Of a DNA stretch of 64,000 nt, positions 1 to 64,000 are shown in pieces. How positions within the stretch are numbered: the first letter of the stretch is position 1; the number at the start of each line of letters is the position of its first letter. The notes beneath the pieces were generated by a model. That model made no database searches, was not told the DNA's origin, and was given only the letters and a program-made list of their open reading frames with translations. Source of the stretch: Candidatus Poribacteria bacterium. GTDB lineage: Bacteria > Poribacteria > WGA-4E > WGA-3G. The position numbers and the translations under genes are program-made. The stretch covers positions 13,400 through 77,399 of the forward strand of contig PYJD01000007.1 in assembly GCA_003635315.1 (NCBI GenBank), in the 5' to 3' direction.

Positions 1-2
1 AT

Positions 3-3000
3 AACGCTCGAAACTTTCTCAAGAATCATCAACCTAAAACTTCTCTAAAGTTATTACAGGATCTGAAAAAGCGAACGGGCAAAGATGCTTCGGATGATCT
101 AAAGTTTGGCATTCTAACAAATATGGCAGCTGCTCAGTTTGCCCTAAATAACGAAAAAGAAGCTGCAGAATTGCTTCATGAAGCATTTAAGTATGATTCT
201 GAAAACGAAAAAGCACTTTCTAACCGTGCTTTAGCATATCTCATACAAAAAGAAACGGTAAAAGCTGCTGATTACGCCAAACAGACATTGGCTAAGAATG
301 ATGAAAATACGGATGCTTATGTAATTCTCATTGGAATTGCTGAAGAGGAAGAAACACTTGACGAAGTAATTGCTAAAGTTCCCGACTATTTGCACGATTC
401 CCCACAAATTGCCTACGCTATCAGCGAATTAGCAAAACAACGTGGGAATTTTGAAGCAGCGAAAAGATGGGGTGAAATCATGGTAGACAAGGGAGACGCT
501 CCTGATTTCAAAGCTGCTTACGCAACTATCTTGATTGAGCAAGTTTTAGAAGATAATCTTGCAGTGGGGACCAGTCAACTATATAAAGCACAAAAGGAAC
601 AACTACAACGGGCAATAGAATTACTTACTGAAGCATGGAATAGCATTGCCAATACGGAATTAAGAAATTATAGAGTAGATTGGATCATTAACAGAGGAAT
701 TGCACATTTTCACCTTGGAGAACTGAAAAAAGCATCTGAAGACCTTGATTCTGCCTTAGAAATTGAAGGCTTAAATCCAAGTTTGATTAAAAAACGTGCG
801 TTATTATCTTTTGAGTGTGGAGAAATAGCAGAAGCAATTGAATTATTGCAATCAATACAATCCGCACCAGAAGTTCCAGATGCTCCCATTATCCTTGCTA
901 ATTTTCTCTTAGCAGATGAACGGTTAGATGAGTCTATTACAATACTTAATGATTTTTTGCAGACAGATTTGACACCAGAACTTAAAGAAAAAGCAATGCT
1001 TCTGCTCATTAAAGCATATATTGGTACTGAACGTATTGAAGAGGCAGAGCAAATACTAACACCGATGCTCGAATCATCTCCGACAAGTGTATTAAATCTC
1101 ATTAATGCTGCTCAAATTTCGAGTAAATTGGGAAAAAAGGACAAGGCTGTTTCTCAACTTAAAAAAGCGTACAATTATGCATTAAATAGCAATGATTTTT
1201 TAGAAATAGTGGATTTAGCTTCAGAACTCTTTATCAATAAACAATTCAAAGAAGCTGCTACGTTTTACGAAAAAATTACTGACACAAGCCAGAACTCCCA
1301 ATTGACACAATGGTTAGTACAAAGCTACTATAATTCCGGCGAATTTGAGAAGGCACTTAAGATATGTCAGAAACTTCGTGATAATTATGGTCCACTTGAA
1401 AACATATCCGTGATGGAGGTCGTGATTTATGAGGAAATCGGCGATATGAATCAAGCCGAAACTGTATGTAAAGAGTATATAGAAAAATTTCCAACTGATT
1501 ACGACATGCAAATCCGTCTTGGTATGATTCTCATCCGATCATCTAAAGAGACTGAGGTGGATAATGTGTTAGATACTTTTTCTGAAATCAAAGACTTTTC
1601 ATATGTAAATGATCTTTCTTTGCAAGGATGCTTTGAATTAGCTTTGTTACATCAAATGAGATTTCAACATGAAAAAGCACTCAATATAATGTATGAAGTG
1701 CGAAGAATGCATTTCCATCAACCCGATGCACACCTTTTATATGTCAAGGTTTTCCTTTCAGTTGAAAAGGAAATTCCTGAAGTGCTAAAACCTACTCAAG
1801 TTGAAAAGGATACAGCAGTCAAAATCGACAATTCTGATGAAGACAATTGGTATATCATTGAAAAACGAGAAAATGTAGATCTCAACCGCCATGAATATGA
1901 TGTGAATCACTCTTTTGCTAAAAAATTAACAGGGAAAAACATCAATGACGAGGTGAGTTTCGGTGAAAAAATGTCCGGTATAAAAACTGGAAAGATCGTT
2001 GATATCAAGAGTAAATACGTTCATGCATATCAAGAAACATTAAGAAAATACTCGCATTTGTTTCCATTAGACCAGAACATGGATAATATAAAAATTGACG
2101 ATTCAGATGGAATCGACGATAAAGAAAGATTTGAAAAAATATTTGAATTGATTAGTAAGAGACAAGATGAAATAAATAAATTTGAAAAACTATATAAAGA
2201 AAAAAAACTTACAATCGGTACTTTCACAAAATTCGTCGGAAGTAATAGTTTAGATACATGGGGATCTCTCATGGGTAACCCTGAATTAGGGATTAGATGT
2301 AGTATGGGAGATATTCAGGAAAGAAGCAGTATCCTTAACCGACTTAATGAATCCAAACCTAAACTTGTTGTAGACATTATTTCACTAATCACTTTACACA
2401 GTTTGGATGCTGCGGATATTGTAGTCAATACGTTTGGAAAACTCTGCATTGCTCAATCGACTATTGATGAATTACTGAGTATTATCAGTGAAAGAGAGGG
2501 AATGTGGTTTAATCGCGAGGGAATGGTAGTTGGTAAAAAAGGAAATCGGTATGTAAAACAAATTATCAATCCTGAGGAAATGAAGCAGGGAATAGAATAT
2601 ATAAAAAAGATTGTTCACTGGATTAGGGAGAACTGTGAAGTTGGCGAAGCCACTGTTGGGTCAGAGATGAACCAATTACGCAGGAGGGAACTCAATGACA
2701 TGCTACAACAGCATTTCCTTGATACTATTATTCTTGCAAGCCAACCCGGACACCTACTTTTCTCGGATGATGGACGACTCAGGCATTATGCAAAAACAAG
2801 CCTAAATAACGACGCTGGCACAAACTTTCAAATTGACGGTGTGTGGGCACAAGTTTTATTGGAGCATTGTGTTAAGCAAAATCTCCTTGATAAAGTTGAT
2901 TACAATGAGATGACGATAAAACTTGTTTGTTCAAATTACTATCACACGCAATTTGATGCCGTTTTGTTAATGGAAGTAGCAAAACGTTCAAATTGGAAAC

Positions 3001-3686
3001 TCTCTGAACCTTACAACAGTTTTGTGCTTGCCTTAGGTAGAGAACGCATGAATCTGCAAACAGCATTAGACGTGGCAGTTGATTTTCTTTATAAACTTTG
3101 GGATGAATCAATTTTATTTAGACAAAAAGAATTCTTGACATTGGGTTTATTAACTGGACTTACTTATGGACGGAATGCACACAAAGTATTGAACCGACTT
3201 GAAAATTTAATTCAAAATAAGCATAGACATTTTTTGCCCGTCGAAAACAGTATTCTCAAACGAATCGATGAATTCAAACAAATCTATCCTCTCGAAGATA
3301 ACTTTACGTTTTTGGCAGAAGATGATATTCGTCTTAAAGGAACGCGGGTAGGTATTGAAACTATCCTATACGAATATATTCACAATAGTAAATCACCAGA
3401 AGTAATTGCTGAACGCTACTATCATTCACTCACAGTGGAACAGGTTTACGTCACGATCCTATATTATCTTCAAAATCAAGAAAAAGTTGGTACATATTTG
3501 GATGATTATATTAAATTTTGCCAAACGGCACGAGAAGAACAGGCGAAAAATCCACCACCCGGAGTTATTCGCCTGCGTGAACTTATAGCAGAAAAGGAAG
3601 CAAATTCGTATATACCCGAGCCTACCAATCCAGAAATAGACGCAGCAAGTACTACACAATCCCCAACAGATAATGAATTGGGATAA
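3..3686 (+). CDS. TPR-repeat protein with GreA/GreB C-terminal-like domain, PIN nuclease domain and C-terminal DUF433 domain (5'-partial)
   Basis: The frame is open from base 3 (NARNFLKNHQPK...) into the 123..3686 ORF, so the true start lies before the window. TPR-like helical repeats are followed by a GreAB-C-like segment (HEYDVNHSFAKKLTGKNINDEVSF, ~1790-2010). PIN acidic motifs follow (LVVDIIS, STIDELL, LDTIILA, LFSDDGRLR, ~2355-2810), then DUF433 (DDIRLKGTRVGIETIL...SLTVEQVYVTILYY, ~3291-3603). Confidence 0.8.
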   Translation, partial: NARNFLKNHQPKTSLKLLQDLKKRTGKDASDDLKFGILTNMAAAQFALNNEKEAAELLHEAFKYDSENEKALSNRALAYLIQKETVKAADYAKQTLAKNDENTDAYVILIGIAEEEETLDEVIAKVPDYLHDSPQIAYAISELAKQRGNFEAAKRWGEIMVDKGDAPDFKAAYATILIEQVLEDNLAVGTSQLYKAQKEQLQRAIELLTEAWNSIANTELRNYRVDWIINRGIAHFHLGELKKASEDLDSALEIEGLNPSLIKKRALLSFECGEIAEAIELLQSIQSAPEVPDAPIILANFLLADERLDESITILNDFLQTDLTPELKEKAMLLLIKAYIGTERIEEAEQILTPMLESSPTSVLNLINAAQISSKLGKKDKAVSQLKKAYNYALNSNDFLEIVDLASELFINKQFKEAATFYEKITDTSQNSQLTQWLVQSYYNSGEFEKALKICQKLRDNYGPLENISVMEVVIYEEIGDMNQAETVCKEYIEKFPTDYDMQIRLGMILIRSSKETEVDNVLDTFSEIKDFSYVNDLSLQGCFELALLHQMRFQHEKALNIMYEVRRMHFHQPDAHLLYVKVFLSVEKEIPEVLKPTQVEKDTAVKIDNSDEDNWYIIEKRENVDLNRHEYDVNHSFAKKLTGKNINDEVSFGEKMSGIKTGKIVDIKSKYVHAYQETLRKYSHLFPLDQNMDNIKIDDSDGIDDKERFEKIFELISKRQDEINKFEKLYKEKKLTIGTFTKFVGSNSLDTWGSLMGNPELGIRCSMGDIQERSSILNRLNESKPKLVVDIISLITLHSLDAADIVVNTFGKLCIAQSTIDELLSIISEREGMWFNREGMVVGKKGNRYVKQIINPEEMKQGIEYIKKIVHWIRENCEVGEATVGSEMNQLRRRELNDMLQQHFLDTIILASQPGHLLFSDDGRLRHYAKTSLNNDAGTNFQIDGVWAQVLLEHCVKQNLLDKVDYNEMTIKLVCSNYYHTQFDAVLLMEVAKRSNWKLSEPYNSFVLALGRERMNLQTALDVAVDFLYKLWDESILFRQKEFLTLGLLTGLTYGRNAHKVLNRLENLIQNKHRHFLPVENSILKRIDEFKQIYPLEDNFTFLAEDDIRLKGTRVGIETILYEYIHNSKSPEVIAERYYHSLTVEQVYVTILYYLQNQEKVGTYLDDYIKFCQTAREEQAKNPPPGVIRLRELIAEKEANSYIPEPTNPEIDAASTTQSPTDNELG

Positions 3687-3849
3687 AATAACGCAATAAG
3701 TAGTTTGGGATTGAGGGAAATTTTAGAAAATCGCTCTGTCCCTTAATTTTATTAAGTTTTGGCTTGTTTAATTTAATATTTACATAAAATGGGGCGGTAA
3801 CCGCCACCCCACTCCATGAAACAGAATTGCTCCACAAAGGAAAGTTGCA

Positions 3850-4920
3850 ATGAATTCTTATGAAAGACATGAACTAAAGGATTACGAAAATGCAAAACTA
3901 CGAGTTCCATTTGCCTTTGATGAAGAGAGGTTATGCGCCCCTAAGACAGCAGAGAAGGGGAAACATTATTTTTGTCCAGGTTGTCAAGATACAGTGATTC
4001 TAAAAAAAGGTGAGGTGAAGGCGGCGCATTTTGCTCATAAGGCAAGTAAAACTTGTAATCAGGAAACGATTGTTCATAAGACTGCCAAAAATCTAATTGT
4101 TAAGATGATTTCTGATTGGAAGGCGGGAAAGACTGAGTCACCCAAATTGAGAAGGAAGTGTGGATTTAAATTTGATTTTGGCCTTTATGGTGAGAAAACT
4201 TGTGAAGAAACCTGCGATCAACCTATGCCTGATAAAGTAGAGCAAGCGGTTACAGAATATAGGATGTCTAATGGATTTATTGCAGATGTCGCTTTAATGG
4301 TTGAAAACGAACCTGCTCTTGCAATAGAAATCAGGGTCACACATGCTGTAGATGAAAATAAGGCACATTCGCTTTCAGTGCCGTTTATTGAATTGGATGG
4401 ACACACAGTCTTAGAAAAACCTAATCATTTTGATCCAATTCGTGACAACAAATTGAACCCATTTACTTGTAATACATGCAAGCATGCTGAACCCAAATTT
4501 GAGGACAAAGTTACCAAGGTTGTCAAGCAAACTCGTATAAAACTCCCTGACCGTGATAGCTGTTACTACCGATATGGAATTGATAAATGCTGGAATTGTC
4601 AACGCGAAATTATCTTATATACTTGGCCTGGAGATGACTGGGATACCTCACCCCCTAAGAAAAAACCGATCCCACAAACGATTAAATTTTGTTATTCACG
4701 AACTATTGGTCACAAGTATTGGGCTAACACTTGTCCATGCTGCAAGCGGATTCAAGGGGATTTTTTCCTATATGGATCTAATTTGTTTCCTTTTTCCAGA
4801 AATGACATGGTGGATTCGCCAGATGCATATCGTCAAGACATGCAAAAGATCGTGTTTTGTGCCAGGTTTAACAGGATGCTTGAAAAAACTAATCCCGCAT
4901 CTACTCATTGCGTAAAATAA
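3850..4920 (+). CDS. CoiA-like PD-(D/E)xK nuclease family protein with Zn-binding motifs
   Basis: N-terminal FCPGC...HFAH and ETIVHKTAK; nuclease core EYR...IADV...AIEIRVTH; C-terminal CWNC and CPCC Zn-ribbon motifs. Confidence 0.7.
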   Translation: MNSYERHELKDYENAKLRVPFAFDEERLCAPKTAEKGKHYFCPGCQDTVILKKGEVKAAHFAHKASKTCNQETIVHKTAKNLIVKMISDWKAGKTESPKLRRKCGFKFDFGLYGEKTCEETCDQPMPDKVEQAVTEYRMSNGFIADVALMVENEPALAIEIRVTHAVDENKAHSLSVPFIELDGHTVLEKPNHFDPIRDNKLNPFTCNTCKHAEPKFEDKVTKVVKQTRIKLPDRDSCYYRYGIDKCWNCQREIILYTWPGDDWDTSPPKKKPIPQTIKFCYSRTIGHKYWANTCPCCKRIQGDFFLYGSNLFPFSRNDMVDSPDAYRQDMQKIVFCARFNRMLEKTNPASTHCVK

Positions 4921-5903
4921 TGTCAGATAATCCTCTCGTGAATCTTGAAGGTTTAACAAAACCTGTTAGCGACCTGGGTATAGCTCTAATTGATAAAATA
5001 GGGGATGCTACAGGCATACTTTATGAACCTACACGCATCAAACGAAGAGCTAAAGCTGAAGCCAAAGCTGCAATGATTCAAGCTGAAGCCAAAATTGAGA
5101 TAACCGATCTGCAACAACGCGCAGTACGTCGTTGGATTGAAGAGGAAGTACAACGTCAGGAAAGCATTGAAAACATCATTACAAAATCATTCAACAAGTT
5201 AAACGAAGATGCAGATCCTAATGCAATAGAGGACGATTGGATAATCAAATTCTTTGATAAATGTCGATTAGTAACCGATGATAATGTGCAAGATTTATGG
5301 GCAAGCATTTTAGCAGGTGAAGCCAATAGTGCGGGATCTTATTCACCTAAGACCTTGACAACTTTAGCAGATATGAACCAAAAAGATTTGATCTTATTTA
5401 ACACTTTTTGTTCGTTATGCGTCGTGTATTTAGAAAACCCTGATGTATTTCTGAAGTCGCCATCTACTTTTAAAATTAGAACGGCGAGAGTTCCTGTATT
5501 AAGAGGCAGTATAACCGATGTGGCTACCCTTACGGGTCGTCCTAATCAGGATATGGATAAATTTGCTCGAAAATCTAAGTCTATATATCAAGAATATGGT
5601 TTTGGTGCTGACGAGTTTCAATTATTGTCAGAACATGGACTTATCCTAGATGAAACCTATAGTGCATACTCACATTTTTGGTATAATAACGAACTCTATT
5701 TACCTGTGAATCCATCTGCTAATTCCCCATTTAATGAAGAAGATTACCAACAGATTAATATAACAGGATATTGCTTATCTTCCGTTGGGAGAGAGTTATT
5801 CCATATCACAAAACGTGACAACCCACCTGAATATCTTAAACATCTAATTGATTTTTTACAAGAATATTACAGTGTAAAAATAGTTAAGATCTCTAAATCG
5901 TAG
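4920..5903 (+). CDS. DUF2806 domain-containing protein
   Basis: Motifs EEVQRQESIENI, DDWIIKFFD and LWASILAGE...GSYS..TL..L. The ATG at 4920 overlaps the upstream TAA (TAATG); the track starts at 4908. Confidence 0.7.
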   Translation: MSDNPLVNLEGLTKPVSDLGIALIDKIGDATGILYEPTRIKRRAKAEAKAAMIQAEAKIEITDLQQRAVRRWIEEEVQRQESIENIITKSFNKLNEDADPNAIEDDWIIKFFDKCRLVTDDNVQDLWASILAGEANSAGSYSPKTLTTLADMNQKDLILFNTFCSLCVVYLENPDVFLKSPSTFKIRTARVPVLRGSITDVATLTGRPNQDMDKFARKSKSIYQEYGFGADEFQLLSEHGLILDETYSAYSHFWYNNELYLPVNPSANSPFNEEDYQQINITGYCLSSVGRELFHITKRDNPPEYLKHLIDFLQEYYSVKIVKISKS

Positions 5904-6044
5904 AATTTTACACAACAGATTTTTTAGAAAGAAGAGAAAGCTGATTAAAATGGGTCTTGATGAAAAACACAAACTAAGAATTGATATGAGAATTAGAAAA
6001 GCCAGCTATCAGTGATTTTTTATGATTCTTATCGAAGACATACA

Positions 6045-7280
6045 ATGAAAAATATGAATTTACCAGAGCATTGGAAAGTCATACGACTATCGAATCAAGA
6101 TTTATTCAGTTTTGAAAATGGTATTTGGAAAGGAAAAAAAGCACCATTTGAAGAATGTGCTGTTGTAAGAAACACTAATTTTACCAGTGACGGATACCTT
6201 GACTTAACAGACGTAGCAGTCTTACCTATAGAACAAAGGTATTTGGATAAGAAAAAACTGAAATGGGGTGATATTGTTATTGAACGATCTGGAGGCGGTC
6301 CTGAGCAACCCGTTGGTAGAGTAGTGTTCTTTAATATTAAAGATGGTATATATTGTTTTAGTAATTTCACAAGTCGGTTGAGAGTAATTGATAAAAACAC
6401 AATTACCCCTATTTACCTATTTTTCTATCTTCTGTATTTGCATGATTCAGGTCAAACAAGGAAATTGCAAAAACGTACGACAGGGATACGTAACTTAATT
6501 TTTGGAGATTACAAAGAATCCGAAATCCCCCTTCCTCCACTCCCCGAACAACGCGCCATTGCCCACATCCTACAAACAATCCAAGAAGCAAAGTTCACCC
6601 GAAAACGCGAAATTGAATTAGAACGGGAACGCAAAGCAGCGTTGATGGATTATCTCTTTACACACGGCACGAAAGGTGAACCCCACAAGCAGACGGAAAT
6701 CGGCGAGATTCCTGAGAGTTGGCAAGTGACAAAGTTGGGTGACTTAGTAAAGTTGAAAAGTGGGGAGTCACGTCCAAAGGATATAAAAAATAAACCCGAT
6801 TCCGAGCGAACTATTCCAGTATATGGCGGAAATGGCATTTTAGGGTATACAACCAAAAAGTTCAGCGATCAAAGGCTTCTTGTAATTGGACGTGTTGGCG
6901 CATATTGCGGTTGTGTCCATATAGCGGAGTGCCCTAATTGGATTACTGATAATGCTTTATATCCAGAGAAATGGTTTTGCAATGAAGTTTCTCTTGATTT
7001 TCTTGCAGAACAATTAAGGCACTGTAATTTGAATAAACTTCAAAGGAGAGGAGGACAACCATTGATCACACAGAGCATTCTTCATCAATTCAAAATACCG
7101 CTACCCCCACTTTCAGAACAACGCGCGATTGCCGAAATATTACAAAACTTTGAGAATAAAATTGCAGCCCTTGAACGAGAAGTTGAACTCATAGATGAAC
7201 TCTTCCACGCCATGCTTGAAGAACTGATGACAGGACAACGGTCTGCTGTCCCACTGATTGATACCAAATTGCCGAACTAA
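6045..7280 (+). CDS. hsdS: Type I restriction-modification specificity subunit
   Basis: Two TRDs, each followed by the conserved PLPPL.EQRAIA motif, with central KQTEIGEIPESW. Likely ATG at 6045 (track GTG 6012). Confidence 0.95.
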   Translation: MKNMNLPEHWKVIRLSNQDLFSFENGIWKGKKAPFEECAVVRNTNFTSDGYLDLTDVAVLPIEQRYLDKKKLKWGDIVIERSGGGPEQPVGRVVFFNIKDGIYCFSNFTSRLRVIDKNTITPIYLFFYLLYLHDSGQTRKLQKRTTGIRNLIFGDYKESEIPLPPLPEQRAIAHILQTIQEAKFTRKREIELERERKAALMDYLFTHGTKGEPHKQTEIGEIPESWQVTKLGDLVKLKSGESRPKDIKNKPDSERTIPVYGGNGILGYTTKKFSDQRLLVIGRVGAYCGCVHIAECPNWITDNALYPEKWFCNEVSLDFLAEQLRHCNLNKLQRRGGQPLITQSILHQFKIPLPPLSEQRAIAEILQNFENKIAALEREVELIDELFHAMLEELMTGQRSAVPLIDTKLPN

Positions 7281-7491
7281 CAGATGTCCTCGACAACAAA
7301 CGTGGTCTTGTAAAAATAATATTACATAATGATTGTGTGCTTCCACTTTCGCAACTGAATACCTCTGGTGAGATGTTGTAGTCGGTTGCGATTTTGGGTA
7401 TGATATGCTAAAATTCCACACAGGATTTTAGTAGACGACCCAATTAACAGCAGAACGCTTGAAATTAATTGAGGATGGGATAGACAGCAAA

Positions 7492-9075
7492 ATGAGATGT
7501 TTTGAAACGCGTGGTCCTGTATATCCTGAAGATAACTACGTCGTTGCACGCACAGACGAACTTTCGGATTTTGTCAATCGGTTGGAAAAGGGACGGTATA
7601 TCGTCCTTTTTGCCCCACGGCAGACAGGAAAAACCACGTTCTTCCGCAGTGCTTTAGATAAGCTCGCAGCCGAGACGTATTTCCCAATTCAGATTGATTT
7701 TCAAGCGTCCAACAACCTTGAACCTTTCGAGTTTTATGAAGGCATTTACGACGATATTCGCGAGGAGATAGAGAATGTTTTTCAAAGACGCGGCAGCATG
7801 CCTTCTGAAGCTTTAGAGCAACTTTTAGACAACACAAAACTCACCAACCATCTTTCTATGCGAAGGTTTTTTAGGCGACTTTCAGATGTGCTGGAAAATC
7901 AGAAGGTTGTCCTGATCATTGACGAATTTGACGGTATCCCCCGGACGGTTGTAAGCGATTTTCTATATACACTCCGCCACATCTACCTCTCCAGAAAGCA
8001 TCGATCCCCACATACCGTCGGCATCGTCGGGGTCAAGAGTATTACCCAGCTGAACTACGATCGCTCTATTTCTCCCTTCAACATCCAGGATGAGTTCAAA
8101 TTGCCCAATTTCACCCTGGATCAGGTGCACGAGCTGCTTTCGCAATACACAGAAGAAGTGGGGCAGCCCTTCGATCCCGCGGTTATTGAATCTATTCACA
8201 AACAGACTGCTGGACAACCCGTACTCGTCAATCGATTCGCGCAGATCCTTACAGAGGAATTGGACATTGCCAAAAGTGACCCAATCACAATGCAACACTT
8301 TTCAAAGGCACATGTCCAACTTCTTCGCGAAGGACATACGAACATTGATCACCTGATAACCAATATCCGTAGGAATCGACGGTTTGAGTCGCTCCTTATG
8401 AAAATCGCATCTTATGATGAAGGCACAGAATTCAACCTTTACAATGAACTCATCAATGAACTCGCCACTTATGGTGTCATCGCCGAAGGGGATGACGGTA
8501 TGTGTGAAATTGTCAATCCGATTTATCACTATTGCATCATACGGGCATTCAAACCGATAGTTAATGGATTGGAGCAGGAATATTTACCAGAAGACAATCG
8601 CGCAGGATTTCAGGACTACCTCACACCGGATGGTCAGATTCAGATGGCAGCACTTCTTGACAACTTCCGTGACTTTATTGCACGCGCAGGCTTCAAGATT
8701 CTACAAGTGCCAGACACACCCCGAGAATATGTTGGGCAGCACCTTCTCTTTGCCTATCTGGAGCAGTTTGTACAGATTGTGGGTGGGACGTTATATTTAG
8801 AAGTACAAACAGGACGCGGCAGAATAGACATCCTTATCCTTCATCATCAAAGAAAATACATCGTTGAAACAAAGATCTGGGGAGGCGAAATACGTTATCA
8901 GGCAGGTAAGACACAACTCGCTGCGTACGTTAAACTCGAAAAGGCAGTAGACGGATGCTACGTCGTGTTTGACCATCGTAAAGAGCCAGAACCCCGCGTA
9001 GAGACAGAGATACTCGACGGCTCTACAATTCGGAGTTATGTGATTCCAGTAATACAAGAACGTCCATCGACTTGA
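7492..9075 (+). CDS. AAA-like (AAA_35-type) ATPase with C-terminal PD-(D/E)xK nuclease-like domain
   Basis: Walker A FAPRQTGKTT, Walker B LIIDEFD, C-terminal EVQTGRGRIDIL...IVETK. ATG at 7492 gives the family-typical N-terminus MRxFxTxGPV. Confidence 0.8.
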   Translation: MRCFETRGPVYPEDNYVVARTDELSDFVNRLEKGRYIVLFAPRQTGKTTFFRSALDKLAAETYFPIQIDFQASNNLEPFEFYEGIYDDIREEIENVFQRRGSMPSEALEQLLDNTKLTNHLSMRRFFRRLSDVLENQKVVLIIDEFDGIPRTVVSDFLYTLRHIYLSRKHRSPHTVGIVGVKSITQLNYDRSISPFNIQDEFKLPNFTLDQVHELLSQYTEEVGQPFDPAVIESIHKQTAGQPVLVNRFAQILTEELDIAKSDPITMQHFSKAHVQLLREGHTNIDHLITNIRRNRRFESLLMKIASYDEGTEFNLYNELINELATYGVIAEGDDGMCEIVNPIYHYCIIRAFKPIVNGLEQEYLPEDNRAGFQDYLTPDGQIQMAALLDNFRDFIARAGFKILQVPDTPREYVGQHLLFAYLEQFVQIVGGTLYLEVQTGRGRIDILILHHQRKYIVETKIWGGEIRYQAGKTQLAAYVKLEKAVDGCYVVFDHRKEPEPRVETEILDGSTIRSYVIPVIQERPST

Positions 9076-9177
9076 TGGAAGTTGCCTTGACACAGTATCT
9101 GCCATATAATCTAATAGTTGAATAAGATGAGTCATATTAGACGGCATCGTTACAATATTCACACTTATCAATTTTTC

Positions 9178-9206
9178 TTGACAAACGAAATTATCAGTGT
9201 TAATAT
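9178..9206 (+). promoter_or_regulatory. Sigma70-type promoter upstream of hicA
   Basis: TTGACA (9178-9183), 17 nt, then TG-n-TAATAT (9201-9206). A second candidate is TTGCCT-N17-TATAAT at 9082-9110. Confidence 0.55.
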
Positions 9207-9302
9207 TATTATCACACAGAAAACAATTTGGGTATACAAGCGTAACGCGCTATTGTATCTGTACAACGCTGCAGTTGTAAGAACGTTGGATAGACTGGGG
9301 TT

Positions 9303-9488
9303 ATGAAGTATAGAGATGTCATAAAACTTATCGAAGAAGATGGGTGGTATTATACAAAGACACGAGGCAGTCATCGCTATTTTAAGCATCCAACAAAAGT
9401 GGGAAAAGTGACAGTTTCAGGTAAAATGGGCAAAGATGTTCCAAAGGGTTTACTCAACCGCATTCTAAAACAAGCAGGACTCAAGTAA
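9303..9488 (+). CDS. hicA: HicA family toxin (type II TA mRNA interferase)
   Basis: 61 aa with the family pattern ...GWYYTKTRGSHRYFKHP...GLLNRILKQAGL; the catalytic GSH histidine is retained. Confidence 0.92.
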   Translation: MKYRDVIKLIEEDGWYYTKTRGSHRYFKHPTKVGKVTVSGKMGKDVPKGLLNRILKQAGLK

Positions 9489-9502
9489 TGAGGGATAAAC
9501 GA

Positions 9503-10885
9503 ATGGAATATGTTGTAATTTATGAAAGAGGAGACACCAGTTATGGTGCTTATGTTCCTGATCTCCCAGGATGCTTTGCTGTAGGTGATACATTGGAAGA
9601 AGTCCAGACATTAATTGATGAAGCAATCGAATTTCATATTGAAGGATTACAAGAAGACGGTGACGATGTTCCTGAACCCTCTATAAACATCCCTGTTCAG
9701 TATGATATTCCATATCTTGGTAAACACAAAGTCATTGAAAACTATGTATATAATGATGATCCTGCTCTTTTTTCTTGTAAGAACTCTGCCGGACAACTCC
9801 ACCTTGTAGCTGTTGGGAAAAACGATCAACATAAAACATGGCTCCGTGTTGGCATCTCTAATGTACGGTTTAATTATATCCGCTCTGGTGGATTAGAACT
9901 ACGTAGTGTTTTCACCGATGCTGGGTATGGTACTCTACTGCAGGTAAGAGTGCCACACGACGATTCTATAAAACCTTCACTGGAGGTCATCCATCCCAAT
10001 GAAATCCCTGAGGACCTACTCCCGCTTCCAGGTGAACGACTCGGTCTAAAAACCGAAACTCTTCCAGCACTCAGCAATGCACAAGAAATAGCTTCATCCA
10101 GTGCCCGAGAACTTGTGAATTTTGCCTTCAATTTTGGTGGAATTTTCAGAACAGAAGCACCGGTCGACTTTTTAGGTAATATTCTAACCGGATTACAACA
10201 AGTTATTAACAGAATCGGTGCGAAGTGTGTTAATTCAACATCTAAAAAGATACCTGAAGACATCAAAAGCAGTATGGGGATCTCACTATTAGAAGTTGGT
10301 GCAGGTTCATTTGAGATTCAACTTGCATCGACAGAGTATGTTGGTATATTGAAAGAGTCTGAACTTGGAAATTCAATAAATGAATTTGTCAAAATCCTGA
10401 ATTCTGGTTCTAACGAAGACGAACTAAAATCACTCATGGATCAATTTGGACCAAGAGTTGCAAAGGGGTACACTAATTTCCTCAAACCACTGAGTGAATC
10501 CGTTATAGACACCAAATTCACTTGGACATCTCCACATCCCGACCGTGGTGGAACAGCAAAACTTACGCAATCCCAAATAATAAATGCGATTGATATTCTT
10601 GAGAAAATTCAAGAAGAAACATCTGAAAAAATCACCATACGCGGCACTTTAGTAGGTATCTCTGTCAGAGATAAAACATTTCAGTTAGAAACGTCTGATG
10701 ATAACTATTATGAAAGAGATTTCTTTAAAGGAAAGATCACGGATGAAGCTTTTGAGACTGAAATCGTTAAGAATGCTACAGTAAACAAGCAATATACTGC
10801 AGAAATACAAGGATTCGCTCAAATTGGCGAGACCAAAGATGAAACCAATATTAAATTCAGACTACTTAGTCTCAATAAAAAGTAA
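9503..10885 (+). CDS. hicB: HicB antitoxin domain fused to a DUF6575-like domain and an uncharacterised C-terminal region
   Basis: Residues 1-60 are canonical HicB (YGAYVPDLPGCFAVGDTLEEV...EAIEFHIEGL...VPEP). The frame then continues about 390 aa without a stop. The segment LGKHKVIENYVYNDDPALFSCKN...WL..IS..R resembles DUF6575. Start is 9488 (TAATG overlap) or 9503 (GAGGGA RBS). Confidence 0.75.
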   Translation: MEYVVIYERGDTSYGAYVPDLPGCFAVGDTLEEVQTLIDEAIEFHIEGLQEDGDDVPEPSINIPVQYDIPYLGKHKVIENYVYNDDPALFSCKNSAGQLHLVAVGKNDQHKTWLRVGISNVRFNYIRSGGLELRSVFTDAGYGTLLQVRVPHDDSIKPSLEVIHPNEIPEDLLPLPGERLGLKTETLPALSNAQEIASSSARELVNFAFNFGGIFRTEAPVDFLGNILTGLQQVINRIGAKCVNSTSKKIPEDIKSSMGISLLEVGAGSFEIQLASTEYVGILKESELGNSINEFVKILNSGSNEDELKSLMDQFGPRVAKGYTNFLKPLSESVIDTKFTWTSPHPDRGGTAKLTQSQIINAIDILEKIQEETSEKITIRGTLVGISVRDKTFQLETSDDNYYERDFFKGKITDEAFETEIVKNATVNKQYTAEIQGFAQIGETKDETNIKFRLLSLNKK

Positions 10886-10909
10886 TCCGACTGCACCTTA
10901 GATATAGAT

Positions 10910-13783
10910 ATGTCTGAACGTTCCGTAGTCCAAGACCCACTCTTCCAATACGCCAACGAAATCGGCTGGACACAAGTCACCCGCACAGAAGCCATGCAGA
11001 TGCGGGGAGGAAATACTTCCGCACTTTATTTTCAAGAGACATTAAAATCACAACTCATAAAACTAAACAAAGGAATCATAGACGACTCCAATTGTGCCGA
11101 CGTAATACGCATACTCAACTTGCTGAAACCCACACTTGAAGGCAATCAGGATGCACTTGCTTGGATACACGGAGAAAAATCAACCTTTGTTGCAAGTGAG
11201 AACCGAGAACGTAACGTTACCCTGATAGATTTTGAAAACCCCGACAACAACCAGTTCCATGTCACCGATGAATGGGAACAGCAAGGCACAGTCCACCGCA
11301 ACCGCGCCGATGTAGTTTTTCTAATAAATGGCATCCCTATAGCAATCGTAGAAGCGAAATCTGTACATAAACGTGACGGATTAGCACTCGGTGTTGAGCA
11401 GATACATCGTTATCACAACGAAACACCAGAACTGTTCACAACAGCACAACTCTTTGCTGTCACACAACTCACGGATCTATTCTATAGCGTAACGTGGAAC
11501 ACCAGCAGAAAAAATCTGTTCAACTGGAAAACTGACGAACCGACCGACTATGAACAGAAGATAAAGACATTTTTCGACCGCGACCGGTTGCTCCAGACAC
11601 TGCAGCAATCCATCGTATTCCAAAGTAGAGATGACCAACTCACCAAAGTTGTGTTGCGTCAACATCAGAACCGTGCCGTGGAAAAGGTAATCGAACGGGT
11701 GAACGATCCTGACAAACGACGTGGTCTTGTTTGGCACACACAAGGCAGTGGTAAAACCCTTACAATGATAACGATTGCAGCACAACTCCTGCGTGGCGGA
11801 ACACAGACAGAAAAACCGACCGTGCTCATGCTTGTTGATCGCAATGAATTAGAAAGCCAACTCTTTAAGAACATCACCGGATACGGCATCACATCGCCGA
11901 GAGTTGCACAGAGTAAAGATGATCTGGAAGATATTCTATCCAAAGATTATCGCGGTTTGGTCGTGTCAATGATACATAAGTTCGACAAGAGACCCGCGAA
12001 CCTTAACACCCGTGAGAGTGTGGTTGTGTTGGTAGACGAAGCACACCGAACAACCGGCGGGGATTTCGGTAATTACCTGATGGGTGCTCTTCCAAATGCG
12101 ACTTATATCGGATTCACCGGTACACCCATTGATAGTCTGAGCAAAGGTGAAGGCACTTTCAAAGTATTCGGCAGTGATGACGCACAGGGGTATCTCGACA
12201 AATACGCAATCACAGAATCTATTGAAGACGGCACAACTGTTAAATTGAATTACATGCTTGCCGCCTCCGATTTACGGGTAGATAGAGATGTATTAGAAAG
12301 CGAATTCCTAAACCTCGCAGAAGCAGCAGGCGTTAGCGATCCTGATGAACTAAATGCAATCCTTGACCGTTCTGTTCGGCTAAAGGAGATATTAAAAGCA
12401 CCTGCACGTATAGAACGAATAGCCGAGTGTGTTGCGGAACACTTTCAAAATACTGTAGAACCGATGGGATTCAAAGCCTTTTTAGTTGCTGTTGACCGCG
12501 AAGCATGCGCGTTGTATAAAAAAGCACTTGATAAATACTTACCCGCTGAATACTCGGAAGTCGTCTATTCAGATGACAACCGAGATTCTGAGTTAATGAA
12601 ATCGTTTCACCGCACATCGGAGCAGGAAAGGGAGGTCCGTAAGCGATTTGTCGATAAGGGTGCACAACCGAAAATACTGATTGTAACACAGAAACTACTC
12701 ACAGGATTTGATGCACCGATTCTTTATTGCATGTATCTTGATAAACCGATGCGCGACCACGTGTTGTTGCAATCTATTGCGCGTGTCAACCGTCCCTATG
12801 AGGATGCGGACGGACTGGTAAAACCTGCCGGATTTATATTGGATTTTGTCGGTATCTTTGAAAACATGCAGAAGGCACTCGCTTTCGATTCTGATGAGGT
12901 GGAGAGCGTTATTCGGAATATTGATCTGCTCAAGGAAACATTCACGAGGATGATGTGCGAAGATGCTCAACAGTATTTGCCGTTAGCAACGGGTTCGGAC
13001 GATAAAGCCAAGGAACAAGCAATTGTACATTTTGAGGATAAGGATGTTCGGGAAACATTTTTCACGTTCTTCAAAACATTGCAAAATCTCTATAACATCT
13101 TGTCCCCCGATGCTTTCTTACAGCCGTTTATAGCGGATTATCAGGCACTCACATCTCTTTTTGGACTCATCCGCAACGCATTTTCTACACAACTTTATGT
13201 CCACAGGGAGTTGACAAATAAGACACGAAAACTCTTGCAAGATGAAACTGAAGGTGAACTATTTGCATTACCAAACGAGGTATATGAATTGAATGAAACC
13301 ACCTTGCAGAGATTAGATCAGAGCGATATGTCTGACACATTAAAAGTCTTGAACTTGGCAAAAGCAGTACGTCAAAAGGTTACCGAGGAGGGTGAGTCAA
13401 AACCTTTTTTGATTTCTATTGGTGAACGTGCAGAAGCAGCTATAGAAATATACGACAGTCGTCAATCAGAAACAAAAGACGTACTCACCAAACTACTTAA
13501 TGAGGCAGCAACAATTTCACGCGCTGAAAGAGAACAACCCCGAATGGGATTAGATGACAATTCTTATGCAGTCTATACTGTTATGAGTAATGCTATGGAG
13601 ACTGTTACACCGGAACAGGCGCGGTCCGTTAATCAAGTATTTGAACAGTTTCCCGATTATCAATGGGATCAACATCAAGAAAGTGAGTTAAGAACGACAC
13701 TCTATAAGACATTGGAACCATCAGTTGACTTTCGCACCAAAATAGAAATAACGAACAAATTGTTGGATTTACAGCGTCTATGA
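10910..13783 (+). CDS. hsdR: Type I restriction enzyme R subunit
   Basis: Nuclease motif RADVVFLINGIPIAIVEAK, Walker A WHTQGSGKT, DEAH box, and helicase motifs GFTGTP, LLTGFDAP and QSIARVNR. Confidence 0.95.
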   Translation: MSERSVVQDPLFQYANEIGWTQVTRTEAMQMRGGNTSALYFQETLKSQLIKLNKGIIDDSNCADVIRILNLLKPTLEGNQDALAWIHGEKSTFVASENRERNVTLIDFENPDNNQFHVTDEWEQQGTVHRNRADVVFLINGIPIAIVEAKSVHKRDGLALGVEQIHRYHNETPELFTTAQLFAVTQLTDLFYSVTWNTSRKNLFNWKTDEPTDYEQKIKTFFDRDRLLQTLQQSIVFQSRDDQLTKVVLRQHQNRAVEKVIERVNDPDKRRGLVWHTQGSGKTLTMITIAAQLLRGGTQTEKPTVLMLVDRNELESQLFKNITGYGITSPRVAQSKDDLEDILSKDYRGLVVSMIHKFDKRPANLNTRESVVVLVDEAHRTTGGDFGNYLMGALPNATYIGFTGTPIDSLSKGEGTFKVFGSDDAQGYLDKYAITESIEDGTTVKLNYMLAASDLRVDRDVLESEFLNLAEAAGVSDPDELNAILDRSVRLKEILKAPARIERIAECVAEHFQNTVEPMGFKAFLVAVDREACALYKKALDKYLPAEYSEVVYSDDNRDSELMKSFHRTSEQEREVRKRFVDKGAQPKILIVTQKLLTGFDAPILYCMYLDKPMRDHVLLQSIARVNRPYEDADGLVKPAGFILDFVGIFENMQKALAFDSDEVESVIRNIDLLKETFTRMMCEDAQQYLPLATGSDDKAKEQAIVHFEDKDVRETFFTFFKTLQNLYNILSPDAFLQPFIADYQALTSLFGLIRNAFSTQLYVHRELTNKTRKLLQDETEGELFALPNEVYELNETTLQRLDQSDMSDTLKVLNLAKAVRQKVTEEGESKPFLISIGERAEAAIEIYDSRQSETKDVLTKLLNEAATISRAEREQPRMGLDDNSYAVYTVMSNAMETVTPEQARSVNQVFEQFPDYQWDQHQESELRTTLYKTLEPSVDFRTKIEITNKLLDLQRL

Positions 13784-14148
13784 AAACCGAGGACGTATTA
13801 AACAATACTACAGATTTGAAAAGTGAAGTGTGGCGGTGGGCAGACTGCCTCGGTGTTAAGGTGCACGAAGTTCACGTACGTCAGATGCGACGGAAATGGG
13901 CGTCTATATCAACCAATGGTAGATTGACACTCAACACAGAATTACTCAATCTGCCCGCGCAATTAGCGGAATTTGTCATTGTGCATGAATTGGTGCATCT
14001 ACTTGTACCGAATCATGGGAAATTATTCAAAGGATACATGTCAGCATATCTCCCAGATTGGCAGGAACGACAGAAGTGCTTGAACGAAGAAGGAATAACT
14101 GGTTTAGGTAAGAGTTTAGAAGCGTGTAAGACCTTATCGTGTGAATAG
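13780..14148 (+). CDS. Short M48-like (YgjP/DUF45) zinc metallopeptidase family protein associated with type I RM
   Basis: RQMRRKWAS...VIVHELVHL..PNH motif; overlaps the hsdR stop (ATGA). Confidence 0.85.
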   Translation: MKTEDVLNNTTDLKSEVWRWADCLGVKVHEVHVRQMRRKWASISTNGRLTLNTELLNLPAQLAEFVIVHELVHLLVPNHGKLFKGYMSAYLPDWQERQKCLNEEGITGLGKSLEACKTLSCE

Positions 14149-14234
14149 GGTGTTGTATGTGAGTGTGTCCTATCCGTGAAATCCACTATTCAAACAAGAA
14201 AGCATAAAATACTTCTTGTCAATGAATACAGATC

Positions 14235-15209
14235 TTATCCAAGAGAATTCTCAAGCTCCTTAATCATCTTTGGAACTTGTAGCATCATATTATATTGCTT
14301 CTTAAGTGAATTCTGATGGGATGAAACCCAAGAAAGGGCATTCGCTACATCATAGATGTTCTCTGCAGGTTGTGCCCCAGGAACAATACCTTCCAAAGAA
14401 ATTCTAATCATATAACTATCTTTATTCTCTTCGGTATTCTTATCTTTAAATCTTGTAATCTTGGCATCTTGCCCTGTTTCTAAAATACTATATACTCTTT
14501 CAGCATTCCTGCGTCCCCATCTATCAGATACTATAGTATCAATCCAGTTCTGTAGTATTTCTACATCTGTATCAGCATTTAGTTTTTTCTGATTCCATTT
14601 TGTATATACTTCTTTTTCTCGTTGAATTTTTGAGAGGTTTTCACTTAGATATTCAACAAATAATCCTGGATTTAAAGACTTGGTATGGCGTTTACTAAAT
14701 CTACTCTCTGTCTCTAAACACATAAGTCCGTTCATACAAATCAGTCTATACCATGATAACTCAAAAGCTAATGGGGCTGTTCCATCTACGGAGTTCCTAA
14801 CATGCAACTGAGGTATGAGTACATGACCATCGCCGGGATCAAATTTAAATCCCTTTGAGATTTGTATTTTCAACCACATACACTCACCGTATTCAGTTAG
14901 ATACAGGTTGCACTCGGTTTCATCTATGTTATAACCCAGCTTTTCAAATGCTATATGAATAATCTGAAGTATCTCGGAATGTTGAATTAGAGAATATGAC
15001 TTAGATACTGTTGCGACAGGTGTGCCACCGTCTGAAGTATTTACGACTACATCAAAGTGTTTATTCTCTGCACCATCTACATTGAAAGGTCGTTTCGTAA
15101 AAACAGATATATACTCTGCAATGTCTACAAGATTACCTTTATGCTCATTAACTAATCTACTGTCCCATTTGAAATTATTTAGATGGTATGTATTATCTAA
15201 AGTATTCAT
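14235..15209 (-). CDS. DUF932 domain-containing protein
   Basis: VATVSKSYSLIQHSEI, RNSVDGT and YRLICMNG motifs typical of the DUF932 family. Confidence 0.75.
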   Translation of the reverse strand: MNTLDNTYHLNNFKWDSRLVNEHKGNLVDIAEYISVFTKRPFNVDGAENKHFDVVVNTSDGGTPVATVSKSYSLIQHSEILQIIHIAFEKLGYNIDETECNLYLTEYGECMWLKIQISKGFKFDPGDGHVLIPQLHVRNSVDGTAPLAFELSWYRLICMNGLMCLETESRFSKRHTKSLNPGLFVEYLSENLSKIQREKEVYTKWNQKKLNADTDVEILQNWIDTIVSDRWGRRNAERVYSILETGQDAKITRFKDKNTEENKDSYMIRISLEGIVPGAQPAENIYDVANALSWVSSHQNSLKKQYNMMLQVPKMIKELENSLG

Positions 15210-15327
15210 GGTAATTTTCCTGTTCTAATTTATTTGCTTCTCTGACTTCTTCAATAATATCGTACATGATTCAATCTCCAGTAGTTTTATAGCATTCACA
15301 CAACCTATACCTAACCGTGTAATCCGA

Positions 15328-15360
15328 CGAATTCCATAAGCGGATTCGGCGTTGATTTGG
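15328..15360. repeat. Dispersed 33-nt repeat, copy 1 (copy 2 at 20912-20944)
   Basis: CGAATTCCATAAGCGGATTCGGCGTTGATTTGG versus CGAATTCCACACGCGGATTCGGTGTTGATTTGG, 3 mismatches; both fold as hairpins. Confidence 0.75.
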
Positions 15361-15465
15361 CGATTCAGAAATATAATCTCTGCTACAGATTCACCATATG
15401 TTCAAATAGCAAAAAAATAAATTGAAGAAATATGAAAAAACAAACATCACATATATGAAAAGACC

Positions 15466-15494
15466 TTGACATAAGAATAAACATACGTTACAAT
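15466..15494 (+). promoter_or_regulatory. Near-consensus sigma70 promoter with no convincing adjacent CDS
   Basis: TTGACA, 17 nt, TACAAT. Confidence 0.5.
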
Positions 15495-16084
15495 AACATA
15501 TAGAGAATAAGCTTGATACTCATGCTAATACCGAACTAAGTAAATCAATATGATTAAAGAAAGTATATACACATTTATACAAATTTCAATATTTTCTTAC
15601 ATTTTAATGGAGAATACGGTGTTAAGGAATCCATCAAAAACATTTTTTAATTTTTTAGCACAAATTCGTAAATTGCCTTTAAACATAGGTGGCTACTCAC
15701 CTGACAGCGACTATACTAAAATTGGGGTGACAGAAAAAAGTTACGATTTCGTAACTTTTTCACATAAAACAGGAGACTATTTTATCACTATCCAATACAT
15801 TCAAAATCATCAAAAAATAAAAAGCACCAAAACATGCAAAAGTCTATATTGGATAAACATCAGAAAAGGAAAGGAAGACCCAAAATAACACAAACTCGAG
15901 AATTTTATAATTCTAAAAAAAAACACCGATAAACACAGACTGTGACAGGGCGAACAGCCGTTTTTCTAATGACACACAATGTGTCAAAAAGTGTAACATT
16001 TTAATCGTTATGGTAATTTATATATTACTATTGTTAATAGATATTAAGACATAAATTTACAGAAAATTACCTTATATGTGTGAC

Positions 16085-16113
16085 TTGACCAAACATAGTT
16101 CATGTGATAACTT
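16085..16113 (+). promoter_or_regulatory. Sigma70-type promoter of the 16148 gene
   Basis: TTGACC, 17 nt, TG-n-TAACTT, followed by the AGAGGGA RBS. Confidence 0.45.
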
Positions 16114-16147
16114 GTTAACATCATAGGTGTAAAGAGGGAAGCAGTTG

Positions 16148-17581
16148 ATGAACCCAGAAATAATAATCGCAAAGATATGCAATGCAGTCGATCTTATGAT
16201 CGAACGTAGCACCCAATACAAAGGGATATTCCCGTCTATTCTTCATCCTGAAACAGGTGAGATGTTGATGGATAAACCACCTAAGATTCCGGGACAACGG
16301 GATGGTGATCGCGCACATCTCGGCTGTAATCTGATTCACGATGAACCCCTACTCCAGACGATGATCGCACTTGCGGAGACCCAGTCCAATCCGGCATACG
16401 CCTATGCAGTTGATCGCTACTTAAACCATTTTGCCAGAAATTGTACAGATACAACCACAGGATTGTTTCCATGGGGAGAACACTCATTTTGGCAGGTTGT
16501 AGAAGAACGGATCGGGTGTTCACGAAACCCTGATGGTGGTACAGCAATACATGACCATCTTCGTCAAGTTCCACACTGGTTATGGATAAAGTTAAATCAA
16601 TATAATCCCGCATGTATTCAAGGTTTTGCCGATGGACTGGATTATCACTGGACAAACGGAGAAGGCTTTGAATATATCCGTCATGCAAATATTGAAATTG
16701 ACGCACAACTGGAACGGGGTGGACGTTCATGTGATTTCCCACGACATTCAGGATTTTATATCTTTGATTTATCGTTTGCCTACACACAAAACCAACGTCC
16801 TGAAACATTACAGCAGATAGAGAATTACCTTGAATATTGGTGGGAGAAACGAGATGAAAAAGGACTCCTCCTCATTGAAAGTCGATCCCCTAAAGAGGAT
16901 GAACGGTTTTACGGAAACAATGCACCTACACAAACACTCTCTTTAGGAATAAGTTTATTGGAATCTGCTGAGTTAATTGAAACATACGTACCAGACTTAG
17001 CAGATAAGATGATGCAATACGGTTCGGTTTATGTTGACGGTTTTTTCAACGCACCCCACAATCTGGAAGAACGGATATTCGTGAGTTTATGCGAAAGCGT
17101 AACGGATCGTGTTGTAGATAATATGTCTGTCTGGGGAAGTGTTTATGGTGCAGGAACTTCATGCAGTACAGGTGTGTTATGTCTCGGGGGATGGCGATTA
17201 ACACAGAATGAGAGATTTATGGAATTTGCACGTGCGATTGGTGAAACCTATCTTGATGAGGACTTTCCCGTTGATCAGGTGCAAACAGAAGAATTCAAGA
17301 TTCCTGCATCAGATATGGGATTAGCACTTGAACTCCTTGCTGATCTATACGACATCACCAATGAATCTAAATGGTTAGAAGGTGCAACGAAGCTATCCCA
17401 AACAGCATTAGATATCTATTTCCCAAAAATCCTCCCTTATGGAGCGTCAGGGATAGACTGGTATGATTCACAAATAGGACCAGCATTCTTGATACACGGT
17501 TTGGCAAGAGTGGCATTGGTAGAAATGTATAAGACGACATCCAACAGTTGTCCTCTACCACCAAATTACACTGCACGGTAA
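16148..17581 (+). CDS. Putative alpha/alpha-barrel carbohydrate-active protein, distantly polysaccharide lyase family 2-like
   Basis: The segment CNLIHDEPLLQTMIALAETQSNPAYAYAVDRYLNHFARNCTDTTTGLFPWGEHSF resembles the PL2 N-terminal region (recalled consensus ...SGLLYWGGH). No signal peptide. Confidence 0.45.
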   Translation: MNPEIIIAKICNAVDLMIERSTQYKGIFPSILHPETGEMLMDKPPKIPGQRDGDRAHLGCNLIHDEPLLQTMIALAETQSNPAYAYAVDRYLNHFARNCTDTTTGLFPWGEHSFWQVVEERIGCSRNPDGGTAIHDHLRQVPHWLWIKLNQYNPACIQGFADGLDYHWTNGEGFEYIRHANIEIDAQLERGGRSCDFPRHSGFYIFDLSFAYTQNQRPETLQQIENYLEYWWEKRDEKGLLLIESRSPKEDERFYGNNAPTQTLSLGISLLESAELIETYVPDLADKMMQYGSVYVDGFFNAPHNLEERIFVSLCESVTDRVVDNMSVWGSVYGAGTSCSTGVLCLGGWRLTQNERFMEFARAIGETYLDEDFPVDQVQTEEFKIPASDMGLALELLADLYDITNESKWLEGATKLSQTALDIYFPKILPYGASGIDWYDSQIGPAFLIHGLARVALVEMYKTTSNSCPLPPNYTAR

Positions 17582-17619
17582 GAAATATTATGACATATAA
17601 ACAACATTCACTCACCCTG

Positions 17620-17643
17620 GTAGGAGCGGTTTGGAACCGCTCC
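17620..17643. repeat. GTAG-type REP-like palindrome
   Basis: GTAGGAGCGGTTTGGAACCGCTCC: GTAG followed by a 9-bp stem with a 3-nt loop, intergenic. Confidence 0.7.
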
Positions 17644-17743
17644 GAATATAATATTTCATGTGAATTTTAGAGAACTATTCATTTAGAAATGGTATTACTT
17701 TTAACTATGGAAATTAAATTTTACAAAAGATGAAAGGTGAATT

Positions 17744-18520
17744 ATGGCAAGAGTACCGATCGGATTAGAGTTATATTCGGTTCGCAATGAGTTATCAGAA
17801 GACGCACGCGGCACAATAAAAGCCGTAGCAGAAATGGGATATGAAGGCGTGGAATTCGCTGGACCACCGCAACATTCAGCAGAAGAATTAAAAGGATATC
17901 TGGATGAATTCGATTTGGTCTGTTGTGGATGGCATACACCCTTTAATATGGTACAAGAAGATGCTCTTGAGGATACCATAGAATTCAACAAAATTCTGGA
18001 AAACCAGTATATAATAATCCCTGGTATTCCCGAAGAACTTCGACAATCTCGTGCGGATTGGTTGAAGTTAGCGAATTTCTTTAATAGCCTCGCAGATAAA
18101 CTGGCTCCACACGGTATGGTAACGGGTTACCATAACCACCATATAGAATTCACGCCGTTGGATGGAGAAATGCCGTGGGATACGTTCTTTGGAAATACAA
18201 ACGAAGGTGTTGTCATGCAGCTGGACATGGGGAATGCAATGTCTGGTGGTGCGGATCTTGTCGAAATACTCAAAAAGTATCCCGGTCGGGGTGGAACTGT
18301 TCACCTAAAGCCTTATACTATCTCCGATAATGAAGATGATGGACATAATGCATTCCGTCCTATAATTGGGGAAGATAGTGTGCCGTGGTCAGAGATATTT
18401 CATATATGTGAAACGACTGGTGGCACTAAGTGGTATATTGTTGAATATGAAAGCGATGCCTACCCACCATTGGAAGCGGTTGAACGGTGTTTAAAAGCAC
18501 TAAAGGAAATGGGAAAATAG
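17744..18520 (+). CDS. Sugar phosphate isomerase/epimerase (IolE/AP-endonuclease-2 TIM barrel)
   Basis: GLELYSVR...GYEGVEFAG, GYHNH, QLDMG, VHLK and YIVEYE motifs. Confidence 0.9.
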   Translation: MARVPIGLELYSVRNELSEDARGTIKAVAEMGYEGVEFAGPPQHSAEELKGYLDEFDLVCCGWHTPFNMVQEDALEDTIEFNKILENQYIIIPGIPEELRQSRADWLKLANFFNSLADKLAPHGMVTGYHNHHIEFTPLDGEMPWDTFFGNTNEGVVMQLDMGNAMSGGADLVEILKKYPGRGGTVHLKPYTISDNEDDGHNAFRPIIGEDSVPWSEIFHICETTGGTKWYIVEYESDAYPPLEAVERCLKALKEMGK

Positions 18521-18549
18521 CAATCATCTGCAAAAACACCCATACCATC

Positions 18550-18580
18550 GCTGGCGAGGATACAATCTTCGCCAGCCTTT
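18550..18580 (+). terminator. Hairpin after the 17744 gene (terminator or REP-like)
   Basis: GCTGGCGAGGA-TACAA-TCTTCGCCAGC, an 11-bp stem, followed by CTTT. Confidence 0.55.
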
Positions 18581-18673
18581 AATTGTAAATAATGCTGCCC
18601 TTTACTATAAGTTTATTTTTGAACCCCGTAGGGGTGATATGTCTGTAGAAGAAGGCATCCCAGGAGTCATAAA

Positions 18674-19432
18674 ATGAGAACATATTGTGCAAGCACACTT
18701 CCATTTTCTCCCTATCCATTATCTGAATTTGTCGGTGAGTTATCAAAGGGTGGTATCACTGCCATAGAACTCGCGCAAACACATTATTCAGACTTAGAAG
18801 CGGATAAGCTCACCAAACTTCATGAGAATACAGGAGCAAAATTTAAGTCATTACTCAGCACGGTATCTGTCGATGCACCTGATGGTCTTGAATCCTTGGT
18901 CTCTATCCTTGACACCGCCAAAAAACTTGCTATTCCAATAGTTAGTATTGCCAGTGGTGGTAAAGAAGATGCTACCGTTGGTGAGATAGAGAAAATTATT
19001 GATCTACTCAAAACAGTTACAACAGAGGCAGAGAAACGAAACCTAACCCTTGCCCTATATGCACATGAGGGAAGTTTGGCTTACAACCTTGAACGTACAA
19101 AGCAACTTCTTGATGCCATACCATCAGATCACTTTACTTTTTACTATAGTCCATTTCACTTTCACCGTGCTGGAGACGATCCTGTCGTAGCTTTACAGAC
19201 ATTATCCGAAAGACTTTCAAGTGTTTATTTTAACTGTGGTGTGGATTCTAATACCGGCAGTGAACCGTTCTGGGGTCCAGAAATGAATTTTCCAGCAATA
19301 TGTAAGGAAATAGATCGGGTCGGTTACAATGATGAGATAATGTTGATTTATCTCGGACTGAATGTGGATACACCTCAACCAATAATTGAAGGTGTCTTAA
19401 ACGCTCGGAAAAAGTTAGATTCCTACTTTTAA
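18674..19432 (+). CDS. Sugar phosphate isomerase/epimerase family TIM-barrel protein
   Basis: ITAIEL...LTLALYAHEG...EIMLIY pattern of xylose-isomerase-like TIM barrels; more divergent than 17744. Confidence 0.7.
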   Translation: MRTYCASTLPFSPYPLSEFVGELSKGGITAIELAQTHYSDLEADKLTKLHENTGAKFKSLLSTVSVDAPDGLESLVSILDTAKKLAIPIVSIASGGKEDATVGEIEKIIDLLKTVTTEAEKRNLTLALYAHEGSLAYNLERTKQLLDAIPSDHFTFYYSPFHFHRAGDDPVVALQTLSERLSSVYFNCGVDSNTGSEPFWGPEMNFPAICKEIDRVGYNDEIMLIYLGLNVDTPQPIIEGVLNARKKLDSYF

Positions 19433-19513
19433 TTGAGGATCACCTCATTTTCTGGTTCCATTGTAAAAATTGATTATTTCGAGGTATAAAGACATAGATT
19501 TTGAAGGTAAACA

Positions 19514-20821
19514 ATGACTGCAAAAATAAAACACACCATAACTGTCTTATTCCTCTTTAGCGTTTTTGCTATCGCTTTTGCTGCCCCACCCAGAGTTAAC
19601 CGTTTTACACTTAGTAATGGTATACGTGTTGTTAATCTCCATGTTAAGGATACCAATGATGTGGCTATTTTCAGCTATTTGCCCCTTCGACTTGTAAGTG
19701 ATGCGAAAGCAAAGGTACAGTGGAGCCACCTTATAGAGCACTTGGTATTACGTACCACTGGTCCCATTAACAGTTATTTGGAACGAAATGGACAAACAAC
19801 ATACCATGGCATGCATCTGGATTTTATAGGTACAATGGATAATTGGAAACAAGGTTTGGAATTACAAGCCAAATGGTTATCCAATTTACCTTTTTCAGAA
19901 CAAGATTTAGTGGAAGAACTCCCAAAAGCTATGAGTGAATTTGACTTTGTTAGTAAAAATTTAAATACAGGTCTGTTCGCAATGGCAGCATGGAATCAGG
20001 CTTTTCGTCACGGAGAAACCGATATCGCAATGCAAGGGGGTATTCAATCAGCGAATTTGAGCGAATTACAGAAGTATAGAGATCAGTACTTAGTGCAAGA
20101 AGATCGTGTTCTTTTGTGTATTATCGGGGGAGTTGATCCAGAAATACTACAATCAACTGTGGAAGAAAAATTCGGTTCTATAACCTTAGCTGATAGCATA
20201 CAGCCAAGTGCAACCGTGACATCACAGAAAAACAAAGATCTAAAGGCGACATGGGACTCAAACGTAACCCATTATATGGAAACCTATGCAATTCCCGCTC
20301 CCACCCACGATGACTATCCCACTCTTTATGTAACGAACGCTATTCTGGGTCAGTCGATTATGATGGACGCAGAACTGAAGAAGTTAACAGGTAGCATTTT
20401 CAGTGGTGCGGATCTCATTACACCCGAACAGACATATCTATTTGTCTCCGCTGCACTCAAACCGGGTTCAGATGTAGAAAAGGTGAAGCAGCGAATTAGA
20501 CTATTAATAAACCATTTTGCGAAACCGGAGAACAATATTCGGGTTGCTATGATCGCAACAGAACTTTCAAAGTACTTTAGTTCACCACTGGATTTTGAGG
20601 TTGTAAAAAAACAAAAAGTACTGGGTATGTCAGAAACTATGATGCTTGGAAGCATTGGTCTACAATGGGGATTACTTGAATTTCAATATGGAGAGAATTT
20701 ACCAAAGATCGCAAAGACGTTGGCGGATGTTTCACCAGAGGATGTGGCAAATGTTGTCAATCGCTATCTAACTGAAGAGGATCGAAAGACATTAATACTT
20801 ACACCGAAGGGATTGGAATGA
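19514..20821 (+). CDS. Secreted M16 (insulinase-like) peptidase family protein
   Basis: Signal peptide, RFTLSNGIRVV start, inverted zinc motif HLIEH, and C-terminal DVSPEDVANVVNRYL. Confidence 0.8.
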   Translation: MTAKIKHTITVLFLFSVFAIAFAAPPRVNRFTLSNGIRVVNLHVKDTNDVAIFSYLPLRLVSDAKAKVQWSHLIEHLVLRTTGPINSYLERNGQTTYHGMHLDFIGTMDNWKQGLELQAKWLSNLPFSEQDLVEELPKAMSEFDFVSKNLNTGLFAMAAWNQAFRHGETDIAMQGGIQSANLSELQKYRDQYLVQEDRVLLCIIGGVDPEILQSTVEEKFGSITLADSIQPSATVTSQKNKDLKATWDSNVTHYMETYAIPAPTHDDYPTLYVTNAILGQSIMMDAELKKLTGSIFSGADLITPEQTYLFVSAALKPGSDVEKVKQRIRLLINHFAKPENNIRVAMIATELSKYFSSPLDFEVVKKQKVLGMSETMMLGSIGLQWGLLEFQYGENLPKIAKTLADVSPEDVANVVNRYLTEEDRKTLILTPKGLE

Positions 20822-20875
20822 AATGAAACGTTTGAAAGAATCCAGGTGATATATCAAACATACCTCTTCTCCTCT

Positions 20876-20997
20876 GTAGGCGGGGAATGCCAATAAGGCA
20901 TTCATACCCACCGAATTCCACACGCGGATTCGGTGTTGATTTGGGTGAATGCTAAACAGCATTCATACCCGGGGAATGTCTAAATGACATTCATACC
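20876..20997. repeat. Cluster of REP-like hairpins (three GAATG-stem-CATTC-ATACC units plus the 33-nt dispersed repeat)
   Basis: GAATGCC/GGCATTC (20885-20903), GAATGCT/AGCATTC (20947-20964) and GAATGTC/GACATTC (20974-20992), each followed by ATACC. GTAG at 20876. Confidence 0.8.
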
Positions 20998-21086
20998 GTT
21001 GATTCCTTGATTCCTTGATTTGAATTCCGATTCCCGATATTCTTTACAACGGTTATTTGAAAACTATTATCAGAAATGATATAACA

Positions 21087-22328
21087 TCAGCTATTCAAAT
21101 TTCCTAAGAGATCAGTAATTTCTTCACGTATCTGTGCTTCTACGGATGGACGTAACGCCAACCTATAAGGTCCTCCTAATGCGTGATTACGCGGACCTGC
21201 TTCATATCCACCCTTTAATCCCAGTTCATAATCCTTTTTGGTGGCTATATAAACTTCACTCCCATTTGTATATCCAAACATGAAGGTATGCTTGAAGGGA
21301 GAGATGTCATCTACGAAAAGTTGATATTCTGCAAAAAGTTCATGTGAGACAGACAGGATGCAAAACGTATTGCCGATAGCGAAAGCACGCATTGGAAAGG
21401 GAAGGGTACGTTTTTCATCACTTTTAGCGACCTCTAATAATGCTACATATCGATTATCATCCGGATGTTCTTCTATTAGTTGCTCACATTCCGCTACAGA
21501 TGGTGGATCTTGAAAGGGTAAATTCATCATGACAGACTGTGCTTTTAACGGTGCTGCAGGTATTGTTTCTGCAGTTTTTAATGCATGTTGCGTGGCAAAC
21601 GCAAGAGAAAAACCTGCAACATCACACGCTTCAAACCCGCCTCGCAACGGATAACCGTTGATATTCGCAGCACATCCTTGAGCAAATAACAGAACACTTT
21701 CCGTTTTTAAATCTATAAAATTGCGTAGATGCTCAACAGCATATCCCGGAAAATCCGCGCCGATCTCCTCACTTGACCAGTGAACAATCACTGGATGGGC
21801 TGCATGTGAGAATAGAACTGCAATGATTCCTCCAAATGAATCGTAAACCCCCAAAACATCAACCCACGGCACAATTGCACCTTCTGGATTGGGTGCCATT
21901 GTAATGTGTCCATTTTCCCGCATCAATCGTCTGTTGTAACCAATTTGAACGGGGGCGCGTCCAACACATAATGTCGCAGGTTCAAGCGAGCCGACTGCCC
22001 TCTTCACCAGTTCAGCAAGACAAGTCGCTAACCATACCTCAGATTCTTCACTTATCCATCTGCCATCAACACCTGGAGCATTGTGTGTATGACTGCAGTT
22101 GATAATTATGTGTTCGGTAGGTATATTCGTCTTTTGTTCAATGGCATCAAGAAGAACTTGGTTATATTGAAGCGGGAATTGTCCAAAGTCAACTGTTACA
22201 ATAGCAAGTTGAATGTTATTATCTGAGAGCACCAATACACGAGCGTATATTTCCGCATATACATCTGGATTGTCCTTAATAGATGTAATCGTTGTTTCTG
22301 CTGCACCTGCTGATAAGTGTGTTTTCAA
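21087..22328 (-). CDS. Neutral/alkaline ceramidase-like amidohydrolase
   Basis: CSHTHNAPG, HAAHP, ADFPG, FAQGCAANIN and FGYTNG motifs. Confidence 0.75.
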   Translation of the reverse strand: MKTHLSAGAAETTITSIKDNPDVYAEIYARVLVLSDNNIQLAIVTVDFGQFPLQYNQVLLDAIEQKTNIPTEHIIINCSHTHNAPGVDGRWISEESEVWLATCLAELVKRAVGSLEPATLCVGRAPVQIGYNRRLMRENGHITMAPNPEGAIVPWVDVLGVYDSFGGIIAVLFSHAAHPVIVHWSSEEIGADFPGYAVEHLRNFIDLKTESVLLFAQGCAANINGYPLRGGFEACDVAGFSLAFATQHALKTAETIPAAPLKAQSVMMNLPFQDPPSVAECEQLIEEHPDDNRYVALLEVAKSDEKRTLPFPMRAFAIGNTFCILSVSHELFAEYQLFVDDISPFKHTFMFGYTNGSEVYIATKKDYELGLKGGYEAGPRNHALGGPYRLALRPSVEAQIREEITDLLGNLNS

Positions 22329-22352
22329 GAAATGCTCCTTACATATCGGTTA

Positions 22353-23411
22353 TTATCCTAAATCCGTAAGTTGGGGCATTACCTCATTCTGGAGGAGTTC
22401 CATAGAATGAATCCACTGTTCCTTCGGTTCCCATTCGTGTCCCATAGCCAATAAAACACCAAATCCCCCAACATCATCATAGAGTTGACGTAAACGATTG
22501 GCAACATGGTCGGGACTCCCCACAATCCAAAGTGTATCCAATAAGTTCTCAAGACAGGATTCTACATCTGGAGTATCGTCGTTCATCTTGAATCTTTCCC
22601 ATCCCCACAGACGGAACCAGTAATCTCGGAAATCTCGACCAAGTGTCCCTTCAATTGCTTCCTTACGTGCCTGTTCATTAGTGTCAGCAACATAAACTTC
22701 TCGGGCAATTCGCCATGTAGATCGGGATGGTTTTTGTCCAGTCTTCTCTGCCCCCTCTTCAACAGCATCCCAATGTGTTTTGATAACAGAAACAGGAGCG
22801 AGATTAATACTCATCGGTATCCATCCGCGTTCCCCCGCAAAAATGAGCGTATCGGATCTGGCGGATGAACCTGCAAGTGCAATGGGTGGATGCGGTTGTT
22901 GGTAGGGTTTCATGTGTATACTTACAATATCTGGATGTCCATCAGGGATTTTAAATTCCCAAAAATCACTCTTATAATGTCCCGGTTTTGGGTCTGTCCA
23001 TATTTTAAGGACAGCATCAATTCCTTCTCGTGTAGCTTTTCTTCTATCCTCCCCTGCCATAAACATCTCTGCATCACTCGGTGTAGAACTTGAACCGACT
23101 CCCCAATGGAACCGTCCATGGGCAAGGTGATCTAACTGTGCAATACGATGTGCAACCACTGCTGGATTGTGGATCGGCATGCACGTTATTCCTGTGCCAA
23201 AAGTGATATTTTCTGTCATGGCAAGTGCCTTGGCAATGAATAGATCAGGAGATGGGATGTTTTCCCAGGTGAAGGTAAAGTGTTCTCCAACATAGGCTTC
23301 CTTGTATCCCATTTCGTCAAGGACTACCATCTGTTCGAGATCGTCATCAAGTGTTTTTGTAGTGTCACTACCTGGTGGATGTAAAGGCATTGTGAAAAAA
23401 CCGAGTTCCAT
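22353..23411 (-). CDS. LLM-class (luciferase-like) flavin-dependent monooxygenase
   Basis: MELGFFTMPLHP...GYKEAYVGEH...PYQQPHPPIALAG...WIVGSPDHV. Confidence 0.92.
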   Translation of the reverse strand: MELGFFTMPLHPPGSDTTKTLDDDLEQMVVLDEMGYKEAYVGEHFTFTWENIPSPDLFIAKALAMTENITFGTGITCMPIHNPAVVAHRIAQLDHLAHGRFHWGVGSSSTPSDAEMFMAGEDRRKATREGIDAVLKIWTDPKPGHYKSDFWEFKIPDGHPDIVSIHMKPYQQPHPPIALAGSSARSDTLIFAGERGWIPMSINLAPVSVIKTHWDAVEEGAEKTGQKPSRSTWRIAREVYVADTNEQARKEAIEGTLGRDFRDYWFRLWGWERFKMNDDTPDVESCLENLLDTLWIVGSPDHVANRLRQLYDDVGGFGVLLAMGHEWEPKEQWIHSMELLQNEVMPQLTDLG

Positions 23412-23567
23412 AAAAAGACTCCTTTATAGGTTCCCAATTTTTGACTATTATATCTGCTCCGTTTTTACATTTTCGATATTCATGTAAAACAGTGGAAAAG
23501 TCAAAAAACGTTTGTAACACTATTTCTTTAGTTATCAATACGGGGATGGAAGGTAAGTCCCCAATGA

Positions 23568-23810
23568 CTAATTGCTTTTACCATGCAAATCAAGCCCCGG
23601 TATTCGGTTTCTGTAATCGGAGTAACGGGGTCCCTCAGTGAGTAAAAGGTGAATCAGAACGTACTCAAGCTCACTAATAGTTTTCTCATCAGGGTAGTTC
23701 TCAAGGTCAAGATCAAGAGCTTCAAGTATCTTATGAACATGGTAATGAATGGGGTCACCGTTAGGCATAATGTAGCTCCAGAGTAAAAATTTGTGTTCAT
23801 CGTCATACAC
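23568..23810 (-). CDS. Small hypothetical ORF, possibly a gene remnant
   Basis: 80-aa GTG-start ORF with protein-like composition but no recognisable motif or RBS; the upstream frames contain stops. Confidence 0.2.
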   Translation of the reverse strand: MYDDEHKFLLWSYIMPNGDPIHYHVHKILEALDLDLENYPDEKTISELEYVLIHLLLTEGPRYSDYRNRIPGLDLHGKSN

Positions 23811-24465
23811 TAAATGCAGAATTGATGAAACGACTTTTTAACATAATCGCAAAAAATATTGTACTTTGAATATTTTAAGATAGGTAAAACTTTTGCTCGG
23901 ATACCGTTTTTTGTAGTATAGGAAACAGTTGGTTTCTTGTGGTGCTTATCGGCAGCTTCAGATATTTTTTTAGTTCTGACGGGTATCATAGGTGAAGAGA
24001 TATCCCGCGATCTTTAAGATTCAACCGAAATGTGATACAAATTATCTAAAATATAGTAATTGTATAATAACAGATCCCAATCAAGTAGTTTCCATAATCC
24101 TGAATCCTGTTTCAGACAATGAACAACTACAATACCTGAATAAAATCTTAACCTTCATTAACCAATATTAAGCAAAAAACTTAGTTTTTAGGAAACTTGG
24201 AAAACAAGAAGACTGACAGTAACGCTGTGTGTGCCATCATCCAGACTTCTAACTTTCCAACCCACTTGGGAATGCAAAACTTGAATATAAATATCTAAAC
24301 TTGATTAAAGCATTAATACTATAATGAGCCAACACCTGTATGTTTAGGAACTTGAAAAAATCAAAGGAATCTGTTATTGTTATCACATGTCTATAGAATA
24401 CTATGGACAGACTATCATAATACTATATTTTATTCAAGCATTTTACATGGAAGGATACTTATCAA

Positions 24466-25659
24466 ATGTACAAAAAATTCTTACTTTTCACATCAATTAT
24501 ACAACTTGCAATACTTAGTATGTTAATAACTGGATGTGAAAAAATAGATCAGATGATCACACCAGATACAACTGTACCTACAATGGATAAAACACTAAAA
24601 ATCGGTGTGATTCAACCATCAAATACTTTTACAACCTTTAGCCAAGGTGCTGAAACCGCCCGTGTTCAAATTAACGAAATGGGTGGTGTACTCGGTATGA
24701 AGGTAGAATTTATCAGTAGAGACAATCAACCTGTGGCAACTGCCCCTCCAACGCCAGAAGCCAGTGTCAGTGCAGCGAAAGAACTTATTGATGTTGAGGA
24801 TGTCTTTGCACTTTTAGGTCCGATTTACTCTACGAATGCTGTCGAAGTCGGTCCGATTGCCCAACAGGCAAAACGGTTGATGCTTCCAGGTTCCAGCGGT
24901 TCAAACGTGCCAGTTGTCGGAGATTATGTTTTTCTCATTACAGTACCGAACCCATTTCAAGGGAAAGTTATGGCGAGTTTCGCTATGAACCCTGACGAAC
25001 TCGGAGCTAAGACGGCCGCAACAATTCACGAAGACGGTGATGTATATTCTAACGACCTTGTATTGGCGTTTGAGGATGCTTTTCAAGGAATCGGTGGAAA
25101 GATAGTTCACAGTGGCACGTATTCCGCAGGTGATACCACCTTCACAAACCTACTCACAGAAATTCACAATACTAATCCTGACGTTATTTTTTGCCCAGCT
25201 TTTCAGCCAGAAGTACCGTTGCTGATAAATGAAGCGCGAAGTATCGGCATCACTGTGTCATTCCTCGGTGGCAGCGCATGGGATGATCGTGAACGTTTCC
25301 TCAGCATCTTAGACGATAACAGTGTTTTGGACGACTGTTATTATCCAACGAATTTCTCGGTAGCGACACCGGATCCAAATGTTCAAGAATTTGTACAAGG
25401 ATACACCGCACTTTTCGGAGGTCCACCAGATGGTATTGCAGCATCGGGTTATGATGCGATGCGACTCTTAGCTCGGGCAATAGATACAGCAGGTTCGCTG
25501 GACAATGAAGCCGTTCGTGATGCATTTGCAGAAACCAGCGGTTACAAAGGGGCAACAACTATTTCGCATTACGATGGAAACCGTCATCCCGTCAAGAGTC
25601 TCGCAATTCAGGTTATCCAGGATGGACAAGTGAAGCACTACAAAGTCGTGGAACCGTAA
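24466..25659 (+). CDS. ABC transporter substrate-binding lipoprotein (LivJ/LivK, branched-chain amino acid type)
   Basis: Lipobox LITGC; LKIGVI...INEMGGVLG...LLGPIYSTNA...GYDAMRLLARAI. Confidence 0.9.
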   Translation: MYKKFLLFTSIIQLAILSMLITGCEKIDQMITPDTTVPTMDKTLKIGVIQPSNTFTTFSQGAETARVQINEMGGVLGMKVEFISRDNQPVATAPPTPEASVSAAKELIDVEDVFALLGPIYSTNAVEVGPIAQQAKRLMLPGSSGSNVPVVGDYVFLITVPNPFQGKVMASFAMNPDELGAKTAATIHEDGDVYSNDLVLAFEDAFQGIGGKIVHSGTYSAGDTTFTNLLTEIHNTNPDVIFCPAFQPEVPLLINEARSIGITVSFLGGSAWDDRERFLSILDDNSVLDDCYYPTNFSVATPDPNVQEFVQGYTALFGGPPDGIAASGYDAMRLLARAIDTAGSLDNEAVRDAFAETSGYKGATTISHYDGNRHPVKSLAIQVIQDGQVKHYKVVEP

Positions 25660-25766
25660 TATGTAGGAAGGATAAATCACCTTACCACATACAAAGCTGT
25701 TCATTAATCTGGATAGATCTCATAATTTAAACACCATATTAACAAAGAAATATCGGAGACACACTT

Positions 25767-26801
25767 ATGACAGAACAACTCATTCAAATCGGTGTCGTTG
25801 GATGCGGATGGGCAGGTCGACAAGCAATCGCTTCTGCCAATGCCACTTCTCGTCTAAACGTCAACGCAATAGCAGAACGTGATCCTACCCGTAGAGAAGA
25901 AGCGGGAGATGAACACTCTGTTCCAAATCGATATGCGGATTATAAAGAACTTCTAAATGATTCAGCCGTCGATGCTGTTTACCTTGCCACCTCTCCAGAT
26001 GTTCGGCTACAACAGGTCTTGGATACACTTGCTGCTGGAAAGCATGTGTTAGTTCAAAAACCCCATGCACTCCGAGCTCATGAGATATTGGAGATGGAGG
26101 AAGCATCACAAAAAGCTCAAAAAACACTCCAATTCTGCTATTTTATGCGACATTTTCCAATTAACCGTCAAATACGAAATACAATAGCAAATGGTGCAAT
26201 TGGAGAACCGTACCATGCACGCGTTTTTGGGAAATTCAATTTCTTACCACCACTTGATACAAATAATCGGTGGTTGCATGTATATGGACAGAAGGGTGGT
26301 TCATTAGGACAACACTTTTCACACGAACTTAACCTTACATGGTGGTGGATGGGATGTCCAAAACCCGAGTGGGCATTCGGTGTGAAGCATGTCCTCTATC
26401 CAAAGTATGACGGTCCGGAAGGTGCAGCCGAAGATTATTTTTCAGGTATCCTCGGATGTGAAGGCGGTAAAACAATCCAGATTGATTGTACTCGGATGGG
26501 ACATACAGAATCCGGAGATATAGTAGAATTCTACGGTACAACTGGGGCAATCACCAAAGGTGGTATCTCTCGTTTCAAGGATGGGGAATATGTGCGAGAG
26601 ACATGTGAAGAGCCAAATGAAATTGATCATGGAGAGATACCTGAAGATCTACCTGTTTTTTATTATGAACTCAACCATTTTGCAATGGCGATTGCAGGTG
26701 AGGTTGAACCGGATGTTTCCGCAGAAAACGCTTATACCTATATGAAAATATTGGATGCGTTCTATGATAGCGCTAAGAGTGGTGAGAAGGTTTATATTTG
26801 A
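25767..26801 (+). CDS. Gfo/Idh/MocA family oxidoreductase
   Basis: Rossmann IGVVGCGWAG; AGKHVLVQKP motif. Confidence 0.9.
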   Translation: MTEQLIQIGVVGCGWAGRQAIASANATSRLNVNAIAERDPTRREEAGDEHSVPNRYADYKELLNDSAVDAVYLATSPDVRLQQVLDTLAAGKHVLVQKPHALRAHEILEMEEASQKAQKTLQFCYFMRHFPINRQIRNTIANGAIGEPYHARVFGKFNFLPPLDTNNRWLHVYGQKGGSLGQHFSHELNLTWWWMGCPKPEWAFGVKHVLYPKYDGPEGAAEDYFSGILGCEGGKTIQIDCTRMGHTESGDIVEFYGTTGAITKGGISRFKDGEYVRETCEEPNEIDHGEIPEDLPVFYYELNHFAMAIAGEVEPDVSAENAYTYMKILDAFYDSAKSGEKVYI

Positions 26802-26909
26802 CAAAAACACCTCTATCTGTTAGTCTATCAACACGAAATTATTGAACAAATTAGCCGTTATTGCTAACTCAATAACAAACTAATACCTTCCTGATTTTGG
26901 AGGACTTAG

Positions 26910-27962
26910 GTGTACAAAAGTGCAATGTTAGGGTGCGGAGGACGCGCCCGAGGACACGCGGAGGCATACCGTTTCGTAAAACGAGGTAAACTTGCTGCAA
27001 TCTGCGATATGCACCAAGAACGCCTAAACAATTTCGGGGATGAATACGCAATTTCTTCGCGTTACACTGACTTGAATGAGATGCTTCAAAAAGAGAAACC
27101 CGATGTCCTCCACATTGTCACAAGCCCCGTTGTGCCGGGTAGCAATGAACGGATCCGTTATCTCTTGATGAAACAGGCATCCAATCACGGTGTGCCAGCG
27201 GCGGTTGTTGAAAAACCAGTCGCTATTGAAGGCGAGGATTGGAAGCAAATTGCTGGGTTAGCAGAAGAGACAAAAACGAAATTTGTCGTCAATACACAAC
27301 TCAATTTCCATCCAAAGAATCTCGAACTGAAACGCGATGTCGCTGACGGGAAAATTGGCGAAATTAAGTTTATTGATGCCAGTGCACGTAGTAGAGCCTC
27401 CGAGCAGGGAGGGCATATACTACAGTTGGCGTCCTCCTACATAGACAACTCCCATCCAATACGGGTTCTTGGACAAGTCTCTGGAACAGAAGATGTAAAT
27501 TCTGCTCCTGGACATCCGGGTCCATTGCATGCAGTCGGACATGTTTTGTATGAGAACGGCGTTCACGTTTCTCTGGCATTTGGATCAGAATTTGGACAAA
27601 TGGTATCTGATGATCCAGGTGTCTACGGACACAAACGTGTTTTTGTTGTCGGAACGAAAGGCTTTGTGCATTGGCGTTTTAACAGTTGGGAACGTTCAAC
27701 ATTGAGTGGCGGGTATGAAAGCGGTCCGATTAACTATGGAGAGCAAGATGTCGTCGCGCAGGCTAACTTCACCGAAGCCATTTTTGATTGGTTAGACGAT
27801 GAGACGAATGTCCATCCGACGCATCTCAAGCAGTCCCTGGTGGAGTCTAACCTTATTTTAGGATTGTATTACAGCGGGTTAACAAATGAGATAGTAGAAC
27901 TACCGTTTGAACCACCCAATGGCTTAATGGACGACCTTGAGAGAAGTTGTAATTTAAATTGA
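26910..27962 (+). CDS. Gfo/Idh/MocA oxidoreductase, tandem paralog 1 of 4
   Basis: LGCGGRARGH...KEKPDVLHIVT...VEKP; GGAGGA RBS before a GTG start. Confidence 0.9.
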   Translation: MYKSAMLGCGGRARGHAEAYRFVKRGKLAAICDMHQERLNNFGDEYAISSRYTDLNEMLQKEKPDVLHIVTSPVVPGSNERIRYLLMKQASNHGVPAAVVEKPVAIEGEDWKQIAGLAEETKTKFVVNTQLNFHPKNLELKRDVADGKIGEIKFIDASARSRASEQGGHILQLASSYIDNSHPIRVLGQVSGTEDVNSAPGHPGPLHAVGHVLYENGVHVSLAFGSEFGQMVSDDPGVYGHKRVFVVGTKGFVHWRFNSWERSTLSGGYESGPINYGEQDVVAQANFTEAIFDWLDDETNVHPTHLKQSLVESNLILGLYYSGLTNEIVELPFEPPNGLMDDLERSCNLN

Positions 27963-27972
27963 AATTTATGTT

Positions 27973-28097
27973 GTAGGTAAGGGTTTCAACCATTACCTAC
28001 TTTACGTTTTGGTGCGCTACTGGCGTGCTACTATAATTAATACCATTTCTGATATATAATGTCTCTCTTGTAGCATAAACTTTCCAGTTTGTGCCAC
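27973..28097. repeat. Two GTAG-initiated REP-like palindromes between paralogs 1 and 2
   Basis: GTAGGTAAGGGTTTCAACCATTACCTAC (27973-28000) and GTAGCATAAACTTTCCAGTTTGTGCCAC (28070-28097). Confidence 0.6.
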
Positions 28098-28172
28098 ATT
28101 CCGCTTCATTTCTAACAATAGGTAATGGGACAAAAATTAATTGAAATGGTATAACATTAGAGGAGACACCTC

Positions 28173-29210
28173 ATGTATAAGAGTGCATTTTTAGGATGTG
28201 GTGGTCGTGCCCGTGCCCATGCGAGTGCTTACAGGTTCGTAAAGGGCGGGAAAATCGGTGCCATCTGTGATATGAACGAAGAATTACTCAATAAGTTCGG
28301 TGATGACTTTGATGTATCTGCCCGATATACTGATTTCGATGAGATGCTTGAAAAGGAGAAACCGGATCTGCTACATATTGTCACTGCTCCGGTATTACGC
28401 GGTACAAATCAACGAATCCGCTATTCACTGATGAAGCAAGCGTCAGATCATAATGTGCCAGCCGCTATTGTGGAAAAACCTATTGCTGTAGAAAGTGAGG
28501 ACTACAAACAGATCGCAGGGTTAGCTGAAGAGACAAGTACAAAGTTTATCGTCAATACACAGCTTAATTTTCATCCCAAAAATCTTGAATTAAAACAGGA
28601 TGTTGCAGATGGTAAAATCGGGGAAATTAAGTTTATTGATGCCAGTGCTCGAAGTACACCTGTTGACCAAGCACCTCATGTCTTGCAGCTGGTATCCTCA
28701 TATATTGACAACTCACGTCCTGTACGGGTATTAGGTCAAATTGCAGGCAAAGAACAATTAGATTCAGCACAACCATCTCCGATGCACGCTGCTGCACAGG
28801 CAATCTATGATAACGGACTTCATGTTTCACTTGCTTTTGGTACAGGCATGGGAACTTTGGCATCTGAGGGTGGAGGAACAGTAACACATAAACGTGTGTT
28901 CGTTGTTGGTACAAAAGGTTTCGTTCATTGGCGTTTTAGCAGTTGGGAACGATCCACACATGATGGTGGTTATGAGGGCGGACCTCTCAATTATGGGGAA
29001 CAGGATATTCAAGCACAAGGCAATCTAACAGAAGCAGCATTTGACTGGCTTGATGATGAAAACAATGAACATCCCACCCATCTAAAACAATCTCTTGCTG
29101 AGTTCAATCTACTATTAGGTATATATTATAGCGGAATTACTAATGAGATTATTGATCTTCCGTTTGAACCACCTGATGGATTAATGGGATCTCTCAAAGA
29201 GGAATTATAA
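28173..29210 (+). CDS. Gfo/Idh/MocA oxidoreductase, tandem paralog 2 of 4
   Basis: Co-linear with paralog 1; AGGAGA RBS. Confidence 0.9.
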   Translation: MYKSAFLGCGGRARAHASAYRFVKGGKIGAICDMNEELLNKFGDDFDVSARYTDFDEMLEKEKPDLLHIVTAPVLRGTNQRIRYSLMKQASDHNVPAAIVEKPIAVESEDYKQIAGLAEETSTKFIVNTQLNFHPKNLELKQDVADGKIGEIKFIDASARSTPVDQAPHVLQLVSSYIDNSRPVRVLGQIAGKEQLDSAQPSPMHAAAQAIYDNGLHVSLAFGTGMGTLASEGGGTVTHKRVFVVGTKGFVHWRFSSWERSTHDGGYEGGPLNYGEQDIQAQGNLTEAAFDWLDDENNEHPTHLKQSLAEFNLLLGIYYSGITNEIIDLPFEPPDGLMGSLKEEL

Positions 29211-29269
29211 ACTGATTATAGACATTCAATTGTCGTAATTAGGTACATACATTCTGATATTGTTTCTTC

Positions 29270-29335
29270 TGTAGGAGCGATCTCCGATTCGCGACCCATA
29301 ACAGGAATGATCGGGAATCAGAGTTCCCTCCTACA
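29270..29335. repeat. Inverted REP doublet (REPIN-like)
   Basis: TGTAGGAGCGATCTCCGATTCGCGAC on + and TGTAGGAGGGAACTCTGATTCCCGAT on -. The inner stems GCGA/TCGC and GGGA/TCCC differ by a compensatory change. Confidence 0.7.
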
Positions 29336-29423
29336 TAAAAGACCTGATATCTTTTATGAATCAATATATCGACCTTACGTTCATGAGTCCAATTTGAACC
29401 AGGACACCAAAGGAGACATTACT

Positions 29424-30467
29424 GTGTATAAAACAGCTATGTTAGGGTGCGGGGGACGTGCCCGTGCACATGCTGATGCCTATCGTTTCGTCAAAAACGG
29501 TAAACTCTCAGCCATCTGCGATATGAATGAGGATTTACTTAAAAGTTTCGGTGATGACTTTGGTATTTCATCACGATACACTGATCTTGATGAGATGCTT
29601 GAAAAAGAGAAACCGGATGTACTTCACATCGTCACCGCACCCGTATTACGCGGTACAAATCAACGCATCCGTTATTCTCTGATGAAACAAGCCTCAGACC
29701 ACAATGTGCCAGCTGCAATCGTAGAGAAACCTATCGCTGTTGAAAGTGAAGATTGGAAGCAGCTTGCAGGTTTAGCAGAAGAAACACAAACTAAGTTCGT
29801 CGTTAACACACAACTCAACTTTCATCCACAGAATCTCGAATTGAAGAAGGATGTCGCAGATGGAAAAATTGGAGAAATTAAGTTTATTGATGCCAGTGCA
29901 AGAAGTACTCCTGTAGATCAAGCACCGCATGTGTTGCAACTTGTTTCTTCATACATTGATAACTCACGTCCAGTCCGTGTGCTCGGACAGATTTCTGGAG
30001 GTCAAGATCTGAATTCTACGCAACCTTCACCGATGCATGCTGCCGCTCAGGTCATATATGAAAACGGTCTGCATGTATCTCTTGCATTTGGAGCCAGTAT
30101 TGGACAAAAAGTGCCTAAAGAACCAGATATGGGGAACCACACACACAAACGCGTCTTTGTCATAGGAACAAAGGGGTTTGTACACTGGCGATTTAGCAGT
30201 TGGGAACGTTCAACACAAGATGATGGTTACGAGAGTGGTCCACTTGATTATGGTGAGCAAGATGTCATTGCACAAGGGAATCTCACGGAAGCTGTTTTCG
30301 ATTGGCTTGATGATGAGAAGAACGTGCATCCAACACATCTTAAGCAGTCACTCGCAGAATTTAATCTACTCCTTGGCATATATTATAGCGGGGTTACGAA
30401 CGAAATAATTGAACTGCCGTTTGAACCACCGGATGGAATCATTGATATACTTCGTGAGAAATTATAA
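29424..30467 (+). CDS. Gfo/Idh/MocA oxidoreductase, tandem paralog 3 of 4
   Basis: GTG at 29424 after AGGAGA (29411-29416) matches the paralog N-termini (MYKTAMLGCGGRA). The track start 29307 runs through the REP doublet. Confidence 0.9.
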   Translation: MYKTAMLGCGGRARAHADAYRFVKNGKLSAICDMNEDLLKSFGDDFGISSRYTDLDEMLEKEKPDVLHIVTAPVLRGTNQRIRYSLMKQASDHNVPAAIVEKPIAVESEDWKQLAGLAEETQTKFVVNTQLNFHPQNLELKKDVADGKIGEIKFIDASARSTPVDQAPHVLQLVSSYIDNSRPVRVLGQISGGQDLNSTQPSPMHAAAQVIYENGLHVSLAFGASIGQKVPKEPDMGNHTHKRVFVIGTKGFVHWRFSSWERSTQDDGYESGPLDYGEQDVIAQGNLTEAVFDWLDDEKNVHPTHLKQSLAEFNLLLGIYYSGVTNEIIELPFEPPDGIIDILREKL

Positions 30468-30541
30468 CTGCTGACAAGTCTTTCCCTGTTGGATTCCATT
30501 TATTTTAATGAGATTAATAGACTATTTTAGGAGACTTTTCT

Positions 30542-31579
30542 ATGTATAAAACAGCTATGTTAGGCTGTGGAGGACGTGCTCGCGCACATGCTGATGCCTA
30601 TCGCTTTGTAAAAAACGGTAAACTCTCGGCAGTCTGTGATATGAATCAAGAATTGCTCAATAATTTTGGAGATGATTTTGGAATTGAAGCACGTTATACA
30701 GATTTAGATAAAATGCTACATAAAGAGAAACCTGATGTGCTTCATATTGTTACCGCTCCTGTCTTACGGGGGAGTAACGAACGGATACGCTATCCATTGA
30801 TGAAACAAGCATCCGATGCTGGTGTTCCTGCAGCGATTGTTGAAAAGCCTATTGCTGTTGAAAGTGAAGATTGGAGACAAATTGCAGGATTAGCGGAAGA
30901 GACGAATACAAAGTTTGTGGTCAACACACAGCTGAACTTTCATCCGCAGAATCTCGAATTAAAGAAAGACGTTGCTGAAGGAAGAATTGGTGATATCAAA
31001 TTCATTGATGCCAGCGCAAGAAGTACACCCGTTGACCAAGGACCACATGTGCTCCAGTTGGTATCATCCTACATTGATAATTCACGTCCGGTACGGGTGC
31101 TCGGACAGGTTTCTGGCAGTGCCCAATTGGATTCCGCTCAGCCATCTCCGCAATATGCTGCAGCCAGAGTTCAATATGAGAACGGATTACATGTATCTGT
31201 TGCGTTTGGAACAGCCATTGCCCCATCTGCATCAGATGATCAGACAGTATACTTTCATAAACGCGTTTTCGTGATTGGCACGGATGGATTTGTACATTGG
31301 CGTTTTAGTAGTTGGGAACGTTCTACACGAGAAGGAGGGTACGAAGGAGGTCCACTCAATTATGGTGAACAAGATGTTATCGCACAAGGAAACCTTACCG
31401 AAGCGGTTTTTGATTGGCTTGATGATGAAAATAAAGTACATCCAACACATTTAAAACAGTCACTTGCAGAATTCAACCTCCTATTAGGGATCTATTATAG
31501 TGGTATTACGAATGAGGTAATAGAACTACCATTCGATCCACCAGACGGATTGATGGATATGCTTAGAGAACGTTTGTAA
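30542..31579 (+). CDS. Gfo/Idh/MocA oxidoreductase, tandem paralog 4 of 4
   Basis: Co-linear with paralogs 1-3; AGGAGA RBS. Confidence 0.9.
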   Translation: MYKTAMLGCGGRARAHADAYRFVKNGKLSAVCDMNQELLNNFGDDFGIEARYTDLDKMLHKEKPDVLHIVTAPVLRGSNERIRYPLMKQASDAGVPAAIVEKPIAVESEDWRQIAGLAEETNTKFVVNTQLNFHPQNLELKKDVAEGRIGDIKFIDASARSTPVDQGPHVLQLVSSYIDNSRPVRVLGQVSGSAQLDSAQPSPQYAAARVQYENGLHVSVAFGTAIAPSASDDQTVYFHKRVFVIGTDGFVHWRFSSWERSTREGGYEGGPLNYGEQDVIAQGNLTEAVFDWLDDENKVHPTHLKQSLAEFNLLLGIYYSGITNEVIELPFDPPDGLMDMLRERL

Positions 31580-31646
31580 ATATTAACGTTATAGCCACTT
31601 ACTTGCAGTGATAAACATACCTATTCAAGATATATAGCATTCAAAT

Positions 31647-31683
31647 AAAAAAGCCTTCGACATACCTTGTCGAAGGCTTTTTT
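31647..31683. terminator. Bidirectional intrinsic terminator
   Basis: AAAAAAGCCTTCGACA-TACCT-TGTCGAAGGCTTTTTT, a perfect stem between convergent genes. Confidence 0.9.
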
Positions 31684-31701
31684 ATTATAGAATCCATACG
31701 A

Positions 31702-32346
31702 TTAACGTGTGTTTTTCAATGAACCCCATGTAGTTGTTAACTTAGCCTTAGGATCTACTGCTGTCGCTGCACTCTCAACAGCCTCAAGTGCACTAAACAT
31801 AGCGTTGAGATCACCCTTACCAGTATCACCATTCCCTGCAAAGTTGAAATCAAGAGTACCATCAGAGACTTCAATAGCATCATATTTCTTAATATCAATC
31901 TCATGACGACCTGGTGTTACATAGAGCGGTTCCACAACTTCATCTTCAATTATTATATCAAAACCACGATTGTTGGGGGACCAGTGTTCACCGACAAGGT
32001 AGGTTACATCAAAAATGCCATTACCTGTTTTGAACTGATACTTCACAGTCGCTGGAAATGCTGCCCAACTCACAGCGTAGAACAGGTCAGCATCGTAGCC
32101 AGCCTCTTGTGCTTGTGCTTGCGCGTCTGCTGTTAATTCCCTGACTTCTGCTGTACGTGGGGCAGCTTCAATCCATCCACCCCAAGATTGGTCAGTCTGT
32201 TGTGCACCCCGCCACACACGACCTTTCGAATCGGTGTAATCATCAGTCTTACCACCCCAAACTCGAAATTCTTCGGCTGATAATAAACACGGTACTGCAA
32301 AGACAGCTATAAAAAGTATGAGCGTTAATATACTTAATGACTTCAT
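31702..32346 (-). CDS. Secreted malectin-like carbohydrate-binding protein with C-terminal VDPxxKLTTTWGxLK motif
   Basis: Signal peptide; YTDSKGRVW...FDVTYLVGEHW...RGFDIIIE...GTLDFNF...FSALE malectin-like pattern; GGAGG RBS. Confidence 0.7.
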   Translation of the reverse strand: MKSLSILTLILFIAVFAVPCLLSAEEFRVWGGKTDDYTDSKGRVWRGAQQTDQSWGGWIEAAPRTAEVRELTADAQAQAQEAGYDADLFYAVSWAAFPATVKYQFKTGNGIFDVTYLVGEHWSPNNRGFDIIIEDEVVEPLYVTPGRHEIDIKKYDAIEVSDGTLDFNFAGNGDTGKGDLNAMFSALEAVESAATAVDPKAKLTTTWGSLKNTR

Positions 32347-32362
32347 ATATCCTCCGTTAGAT

Positions 32363-33013
32363 TTAGTCTCGACGGTTTTCCTTGAGAGTTCCCCAAGTAG
32401 TTGTTAATTTCTGTTTAGGATCAACTGCTAATTTTGAGGGAACTACTTCGATTCCACTAAACATTGCATTGAGATCACCCTTACCAGTCTTCGCATTTCC
32501 AGCAAATACAAGACTCATCACGGTATCCTTAACCTCAATAGCTTCATATCTTTTAATATCAATCTCATCCTTACCAGGTGTGACGTAGAGTGCTTCAACA
32601 ATCTCATCTTCAATCATAATATCAAAACCACGATTGTTTGGGGACCAGTGTTCACCGACCAGATAGGTTACATCAAAAACACCTTTACCCGTGTTAAGAT
32701 CAACCTTGACTACATCGGGAAATGCTGCCCAACTCACAGCATAGAAGAGATCTTCGTCATAACCCTCTTCCTTAGCCAATTTTTTGGCATCAGCCGTCAG
32801 AGTTCTCACTTCTGCTGTTCGTGGCAACTTTTCAATCCAACCACCCCATTCCTGTTTTTCTTTTTGTCCACCATACCAAACGTTACCGTCAGAATCGGTA
32901 AAATCATTGGCTTTTCCACCCCACACACGGATCTCTTTTTTGGCTGGTATCCCATCAAGAACAAATCCTGCTGCGAGTACAAGACACAAAATTATAAAGA
33001 AATAGCGTTTCAT
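32363..33013 (-). CDS. Secreted malectin-like protein, paralog of 31702..32346
   Basis: Long shared blocks (DLFYAVSWAAFP, VTYLVGEHWSPNNRGFDI, TGKGDLNAMFS) and the same C-terminal motif. ATG at 33013 after GGAGG (track start 33055). Confidence 0.7.
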   Translation of the reverse strand: MKRYFFIILCLVLAAGFVLDGIPAKKEIRVWGGKANDFTDSDGNVWYGGQKEKQEWGGWIEKLPRTAEVRTLTADAKKLAKEEGYDEDLFYAVSWAAFPDVVKVDLNTGKGVFDVTYLVGEHWSPNNRGFDIMIEDEIVEALYVTPGKDEIDIKRYEAIEVKDTVMSLVFAGNAKTGKGDLNAMFSGIEVVPSKLAVDPKQKLTTTWGTLKENRRD

Positions 33014-33159
33014 TATTTCCTCCATGACAGCGATTATAAAATAATCTGTATTCAACCAAGGGAATCTCCCTTTGATTTTGCGATAATTATACGAGATTTT
33101 AAAATAAAATTCAATTTTTTAATCTGTTTACCGATAATCTTAAAAGCGACAACATTCCT

Positions 33160-34776
33160 TCAGTCACGTTTTTCCATCACTACAAGTTTCTGATTTACTG
33201 GGATATTATGTATTGTCTGCACAACACCACTGGACCAATGAATAATAATCTTATCAACTATGTTGTGGTTTCCAAGACCAAATTCCACCTCTCGACTATT
33301 TTGTGACAGATAACTACTCCCAGCCGTAACTTCACGAATTTGCTCTGTATCCCCAGCTATTACTTTGATACGCGTTCCAATTCCATCACGATTACTCTCA
33401 ACACCAATTGTATGGATATGGATCCAGTTGTGTTTATTTCCACTATCATTACGGAGGAGTCTCGGTTTTTCGCCGCTATTCACAACAAACAGATCTACAT
33501 CACCATCCGCATCATAATCTGCAGCAGCGACACCTCTACCAACACCGGGAGACTTGAATTCTCTAAGACCAACATGTTCAGAAATATCTGTAAAAGTGCC
33601 ATCTCCATTATTGCGTAAAAGTACATCGGGTTGTCCATGGTCTTCCCATGTTGCTGGGTCAATATGTCCAGCAGAGAAAAATAGATCTAAGTCTGTGTCA
33701 TTATCCATATCAAAGAACACGGCACCCCAACATGTTTTTCCCAGTCCAGATTCAAAAACACCACTCCCAGCAGAAACATCTGTGAAAGTGCCATCTCCAT
33801 TATTTTTATACAGTATATTGTTCTCATCAAGCCAATTTGTCACAAATAGGTCTAACACACCATCGTTGTCATAATCACCCCATGCAATCCCCATGCCTCC
33901 GCGGATATCCCCGGTATGGCTTCTTGCATCGGGTTGATTGGTATTCATAAATGTCATCTCACCATCATTGCGGTAGAGGATATTCTGATCACTATCGTTT
34001 GCAAGGTAAATATCTAAATCACCATCATCGTCGTAATCTGCTGCAGCAACACCAAGTGTCAAATGAAAACCACCGTTTATCTTCGAAGCATTAGTTACAT
34101 CAATAAATCCTCCATCCCCTTTGTTGAGATAGAGCACATTGGTTTGTCCGAAGAAATCGTATGGAAAAAATACTTCATCTCCTTGAGGAACTTTGGTATA
34201 CTCAATATAGTTACCAATGTAAAGTTCAAGAAACCCATCATTGTTATAATCCCCCCAAGAGACACCTGATCCGAAACCTGTGTGACCGATACCTCCTGCT
34301 CCTGATGTGAACCGTTTAAATGTCCCATCCCCCTTGTTTAGATAGAAGACATTCGCTTTATAGTTTGTTACATAAAGATCCGCATCCCCATCATTGTCAT
34401 AGTCAGCAAAAGCACATCCCATTCCCCAACCGGTATCCCCAACACCTGCTACATCTGTTACATCGGTGAATGTTCCATCTCCGTTGTTCCGATAAAGGAC
34501 ATTCTTTGGTAGAATTGTCTCTGGTTCAGGTCTTACAGCAGTGCTATTTACAATATAGAGATCCAATGTGTCATCGTTATTATAGTCACACCACGCTGCA
34601 CCGGATCCAACAAGCGCAGGAACTACACGCAAATCAATACCACCGGAATGTTTAAAATGAATACCTGCCTTTTGAGTAACATCGACAAACTTTATTTCAC
34701 CTGCAGCTTTATTGAGAAAGTAGACAATACTCAGCATTAAAAGTGGTATTACAATAGAAATATGTGTATTCTTCAT
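33160..34776 (-). CDS. CRTAC1 family protein (FG-GAP/VCBS repeats plus ASPIC/UnbV domain), secreted
   Basis: Repeated (W/F)xDYDNDGxxD(L/I)(Y/F)V and LYRNNGDGTFTDV; C-terminal NRDGIGTRIKV...GSSYLSQN...FGLG. Confidence 0.92.
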   Translation of the reverse strand: MKNTHISIVIPLLMLSIVYFLNKAAGEIKFVDVTQKAGIHFKHSGGIDLRVVPALVGSGAAWCDYNNDDTLDLYIVNSTAVRPEPETILPKNVLYRNNGDGTFTDVTDVAGVGDTGWGMGCAFADYDNDGDADLYVTNYKANVFYLNKGDGTFKRFTSGAGGIGHTGFGSGVSWGDYNNDGFLELYIGNYIEYTKVPQGDEVFFPYDFFGQTNVLYLNKGDGGFIDVTNASKINGGFHLTLGVAAADYDDDGDLDIYLANDSDQNILYRNDGEMTFMNTNQPDARSHTGDIRGGMGIAWGDYDNDGVLDLFVTNWLDENNILYKNNGDGTFTDVSAGSGVFESGLGKTCWGAVFFDMDNDTDLDLFFSAGHIDPATWEDHGQPDVLLRNNGDGTFTDISEHVGLREFKSPGVGRGVAAADYDADGDVDLFVVNSGEKPRLLRNDSGNKHNWIHIHTIGVESNRDGIGTRIKVIAGDTEQIREVTAGSSYLSQNSREVEFGLGNHNIVDKIIIHWSSGVVQTIHNIPVNQKLVVMEKRD

Positions 34777-34793
34777 ATAGATGTTAAATTTCT

Positions 34794-34816
34794 GTAGGAT
34801 AGGTTTAGAAACCTAT
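34794..34816. repeat. GTAG-type REP-like palindrome
   Basis: GTAGGATAGGTTTAGAAACCTAT, 8-bp stem. Confidence 0.6.
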
Positions 34817-34935
34817 TTTAGCGTATCATATCTGTGAATTATAATCAATCTTGGGCAGGGTGCAGATTGCAAACTATTGAAGTAGGAATATCGGTTAGTT
34901 TACACTATAATATCTATACTTTAAGGATATGAGAA

Positions 34936-35652
34936 ATGATTAAAGCTATATTCTTTGATCTTGATGGAACACTTTGTGACTCAGATACAGCATGGGATTT
35001 AGCTGTTAGGAATACATTTCAACTTTTTCACAAGAAAGTGGCAAATGTATCAGAAGATCTTCTAATAAAGGTCTGGGATACTGTTCATGCGACTTTATTT
35101 CAACGACTCGACGCAGGCATATGTTCTATGGCAGAGGTGAGAGATTCACGTTACCACTGTTTATTCGATGAACTAAAATTACCTTCAAGTAAACTGGCAG
35201 ATGAACTGAATGACTCTCTCAGTCGACGTTATATTTCCAAGCTAAAACTCTTCAATGATGCTACCGTCCTTGAGCAACTGTCCACTTTTCATGTAGGTAT
35301 CATCACAAACGGTGCACACGATGAACATACTGATAGTCAACTTACTAAGGTCAAAAATCTTGGATTAAATGAGTATATTCAGTCGTTAACTATTTCAGAT
35401 GAAATCGGTTTTAGGAAACCACATTCTGAAATCTTCAAAGTTGCTTGTGAACGGGCAGGTGTATTACTGAATGAAGCAGTTATGGTTGGTGATTCAATTG
35501 AGAATGATATTGTAGGCGCAAACCGAGTGAATATGACCAGTCTCCATATCAATCGAAGTTCAAACGTCTTCATACCAAATAATCTGGATGGTCAACCAGA
35601 CTATTTAATCTCAAATTTATACGACATTTTACACTATTTGACTATAAGATAA
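34936..35652 (+). CDS. HAD-superfamily hydrolase (YjjG-like)
   Basis: Motif I FDLDGTL, ITNG, KP, and motif IV VGDSIENDIVGA. Overlaps the convergent gene by 19 nt. Confidence 0.9.
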   Translation: MIKAIFFDLDGTLCDSDTAWDLAVRNTFQLFHKKVANVSEDLLIKVWDTVHATLFQRLDAGICSMAEVRDSRYHCLFDELKLPSSKLADELNDSLSRRYISKLKLFNDATVLEQLSTFHVGIITNGAHDEHTDSQLTKVKNLGLNEYIQSLTISDEIGFRKPHSEIFKVACERAGVLLNEAVMVGDSIENDIVGANRVNMTSLHINRSSNVFIPNNLDGQPDYLISNLYDILHYLTIR

Positions 35653-36461
35653 TTGCTAATTATCTCAGTGGCGATTTCAGCTTTCGGATTATCTTGATAT
35701 TGTGTATGATAGACAATGGCTATTCTACCACGGTCCCCATCTCTAACAATGATCGGATCTGCTACTGTTGCTTCAGAATTTCCAGTATCCGTTGCAAAAA
35801 TCTTCTCTGCATACCATTCATCTTCGAATTGATCTAAGGGAAAGGGTCTGTCAGATTCGAATCTTTTTAAACTTGGACAAAGTGTCTCGGCTGCTGTTGT
35901 GACGATCATGACTGTGTCGTGTGTGTAGACATCAATCTCAATATCTTCAATGTCCATGAGGTTTTGTAAAGCCCCACGTTCATTTGCCTTACCTTCTGTA
36001 GTATTATAACCTAAATAATCAGCCTGATTCCAAATGGTATCACCATCCTTTGATTCAATCCATTTTTCTGCTATAGACCCATCGGGTTGTGCGTTTCCCG
36101 CTGGATATATCGATGCAGGTAAAACACCATTAAGGATGCAGACATTTACCGAATTGTTTGCAGTTGTTTGTACCATCCAGTCTCTCAAAGAATATTCATT
36201 CCCTGTAATTCCTACTTGTATACCTTTAGCTTCCAATAATTTTTTCGTCAGTTCTGCTTCAGTTCTGGCATTCTCAGGTGTGATCCACCATGTTTTACCG
36301 ATAAAAATTAATACATCCTCAGGTGATTCATATACTACCATCTCTGACGGTTCTAATTCTGTTACTACCGTATCTTGTATTTGTTGTGTCTTATTACAAT
36401 TGACAGAGGAAAGGATACAACTTATGAGAACAATTACAATCAGACTTCTATTTCTTAGCAT
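35634..36461 (-). CDS. Hypothetical lipoprotein-like exported protein, paralog A
   Basis: N-terminal hydrophobic stretch ending SVNC; shares IYxAGNxQxDGSIAEKWIESxDGDTIxNQADYLGY with the neighbouring gene. Confidence 0.7.
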   Translation of the reverse strand: MLRNRSLIVIVLISCILSSVNCNKTQQIQDTVVTELEPSEMVVYESPEDVLIFIGKTWWITPENARTEAELTKKLLEAKGIQVGITGNEYSLRDWMVQTTANNSVNVCILNGVLPASIYPAGNAQPDGSIAEKWIESKDGDTIWNQADYLGYNTTEGKANERGALQNLMDIEDIEIDVYTHDTVMIVTTAAETLCPSLKRFESDRPFPLDQFEDEWYAEKIFATDTGNSEATVADPIIVRDGDRGRIAIVYHTQYQDNPKAEIATEIISNYLIVK

Positions 36462-36515
36462 ATATTATCCTCCAGGAAGAAAGGGTAGTTACGAATATTC
36501 AATATCACATTGAAC

Positions 36516-37328
36516 CTATTTAGCCAAGAGATAATTGATGATTATCTCCGCTGCAACAACACCTTTCGGATTATGTTTATGATGTGTTTGGTGAACCATC
36601 GCAAGTCTACCTCGATTCCCATCTCTGAGAATGATTGGGTCAGCAGATTCTGACTCTGTTTCTCCAGTATTGCTTGCAAATATCTTTTCAGGGTACCACT
36701 CACCATCAAGTTGTTCTAAAGGAAAGGGTCTGTCAGATCTAAACGTCAATAGACTTGGTGTTAATGTTTTACCGTGTTTTGTGATATACATAGGCATTTC
36801 TTCAAAATACTCTACATTAATGTCCAGTTTTGGAAGATCCATAAGGTTTTGTAGTGGTGCTTTGTTGTTTGCCGTTCCATCTGAACTGTAATACCCTAAA
36901 TAATCCGCTTGATTCAAGATCGTATCACCATCCGTTGATTCAATCCATTTTTCGGCTATTGATCCATCGGACTGGGTATTACCTGCGGCATATATTGTAG
37001 TAGGTATGACACCATAAAGGATACAGACATTTGCCTCTCCATTTGCTGTTGTTTCTGACATCCAGCTCTTAAGATTCTCTTCACTTAGCGTAATTCCTAC
37101 TCGGATTTCATTGGTTTGCAAAAGCTTCATTGTCTGTTCAGCTTCTTCTGTTGCATGATCGTATGTGATCCAAGAAGTACTCCCTGTATAAATCAAAACA
37201 TCCGGTTGTTCTGACTTTATTTCATTTGACACAACAGATGTTTGTTCTTTATGTACTTTAGTACAACCTACAAGTGATGCTAAGCAACCAAATATAGGAA
37301 TCATCACTATCCATAGATACTTCCGCAT
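36516..37328 (-). CDS. Hypothetical lipoprotein, paralog B
   Basis: Lipobox LVGC; co-linear with 35634..36461. Confidence 0.75.
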   Translation of the reverse strand: MRKYLWIVMIPIFGCLASLVGCTKVHKEQTSVVSNEIKSEQPDVLIYTGSTSWITYDHATEEAEQTMKLLQTNEIRVGITLSEENLKSWMSETTANGEANVCILYGVIPTTIYAAGNTQSDGSIAEKWIESTDGDTILNQADYLGYYSSDGTANNKAPLQNLMDLPKLDINVEYFEEMPMYITKHGKTLTPSLLTFRSDRPFPLEQLDGEWYPEKIFASNTGETESESADPIILRDGNRGRLAMVHQTHHKHNPKGVVAAEIIINYLLAK

Positions 37329-37530
37329 TAATAGCCTCCATGAGTTTTGAGTGTATTTGGTAAGGATGAAGTTCTGTTTAATTTAACCAATGGGAGTATA
37401 AGTTTTTATGGCTATATGTAATGTCTATTCTAACTATGCTGCTAAACTAACAAAACTTCAATATGAGATTCACTATATTTAACACGTGATAAAATCAAAT
37501 AGGTTTCTAAATGTGTTGAGTTACAATCTA

Positions 37531-37569
37531 TAAAAAAATAATAACACCGCATGTTTCTCACACGGTGTT
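37531..37569 (-). terminator. Intrinsic terminator of the minus-strand 48383-37629 cluster
   Basis: Minus strand AACACCGTGTG-AGAAA-CATGCGGTGTT (11-bp stem including G-U pairs), followed by ATTATTTTTTT. Confidence 0.65.
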
Positions 37570-37628
37570 TCAGGGTTTTGATATTCTGACGGTTATTTTT
37601 CAGAATCAATATATCAAGATGAGATTAT

Positions 37629-38975
37629 CTATTTAATGGCAATCCGTTTGATTTGTCCGTTTTCCCCACCGATAGCAATGCTGTTATCCGTAGGATGTAT
37701 ATTCAACGAGTATGCCCAACCATCAATCCCAAGAATCTCATCAGTAATTTCTACTGAATCAGGATCAATCATACGAACATTGCCATCAATGCATGAAGCA
37801 ATAACTTTTGATCCATCGTTTAGCCATACGACGTTTAAAGGCACTGCATTCAGTCGTGCAAATTTCACCATTCGTCCAATAGTCGGCTGCCAGAGCCGTA
37901 CGGTACGATCATCGCTGGCAGAAGCAATCATCGGAAGACTTGTTGCATTCGGTCTGAGTGCTAAGTTATGAACAGTATGTGTATGATTGTTCATACTGTG
38001 AATTAACTCCCCTGTTGTAACATTCCATACGCGGACATTCTGATCTATTCCCGTACTAACAAGTTGTTCTTTATCTTGTATAAAACAGAGAGAGGACACC
38101 CCGCGAGAATGTCCTTTAAAACGACGAATTTCTGTACCATCCGATAAATTCCAGAGAATAATGTCACGATCCATGCTTCCAGATACAAGTGACGATGCAT
38201 CCCGCCAAGTGACTGTCATAACAGAATCACGATGTCCTCTAAGTATTTTGTGAGAAACACCTTCTGGAAAAGAGAGGATTTCTATGATACCTTCTGCTGA
38301 AGGATTTCCACCACCCACTGCTAACCATTTATTATCAGGTGAAAAAGCAAGATCATGGATATTTCGTGGGGTGACTGATATAGTCTTCTCTAATGAGAGT
38401 GTATGCCATTCATAGATCTGTAATCCGACTTGGGATCCTGCAACAAGATGCTTACCATCGTTTGTAAAAGCAAGAGAAGTGATCGGAGGCATTACTGTTG
38501 GTTGGTGAGAACTTAGGTCAGATTGATGGGTGTCTTTGGTTTGAATCCCTATCCAATCTCCATAGTTTGCTCCATCTTCAATCCATTTTCTAATAAGATT
38601 GGTTTGCTGTATTGTCAAAGGTTTACCTGTACCTGGTGGTGGCATAATGCCATTGTCGTTTTCAGATAAAGTGATGCGTTGATAGAGTAGGGAATCTTCA
38701 GGTTCACCAGTGACTATTACTTCTCCGTATTGACTCTCGGATATACCTTTTACGCTATCCAGTTGGACACCACCCTTTGGTTTAGTTACGGAATCACTCC
38801 GTTCAACCTTCGATGCACTATGACAACTGAAACAACTATTTTGGAGGATAGGCAATACCTCTTTCTCAAAATTAACTGTTGCTTTTGTATCTGAAAATGA
38901 AGACTGGACACCTATCACTATGCAAATACAACTGATAAAGAGCAGCGCGAAATATGGCTTACATTTCAGGTTCAT
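37629..38975 (-). CDS. Planctomycete-type cytochrome c domain plus WD40-repeat protein
   Basis: VNFEKEVLPILQNSCFSCH (CxxCH)...MPPPG...IRKWIEDGA, followed by GH...WD-type repeats. Confidence 0.88.
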   Translation of the reverse strand: MNLKCKPYFALLFISCICIVIGVQSSFSDTKATVNFEKEVLPILQNSCFSCHSASKVERSDSVTKPKGGVQLDSVKGISESQYGEVIVTGEPEDSLLYQRITLSENDNGIMPPPGTGKPLTIQQTNLIRKWIEDGANYGDWIGIQTKDTHQSDLSSHQPTVMPPITSLAFTNDGKHLVAGSQVGLQIYEWHTLSLEKTISVTPRNIHDLAFSPDNKWLAVGGGNPSAEGIIEILSFPEGVSHKILRGHRDSVMTVTWRDASSLVSGSMDRDIILWNLSDGTEIRRFKGHSRGVSSLCFIQDKEQLVSTGIDQNVRVWNVTTGELIHSMNNHTHTVHNLALRPNATSLPMIASASDDRTVRLWQPTIGRMVKFARLNAVPLNVVWLNDGSKVIASCIDGNVRMIDPDSVEITDEILGIDGWAYSLNIHPTDNSIAIGGENGQIKRIAIK

Positions 38976-38994
38976 CAGACAATTTCCTATATTG

Positions 38995-41232
38995 CTAATG
39001 GTTCATCACAAATTCGTTGCAGGTGAGTAGACTCCACACCATATCCTCAAGCACCCGTTGTTGGGAGGCTGCGGAGGCATAATCGTCAATATGTTGCTTC
39101 CAGAATACCCGTTCCTCTACAGTAGGATTTCTACTCAACGCAGCCAGATAGAAAGCATCAAGTATTTCCATCGGAAATTTCCCGGATTCAATTAATGTAT
39201 CCAGTCGACCACCAATAACACCGATACGGGCATTGAGAAGTTCACCATTAAATAGGTGAAGTTTGCGTTTAAGTCCATCAGTTGATGCGTTTGCCGTTTC
39301 ACATGAGGATTCACGGACACATCTACCCAATATATCGAGTGCTTCTGACTCTGTATCCGGATCAATTAAAGCAACAGCACGTGTTCCTTCAGGTTCATCA
39401 CCATAGAGATCTGGAACATTAAGGACATCTGAAATAGCATCCGCTAATACTTCAGGGGGAAGTTGTTTTTTAAGTGCGTGTGAATAGAAACGATCATCGT
39501 TCACATTTTCGGGTAGTGTATTGACGCTTCGTGCGTAAGCATCACTCATAGCGATACGTTTGAGAGTGTGGCGTAAATCGTATCCGTTCTTGACAAAGTC
39601 TTTAGCCAAATCTGCTAACAATACCGGGTGTGTAGCAGGATTCGTGGATCGGAAATCGTCAACGGGTTCAACGAGCCCGCGTCCCATCATAGCTTTCCAC
39701 AAGCGATTAACAATTGCTTTTGCAAAATAGGAGTTGTCAACACTTGTTAACCAGTCCACCAATTCAGCACGTCCATCAACATCAGATGCTAAATATCGAT
39801 CACCCGGAATACGTGGGATAGCTGTTTCACGCGTTGCAGGATGGATAACTTCCGCTTTTGGTTTTACCTTGACAACTTGATCATTTCCGTTTACTTTCGC
39901 GAGGATCGCAGTTAACCCGTGATAATCGTCCTGTGTCCATTTATCCAGTGGATGATTATGACAATTGGCACATCGTAAACGTGCCCCCATGAAGAGTTCA
40001 CTCATGAATTCTGCTTGTTCACCAGCACTTTTAGTCGTACGGTAGAAATTCGCAGGACCGACTTGATGGGAATCACCTACTGCCATAATAATTGATCGCG
40101 TAATCTGGTCATAACCTACACCATTTTGAATTTGTTGTTCGAGCCATCTATGATATACAAGTGTGCCTTGTGAGTTTCCATTCTGCCCACCAATCCTAAG
40201 TAGCTTTGCCAATTGTAATGTCCAATATTGATTGAATTCCTCTGATTGCAGGAGTGTATCTACCAACCTTTCTCGTTTTGTTAGGTCTTTGTCTGCAAGA
40301 AAGGCAGTTACATGATCAGGAACTGGGAGACGCCCTGTTAGATCAAGTGTTACCCTTCGCAGGAAGGTTGCATCGTCGGCAGCAGCTGATACAGGTATCC
40401 TTAGTGTCGCAAGTAATTTGAGAATTTCACTATCAATCACTGTTGTATTCCCAGATTGAGATGAAGTTCTATCTAAATTAGTATTATCAATAGGGGTAGT
40501 ATTCAACGGTGAAATGAATTCTATAGGAATTACTTCAGTGAGATAACGCGCAAGTATGATATGTCGACCCGGACGCACCATTTTAGCGGTAGAAGTGGTT
40601 GTATCAATTTTAATAGTCGATGTATCCTCTGGTGTAAAGACTGTCCATCGTGTTACATCTTTGGTAGTTCCATCAGAAAAATAAGCTATTGAACGAAGTT
40701 GTATGGATGCTTCAAGGTCCTGTATTATCTGTTTTTTTGGTGTTATTTCAACACGGTCCAATTCACGTTGTGTGTTAAAACGCGCACCCTGTTTAATCCA
40801 GTTGAGGAGTAATTCCACTGCTTCTTCATTCTCATTCAGGACTTGTCCACCACCATGTTTAGTTTGTGCTGTTGGTTTTAATATAACAAGGCTTTCGTCA
40901 GGATATATTAGGTTAATCCTACGTCCTGAAAATTGTCGAACAATTGCTTGATAGTCAGCTTGTGGATTACCCCCAAAGAGTGATAGATTTAGTTCTCCTC
41001 TACCTGCAGCGGAACCGTGGCATGCCCCCGCATTACAACCGAACTTGGTGAAGATAGGAATCAAATCATTTTCAAAATCAACAACATACGTAGAATCTGA
41101 AGTGTTTGCTTGCGATGGCACGATATGAGAAGAATATTCGTCTGCAAAGGATATATTGGGTAATACCAGACAATACACAAATAGTATTGTGGTTAATATG
41201 GACATGATTTCTACTGATTGTCTTTTCTTCAT
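38995..41232 (-). CDS. DUF1549/DUF1553 (PSD1/PSD2) domain protein with Ig-like domain
   Basis: GCNAGACHG, FLRRVTLDLTGRLP, CANCHNHP, AIVNRLWKAMMGRGLVEPVDD, and C-terminal EDMVWSLL...EF..NH. Confidence 0.9.
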   Translation of the reverse strand: MKKRQSVEIMSILTTILFVYCLVLPNISFADEYSSHIVPSQANTSDSTYVVDFENDLIPIFTKFGCNAGACHGSAAGRGELNLSLFGGNPQADYQAIVRQFSGRRINLIYPDESLVILKPTAQTKHGGGQVLNENEEAVELLLNWIKQGARFNTQRELDRVEITPKKQIIQDLEASIQLRSIAYFSDGTTKDVTRWTVFTPEDTSTIKIDTTTSTAKMVRPGRHIILARYLTEVIPIEFISPLNTTPIDNTNLDRTSSQSGNTTVIDSEILKLLATLRIPVSAAADDATFLRRVTLDLTGRLPVPDHVTAFLADKDLTKRERLVDTLLQSEEFNQYWTLQLAKLLRIGGQNGNSQGTLVYHRWLEQQIQNGVGYDQITRSIIMAVGDSHQVGPANFYRTTKSAGEQAEFMSELFMGARLRCANCHNHPLDKWTQDDYHGLTAILAKVNGNDQVVKVKPKAEVIHPATRETAIPRIPGDRYLASDVDGRAELVDWLTSVDNSYFAKAIVNRLWKAMMGRGLVEPVDDFRSTNPATHPVLLADLAKDFVKNGYDLRHTLKRIAMSDAYARSVNTLPENVNDDRFYSHALKKQLPPEVLADAISDVLNVPDLYGDEPEGTRAVALIDPDTESEALDILGRCVRESSCETANASTDGLKRKLHLFNGELLNARIGVIGGRLDTLIESGKFPMEILDAFYLAALSRNPTVEERVFWKQHIDDYASAASQQRVLEDMVWSLLTCNEFVMNH

Positions 41233-41250
41233 TCTTTTAGTCCTTTGGGG

Positions 41251-42624
41251 TTAAGACTTATCCTCAATACAATATAGATGTGTCTCAGAACGTAGGATGA
41301 GAGTATCACCCGCAACCGCGCCTGATGCAATGAATCCGTCGGGGAATTCGTTTTTAGATAGCAAATTAAACTCGCGATCAGCAGAAATAACTGAAACTCG
41401 TCCATCAGTGTTGAAAAAGTAGATATTTCCACCCGCATATACTGGTGATGCCCAATACTTCCCACCGATACGATTTCTCCACACAAGATTACCATTTTCT
41501 GCTTCTACACAAATAACAATGCCACCCTCATTTACCATAAAAATCAAGTCATCTATAACCAGTGGAGATGGAATTTCAGGAGCACCTTTACGAACTTTCC
41601 AAACAATATGTGATTCGGTTACATCTCCCGTGCCGGAAGGATCTACTGCTAATAACACTTTCTCTATACCTGTGGTAAAATAGACACGGTTATGGGCAAA
41701 AATCGGTCTACATGCAACGTTCCATCCCCATCCTTCATGACGAACCCGCCACAATTCATCTCCTGATGCAGGATCATAAGATATAGTTACCTCTGCTGCG
41801 GGACTGATCAGTTGCTTCTTTCCTTGATAGGTAATAATTGTAGGTGTGGCGTAGGATTTCCTATTGTCATTCGGTTTCTCTTTTTGTGTCTTTTCTGTAT
41901 CCTTAATCCCTTTAGCTTTAAGAACATCCTCAAAATTCGAATCCACCTTACGATGTTTCAACCACAATGTATCCCCGTTATTTTTATCTAATGCTGCAAT
42001 AAACTGAGCATCGACACCATCGAATGTAAGGAACAACCGATTCTCATCAAGAATAGGGGATGAAGCCGGTCGTACTCGGTGGTCGCAATTCAGATTTCTC
42101 CGTTCCCAAAGAATATCACCCGTTTTTGTGTCTAAACATGCAGTTCCATAAGTTCCGTAATGCACGTAGATCCGTCCTTCCTCCACAATTGGGGTCGGAG
42201 AAGCATGACTGTTTAAGCCAGGATGTTCAACTTGTGGTTCTACTACATCAAACACTTTTATATCGTGTATGATGTTGCCACTCTCTAAGTCAACACAGAT
42301 TGCAAAGAGTTCCTTTCCATCACGCCGTGCGGTTGTCAACCAAATCTGATTTCCCCAAACTACAGGAGATGAATATCCTTCATCGTGGATCGGTGTCTTC
42401 CAGCGTATGTTTTTCGTTTCATTGAATTCAATTGGAAGATTGGATGCTGGTGATTGACCATCTCCGTTCGGACCCCGGAATTGATTCCAATACTTCATTT
42501 CATTTTCGTTTTGACCATACAGAGAATAAGATAAGACAGTCATACCGAGAAATAAAAGAATTAGGATAGTTGTAGATACACGTTTCATATATACCATTAT
42601 ATTTTTCAAATAGAGAGAAATCAT
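41251..42624 (-). CDS. PQQ-binding-like beta-propeller protein (BamB-like), secreted
   Basis: WNQFRGPNGDG, GYSSPVV, ASPTP and YWASPV repeats. The start may be at 42588. Confidence 0.85.
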   Translation of the reverse strand: MISLYLKNIMVYMKRVSTTILILLFLGMTVLSYSLYGQNENEMKYWNQFRGPNGDGQSPASNLPIEFNETKNIRWKTPIHDEGYSSPVVWGNQIWLTTARRDGKELFAICVDLESGNIIHDIKVFDVVEPQVEHPGLNSHASPTPIVEEGRIYVHYGTYGTACLDTKTGDILWERRNLNCDHRVRPASSPILDENRLFLTFDGVDAQFIAALDKNNGDTLWLKHRKVDSNFEDVLKAKGIKDTEKTQKEKPNDNRKSYATPTIITYQGKKQLISPAAEVTISYDPASGDELWRVRHEGWGWNVACRPIFAHNRVYFTTGIEKVLLAVDPSGTGDVTESHIVWKVRKGAPEIPSPLVIDDLIFMVNEGGIVICVEAENGNLVWRNRIGGKYWASPVYAGGNIYFFNTDGRVSVISADREFNLLSKNEFPDGFIASGAVAGDTLILRSETHLYCIEDKS

Positions 42625-42820
42625 TTTTTTCTGTTATACCATTTCTAAATGATGATTACTCATTCAGGTTTTAGACTATGCAGATATTTCTCTTGAGAAT
42701 ATTCTTCAATTGCTGATATTTCTGATGATTAGAAGATCGAAAAAAACAGACATTACACCCTAAACATCACAGATCAAAATTACACAGATTACTTTCACAG
42801 ATATTCGGTATAAAATTGAC

Positions 42821-44191
42821 CTATACGAATAATTCTGTAACAACTTTTGCACCGTCTGGTGCAACGCGAACTGGACGTCCGTCACTTGTATGAAGTTCTA
42901 AACTGGGGTCAATACCGAGGAGTGTGTAGATTGTAGCCGATAAATCTGAGGGAGTTACAGGACGTTCTTTGGGAAATTCACCAAGTGTATCACTGCTTCC
43001 GATAATTTGTCCACCCTGCACACCACCCCCAGCCAACATCACACTAAATACATTTGGCCAATGATCGCGTCCACCTTGTGAGTTTATTTTCGGTGTACGA
43101 CCAAACTCACCCATGACTATGACAAGTGTTTCATCCAACATTCTCCGGTCACTAAGATCTTGAATCAAGGCACTTAATGCGCGATCGAGAGAAGGTAAAT
43201 GTGCATTTCGATCTGTAGGATAACGTTCTTTCAACTGGAAGATATTTTGATGCGTGTCCCAACCGGTATGATTAACTGTCACAAATGGAACTCCCCGTTC
43301 TACCAACCTACGTGCAAGTAAACAACTATGTCCAATTCCATTCACGCCTCCTGATCCATATCGATTCCGTACATCTCGATGTTCATCAGATAGATTGAAG
43401 GCACCCTTTGCTTCTGGAGAAGTAATTAGATTGTATGCACGTTCCAATTCTGGATCCGCTACCGATTCTGTATCAGCATCTTTAGCACTGCTAAATTCAT
43501 TAAGTGCGTTGACAAATTGTCTACGTCGTGAAAGCCGATCAATATCAAGACCTTGGTAGAAGTCCAGATCTCGAACCTTGAATTGTCCTCTTTTTTCTTT
43601 TTCGGAATTACCGACCACAGAAAAGGGAGTTGTGGAGATAGGTAAATACCCATTACCTGACACTTCACCTGTGAAGTTTGGTACAGCAATGTTTGGGGGT
43701 AATGCGGATAGTGATTCCCCGGAACTGTCCTTAATATTTTGAGATCTGACATAAGTGACAGTTGCACCATAGGTTGGATATTCAAGGGCAGGAGTAGGTT
43801 TGTATCCTGTCATGAGATACTGTGTGCCGAGACTATGTTCACCAAGGGGTGAAGTCATTGAGCGGATAATAGCAATTTTATCCATGGTTTGCGCGGTTTG
43901 ATCCAAACATTCACTAATACGTACACCGGTGATATTCGTAGAAATGGTATTCAATGGACCACGTACTTCCTGGGGTGTATCTGGTTTTGGGTCGAATGTT
44001 TCCAGATGACTGGGACCGCCATCAAGCCATATTAATATGCATGATTTTGCTTTTGCTGTGAGTGGATTGGTATTGGCATTAGCGCGTTGGATAAGAAAAA
44101 AGTTTCCTAACCCTAAACCCAACGCTGTCAATCCACCGACACGTAAGAAATTACGACGGCTAATACCATCACATCTTTTTGTAATATCCAT
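42821..44191 (-). CDS. DUF1501 domain-containing protein (Tat substrate)
   Basis: Twin-arginine SRRNFLRVG; LIWLDGGPSHLETFDPKP, LARRLVERGVPFV, GWDTH and GEFGRTP. Confidence 0.92.
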   Translation of the reverse strand: MDITKRCDGISRRNFLRVGGLTALGLGLGNFFLIQRANANTNPLTAKAKSCILIWLDGGPSHLETFDPKPDTPQEVRGPLNTISTNITGVRISECLDQTAQTMDKIAIIRSMTSPLGEHSLGTQYLMTGYKPTPALEYPTYGATVTYVRSQNIKDSSGESLSALPPNIAVPNFTGEVSGNGYLPISTTPFSVVGNSEKEKRGQFKVRDLDFYQGLDIDRLSRRRQFVNALNEFSSAKDADTESVADPELERAYNLITSPEAKGAFNLSDEHRDVRNRYGSGGVNGIGHSCLLARRLVERGVPFVTVNHTGWDTHQNIFQLKERYPTDRNAHLPSLDRALSALIQDLSDRRMLDETLVIVMGEFGRTPKINSQGGRDHWPNVFSVMLAGGGVQGGQIIGSSDTLGEFPKERPVTPSDLSATIYTLLGIDPSLELHTSDGRPVRVAPDGAKVVTELFV

Positions 44192-44211
44192 TATGTTTCT
44201 CCTCTGATTAC

Positions 44212-47200
44212 CTAATCGGAATCCTTGCTACGTTGTTCTTGGGATTTGTTAGAATCCATACTTTTATCTTTAACCCGACTAAGATCGAATACAATTTTAT
44301 CAATACCTGCTTCTTTGGCAATATACATTACCTTGACGATTTGCTCATGTGATACTCCTCGTTCTGCTTCGATAATAAGCATAGATTCTGGTACTTCAGG
44401 AAAGCTCCGAAGGAACGTAAGCAATACATCAAACTGTATCACTGTCTCATCTAAGTCCACGACACTTTCGTTTAATACAAACGATCCCTTTAAGAACATT
44501 TTGCCATTTTCTTCTCTCTTAGAAGGATTCATAATTTTGATTATAGGAATCTTGATATTTAACCACTCTTCCAAGGTAGCAGGCTTTTCTCCAATTAACT
44601 CGCTAATGGCACCAAGCACATACGGGTCTGGAGATAACATAGGTTGTGCTAAAGGGAAGTTGTGTAACACTATTCCATTTTTGGCAACAATTACCGTTTG
44701 TGCCATGTTACGATTCAGACCGTAATTCCCCGGTCCTTCACGTCCATCGGGAGAAATGCCGAGTAGTATATTTTCTGGTATATGTGGCACTATCTTACTT
44801 GCTTGTTGGAATAACGCTTCTGGTGAATCACCTAAAAATACTACCTGTACTTGGAATTCGTGTTTAGATTTTTGGGATATCTCTTCCAATATGCGGGTAA
44901 ACCCAACTAATCCACGTAAACCGAGAGGTGTTTCATCCTGTATGACAAGTATGTGTGACTTTCCATTAGCGTTTGCAATAAAATCAATTGTTTTTCCTTC
45001 ATCATCACCGTTAATAACCGTAGCCATTAAAGATGGTAGTTTCTCCGACGGTTGGGGTCCAGAAAATAAAACTTTTTCTCGATTCCTATTAAACTCATCG
45101 GGATCTTTTACCTCAACCTTCCTTCTACGATTTCGATTTTGGTTTTTACCACTTTCCAACATACGCTGGACAGTCATTCTTTCTTCTTCGTTTAGTATTC
45201 CATCCTTGTCTTTGTCAAAAAGTTTCACGAGTAATTCTGGAGACAAAGCAGACTCTTTTTCGCGATCACCATCCCGTTCCATTCGTCTACCTTCGAGGTT
45301 GTTCTCGCGCCGACTTCGTTCTTCTGCTGAGGGTTCACCTTCTCTTTCACGTATTCTCTCTTGATTCATTTGCTGTCTTTGGCGTTGCATTCGTGTTTGT
45401 TCAGCGGGTTGCTCGTTTAGCCAATTTTCTGCAGAATCTGGATCTATACCAAGCGTTTGTACAATGGCACCAAGAACATGTGGGTCAGCATATACGGTGG
45501 GTTGTGTCAGTGCGAAATTATACAGGACTTTTCCTTCTTTGGCAATTATGACTGTTTGTGATACATTTCTGTTCAAACCGTAGCTACCCGGTCCCTCTCG
45601 TCCATCATGCGAAATGCCAAAAAGGATCTCGTTAGTTCCATTTTCGACTATCCTCTTTGCAACGCCACTCACTCTTTGGGTTAACTGTTCAGGATCATCA
45701 CCGAGAAATACAACATTCATATGTAATTTCTGTTTTGATTTGCTTATAATTGTACCGATCATGCGTGATGTGTCATACAATCCCCGCAATCCAGCACCAT
45801 TACCATCTTGCATGAACAGAATGAGTGGGTGTTTACCTGCTTTTGATATGAAATCGAATGATCTATCTTTTGATTTACCAGAAATACTTGTGGCTTTTAG
45901 TGGTGGAAGTTTCTCACCCGGTTGCGGACCTGAGTATATCTGCTTTTCTTCAGGTTTCTTAAAATCTGCAGGGTCAGATAATTTAACCTGCCGTTCATTA
46001 CGGTATCTTCTACTGTCCATCTTTGGAGATGCATCTTTTGTTTCATTGAGGAGTTTTGCGGTCCTTTCTGGATTGATTCCCAAATCCTCAAGTTTTATTT
46101 TTGCTTCCTCCTTTGACATCTTCCCGTTCATGAGTGCTTTTTCAATTTCTGACACGTAATATTCAGTAGATTTTTGATCAGCACCCATTTTCATTTTTTG
46201 GTTCGCAGATTTCTGATTCAACCATTTTTCCATCGTGGACGGTTCCACTCCAATTGCCTGTGAAACAGCACCCAAAACATAAGGGTCTGTGTATAGCATA
46301 GGTTGTGTGAATGCGAAATTGTGAGTGACTTTTCCATCTTTAGATATCAAGATCGTCTGAGCAACATTCCGATTCAACCCATAACTTCCTGGTCCTTCAC
46401 GACCACCAGGAGACATACATACCATTACACCCATTTCTGACCATACTTTAAAATCATCTACTGACCACTCAGGCAGTGCATCCACATTATCAATGAGGAA
46501 TATAACACCTATTTGTAGTGATTGATTGGTATCTTCATTATTTGCTTGTTGTATCTGGTATTCAGCGATCCTTAATAACAGATTGATTACCATACCAAAC
46601 CCTTTTACCCCAACTTCACTGGCATCCTGAACGAATAGCATGAGAGGTTGTCTGTCTGTTTTAGTTATATCGAATGTCTTTCCTTCAATTTCACCATACA
46701 TACCAGTAACATTAAAGGAGGGTAGTTTTTCTCCTACTTGTGGTCCTGAGAATATCCTCTTCTCTTCGGAACTAATAGAAAATGTTGGATCTTTTACTTC
46801 TATCAGCGAGTAATCTTTGTACATTTTTTTCTTTTTGTTTTCAGTTTCCGTCTTCAGCATCTTCTGATTCTGAGTTTTATCAATTGGTTTTTCAGCCTTT
46901 TCAGATGTTTGAGCAAAAAGTGATACGGGTACAGTCCTTATAGGTATCAACTGTGCCATTGAGAGTAGAGGTAAACAGATAATCAGGAATGAAGCTGCTA
47001 AGATGAGAATGCGAGGTTTCATAGTTAAGTCTATTCTACGATTATGTTTCAGGATGGAATCAATTCGTGATTCTAACCACGATGGTTTATTGAGTGACAA
47101 GGCAAGCGGGATTGTTCCATTCTCGTGTCGCGCTAAATCTAACAAACATTGTGCATACTTTTTCCTTGATCCTGTCAATTGGATTACCCAGTCATCACAA

Positions 47201-47976
47201 ATTTGTTCACGTAAATGCACAAGCTTTTGGTTCAACAGATGATAAATTGGATGAAAAAAGAATACAACCCCGACAACTTGTGAAAACAGATTTATCAACC
47301 AATCAAGTCTTTGTATATGTGCTAATTCGTGTGCTGCTACCATTTCAAACTGTTCAAATGTCAAATCTCTTGGAATCAGGATATGTGGAGCTAACCAACC
47401 AAATGAGATTGGGGATACCACATCATCCGAATAACATACAGTGACAGGTCGTCTAATGTTAAATTGTTGTGCTAATCTCTTACAAATTAGCTGATAACCC
47501 TCCTCGGCAGTTGAGGTACGACTTCTAATCCTACTGATTCTATAAAAGCCAAATACGATCCTTATTAACATACTGAGTGTTCCAATTCCCCATATTCCAA
47601 GTATTAGGTGCGTAATTGACAATTTAGAATAGAACGGGTTATTCGAAGAAATGTGTTGGTTAGATAGTGTTTGGTTTTCAATTGATACAATCGTTGAAGG
47701 ATTAGACTCTTGGATATTAGACTCTTGGATATTTAAACTTGACACCTCCAAGGATTGTGTGGCAATTAATTTAGATTCAGCTTGTACGATAGAGAGTCCA
47801 GGAATAAATTGATTTAATGCGAATAGAATTGGTAAGCTGATTAAAAACAATAACCATAGTAAATGAACTGTGTTGTTTGATTGATGGAATCGTCTGGTTA
47901 TAAGCCATGTTAAACCACCTAATAATCCCCATTGCCATGAACAATTGAGCAATGAAAGTAGGATTTGATGAGTCAT
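44212..47976 (-). CDS. BlaR1-like M56 peptidase with three internal thioredoxin-like repeats, an EF-hand-like motif and a C-terminal ExbD/TolR-like domain
   Basis: TM helices and HELAH zinc motif (M56); SGPQxGEKLP...GREGPGxYGLNRN repeated three times; FDKDKDGILNEEE; LIIEAERGVSHEQIVKVMYIAKEAG. Translationally coupled to the upstream regulator (TGATG). Confidence 0.85.
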   Translation of the reverse strand: MTHQILLSLLNCSWQWGLLGGLTWLITRRFHQSNNTVHLLWLLFLISLPILFALNQFIPGLSIVQAESKLIATQSLEVSSLNIQESNIQESNPSTIVSIENQTLSNQHISSNNPFYSKLSITHLILGIWGIGTLSMLIRIVFGFYRISRIRSRTSTAEEGYQLICKRLAQQFNIRRPVTVCYSDDVVSPISFGWLAPHILIPRDLTFEQFEMVAAHELAHIQRLDWLINLFSQVVGVVFFFHPIYHLLNQKLVHLREQICDDWVIQLTGSRKKYAQCLLDLARHENGTIPLALSLNKPSWLESRIDSILKHNRRIDLTMKPRILILAASFLIICLPLLSMAQLIPIRTVPVSLFAQTSEKAEKPIDKTQNQKMLKTETENKKKKMYKDYSLIEVKDPTFSISSEEKRIFSGPQVGEKLPSFNVTGMYGEIEGKTFDITKTDRQPLMLFVQDASEVGVKGFGMVINLLLRIAEYQIQQANNEDTNQSLQIGVIFLIDNVDALPEWSVDDFKVWSEMGVMVCMSPGGREGPGSYGLNRNVAQTILISKDGKVTHNFAFTQPMLYTDPYVLGAVSQAIGVEPSTMEKWLNQKSANQKMKMGADQKSTEYYVSEIEKALMNGKMSKEEAKIKLEDLGINPERTAKLLNETKDASPKMDSRRYRNERQVKLSDPADFKKPEEKQIYSGPQPGEKLPPLKATSISGKSKDRSFDFISKAGKHPLILFMQDGNGAGLRGLYDTSRMIGTIISKSKQKLHMNVVFLGDDPEQLTQRVSGVAKRIVENGTNEILFGISHDGREGPGSYGLNRNVSQTVIIAKEGKVLYNFALTQPTVYADPHVLGAIVQTLGIDPDSAENWLNEQPAEQTRMQRQRQQMNQERIREREGEPSAEERSRRENNLEGRRMERDGDREKESALSPELLVKLFDKDKDGILNEEERMTVQRMLESGKNQNRNRRRKVEVKDPDEFNRNREKVLFSGPQPSEKLPSLMATVINGDDEGKTIDFIANANGKSHILVIQDETPLGLRGLVGFTRILEEISQKSKHEFQVQVVFLGDSPEALFQQASKIVPHIPENILLGISPDGREGPGNYGLNRNMAQTVIVAKNGIVLHNFPLAQPMLSPDPYVLGAISELIGEKPATLEEWLNIKIPIIKIMNPSKREENGKMFLKGSFVLNESVVDLDETVIQFDVLLTFLRSFPEVPESMLIIEAERGVSHEQIVKVMYIAKEAGIDKIVFDLSRVKDKSMDSNKSQEQRSKDSD

Positions 47977-48383
47977 CAGTCTCTCCTTGTAGATGTTACT
48001 TCTTCCGGTTGATAGTCATTGATAAGTTGTTGTAAACGATTCAATTCATCAGAACTTGTTTGTCTAACTTCAAGAAGAGTATTTACCAGTTTTTCGGCGG
48101 AATTGTCAAAAAGACGTTCAAGTAAATCGATCAACATTGTATGTGTAATTTCAGTTTCTTTGACCAATGGTTGGTAAACGAAGGTTCTACCTTCAACTTG
48201 ATGTGATAGAACCCCTTTTTTCTCAAGACTCTTCATGGTCGTAGCGATAGTGGTATAAGCAATTTTACGGTCAATAGCATCAAGCACATCATTGACAGTG
48301 GCACGCTCAAGTTTCCAGATTGCTTTCATAACTTCAAGCTCTAAATGGTGTAATCTGTTGGGTTTCATCCCTTTAATCCTCAT
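47976..48383 (-). CDS. BlaI/MecI/CopY family transcriptional repressor
   Basis: LELEVMKAIW...ATVNDV...AYTTIATTMKSLEKKG...GRTFVY. Confidence 0.93.
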   Translation of the reverse strand: MRIKGMKPNRLHHLELEVMKAIWKLERATVNDVLDAIDRKIAYTTIATTMKSLEKKGVLSHQVEGRTFVYQPLVKETEITHTMLIDLLERLFDNSAEKLVNTLLEVRQTSSDELNRLQQLINDYQPEEVTSTRRD

Positions 48384-48487
48384 TTAAGTCCAATAGGTTT
48401 TCAATTATCAGATGTTTGATACAGTAGAATACCCTTAATTATAATAAAACAAAGCTTGCATAATTCACTTCTATAATACGGAAATCA

Positions 48488-48546
48488 AATACTATTTCTA
48501 AATACGGAGTAATAGTATTGTACATAATTATAATTCTATTTGTCAA
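48488..48546 (-). promoter_or_regulatory. Promoter and candidate operator of the BlaI/BlaR1 cluster
   Basis: Minus strand TTGACA (48546-48541), 18 nt, TACAAT (48522-48517). The perfect inverted repeat AATACTATT-N14-AATAGTATT (48488-48519) overlaps the -10/+1 region. Confidence 0.55.
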
Positions 48547-48594
48547 GGAACAAAAGAAAAAGTTCGGGTTTTAATGAAATATTGTAAATGTAGT

Positions 48595-50568
48595 TTAGAA
48601 TTTCCCAAACACGCGTACAAATATCTCCATATAATTCTGGTCGTTAACATCACCGATTGCACGTTGGTCAATGTACCGTGCTCCTATATGGAGAAACATC
48701 TGCTTACGATAAGCAACGAAACTCTTTTCCATTTCTGCTAACAGTGCTTGACGAACAAAGTCATTATCATCTTTCAGTAAATCATTAAAAAGGAGTAATT
48801 GTCCACCCCCTGTAAGTTTAATCGTCTTTGTAAACTGATATACTATTTTAAGAATAAGAGCAGGTGTCATATCTCGGACATGTGCTTGCTCAATATGCCG
48901 TAATCTTAGTTCACGTGTGACATCTCTACCGTCAATCTCTCCTCTTAATTTTAGGTAATCCAGTCTATCCTCTGCCATACGGAAACCATTCCGAATGGTA
49001 TACTTAAACATAGGACTGATTTCCAGTGATTTTGATGGACGTAGTCGGTATAACGTTTTAAAGATTCCGACTTCGTAGTGCTCATTATCATTATCAAAAT
49101 CGATATCATATTGTATTTTTGCGCGGGCAGTGGTAACCATTCGTCTGATTCCCAGATACTCCCATGTAAGTTTCGCAGTGTTGATGAGATCATTCTGCAT
49201 CAGCAATGGATCAATTCGTCGTTTTTCGACTTCCGCACCACCATCAACGTAAAAGAACTGTAAATCATTGTCTTCCAACATATCTTGAATGTGTGGTTGT
49301 CTTTTAAACAGATCTTCATCCTGTCTTCTTAAGAAACCAGCATAATACCAAGTTTCATCCGGTATTTCATCTTTCACCAGTTTGAGTTCATTCTCAAGTA
49401 TAAAAGTAGAAGCTCGTGCAAGCTGCCGTTTGTATATCATAGTACCATACGCTTTACTTGATCTTGGAATATTACGATATCTATGGTTTTCCTCTATTTG
49501 CATACCAAGGTCTAAATCGATGACGCTCTGTTTATGGTATATCTTTCGATTCATGAAGAATCGTATGCCTTGTAGTCCAACATCAAACTCGTAATTTGGG
49601 TCTTTATCATTTTCCTCTTCATCTCGTATCCCGTTGTTGTTTTGATCACTTTCGTCAAGAAAATCCTCATCGACATCAAACAGTAGGATATCGTCCTCAT
49701 AATCAAAAGTTCCGTTATTGTTTTTATCGAGGTCACCAGGAATAATTAGGGAAGGTGGATCAGGAAATGTGTTATCTGAATACCTGTCCTGATCATCATT
49801 ATCCCCTACTGACCGAGAAGCATCAAAACGCGGACCGACCCGATATGCCTCAGCTTGTAGAAGTGTATCGCCGACAGTTCGGAAAGCTTTGAAAACAGTT
49901 GTCGTCGCGTCAAACCGTGAATTCAGATCTTTATATAGAGCGTTTTTAGGTGTGACGGCTATCTCTGCTTTTAATCCATAGTTGGCGAAGTTCGTTTCCA
50001 TGTCTATTGCCCAAACAGGTGTTTCCCGAAAATACCAAGAAAGTCCAAGTTGTGATTTGCCAAATTTAGTAACCTCCCGCAACCCCATTCCTGAACCCTC
50101 TATTCGTCTTCCTTGCCCACTTAACCGGTTCAGTGTTCCCGGTACCATCAGGATAGTCCAATCTGTTCGGTTGGAACGTACCTCCCATCGCACTCCGCTC
50201 ATATCTATTTGATCAAAGGTGAATTTCGTGAATGTTGTGGGAACTTCACCGAGACTCAATATATTATTTACTGTACCTGCCGTTTCTTCAATAACCAATA
50301 CACTATGAAACCCACGTCTGAAAAGACGGTCAAAATCAAAATTATCTTGTCTGACACGTTCATCCTCTGTGTCGGCAAGAAAGTTACGTCTATTGGTAAA
50401 ATCATATTCTACACGTCCCGAAAGGAATAGTTTACCGAATAGACTGTATACATCCTCAGCGTTAACATGGAAGAAGGGAGAACAGAGGAAGAAAAAAGTG
50501 AAAGGTAGTAGAATGGATTTAATTACAGTACGATGCCTAATAGAACTTTTTGAGAAGGTATTATGCAT
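48595..50568 (-). CDS. Predicted outer-membrane beta-barrel protein with acidic Dx(D/N)xNG Ca-binding-like insert
   Basis: Signal peptide; amphipathic strand pattern with a terminal Phe (FVRVFGKF); insert GDLDKNNNGTFDYEDD...DQNNNGIRDEEE. Confidence 0.6.
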   Translation of the reverse strand: MHNTFSKSSIRHRTVIKSILLPFTFFFLCSPFFHVNAEDVYSLFGKLFLSGRVEYDFTNRRNFLADTEDERVRQDNFDFDRLFRRGFHSVLVIEETAGTVNNILSLGEVPTTFTKFTFDQIDMSGVRWEVRSNRTDWTILMVPGTLNRLSGQGRRIEGSGMGLREVTKFGKSQLGLSWYFRETPVWAIDMETNFANYGLKAEIAVTPKNALYKDLNSRFDATTTVFKAFRTVGDTLLQAEAYRVGPRFDASRSVGDNDDQDRYSDNTFPDPPSLIIPGDLDKNNNGTFDYEDDILLFDVDEDFLDESDQNNNGIRDEEENDKDPNYEFDVGLQGIRFFMNRKIYHKQSVIDLDLGMQIEENHRYRNIPRSSKAYGTMIYKRQLARASTFILENELKLVKDEIPDETWYYAGFLRRQDEDLFKRQPHIQDMLEDNDLQFFYVDGGAEVEKRRIDPLLMQNDLINTAKLTWEYLGIRRMVTTARAKIQYDIDFDNDNEHYEVGIFKTLYRLRPSKSLEISPMFKYTIRNGFRMAEDRLDYLKLRGEIDGRDVTRELRLRHIEQAHVRDMTPALILKIVYQFTKTIKLTGGGQLLLFNDLLKDDNDFVRQALLAEMEKSFVAYRKQMFLHIGARYIDQRAIGDVNDQNYMEIFVRVFGKF

Positions 50569-50612
50569 ATCTATGTTAATATATTAATGGTAGACTACAT
50601 GCTAACCGATAT

Positions 50613-53600
50613 CTATCTTACGATATCTTCAGGACCGTAGGCTTCGGTAAATGTTGTCCAGATACCTGACCGCTTATCATAACGGCTTAAACCCCGATAT
50701 GTACCGAACCAGACGTACGTATTGTCTATAGACATTGATAGAATACCGTTGTGGGATAAACCTTCATCTCTTGTGTAAGTTTTCCAAGTATCTTCTAATT
50801 GATCGAATCGACTGACACCAGCGTTGTATGTGCCTATCCAGACATCATTACCATCTACACCGATGGTTGTTATTTTATTACTTATGAGTCCATTTTCTGT
50901 GTTATAGATACGCCAATCTTCTGTGTCTTCATTATAGAGTGCTACACCTTGGTCACTCCCGAACCAAACACGAGTTCGATCAATAGCAATACAACTAATT
51001 TCGTTGCTAACGAGTCCATCCTCTTTAGTGATAGTTTTCCAGATATCGCGACCAATGTCGTATTTACTCACGCCTCGACGTGTTCCGACCCAAACGTTCT
51101 TTTTGCTTGCTGTTATTGTCCATATTTCATCCGTAACAAGTGATTCGGCAAACTCCTTAGATACCGCTGAGGGTTGAATTTCACTGCCGGAGGTATACGC
51201 GATCCAAGCATTCAGGTCATCCGCGGTACGAGGGTATTTGCCAATACCTGAATTTGTACCTACCCATATATTATTTCCATCTGTACTGACAGATGTTACA
51301 TTATTCGCGGGTAATCCGTGTTCGGTTTTATATTGATCCCATCGGAGTGCGATTTTATCAAACCTGTTTGCACCATCTCTTGTACCTACCCACACATATT
51401 GTTCATCAACGACAATTGAACTCACAGCGTTATCTGAGAGCATCCCGCGTGATTTCGGTCTATGGCGATGCCAATGTCCGTCGTGTGTAGCAATTTCCTC
51501 AGAACCGCCAGTCTGTCTATAGTTCTTCCATGTACCCAATCCTTTATCATAACGGGATACACCACTGTCCGTTCCAATCCATACGAATCGTTCGTCTGCA
51601 TCCACAGTCCGTACAGTCCGTCCTGATAGCGTTGGTAAAGGAATGAAAGGTGTCCAAGATTCCTTGTGTTTATCATACCGGGATAGACCGCGTATTGTAC
51701 CTACCCATACATAATCTTTATCAACTGCCAGACCATATTCTCCTACGTGGTTATGTAGTAATCCTTCAATATCTTTGAATGCTGACCATGTCCCCGAAGC
51801 GAAATGAAATCGTCTGAGACCGTTATTTGGAACAGCCAACCAGAGATAGTCTTCATCTGCTGCAAGTTCAAGGGTTCCACGTTCAGATTTGATTGTCGTC
51901 CATTCTTGATTGAGTTTATCATATCGGGTTACTGCATTATCCCATGGTCTGTATTGAATCCATACATCGTTCTTTGTAGAAATAATCCGTTTTATAGTCT
52001 TATGTGCGAGAACATCATTTGTGGAAAATGTGTCCCATTTTTTGGTCTTTTTATTGTATCTGGATAGTGGACGATTACTATGTCTATCCCATTCGGATCG
52101 AGCCACCCAAACAAAATCTTCGTCGATTGTAATCCATTCAGCACCCCTGCCAGCTAAACCGTCCTTTGGTCTATAACCTTTCCATTCTTCTGTATCTTCA
52201 TTATACCGTATCAAAGCATCTCCGGTACCGAACCAAATTTCAGATCCGTCAACCGCAATTCCTCTGAGTCTTTCTCTTTCATCTCTCCGATCTGGTTGCC
52301 TCACAATCTTCCAGGTACCAGTTTCTTTATCATACCGATTCAACTCCTGTCCAGTCATTGCAATTATCCACACCGCTTTATCGCTAACATCAATTTTGTG
52401 CAGATCGTCTGAAGCTAATCCATCCTTCATAGTAAAATGTTGCCATACATCTTTAGCTTTATCGTATCGTAGTACACCGTAGTCTGATGTGAACCAGACT
52501 GCATCATCATCTACATAAGTCCAACGGAGTACAGTCATCGTCTTTTTCAATGTAGACTGAAAAATATCCAATCGTGTGAACCGTTGCCAGGTTTTTGATG
52601 GACGATGGAAACGTAAAATACCTCCATTGCGAGAAGATCGCCAGTTAGAAAACCAAATATAATCACCGTCGAATTTGATCTGGGAGGTTTTCTTCTCAAG
52701 TAAAGGTTCACGTACTGGTCGAGACTGATGTAAAACTTGTTCACCATTTTGGAGTTGATGTTCAATCAGACCGGTATTGGTGGCTATCCATAGTCTATCT
52801 TTATCGCAAATGATATCACGTACATTGTAAGTTTTTTCGTTCGGTATCCATTCCTCTGTTGCTATTGAATAACTACCAATTCCTTGGGGTGTACCAATCC
52901 AAAGGACACCATTTTGATAATCGAGGGCGGTTATATTCAGAGGAGCATGCTTCCCGTCAGTACTATTTTTTAACGGTATGGGTTTCCATTGCTGTGATGT
53001 ATTCTCAAATCTTGCTAACCCAGTTTGAGTGCCTGCCCAAATTGTATTTTCTGCAGATACAAGTAAGTTTACATAGGGTTTTTCAAGTCCATCTGTGAGA
53101 CGAGACATCTGCTTATCGGTAATTGAATATCGCCATATACCTTCCACACCAGTAAACCATACACTTTCATCATGAATAAAAACGGATAATATCAAGGGAT
53201 TCTTAGGGGTATCTGGGAGGGTAAGTTTTGTCCACTGTTTTGTATCCACGTCAAATACTGCAGGTCCAACATTTGTACCGAGCCAAATTTTATCTGCACT
53301 CTGAGATGTATCAAAGGACTTGTCTTGTATAGCGACAGCAGTCACAAAAGCTTCTCCTTCAGATGGTCTATAAAATGTCCACTTTTCACCGATATAGTCA
53401 CACGAACCGAGTCCTCTTGCAGTTCCAATCCAAATCTGTCCTTTACTGGATAGGACATTGGAGATCTCATATAATTCATTCTGATCAGTTTTGGGTGTCT
53501 GTGCTTTAACATCAACGGACATAATGTAAGGAGTGGGGAGACCGTCTTCCTTAGAGATTACTTCCCAAGTTTTTGTTGAGGGTGAAAATATCGAGAGTCC

Positions 53601-54836
53601 AGCTACTGTGGCAATCCAAAGGTTGCCATCCGTATCCCGTGTTATATCTCTTACATCATTGTCTGCAAGAAAGTCAGCTTGTTTATAATTAGTCCATTCT
53701 CCGCTAACCTTATCGAATCGACTTACACCATCTTCTTTACTGGCAAACCAAACATCGTTGCCTTGTGTTGTTATCCAACTCACATTATTACTTGTAAGTC
53801 CATCTGCTTTTGTGTAATGTACCCATGTGTTAACGGGTTTGATGAATCGATGAACACCAGAATTAGCCGTTCCAAACCAGACTTGGAAGCCATCTGTACG
53901 GATCGAGGTAATGAAATTGCTTTTTAGGAGGTCTGTCTTTGTATATGTCTTGATAAATGTCTGGTCAACTTGATTATATTGACTAACCCCTCTGTGTTGT
54001 GTACCAAACCAAACACTGTCATCATCTACAGCGATTGTTGCGATTTCATTGTCAATTAAACCATCTGATTTCGTATAGTTATTCCAGGAATCTGTGTCTC
54101 GGTGATACCGGCTTACACCACCTCTACTAAATCTCGGATCTTCATCCCATCCATGTGGATCAGGATTTATCTCACGATCAGTTCCAACCCACACATATTC
54201 AGGTTCAACGGCTATTGTCGTGATAATCCTGCTAACTAAACCGTCTTTTCGAGTTCGAACAGCCCAACTATCGATCGTTTTGTCGTAACGGTTCAGACCG
54301 TTTGATGTGCCAAACCAGACATAGTTGCCATCAACAGCGATGGATGATACTTTATCACTTGCCAGTCCGTCAATAGTACGAAATGTAGAAAAGGTATTTG
54401 TTTGAATGTCCAATCTACTGACACCCTCATTTGTGGCGAACCACACCGATTTTCCTTCAATGGCAACAGCGTTGACCATATCATTTGCCAATCCATCTTC
54501 CATGGTATAGTGTAGCCATTTATCTTGCGTTCGAATCCAGCGAGAGACACCTTTTGCTGTTGCAATCCATACATTATCTGAATCCGCTGCAATACAGTTG
54601 ACTTCATTACTGATAAGTGTCCGTTTAACGGTCCATGTCTGTTTGGGTTTAGCATTTGGATTGGATTCACCGTAAGGCGTATCGGCTTCAGGATCGTGCG
54701 TTCCTAACGGACCACATCCAGACATAAAGACTGAGATTACATAGATACTACATATCAATATAAGTAAGTAGAGATTTCTGAAAGTCGCGATTCTGGGAGG
54801 TATGATTATTCTCTGCGTATGCATACGAATTGACAT
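50613..54836 (-). CDS. 1407-aa lipoprotein of two-component-regulator-type (Reg_prop-like) beta-propeller repeats
   Basis: Lipobox FMSGC; many WxxYTxxDGLxxNxVxxIxxDxxxVWxGTxxGVSRYD repeats; no kinase or output domain. Confidence 0.85.
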   Translation of the reverse strand: MSIRMHTQRIIIPPRIATFRNLYLLILICSIYVISVFMSGCGPLGTHDPEADTPYGESNPNAKPKQTWTVKRTLISNEVNCIAADSDNVWIATAKGVSRWIRTQDKWLHYTMEDGLANDMVNAVAIEGKSVWFATNEGVSRLDIQTNTFSTFRTIDGLASDKVSSIAVDGNYVWFGTSNGLNRYDKTIDSWAVRTRKDGLVSRIITTIAVEPEYVWVGTDREINPDPHGWDEDPRFSRGGVSRYHRDTDSWNNYTKSDGLIDNEIATIAVDDDSVWFGTQHRGVSQYNQVDQTFIKTYTKTDLLKSNFITSIRTDGFQVWFGTANSGVHRFIKPVNTWVHYTKADGLTSNNVSWITTQGNDVWFASKEDGVSRFDKVSGEWTNYKQADFLADNDVRDITRDTDGNLWIATVAGLSIFSPSTKTWEVISKEDGLPTPYIMSVDVKAQTPKTDQNELYEISNVLSSKGQIWIGTARGLGSCDYIGEKWTFYRPSEGEAFVTAVAIQDKSFDTSQSADKIWLGTNVGPAVFDVDTKQWTKLTLPDTPKNPLILSVFIHDESVWFTGVEGIWRYSITDKQMSRLTDGLEKPYVNLLVSAENTIWAGTQTGLARFENTSQQWKPIPLKNSTDGKHAPLNITALDYQNGVLWIGTPQGIGSYSIATEEWIPNEKTYNVRDIICDKDRLWIATNTGLIEHQLQNGEQVLHQSRPVREPLLEKKTSQIKFDGDYIWFSNWRSSRNGGILRFHRPSKTWQRFTRLDIFQSTLKKTMTVLRWTYVDDDAVWFTSDYGVLRYDKAKDVWQHFTMKDGLASDDLHKIDVSDKAVWIIAMTGQELNRYDKETGTWKIVRQPDRRDERERLRGIAVDGSEIWFGTGDALIRYNEDTEEWKGYRPKDGLAGRGAEWITIDEDFVWVARSEWDRHSNRPLSRYNKKTKKWDTFSTNDVLAHKTIKRIISTKNDVWIQYRPWDNAVTRYDKLNQEWTTIKSERGTLELAADEDYLWLAVPNNGLRRFHFASGTWSAFKDIEGLLHNHVGEYGLAVDKDYVWVGTIRGLSRYDKHKESWTPFIPLPTLSGRTVRTVDADERFVWIGTDSGVSRYDKGLGTWKNYRQTGGSEEIATHDGHWHRHRPKSRGMLSDNAVSSIVVDEQYVWVGTRDGANRFDKIALRWDQYKTEHGLPANNVTSVSTDGNNIWVGTNSGIGKYPRTADDLNAWIAYTSGSEIQPSAVSKEFAESLVTDEIWTITASKKNVWVGTRRGVSKYDIGRDIWKTITKEDGLVSNEISCIAIDRTRVWFGSDQGVALYNEDTEDWRIYNTENGLISNKITTIGVDGNDVWIGTYNAGVSRFDQLEDTWKTYTRDEGLSHNGILSMSIDNTYVWFGTYRGLSRYDKRSGIWTTFTEAYGPEDIVR

Positions 54837-54889
54837 CCTTTACAACTGTGTTGAATTCATCGAAGGTGTAATCTAAGTAAGTGATTATA

Positions 54890-57220
54890 TCATTTATTCT
54901 GGGTTATGTTATACTTTATTTTCGCTTCATCTAATCCGATAAATCGACTGTAGATTGCGATATTATTTAGTCTGCCAATCCAACTTCTACTACCATTTAC
55001 TTCATCACCAAAAAGTAGTATAGAAGATTCCCAATTGCTAAAGTTGCCTTGAATGCTTTTACTTGTATAGACCAATTCTCCATCAAGATAACAGTATGTA
55101 TTTCCTTCAAAATAACTTACGATGATGTGTAAAGGAATAGTTGATTCAATCTTTCCAAAAGAGAATTCACCACCCATTCCATTTTCACCGGTACGAGGTG
55201 TACGAATACGTACTGCGATGCGGTTACTCTCCTGCCCCAAGGTGAAGTTTCGATGTGTGATATCGTTTGAGAACGTAATAATCCTGGCGGGACCAGACTG
55301 ATTCAAGTTTTCTGTAGTTATAAGACATTCAAGAGTAAATTGGTTGCTTTTTTGGCATTCATTCAGAAGGATTTCATTCACATTCTTGGGAAGAATAGTT
55401 CCGTTTGACACATCCAACTGACCGTCAACTGTAATTGCAGCCCCATCCAAGAGTTCGATTTCATTGCTCTGCTCAAGTGAACCGTTCCATAAAAAGACAA
55501 GTCCATCTTTCGAACCTGGGAATTCTTTGTATGTACCCATGTCTACGGGTGTTTTGGGTAATACGTCAATCTTAAATGCTGTCGTTGATGTTGTGCCTTC
55601 TGCATCAGCAACCTTTAAGTTTACTGTGTATTGTCCCATATCTTGATAGGTGTGGGTAGGATTTGATTCAGTGGATGTTGTGCCGTCGCCAAAATCCCAA
55701 CTATATGACAAGTTACCTTCTGCAGAAAAGTTTACTGTAAGAGGAGCACTTCCTTGAACAATATTTGCGGTTGCTTTTACCTGAGGACGGATTTTTTCAC
55801 CTGTGACATACGGTGTAAATCGATATGCAAAATCAGGGTGTGGTGAAGTAAAGGTATACTCTCCAGGTTGTGCCGTGCCGATAGGAAGGATTTTCATGTT
55901 CCATGTATCAACAGCATCAATTTTGTAGGGTTGGTCTCCGCTTAGTTCTATGGTGATATCCTGTGGTTCGGTTGTGTAGACAAGATAGTATTCACCCTGT
56001 TTAGCAAGGATATATCGTCCGGCATCATCACCAACAGGTTCAAGTGTATCGAAAGGTGGTGCATCTGCCATGAATTCTTTTAGAAAAGCAATGCGTGGGG
56101 GACTATCACCACGTAGAATACCACCTTTTGCCCACCAGAGTAGGTCTTCAGGATGTTCATAAGTTTCACCGTGACCCACATAGCATCCTGAAAGTGTTCC
56201 AGACCAAAAACGATGCACCATTTGTTGAGCATTGATGTTTCCCCATCCATGTGGTATATTTCCTTCATACTTACATTCATCATAGATGACAGGTTTGCCG
56301 TATTGGCATCGGTAGCGAATGCCGTGTTCCATGTTGGATGTCTGGATACTGGTATGCGTTACCCATGGTTTCGAATGATCATACCAACCTCTGCAGTTAT
56401 GTATTCCTCGTAAACGTTGATATGGGTCGTGATAACGGATTATTTGGAAGAAACGGTTCCAATCGGTTTCATCCTTTGATGGCATGATGTCGTATTCATT
56501 GGCAAGTGACCACCAGACATTACGGTAGGCTGCTAAACGGGCAACCGCGTAACGGATATAGCGATCATCGCTTTCGGCGTCCATGTTCTCAAAATCCCAC
56601 CTATCATAAGTATGGAAGAGTATAATGTCTGCTTCTATACCAAGATTTAATAGATCTTGAACACGTTTTTCAAAGTGCTGCCAAAATACTGGGTTGAATC
56701 TGGTGAAATCCCAATCTGTGAGTGGCTTGCCTTCATAAGGGTAATAGAGGGGTTCATTTTTATTGTATACATAGTCTTTTGGAAAGATACACATCCGTAG
56801 TTTATTGAATGGGGCATTTTGGAGGGTCTTTAACGTTTGTTCCTCCATTGCATTCCCTTGATGTGTCCATGCATAGCATGTTGTGCCAAATTGATGATAT
56901 GGCGTTCCGTCCGCATACTGTAAATAGAAATCTTTATGAATTTGTATGGGACCGTGATTTTCCTTTGAAGGTTCAACACACGTAAATTGTCCGATTTTAT
57001 TATTTAGTTCTGTTATATTACTTTTTGTTGTGTATGTCCATTCCCCAATTTCGTTAGGCATGAATCTGATTTTATAGATACCGTTCCCATCATAAAATCC
57101 ATGCGGAATAAAGGTATTATTTTCGTGTTTAAATTCGGCTGTTAATTCTACCTCTACGAACGGGTTCCCTGAATCTGGACCATTCAGTGATATTTCATAT
57201 AGTCCCCAACAATCAACCAT
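54890..57220 (-). CDS. DUF5060-DUF4038-DUF5605 (apiosidase-like) glycoside hydrolase candidate with PKD and LamG-like domains
   Basis: SGNPFVEVELTAEF...GFYDG; YADGTPY...GTTCYAW; WWSLANEYD; YDECKYEG; PKD YSWDFGDGT; LamG-like FTLECLI...GPARII. Confidence 0.8.
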   Translation of the reverse strand: MVDCWGLYEISLNGPDSGNPFVEVELTAEFKHENNTFIPHGFYDGNGIYKIRFMPNEIGEWTYTTKSNITELNNKIGQFTCVEPSKENHGPIQIHKDFYLQYADGTPYHQFGTTCYAWTHQGNAMEEQTLKTLQNAPFNKLRMCIFPKDYVYNKNEPLYYPYEGKPLTDWDFTRFNPVFWQHFEKRVQDLLNLGIEADIILFHTYDRWDFENMDAESDDRYIRYAVARLAAYRNVWWSLANEYDIMPSKDETDWNRFFQIIRYHDPYQRLRGIHNCRGWYDHSKPWVTHTSIQTSNMEHGIRYRCQYGKPVIYDECKYEGNIPHGWGNINAQQMVHRFWSGTLSGCYVGHGETYEHPEDLLWWAKGGILRGDSPPRIAFLKEFMADAPPFDTLEPVGDDAGRYILAKQGEYYLVYTTEPQDITIELSGDQPYKIDAVDTWNMKILPIGTAQPGEYTFTSPHPDFAYRFTPYVTGEKIRPQVKATANIVQGSAPLTVNFSAEGNLSYSWDFGDGTTSTESNPTHTYQDMGQYTVNLKVADAEGTTSTTAFKIDVLPKTPVDMGTYKEFPGSKDGLVFLWNGSLEQSNEIELLDGAAITVDGQLDVSNGTILPKNVNEILLNECQKSNQFTLECLITTENLNQSGPARIITFSNDITHRNFTLGQESNRIAVRIRTPRTGENGMGGEFSFGKIESTIPLHIIVSYFEGNTYCYLDGELVYTSKSIQGNFSNWESSILLFGDEVNGSRSWIGRLNNIAIYSRFIGLDEAKIKYNITQNK

Positions 57221-57677
57221 TTACTTCTCCATGTTCTGTCTTTATTTATATGTACAGTAAGTCTGATTAAAATGAGCTTAATAATGAGAAATATAAAGTA
57301 AAACCGTAAATTTGTTATACCCTATTTCAATTTCAAATATCCGAGTTATGGGATATTATCTATAACGGATAGACGTTAGGGTAATCTTAATGTTTATTGG
57401 GAATATTCATCAAAAGGAATGTAGAACTATCAATTGAAGGATAGTACAATGGTTGACGGATATACTGTTCATAATATGGACAGTTTTGTATATATTCATA
57501 TAATAGAATTAATGGAATATCTAAAGGTACCGTGAGTTCGATAATAGTATGTATCGGCTGAAAACTGTTTATGATGCATATATTGCTTATTCCGTTGTTA
57601 TGTTAGTTTAATTTATTGGCATATATATTGCTTACATTTAATTAGAAGAGTACGAAATCTAATTTGGAGGGAAGAAT

Positions 57678-58094
57678 ATGAACAGATGGAAATATATAAT
57701 CCTTACACTACCATTTTTATTTTTGACGGGGTGTGCAGCACTTTTTGCAAAACAGGAATATGTCCTTATTGACAAACCAATTTCAGAAAAGGCTGTTTTC
57801 CACGGCATGATTTATGCTATGCCTGAAATAGCACAGGTTCGAAAGGTCGTTTTTCAAGGTGAAGGAAAATATTCCAATTTTCAAATACACGTACGGGATA
57901 GTAAGAAACGATGGAAACCGTATAAAAAGATAGCGAATGCAATTACATTCCCACATGAAGTCTTTGTTAGTGCTAAGACGGATGCAATCAAAATCATCAA
58001 ACCAAACACAACAGGTTCGGGTCGTATTTGGTCTGTAGAATTCTATACAATCAGAGACAAACCCCAAGTAGAGCAAAATATGGATGAAAATTAA
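57678..58094 (+). CDS. Small hypothetical lipoprotein, paralog A
   Basis: Lipobox LTGC; GGAGG RBS. Confidence 0.75.
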   Translation: MNRWKYIILTLPFLFLTGCAALFAKQEYVLIDKPISEKAVFHGMIYAMPEIAQVRKVVFQGEGKYSNFQIHVRDSKKRWKPYKKIANAITFPHEVFVSAKTDAIKIIKPNTTGSGRIWSVEFYTIRDKPQVEQNMDEN

Positions 58095-58246
58095 TGACAT
58101 AGAATTTTTCATTCCTTATGTCTTATTTGCATATCAACTTCAGCATTGGCTAATGCATTATCACCACTTTCGCTGGAATGCTAACTATTATAAACGATGT
58201 AGTTAATCAGTCCTGAGACCCATTATACGTAGATTCAGGAAGTATT

Positions 58247-58630
58247 ATGAATAAATGGACGTTAGTATTAATTTTGTTGTTCTGGTTTTCTTTAGGAGGT
58301 TGTGCCACACTTTTACAGGAGCAGGAATATGTATTAATTGACCGACCAGTTATTAATGATCATACATACTATTATGATATTTTTTCATTACCTGAAATTG
58401 CGAAAATACGAAAAATTAGACTGATAGGTGAAGGAAAGTTAAGAAACATCGAAATCTATGTCCGTGATACAAAACAGAGGTGGCAACTGAAGCAAAAAAT
58501 ACATCAAATCAATCAATTGCCATTTGATATTCCGCTCGTTGTCAATACAGATGCTGTAAAAGTGAAAAAATTCCATACTACAGTATTTGGAGAAATTGAA
58601 ACCATTCAGTTTTTCACTGTAGCAGATTAA
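58247..58630 (+). CDS. Small hypothetical lipoprotein, paralog B
   Basis: Lipobox LGGC; shares QEYVLID.P, PEIA..RK...GEGK and YVRD with paralog A. Confidence 0.75.
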   Translation: MNKWTLVLILLFWFSLGGCATLLQEQEYVLIDRPVINDHTYYYDIFSLPEIAKIRKIRLIGEGKLRNIEIYVRDTKQRWQLKQKIHQINQLPFDIPLVVNTDAVKVKKFHTTVFGEIETIQFFTVAD

Positions 58631-58912
58631 GATAACAACATATTTTAAAAACACCTTTCTTGGTTATATATCCTACTACCCATACAATACCAGATTGTTG
58701 GAAATGTAAACTGGGTGGTTTATCTCTCTCGGTTGTTATTTGTTGCCCCAAAATGTGCATTGGTATTCTTAGCTGCCCATTTTCGTGCCAATTTATAGTC
58801 CTAACCGAATGTGAAAATACCTAAAATTGAATAAAACTTTTTATCCTGATCTTACTCATAGGTTTATATATGTATCAAAATACTGCAGTCTATCAGATGG
58901 AATACCCAGCGA

Positions 58913-61900
58913 ATGAATAAGTTTAAACTGGTTGTAAATTGTGCTTTAATGCTGTTTTGGATGATAGGAATGTTCGTATTCTTTGGCTGTGGGGCACAAA
59001 GTCTCGGTCCGTATGAACCTTTATTGCCTGCTATCGAAGGAGCTGATAAGTTCTCAGATAGATTCCAATTGGACGAAGAACCCAACTTTTACTATGATCT
59101 CTATGGTACAGAAATTGTTGAAGGGACAGAACTCAATAGATATTCTGATGAAAAACAATTTGATAAGAACGGTAAATTGGTTGTGGGGTGGACAGGGCAA
59201 CTTGATAGTCTGCGTTTCACTTCGCAATTAGAACGGACTATAATAGTTGAAGAAACTTTTCTTGGAAGATTTACTGAGTTTGCTATAGGGGATCACTTAC
59301 GACTAAAACCTTCTACTTTGTTTCCAAATCGATATATTATATATAAGACAGAATTCGATGGTTTGCGATGGGATATTTCTTTTGCTCAAGAACACCATCT
59401 ATTTTCACTTATCCACTCACGGATCTCTAATCCCATTCGAATTACAGACGCTATTCCAGGACAAAGACTGGGTGGAGAACTCGGTCGAAGAAATGGGTTG
59501 AACCAGTTATCTGGTGTCAGGAATATTGAAAATGCAAGATTGGTTGGGTTTCGTGGACAAGGATTGATAGGTGAGTTATTTCGTGTAGGTTTTACGTATG
59601 TTAATATGCATAAGGAACATCCAGAACGATTAATTGGATCATTGATGGGAACCGTTGCAAATACACCACCCGAAGTAATATCTATTGTTTTTCGTGATGA
59701 CTCACCCGAAGATAACCATACAGACCTATTAACAGATTTTGACAATTATGATGCAGCTTTACATGGGGATAGTATTCAGGAAGGGGTTGGTGTTGCATTT
59801 AAGAGCATGAAGATCACCATCGTTACACAAGAACTTGAAGAATTGACACCTGAAGATATCAAAGAGGGAATTGAACCAAAACACCTACCAGAAGAAACAC
59901 GCTACATTGAAGTCAGTGCGGACCAGATCGTTCCTGTTAATCACGCTGGAGGCCCTTCAGTAGTACGGAATTCAGTAGACGGGAAATGGAGAATCGTTAG
60001 TGGTTTCAATAAGATGAAATACGACTTGATTCTCACTGATCAAAGAATAGATATTGACCCACGAACTGTTAGATCTGTTGTGTTTGATATGGTAGTTGCG
60101 GGGGATTACAACATTGCTGTCATCGGATTTAGCGAAGCAAATAAATCTGAATCAAATCCGTCATTGCAAGAGTGGATTAAAACCGACGATGGACATATTC
60201 AAATTCCCTATCGTGATATTATACAAGCTCCTGGTAATTATGGACAATCTGATGAATATATTTCTAACAGAAGAAAACTTGCTGACAATCCCAGTGAGTG
60301 GAAGGGTGAAGGAAGACCTCGGAAAGTAAGATATCGTTATGGTAGTGCAAGAGCTGCCACTTTATACGGAATTGATATTGAAGGAACGGTCAGTAATGTC
60401 CGCATCAGAGCACAGTATTCTATTAACGGCAAATATAAACAGTATCCAACAGTTCCAAAAGACAAGGTAGGATTTAGTCGTAAGGAGACTACAGTAAAAA
60501 CCCCCACTGGAGAAGAAGAAACAGGTGTATCCCTTGATAGACGAACTGGACTCTATGTAGATGCACAGGGGATTCCCACTTACTCGGAAACGGAAGGTGA
60601 ACGGTTTGAAACTTTATTGGGAGGGGACGGAACTGAAGAGGATGGAGATGGTATTCTCGGTAGAGAAAAGGCATGGTTTATCCAACTTGAATCCCGCTTT
60701 GAAAAACTTCACTTAGAGGGTGCAATATATCATATTGATCCTGGCTACACAACCAACTACCAGAATTTTGGTGCACATCCGGGGAGAGGTCAAATTTATA
60801 CAATTGGTCCACCCCAAGGTAATAACCCAATTCCTCCTGAAGTAGAATCATGGGATGAAGGCATTTACAATTTGGTTGAGGATGACGATGATGGGGATGA
60901 CTGGCCCGATGACATCGACTTTGATGGACTCATTCCACTCGCAGATGACAGAGACCAGAACGGTGTATTAGATTTCCAAGAGGACTTTCTTATTTTTGAT
61001 GCTGACCCACCTGTGTTCACAAACATTACTGACTTAAACAATAACGGCATTGTTGATTCCATTGAAGATAACTACGAACCAGAATACGAATATGGAATAG
61101 ATCGTAAAGGGTACCACCTTAAAGCAGAATACGATATACTTGACAATCTCGCACTCAAAGTTGGTTGGATAAACGAACGGGAGATTTCAAGCAGACGGAA
61201 AAACAACTCCAAATACATACATCTCACCTATGAACGCGACATCCCCGATTTTGGTAGTTTTTTCTTTCAAAATAGATATGTTAGAGCACAAGATGATATT
61301 CCGGAATACACAATTGCCTTACCTGTTGGAGAATTGGAACCGATCCATTTTAATGATGAGCTTGATTATTACAACGCGCGTAGGAATACAACAACTTTCC
61401 AACTCATATATACTGCTGTGAAGAATTTGACGCTTGAAGCCAAGGCATTAGTTTTTATGCATAAACAATTTGAACAGGATGTTGAAAAAGCACTGTTTAC
61501 AGATATTGAATATGATCCTGGAACAGAGAATTTTGAACCTGATGAACGTGTTGATTTTATGGTGCCAATAGATCAGGTGCGTTCTGTTAACAGAAGAAGA
61601 TATTACCCTTTCTATCCAGATCACGGATTAAATGCTCTTGATCCAAGCGATACAGGTTTAATTTATGATGAATCAAACTGGAAGAAACGCCGTTATGCGG
61701 AACAGATTATATACAATCAACTGACAATTCTTAAAGCAAGATACGAAATTCCCTTGGGTAATCTTCCATTTATCAGAAAACATAGTGAAGGTTTCTCACT
61801 TACCCCGATGGTAAAATATGTTTGGGAACGCGCTTTTGATAGAGATGGTGATGAAATACCCAAAATACTTAACCCTAAATTGTATTCACCAACCGATGAT

Positions 61901-62254
61901 CAGACAGTCGAATATTTACGGTTCAATAAAAGAAGTCGCGAGGATATTCTCGGTTTTCGACTGGATTATCAGTTTACACAGAGATTTAAAATTCTCGGTG
62001 GATTTCAATATAGGAAATTTACCAACCGAAATAAGATCTTTAAGAACTATTTACGGAATTTTCCTGTTGATACGGAAATCCCATATTTACATCGTCCCGA
62101 CCTACGCACCCGTATTTTTGAAATTCAAGCTATCAATAGGGGAAGTTGGCTGGGGTTCTATATTGTAGTACTTTCCGGACACCGTATAACAAACAATCTG
62201 TTCCGGCATACGATAAGTAATACCACCTATGTTCGTGCAATGGTTGGATTCTAA
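58913..62254 (+). CDS. Large predicted outer-membrane beta-barrel protein with acidic Ca-binding-like insert, paralog of 48595..50568
   Basis: Possible lipobox FFGC; terminal YVRAMVGF; insert EDDDDGDDWPDD...DRDQNGVLDFQED...DLNNNGIVDSIED. Confidence 0.6.
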   Translation: MNKFKLVVNCALMLFWMIGMFVFFGCGAQSLGPYEPLLPAIEGADKFSDRFQLDEEPNFYYDLYGTEIVEGTELNRYSDEKQFDKNGKLVVGWTGQLDSLRFTSQLERTIIVEETFLGRFTEFAIGDHLRLKPSTLFPNRYIIYKTEFDGLRWDISFAQEHHLFSLIHSRISNPIRITDAIPGQRLGGELGRRNGLNQLSGVRNIENARLVGFRGQGLIGELFRVGFTYVNMHKEHPERLIGSLMGTVANTPPEVISIVFRDDSPEDNHTDLLTDFDNYDAALHGDSIQEGVGVAFKSMKITIVTQELEELTPEDIKEGIEPKHLPEETRYIEVSADQIVPVNHAGGPSVVRNSVDGKWRIVSGFNKMKYDLILTDQRIDIDPRTVRSVVFDMVVAGDYNIAVIGFSEANKSESNPSLQEWIKTDDGHIQIPYRDIIQAPGNYGQSDEYISNRRKLADNPSEWKGEGRPRKVRYRYGSARAATLYGIDIEGTVSNVRIRAQYSINGKYKQYPTVPKDKVGFSRKETTVKTPTGEEETGVSLDRRTGLYVDAQGIPTYSETEGERFETLLGGDGTEEDGDGILGREKAWFIQLESRFEKLHLEGAIYHIDPGYTTNYQNFGAHPGRGQIYTIGPPQGNNPIPPEVESWDEGIYNLVEDDDDGDDWPDDIDFDGLIPLADDRDQNGVLDFQEDFLIFDADPPVFTNITDLNNNGIVDSIEDNYEPEYEYGIDRKGYHLKAEYDILDNLALKVGWINEREISSRRKNNSKYIHLTYERDIPDFGSFFFQNRYVRAQDDIPEYTIALPVGELEPIHFNDELDYYNARRNTTTFQLIYTAVKNLTLEAKALVFMHKQFEQDVEKALFTDIEYDPGTENFEPDERVDFMVPIDQVRSVNRRRYYPFYPDHGLNALDPSDTGLIYDESNWKKRRYAEQIIYNQLTILKARYEIPLGNLPFIRKHSEGFSLTPMVKYVWERAFDRDGDEIPKILNPKLYSPTDDQTVEYLRFNKRSREDILGFRLDYQFTQRFKILGGFQYRKFTNRNKIFKNYLRNFPVDTEIPYLHRPDLRTRIFEIQAINRGSWLGFYIVVLSGHRITNNLFRHTISNTTYVRAMVGF

Positions 62255-62371
62255 TCCCATTTCTATTTGCAGGGAAAGAGAACCATCTAAATATAATTGA
62301 TGAAATAGGTCTGAATAAAACCTATATACATCTCCCAGTAAGATTACTATAGGAGCAATAGGAGATTTATC

Positions 62372-64000
62372 ATGAATACCAACCCCACTCATTTAAGACG
62401 TAGATTATTGTTATATGGTACACTTTTATGGATTTTAGGTATACCTCGGTTTATTAATGCCATTGAACCAATTGCAACAATTGGACAACCAACCCCACTA
62501 CAGCACGCTTTTCTTACAAATGACACATTTGTCCGCGTTGTACCAACACATATTCAAATCGTGAATGCCGATACAGGTTTAGTGATAGATGAATTTGCTA
62601 AGCTAAATGAATATGATGATGTTGTCTTTAGTTCAGAAACCACGCATTGTGCAATTCAGAAATCGTTAGATAATCCCAGGGGATATACTATAGAGATTTG
62701 GGATGTTAATGCACGTGCGCAAATTTCTCAATGGGATATTGAAGATGATTTTCGTATCGCTGCCTTCAGTCCTACTGAACCAATATTTGCAGCAATTATT
62801 AGCAACAAAGTTAATCTATGGAATTGGCAAACAGGTGAACAAATTGGCATGATGGTAGATGCCCGACGTCCAGCTAACCCATGCTATACCTATACATATC
62901 CTGACGGAAGGGGGACAAGTCGTACCTGTCTCAGTCCTGCAGGCGAGAATAAAATGGTGTTTACACCAGATGGAAAATTTCTATTTGTGGCATCACAACG
63001 ACCAGATATAGAGGTGTGGAACATCGAAACACGCACATTAGTTGAGCACATTGAAGGACACACAGGTGACTGGGTTGATGGTCTGGTTATCAGTTCTGAT
63101 GGAAAGTACTTGGCTTCGTTTGAAAGCATCGCAGGCATAGTTTATATATGGGATGTGGCAACAAGACAACTATTATGGACAACCAAGAACGGTAATGGAT
63201 ATATTACAAGCATTGCCTTTAGTCCGAATAGTCAACATTTATATGTTACCACGACAACAGCAAGGTTCTGGAGGTCTGGACTTAATCCATGGGAAGGATG
63301 GGATGAAAAGGTCAGAGTCTGGAATGTTAAGTCGAGTGAACAAATTGATACCATTGAGACGAAGTTTCGTAGTTTAAGCAGAATAGAAATATCTCCAGAC
63401 GGGAAAACATCACTAATTGAATATTCTGATGGGATTATACTATGGGATATAGAGAAAAAAGAACCGGTGCATGAGTGGACAGACTTTGCAGGACGTTGGT
63501 TCTGGGAACTCCCTGATTTGAGTCCTGATGGAAAAACGGTAGTCTCATTATCTCGTCATTTTATAAAGACTTGGGATGTATCAACACAACAGATGGGATT
63601 ACTAATTTCTGCAGAGGATTATAGATTCGAAGGATTGGCAATTTCACCGGATAGTAAAAAGATTGCTGTTGGCAAAGATCCGTGGATTGATATTCTTGAC
63701 ATTCAAACAGGTAATGTTGAAACCCAAATTCCTCCGAAGTTTGTTTGGTCTATTGAAAAAATTGCATTCAGCCAAACAGGTAGGTGGCTTGCTGTATCAG
63801 ATGGTAATGATGATCTTGCAATTGTGGATATGAATAATTCTGATAAATCCCAGAATCTCAAACAAGATGATGTCCCAGTTGGTATAAAAGGATATAGAGA
63901 ATTTGCCTTTAGTGAAAATGATACCTACTTTGTAGCTTCAGGACGAACCGGTAATAACAATAATTATCAATATTGGATCCAATTGTGGAAACCTATAAAC
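62372..64000 (+). CDS. Secreted WD40-repeat beta-propeller protein (3'-partial, absent from the ORF track)
   Basis: ATG at 62372 after a GGAG RBS; I translated the frame and found no stop to the window end. Signal-like N-terminus; repeats such as EGHTGDWVDGLVISSDGKYLAS...WDV and AFSPNSQ...VWNV. Confidence 0.88.
   Translation, partial: MNTNPTHLRRRLLLYGTLLWILGIPRFINAIEPIATIGQPTPLQHAFLTNDTFVRVVPTHIQIVNADTGLVIDEFAKLNEYDDVVFSSETTHCAIQKSLDNPRGYTIEIWDVNARAQISQWDIEDDFRIAAFSPTEPIFAAIISNKVNLWNWQTGEQIGMMVDARRPANPCYTYTYPDGRGTSRTCLSPAGENKMVFTPDGKFLFVASQRPDIEVWNIETRTLVEHIEGHTGDWVDGLVISSDGKYLASFESIAGIVYIWDVATRQLLWTTKNGNGYITSIAFSPNSQHLYVTTTTARFWRSGLNPWEGWDEKVRVWNVKSSEQIDTIETKFRSLSRIEISPDGKTSLIEYSDGIILWDIEKKEPVHEWTDFAGRWFWELPDLSPDGKTVVSLSRHFIKTWDVSTQQMGLLISAEDYRFEGLAISPDSKKIAVGKDPWIDILDIQTGNVETQIPPKFVWSIEKIAFSQTGRWLAVSDGNDDLAIVDMNNSDKSQNLKQDDVPVGIKGYREFAFSENDTYFVASGRTGNNNNYQYWIQLWKPIN

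Follow-up and report, generated by a model that had tools for sequence, protein, structure and literature searches.

The locus described here bears on a question raised by several groups of polysaccharide-degrading bacteria, namely by what route large substrates get through the outer membrane. Among the major degraders of polysaccharides in sponges, sediments and soils are Poribacteria, Latescibacterota, Gemmatimonadota, Ignavibacteria and allied groups, and we know of no such route in any of them. We analyzed a 64-kb stretch of DNA from a poribacterial sponge symbiont (“the window”), matched among public runs only by sponge metagenome DNA runs, for which an initial annotation had proposed two paralogous outer-membrane barrels, each beside a giant propeller, acting as an uptake or secretion apparatus. 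Our analysis indicates that the two barrels and their exported propellers probably mark an as yet undescribed system of the envelope, serving to capture or move polymers, in at least seven little-studied bacterial groups.

Two anciently diverged paralogs

Both open reading frames lie exactly where the initial annotation had placed them (Table 1), and every one of the ordered motifs said to be shared was recovered in both translations. The G(V/L)RW(E/D) motif reads SGVRWEV (aa 124) in P0001 and DGLRWDI (aa 149) in P0002; further pairs are RVGPRF and HIDPGY, SPMFKY and TPMVKY, the YQFT-type motif (VYQFTKTIKLTGGGQ and DYQFTQRFKILGGFQ), and the C-terminal ends, whose terminal Phe is invariant in both the short and the long subfamily. 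P0002 has several insertions, including an extra domain of ~235 aa (about aa 236-470). Its lipobox, previously listed as possible, is real and conserved, with Cys26 invariant in 26 homologs.

The likeness between the two proteins is far above chance. BLASTP aligns them with E 1e-12 across 141 aa, and hhalign of the short and long subfamily alignments (A5 and A6, with zero sequences in common) gives a probability of 98.6% and E 1.2e-15 over 315 columns, running from the acidic insert to the YQFT motif. On this sequence evidence, P0001 and P0002 are true but deep, anciently diverged paralogs. Neither gave a significant match in sequence searches of Pfam, NCBIfam and PDB, and at the sequence level neither falls into a characterised family of porins or TonB-dependent receptors. 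A PDB search with the family profile returned only a noise match, to saporin, and no description of the family was found in the literature searched.

Table 1. Features of the barrel locus in the window
Feature	Position (nt)	Strand	Description
P0001	48595..50568	-	657 aa, short family barrel; signal peptide cleaved between about VNA and ED; C-terminal end ...FVRVFGKF; about 26-28 predicted strands
P0001 acidic insert	49576..49836	-	aa 245-331; DNDDQD motif, PNYEF; between predicted strands 12 and 13
P0001 EF-hand-like loops	49693-49728, 49612-49647	-	aa 281-292, 308-319
P0003	50613..54836	-	1407-aa Reg_prop lipoprotein, lipobox MSGC
P0004	54890..57220	-	DUF5060 + apiosidase-like (GH140-like) + PKD + LamG_3; no signal peptide as encoded
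Divergent intergenic region	57221..57677	.	AT-rich, between both gene sets
P0245	57678..58094	+	small lipoprotein, LTGC; paralog of P0246
P0246	58247..58630	+	small lipoprotein, LGGC; paralog of P0245
P0002	58913..62254	+	1113 aa, long family barrel; lipobox Cys26; C-terminal end ...YVRAMVGF
P0002 acidic insert	60872..61111	+	aa 654-733; DDDDGD motif, PEYEY
P0002 EF-hand-like loops	60947-60982, 61031-61066	+	aa 679-690, 707-718
WD40 protein	62372..64000	+	exported, signal peptide; cut at aa 543 by window end

Predicted outer-membrane barrels

The AF2 models of P0001 (pLDDT 84.4, pTM 0.79) and P0002 (pLDDT 66.7, pTM 0.69) are all-beta meanders with 26-28 predicted strands; neither contains a long helix or coiled coil, and no N-terminal globular plug was seen. 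The top Foldseek match for both is Deinococcus SlpA (E 1.5e-9 and 1.2e-10), followed among the matches listed by MtrB, LptD, FadL, TonB-dependent transporters, ushers and SprA. All strong matches listed are outer-membrane barrels, at low TM-scores (0.2-0.3). Generic features of outer-membrane beta-barrels are also present, namely an export signal, an antiparallel all-beta meander and a C-terminal aromatic residue. The models and their structural matches support barrels, and no soluble folds, in both proteins, as the initial annotation had suspected, and P0001 and P0002 are predicted to be outer-membrane beta-barrels. The reported absence of a plug was likewise borne out, with no match to PF07715 or PF00593 at E<=1 (Pfam, NCBIfam).

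The initial annotation had assigned the system to families unrelated to SusC and SusD, and no sequence-named family covers the barrels. However, because of the remote structural likeness to SlpA and weak sub-threshold matches to SlpA_C (PF21620), the fold is not wholly without relatives. SlpA_C scores E 0.68 and 8.7 bits against P0001 (cut-off 35) and has no match in P0002; such weak Pfam matches occur in 4 of 36 relatives, the best being a partial match at E 2e-7.

An acidic, EF-hand-like module

The acidic insert is present in both barrels, each time as two canonical 12-residue EF-hand-like loops of the pattern D-x-[DN]-x-[DN]-G-x-x-[DN]-x-x-[DE]. Its description as thrombospondin-3-like can be kept only as a loose likeness, since Pfam TSP_3 (PF02412) has no match in either barrel, even at E<=1. 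Both proteins carry the family signature DNDDxD ... PGxDxDxDGxPDYxExFL ... DxNNNGxxDxxENDxxPDYPY ... KRVxDxIPD, and this acidic module, not the pore wall, is the most conserved element of the family.

From strand counting in one AF2 model we infer that the insert is periplasmic or lumenal and not exposed at the cell surface. Conservation follows the same division, at 2.00 bits for connectors that are periplasmic by parity versus 0.93 bits for those that are external. As strand parity places the insert on the periplasmic or lumenal side, it would not be a surface docking site for a propeller lid of the kind first proposed. SlpA provides a precedent, with metal-binding insertions within its pore (PMC9388160). 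The apparent orientation of the barrel's bulk and conservation toward the periplasm speaks against a capture model, and a docking platform or scaffold fits it as well as a gated channel.

A large unnamed family

P0001 and P0002 score on the family HMM and fall inside the family tree; judged by sequence, they are members of a large unnamed DNDD/EF-hand barrel family. It comprises 74 representative clusters, and a scan of species genomes with an insert-only alignment confirmed at least 425 loci in at least 7 phyla, with carriers in Latescibacterota, Gemmatimonadota, Ignavibacteria/Bacteroidota, KSB1, Marinimicrobia, Zhuqueibacterota and Poribacteria. One of the carriers is an Ignavibacterium album MAG. 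The family representatives searched have no Pfam or NCBIfam name. Up to three paralogs stand in tandem at a locus, and a genome may have many. The short clade is sister to five barrels (support 0.84, and 0.99 with P0273), all five of which lie in LacI/GH/CBM glycan-utilisation loci, and no SusC/SusD-type pair was found in the glycan loci examined. Among loci with PUL-type barrels, those putatively for beta-1,2-glucan have GH144-like and GH94 genes.

Conserved propeller partners

The two genes listed beside the short barrel, a giant Reg_prop lipoprotein and an apiosidase-like enzyme, are both present. In P0003, Reg_prop blade motifs recur about every 42 aa; at least 25 were counted, suggesting roughly four propellers. 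The protein resembles PorZ propellers (NCBIfam), and no CTD was found in it. The gaps between P0001, P0003 and P0004 (44 and 53 nt) are compatible with co-transcription. A 1000-1400-aa Reg_prop protein adjoins the short barrel in the window, in L001 (75% identity, where the Reg_prop gene overlaps the barrel gene by 4 nt) and in relatives at 59% and 35% identity, with changes of gene order among them. At a further locus, L090, the Reg_prop gene extends past the locus edge and the fetched stretch has no short barrel. Reg_prop is almost absent beside other members of the barrel family. The P0003-type Reg_prop lipoprotein thus accompanies the short barrel as a conserved partner at identities as low as 35%.

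The apiosidase-like gene, which had been counted as part of the system, is not such a partner. A P0004-type gene is adjacent only in the window and in a 90% relative, and is not next to the pair in L001 or in the 59% and 35% relatives. This lack of conservation, together with the missing signal peptide of the GH140-like protein, counts against a capture model. The BlaI/BlaR1 pair downstream of P0001 was also dismissed as a partner, since none of the relatives examined has it in an adjacent position. Promoter-like hexamers in the divergent intergenic region do not exceed their frequency in shuffled sequence.

On the long-barrel side, P0245 and P0246 are both kept upstream of the barrel in the 90% relative. 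P0245 has a weak sub-threshold F5/8C match (E 0.11), and an identity of the two with the GH2_N-like small proteins upstream of PUL-type barrels was ruled out (hhalign probability 0.4%). The small lipoproteins and the WD40 propeller flank the barrel as first described, but the propeller is not “giant”: its full-length relatives have 786 and 780 aa, ending in a T9SS-type FlgD_ig/Por_Secre_tail domain. The WD40-CTD protein adjoins the long barrel downstream in the window and in L090, and upstream in L095. A blast cluster (c4) joining the window's WD40 protein to FCB proteins proved heterogeneous and mainly CTD-driven, with few WD40 members, and we therefore make no family-wide WD40 claim. TolB-like PD40 propellers occur in L090 and L095, and the L090 long-barrel operon contains TTWGxLK-tailed proteins. 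ExbB-ExbD-ExbD follows the long-barrel ortholog in other Poribacteria (L002-L004); no ExbB/ExbD is visible within the window, and the poribacterial loci inspected yielded no TonB gene.

The pairing of barrel and propeller, short with Reg_prop and long with WD40-CTD, is therefore one of conserved synteny and not a coincidence. These observations bear on one alternative, that both proteins serve these phyla as ordinary porins for general diffusion and that the adjoining propellers are incidental. A wide barrel, multiple paralogs and the lack of a recognised plug domain would all suit porins. We nevertheless consider this very improbable, given partner synteny that persists to 35% identity despite changed gene order, strong neighbour enrichment (below), and top conservation in a specialised acidic module instead of the pore wall.

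Family-wide neighbours: export, tethering or import

Across the family, CTD-bearing ORFs make up 25% of the genes at most two genes from a barrel versus 6.7% of the more distant genes at those loci (OR 4.7, p 2.5e-12), and 53 of 77 loci have one close to a barrel in this sense. In 12 loci the gene directly upstream encodes a PorV/PorQ-family barrel. The immediate downstream neighbour in 37/77 loci is a 1050-aa TPR protein above the tol_pal_ybgF (CpoB) and BamD cut-offs, which also scores on PorW/SprE, below cut-off. PpiC is present in 7 loci, in 4/77 immediately downstream. ExbB-ExbD-ExbD is found within about 10 kb of a family barrel in 15/77 genome loci, and DUF4159 membrane proteins recur nearby. 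This set of neighbours (CTD cargo, PorV/PorQ-like, CpoB/BamD/SprE-like TPR, PpiC) resembles a secretion or anchoring set, which weighs against a capture model.

One reading of such neighbours is an export or anchoring device, in which the barrel translocates its partner propeller or lectin (lipoprotein or CTD-tagged) or holds it on the surface, as Slam does for surface lipoproteins and PorV/PorP for T9SS cargo, or as a small SprA-like translocon with a PorV-like shuttle, a SprE-like TPR protein and an ExbBD-type motor. The CTD enrichment, the upstream PorV/PorQ-family barrels, the PorW/SprE scores of the TPR partner and the downstream PpiC genes all point this way, as do the homologous CTD of the poribacterial WD40 partner, the TTWGxLK-tailed proteins in L090 and the Foldseek match of P0002 to SprA. 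However, SprA is one among many barrel matches (TM about 0.1-0.17), P0003 has no CTD, and in the FCB phyla with these loci CTD cargo would be expected to travel by a canonical T9SS. Moreover, the PUL-like loci (LacI, cytoplasmic/periplasmic GHs) need an import route, and no other is visible there. On balance, we regard export or anchoring as somewhat unlikely.

The same neighbourhoods, together with the fold, could instead indicate a scaffold or tether like SlpA/OmpM, or part of a Tol-Pal-like proton-driven envelope-integrity machine, with no transport and with TolB-like, periplasmic propellers. The best structural match, SlpA, is an outer-membrane to cell-wall connector whose barrel has been argued not to be a pore; the conserved face and big insertions are periplasmic by parity; the CpoB/BamD-like downstream protein, the ExbB/ExbD (TolQ/TolR-like) and DUF4159 genes, and the PD40 propellers would all have a place in such a machine. 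Yet no SLH, OmpA_C or other peptidoglycan-binding domain was matched by Pfam in P0001 or P0002 and both models are free of coiled coil, an entire clade is found in glycan loci under substrate regulation, and tandem paralogs (at most three per locus, many per genome) suggest diversification of specificity over a single scaffold. A scaffold, tether or envelope-integrity role seems quite unlikely.

A proposed capture-and-conduit model

A SusCD-like role in capture and import is our best guess, a tentative one at somewhat less than an even chance, because the sister clade of the short barrels is always found in glycan-utilisation loci. The initial description, “SusCD-like in logic”, fits those loci, although a SusD-like partner is absent. 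Reg_prop propellers are glycan-sensing domains of Bacteroides hybrid two-component systems. In the proposed mechanism, the family core would be the calcium-binding-type acidic module between strands 12 and 13, periplasmic or plug-like in the lumen, and each barrel would have as its cognate partner an exported, beta-rich binding protein that is brought to the outer membrane: for P0001 the putative four-propeller lipoprotein P0003, and for P0002 the WD40 double propeller with its T9SS-type CTD, possibly plus P0245 and P0246. We infer that each pair may form a complex that both captures polymers and acts as their conduit, with host or algal glycans as the probable substrates. The propeller would bind the substrate and the wide barrel would let it through the outer membrane. 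For the P0002 lineage, a motor of ExbB-ExbD type, whose genes adjoin the barrel gene in other Poribacteria, may gate passage through the periplasmic acidic module.

A further, unlikely possibility is that the barrels form the core of an unrecognised, TonB-less trans-envelope apparatus common to the FCB-group phyla and Poribacteria. Here the barrel would be wide and have a calcium-binding gate on its periplasmic side. An ExbB-ExbD-ExbD motor would act on it via non-canonical transducers, the CpoB-like 1050-aa TPR protein and DUF4159 membrane proteins, and the barrel would be physically coupled to proteins with T9SS-type CTDs or lipid anchors. Such an apparatus would serve either as an energised importer of glycans, independent of SusCD, or as a SprA-independent surface route for CTD proteins.

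Returning to capture and import, the consistent pairing with propellers or lectins, the frequent glycan loci and the often adjacent ExbB/ExbD genes lacking TonB make the family barrels a concrete candidate for the missing outer-membrane step in these polysaccharide degraders. A large barrel predicted to hold a conserved candidate calcium-binding end toward the periplasm is a testable case. Even if the role is export or tethering, naming and characterising the family would lift the “hypothetical” label from its members, which number at least 425 loci in species-representative genomes.

Comparison with known systems

The SlpA of Deinococcus radiodurans is a 30-stranded barrel (PDB 8ae1, 7zgx) of the SlpA/OmpM outer-membrane to peptidoglycan connectors. 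The family barrels resemble it as very large single-chain outer-membrane barrels with SlpA as top Foldseek match, but have 26-28 predicted strands, TM-scores of 0.2-0.3, no SLH domain or coiled-coil stalk, a family-specific insert signature and a different gene neighbourhood. In SlpA, acidic metal-binding insertions are associated with the pore (PMC9388160).

SusC/SusD systems, in which a surface lipoprotein forms a lid on a TonB-dependent transporter, share with our loci a barrel gene beside the gene of an outer-membrane-targeted binding protein, and family relatives lie in LacI/GH/CBM loci with ExbB/ExbD genes recurring nearby. The family barrels differ in having more predicted strands, neither plug nor TonB_dep_Rec, and a conserved module that appears to face the periplasm; no SusD family (RagB) match was found among the neighbours (Reg_prop, WD40, small lipoproteins), and the loci examined showed no TonB gene. 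TonB-dependent transporters in general consist of an N-terminal plug (PF07715) in a 22-stranded TonB_dep_Rec barrel (PF00593), from which P0001 and P0002 depart in both predicted strand number and absence of the plug.

The SprA/Sov translocon of the T9SS, which goes with PorV, PPI and SprE and is joined by PorP/SprF anchors, is a 36-strand barrel of about 2400 aa. The likeness lies in the neighbours of relatives (CTD-tagged proteins, a PorV/PorQ-family barrel, SprE/CpoB-like TPR, PpiC) and in the PorZ-like propellers of P0003. However, the family barrels have 650-1100 aa, match no NCBIfam T9SS model and reach only TM 0.10-0.17 with SprA, and P0003 is a lipoprotein lacking a CTD.

BamB is a propeller lipoprotein, and LptD-LptE, MtrB-MtrA/C and BamA-BamB resemble our loci in the cognate lipoprotein gene beside the barrel gene, with 26-strand class barrels among the top fold matches. 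The family barrels have no sequence relation to them and no LptD/OstA or POTRA domains, and the lipoprotein partner here, some 1400 aa long, has four propellers, as its blade motifs suggest.

Predicted outer-membrane barrels and their paralogy

The initial annotation had proposed that the short barrel P0001 and the long barrel P0002 are paralogous outer-membrane barrels, and our comparisons and models bear out both parts. All the shared motifs it had listed are found in the two translations, and the relationship is beyond chance by BLASTP, profile-profile comparison and tree. BLASTP aligns P0001 with P0002 at E 1e-12 across the acidic block plus the next 70 residues; comparing alignments of 28 short-subfamily (A5) and 26 long-subfamily (A6) proteins, with no sequences in common, gives 98.6% probability and E 1.2e-15 over 315 columns, from DNDD via PMxKY to YQFTxxxKxxGGxQ. 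Because the short and long Poribacterial subfamilies form separate deep clades in a tree of 156 sequences, the two are, judged by sequence, ancient paralogs and not products of a recent duplication. Both paralogs co-occur within the same complete Poribacterial assemblies; among the loci compared, the side-by-side layout is found outside the window only in L090, a 90% relative.

The P0001 model, built with an alignment of 54 sequences (pLDDT 84.4, pTM 0.79), is an unbroken antiparallel 26-strand meander with an additional short hairpin, which may contribute two further strands; a protruding hairpin is made of two 31-residue strands. The P0002 model (pLDDT 66.7, pTM 0.69) follows the same strand order, with inserted domains. 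Foldseek matches in the PDB, among those listed, are outer-membrane barrels only for both models, led by D. radiodurans SlpA (E 1.5e-9 and 1.2e-10, respectively) and followed by MtrB, LptD, FadL, TonB-dependent transporters, ushers and SprA; because TM-scores are low (0.2-0.3), these matches point to a fold class and not to an orthologous family. Neither protein has a significant sequence match in Pfam, NCBIfam or the PDB, and no Plug or TonB_dep_Rec domain was found in either (Pfam, NCBIfam), in agreement with the earlier reading, in which no plug was recognised. The sole sequence echo of a known family is a sub-threshold SlpA_C match in 4 of 36 relatives. We consider it improbable that the barrel is a Tol-Pal- or SlpA-like envelope scaffold.

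The acidic insert

The family signature begins (V/L)(E/D)DNDDxD..PD, then (V/I)(F/Y)PGxDxDxDGxPDYxExFLxYxVDP, and continues with DxNNNGxxDxxENDxxPDYPY and, four strands further on, KRVxDxIPD. The insert had been described as thrombospondin-3-like; it gives no thrombospondin-3 profile match, and P0001 and P0002 each carry two loops matching the canonical 12-residue EF-hand pattern. The insert is preceded by 12 strands and followed by 14 (or 16) in the P0001 model. By the usual rule, a BAM-inserted barrel has both termini in the periplasm; since the insert joins an even to an odd strand, it would therefore lie on the periplasmic side or be folded into the lumen. Consistent with this placement, conservation is 2.00 bits in parity-periplasmic connectors, 0.93 in parity-external connectors and 1.50 in strands, and where longer members of the family have large insertions, these likewise fall on the parity-periplasmic side. 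SlpA is a precedent, as its metal-binding insertions line a giant pore (PMC9388160).

Gene sets and propeller partners

The window holds two divergent gene sets, and its DNA is present in sponge metagenomes; close homologs are annotated as Candidatus Poribacteria. On the minus strand, gaps are 53 nt (P0004/P0003) and 44 nt (P0003/P0001).

Features in the window and in homologous loci (L-numbers)
Feature	Locus	Coordinates	Strand	Description
BlaI repressor and BlaR1-type M56 protein	window	44212-48383	-	M56 protein 1254 aa; directly downstream of P0001
P0001, short barrel	window	48595-50568	-	657 aa
P0003, Reg_prop lipoprotein	window	50613-54836	-	1407 aa; lipobox MSGC; Reg_prop E 5.9e-38
P0004, apiosidase-like protein	window	54890-57220	-	776 aa; DUF5060 + apiosidase-like + PKD + LamG_3
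Spacer between gene sets	window	57221-57677		AT-rich, 457 nt
P0245 and P0246	window	57678-58630	+	two paralogous small lipoproteins
P0002, long barrel	window	58913-62254	+	1113 aa
WD40 protein	window	62372-64000	+	signal peptide; cut by window end at residue 543; T9SS-type CTD in full-length relatives
WD40/PD40 propeller, T9SS-type CTD	L095	2965-5307
WD40/PD40 propeller, T9SS-type CTD	L090	13500-15860
KLTTTWGxLK-type tailed protein	window	31702-33118	-
KLTTTWGxLK-type tailed proteins	L090	7216-9055
KLTTTWGxLK-type tailed protein	L001	16063-16761
Syntenic operon	L061	5495-20376		Ignavibacteriales
Tandem barrels	L071	8273-17204		Gemmatimonadaceae

Next to each barrel a beta-propeller protein is conserved that is exported and reaches the outer membrane through either lipidation or a C-terminal sorting domain; the earlier pairing of barrel and propeller stands for both. 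Beside the short barrel, a 1000-1400-aa Reg_prop protein is found in the window and in relatives down to 35% identity: the two genes overlap by 4 nt in L001 (75% identity), and the gene orders are barrel, 228 aa, 1386-aa Reg_prop in a 59% relative and 1011-aa Reg_prop, 92 aa, barrel in a 35% relative. L090 has the same Reg_prop and apiosidase-like genes, but there Reg_prop extends past the end of the locus and the stretch compared does not include the short barrel; all other loci together hold one further Reg_prop-like ORF. P0003 also matches PorZ-type propellers under the cut-off, and its at least 25 blade motifs, with a period of ~42 residues, suggest about four propellers.

The apiosidase-like gene, earlier described as co-transcribed with the short barrel, adjoins only in the window and L090, and we reject it as a conserved partner since it is not adjacent in the other relatives examined. 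P0004 starts directly at its DUF5060 domain with no signal peptide, which is odd given its PKD and LamG domains; no ORF fragment upstream offers one, and the L090 counterpart is also 776 aa. The BlaI/BlaR1 pair, whose M56 protein has a weak C-terminal ExbD/TolR match (E 7e-4), was set aside as unrelated to P0001, as short barrels in the relatives examined have no adjacent BlaI/BlaR1.

The WD40 gene lies downstream of the long barrel in the window and L090 and upstream in L095 (73% relative); other Poribacteria (69% identity) instead have CarboxypepD_reg-ExbB, ExbD and ExbD after the barrel. Full-length WD40 relatives (786 and 780 aa, 51% identical) terminate in a FlgD_ig/Por_Secre_tail domain, LLQNFPNPFNPETWIPF..., and a jackhmmer search seeded with Poribacterial C-terminal domains (CTDs) finds 83 of the 86 lectin-like proteins encoded beside FCB barrels. 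Of the genes no more than two positions from a barrel, 25.3% encode a CTD, versus 6.7% of those farther off in these loci (odds ratio 4.7 with p 2.5e-12; the loci are not phylogenetically independent). That the barrel exports or anchors its partner in a T9SS-like or Slam-like manner we regard as a rather unlikely explanation.

Poribacteria, which are not an FCB phylum, have propellers of the WD40 and PD40 types that carry a classic T9SS-type CTD (NFPNPFNPETWIPF...). A tail of the KLTTTWGxLK type closes several exported proteins; in L090, a LamG protein and a TolB/Tricorn-like propeller, both so tailed, sit between the small lipoproteins that immediately precede the long barrel, and the window has neither at the equivalent position. 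These tails may act as signals, linked to the barrel, for sorting or docking. P0245 and P0246 are 40% identical, and both are kept in L090; one has a sub-threshold F5/8C (discoidin) match (E 0.11), a possible miniature lectin fold.

Breadth of the family and its neighbours

An exhaustive HMMER search gave 74 representative clusters, the distant ones (640-1120 aa) sharing the insert, and at least 425 loci were confirmed when one genome of each species was scanned. Main carriers are Latescibacterota (several per genome), Gemmatimonadota, Ignavibacteria/Bacteroidota MAGs, KSB1, Zhuqueibacterota, Neomarinimicrobiota and one 'Myxococcales' MAG; members are unnamed in Pfam and NCBIfam. P0001 and P0002 are two deep paralogs of an unnamed, widespread family of giant outer-membrane barrels.

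For neighbours, we called and clustered ORFs in family loci and counted over the 77 genome loci with a full-length barrel. Two or three barrels stand in tandem in 36 loci. Directly downstream, 37 loci have a 1050-aa TPR protein (above tol_pal_ybgF and BamD cut-offs, sub-threshold on PorW/SprE); directly upstream, 33 have an F5/8C lectin-like protein with a T9SS CTD and 12 a PorV/PorQ-family barrel. DUF4159 occurs in 45, ExbB in 15, ExbD in 13, DUF5683 in 15 and PpiC in 7. A plain porin with incidental neighbours seems very improbable.

The L061 operon, highly syntenic and with similar ones in L050, L058, L063 and L076, comprises an F5/8C-CTD protein, PorV/PorQ-like barrel, family barrel, CpoB/BamD-like 1050-aa TPR protein, DUF4159, ExbB, ExbD, ExbD, PstS-like lipoprotein, DUF4159 and DUF5683; M20 and M29 peptidases and an MFS transporter lie ahead. 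Tandem arrays of up to three barrels occur in L071, L010, L018 and others. Around those of L071 lie sulfatase genes and a number of unannotated ~500-aa proteins (cluster c7), suggesting a sulfated-glycan locus.

The short clade, including the 35% relative, has support of 0.999. Its sister is five barrels of 750-830 aa (0.84; 0.99 with the tree sequence P0273 included), all five in glycan loci with LacI regulators, glycoamylase/GH144-like, GH94, GH2, GH3, GH35 and GH42 genes, CBM30, CBM11 or F5/8C proteins with T9SS CTDs and often a 310-320-aa PorV/TraF/FadL-like barrel.

Discussion

As the likeliest mechanism, we tentatively propose that barrel and propeller work as a pair in capturing and conducting polymers, probably glycans. 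In this scheme the barrel would be the conduit, the periplasm-facing calcium-type module would serve for gating or docking, and energy would come, in the long-barrel lineage, from an ExbB/ExbD-type motor. It is unlikely that the family barrel forms the centre of a genuinely novel, energised machine of the envelope.

We found no description of the family in the searched literature, and no curated family. What is new is the family, its signature module, the periplasm-facing conservation and the partner set; folds of this class and the logic of barrel plus partner were already known. As read from gene content, the sister-clade loci are laid out for polysaccharide utilisation, with the family barrel standing where SusC does in Bacteroidota.
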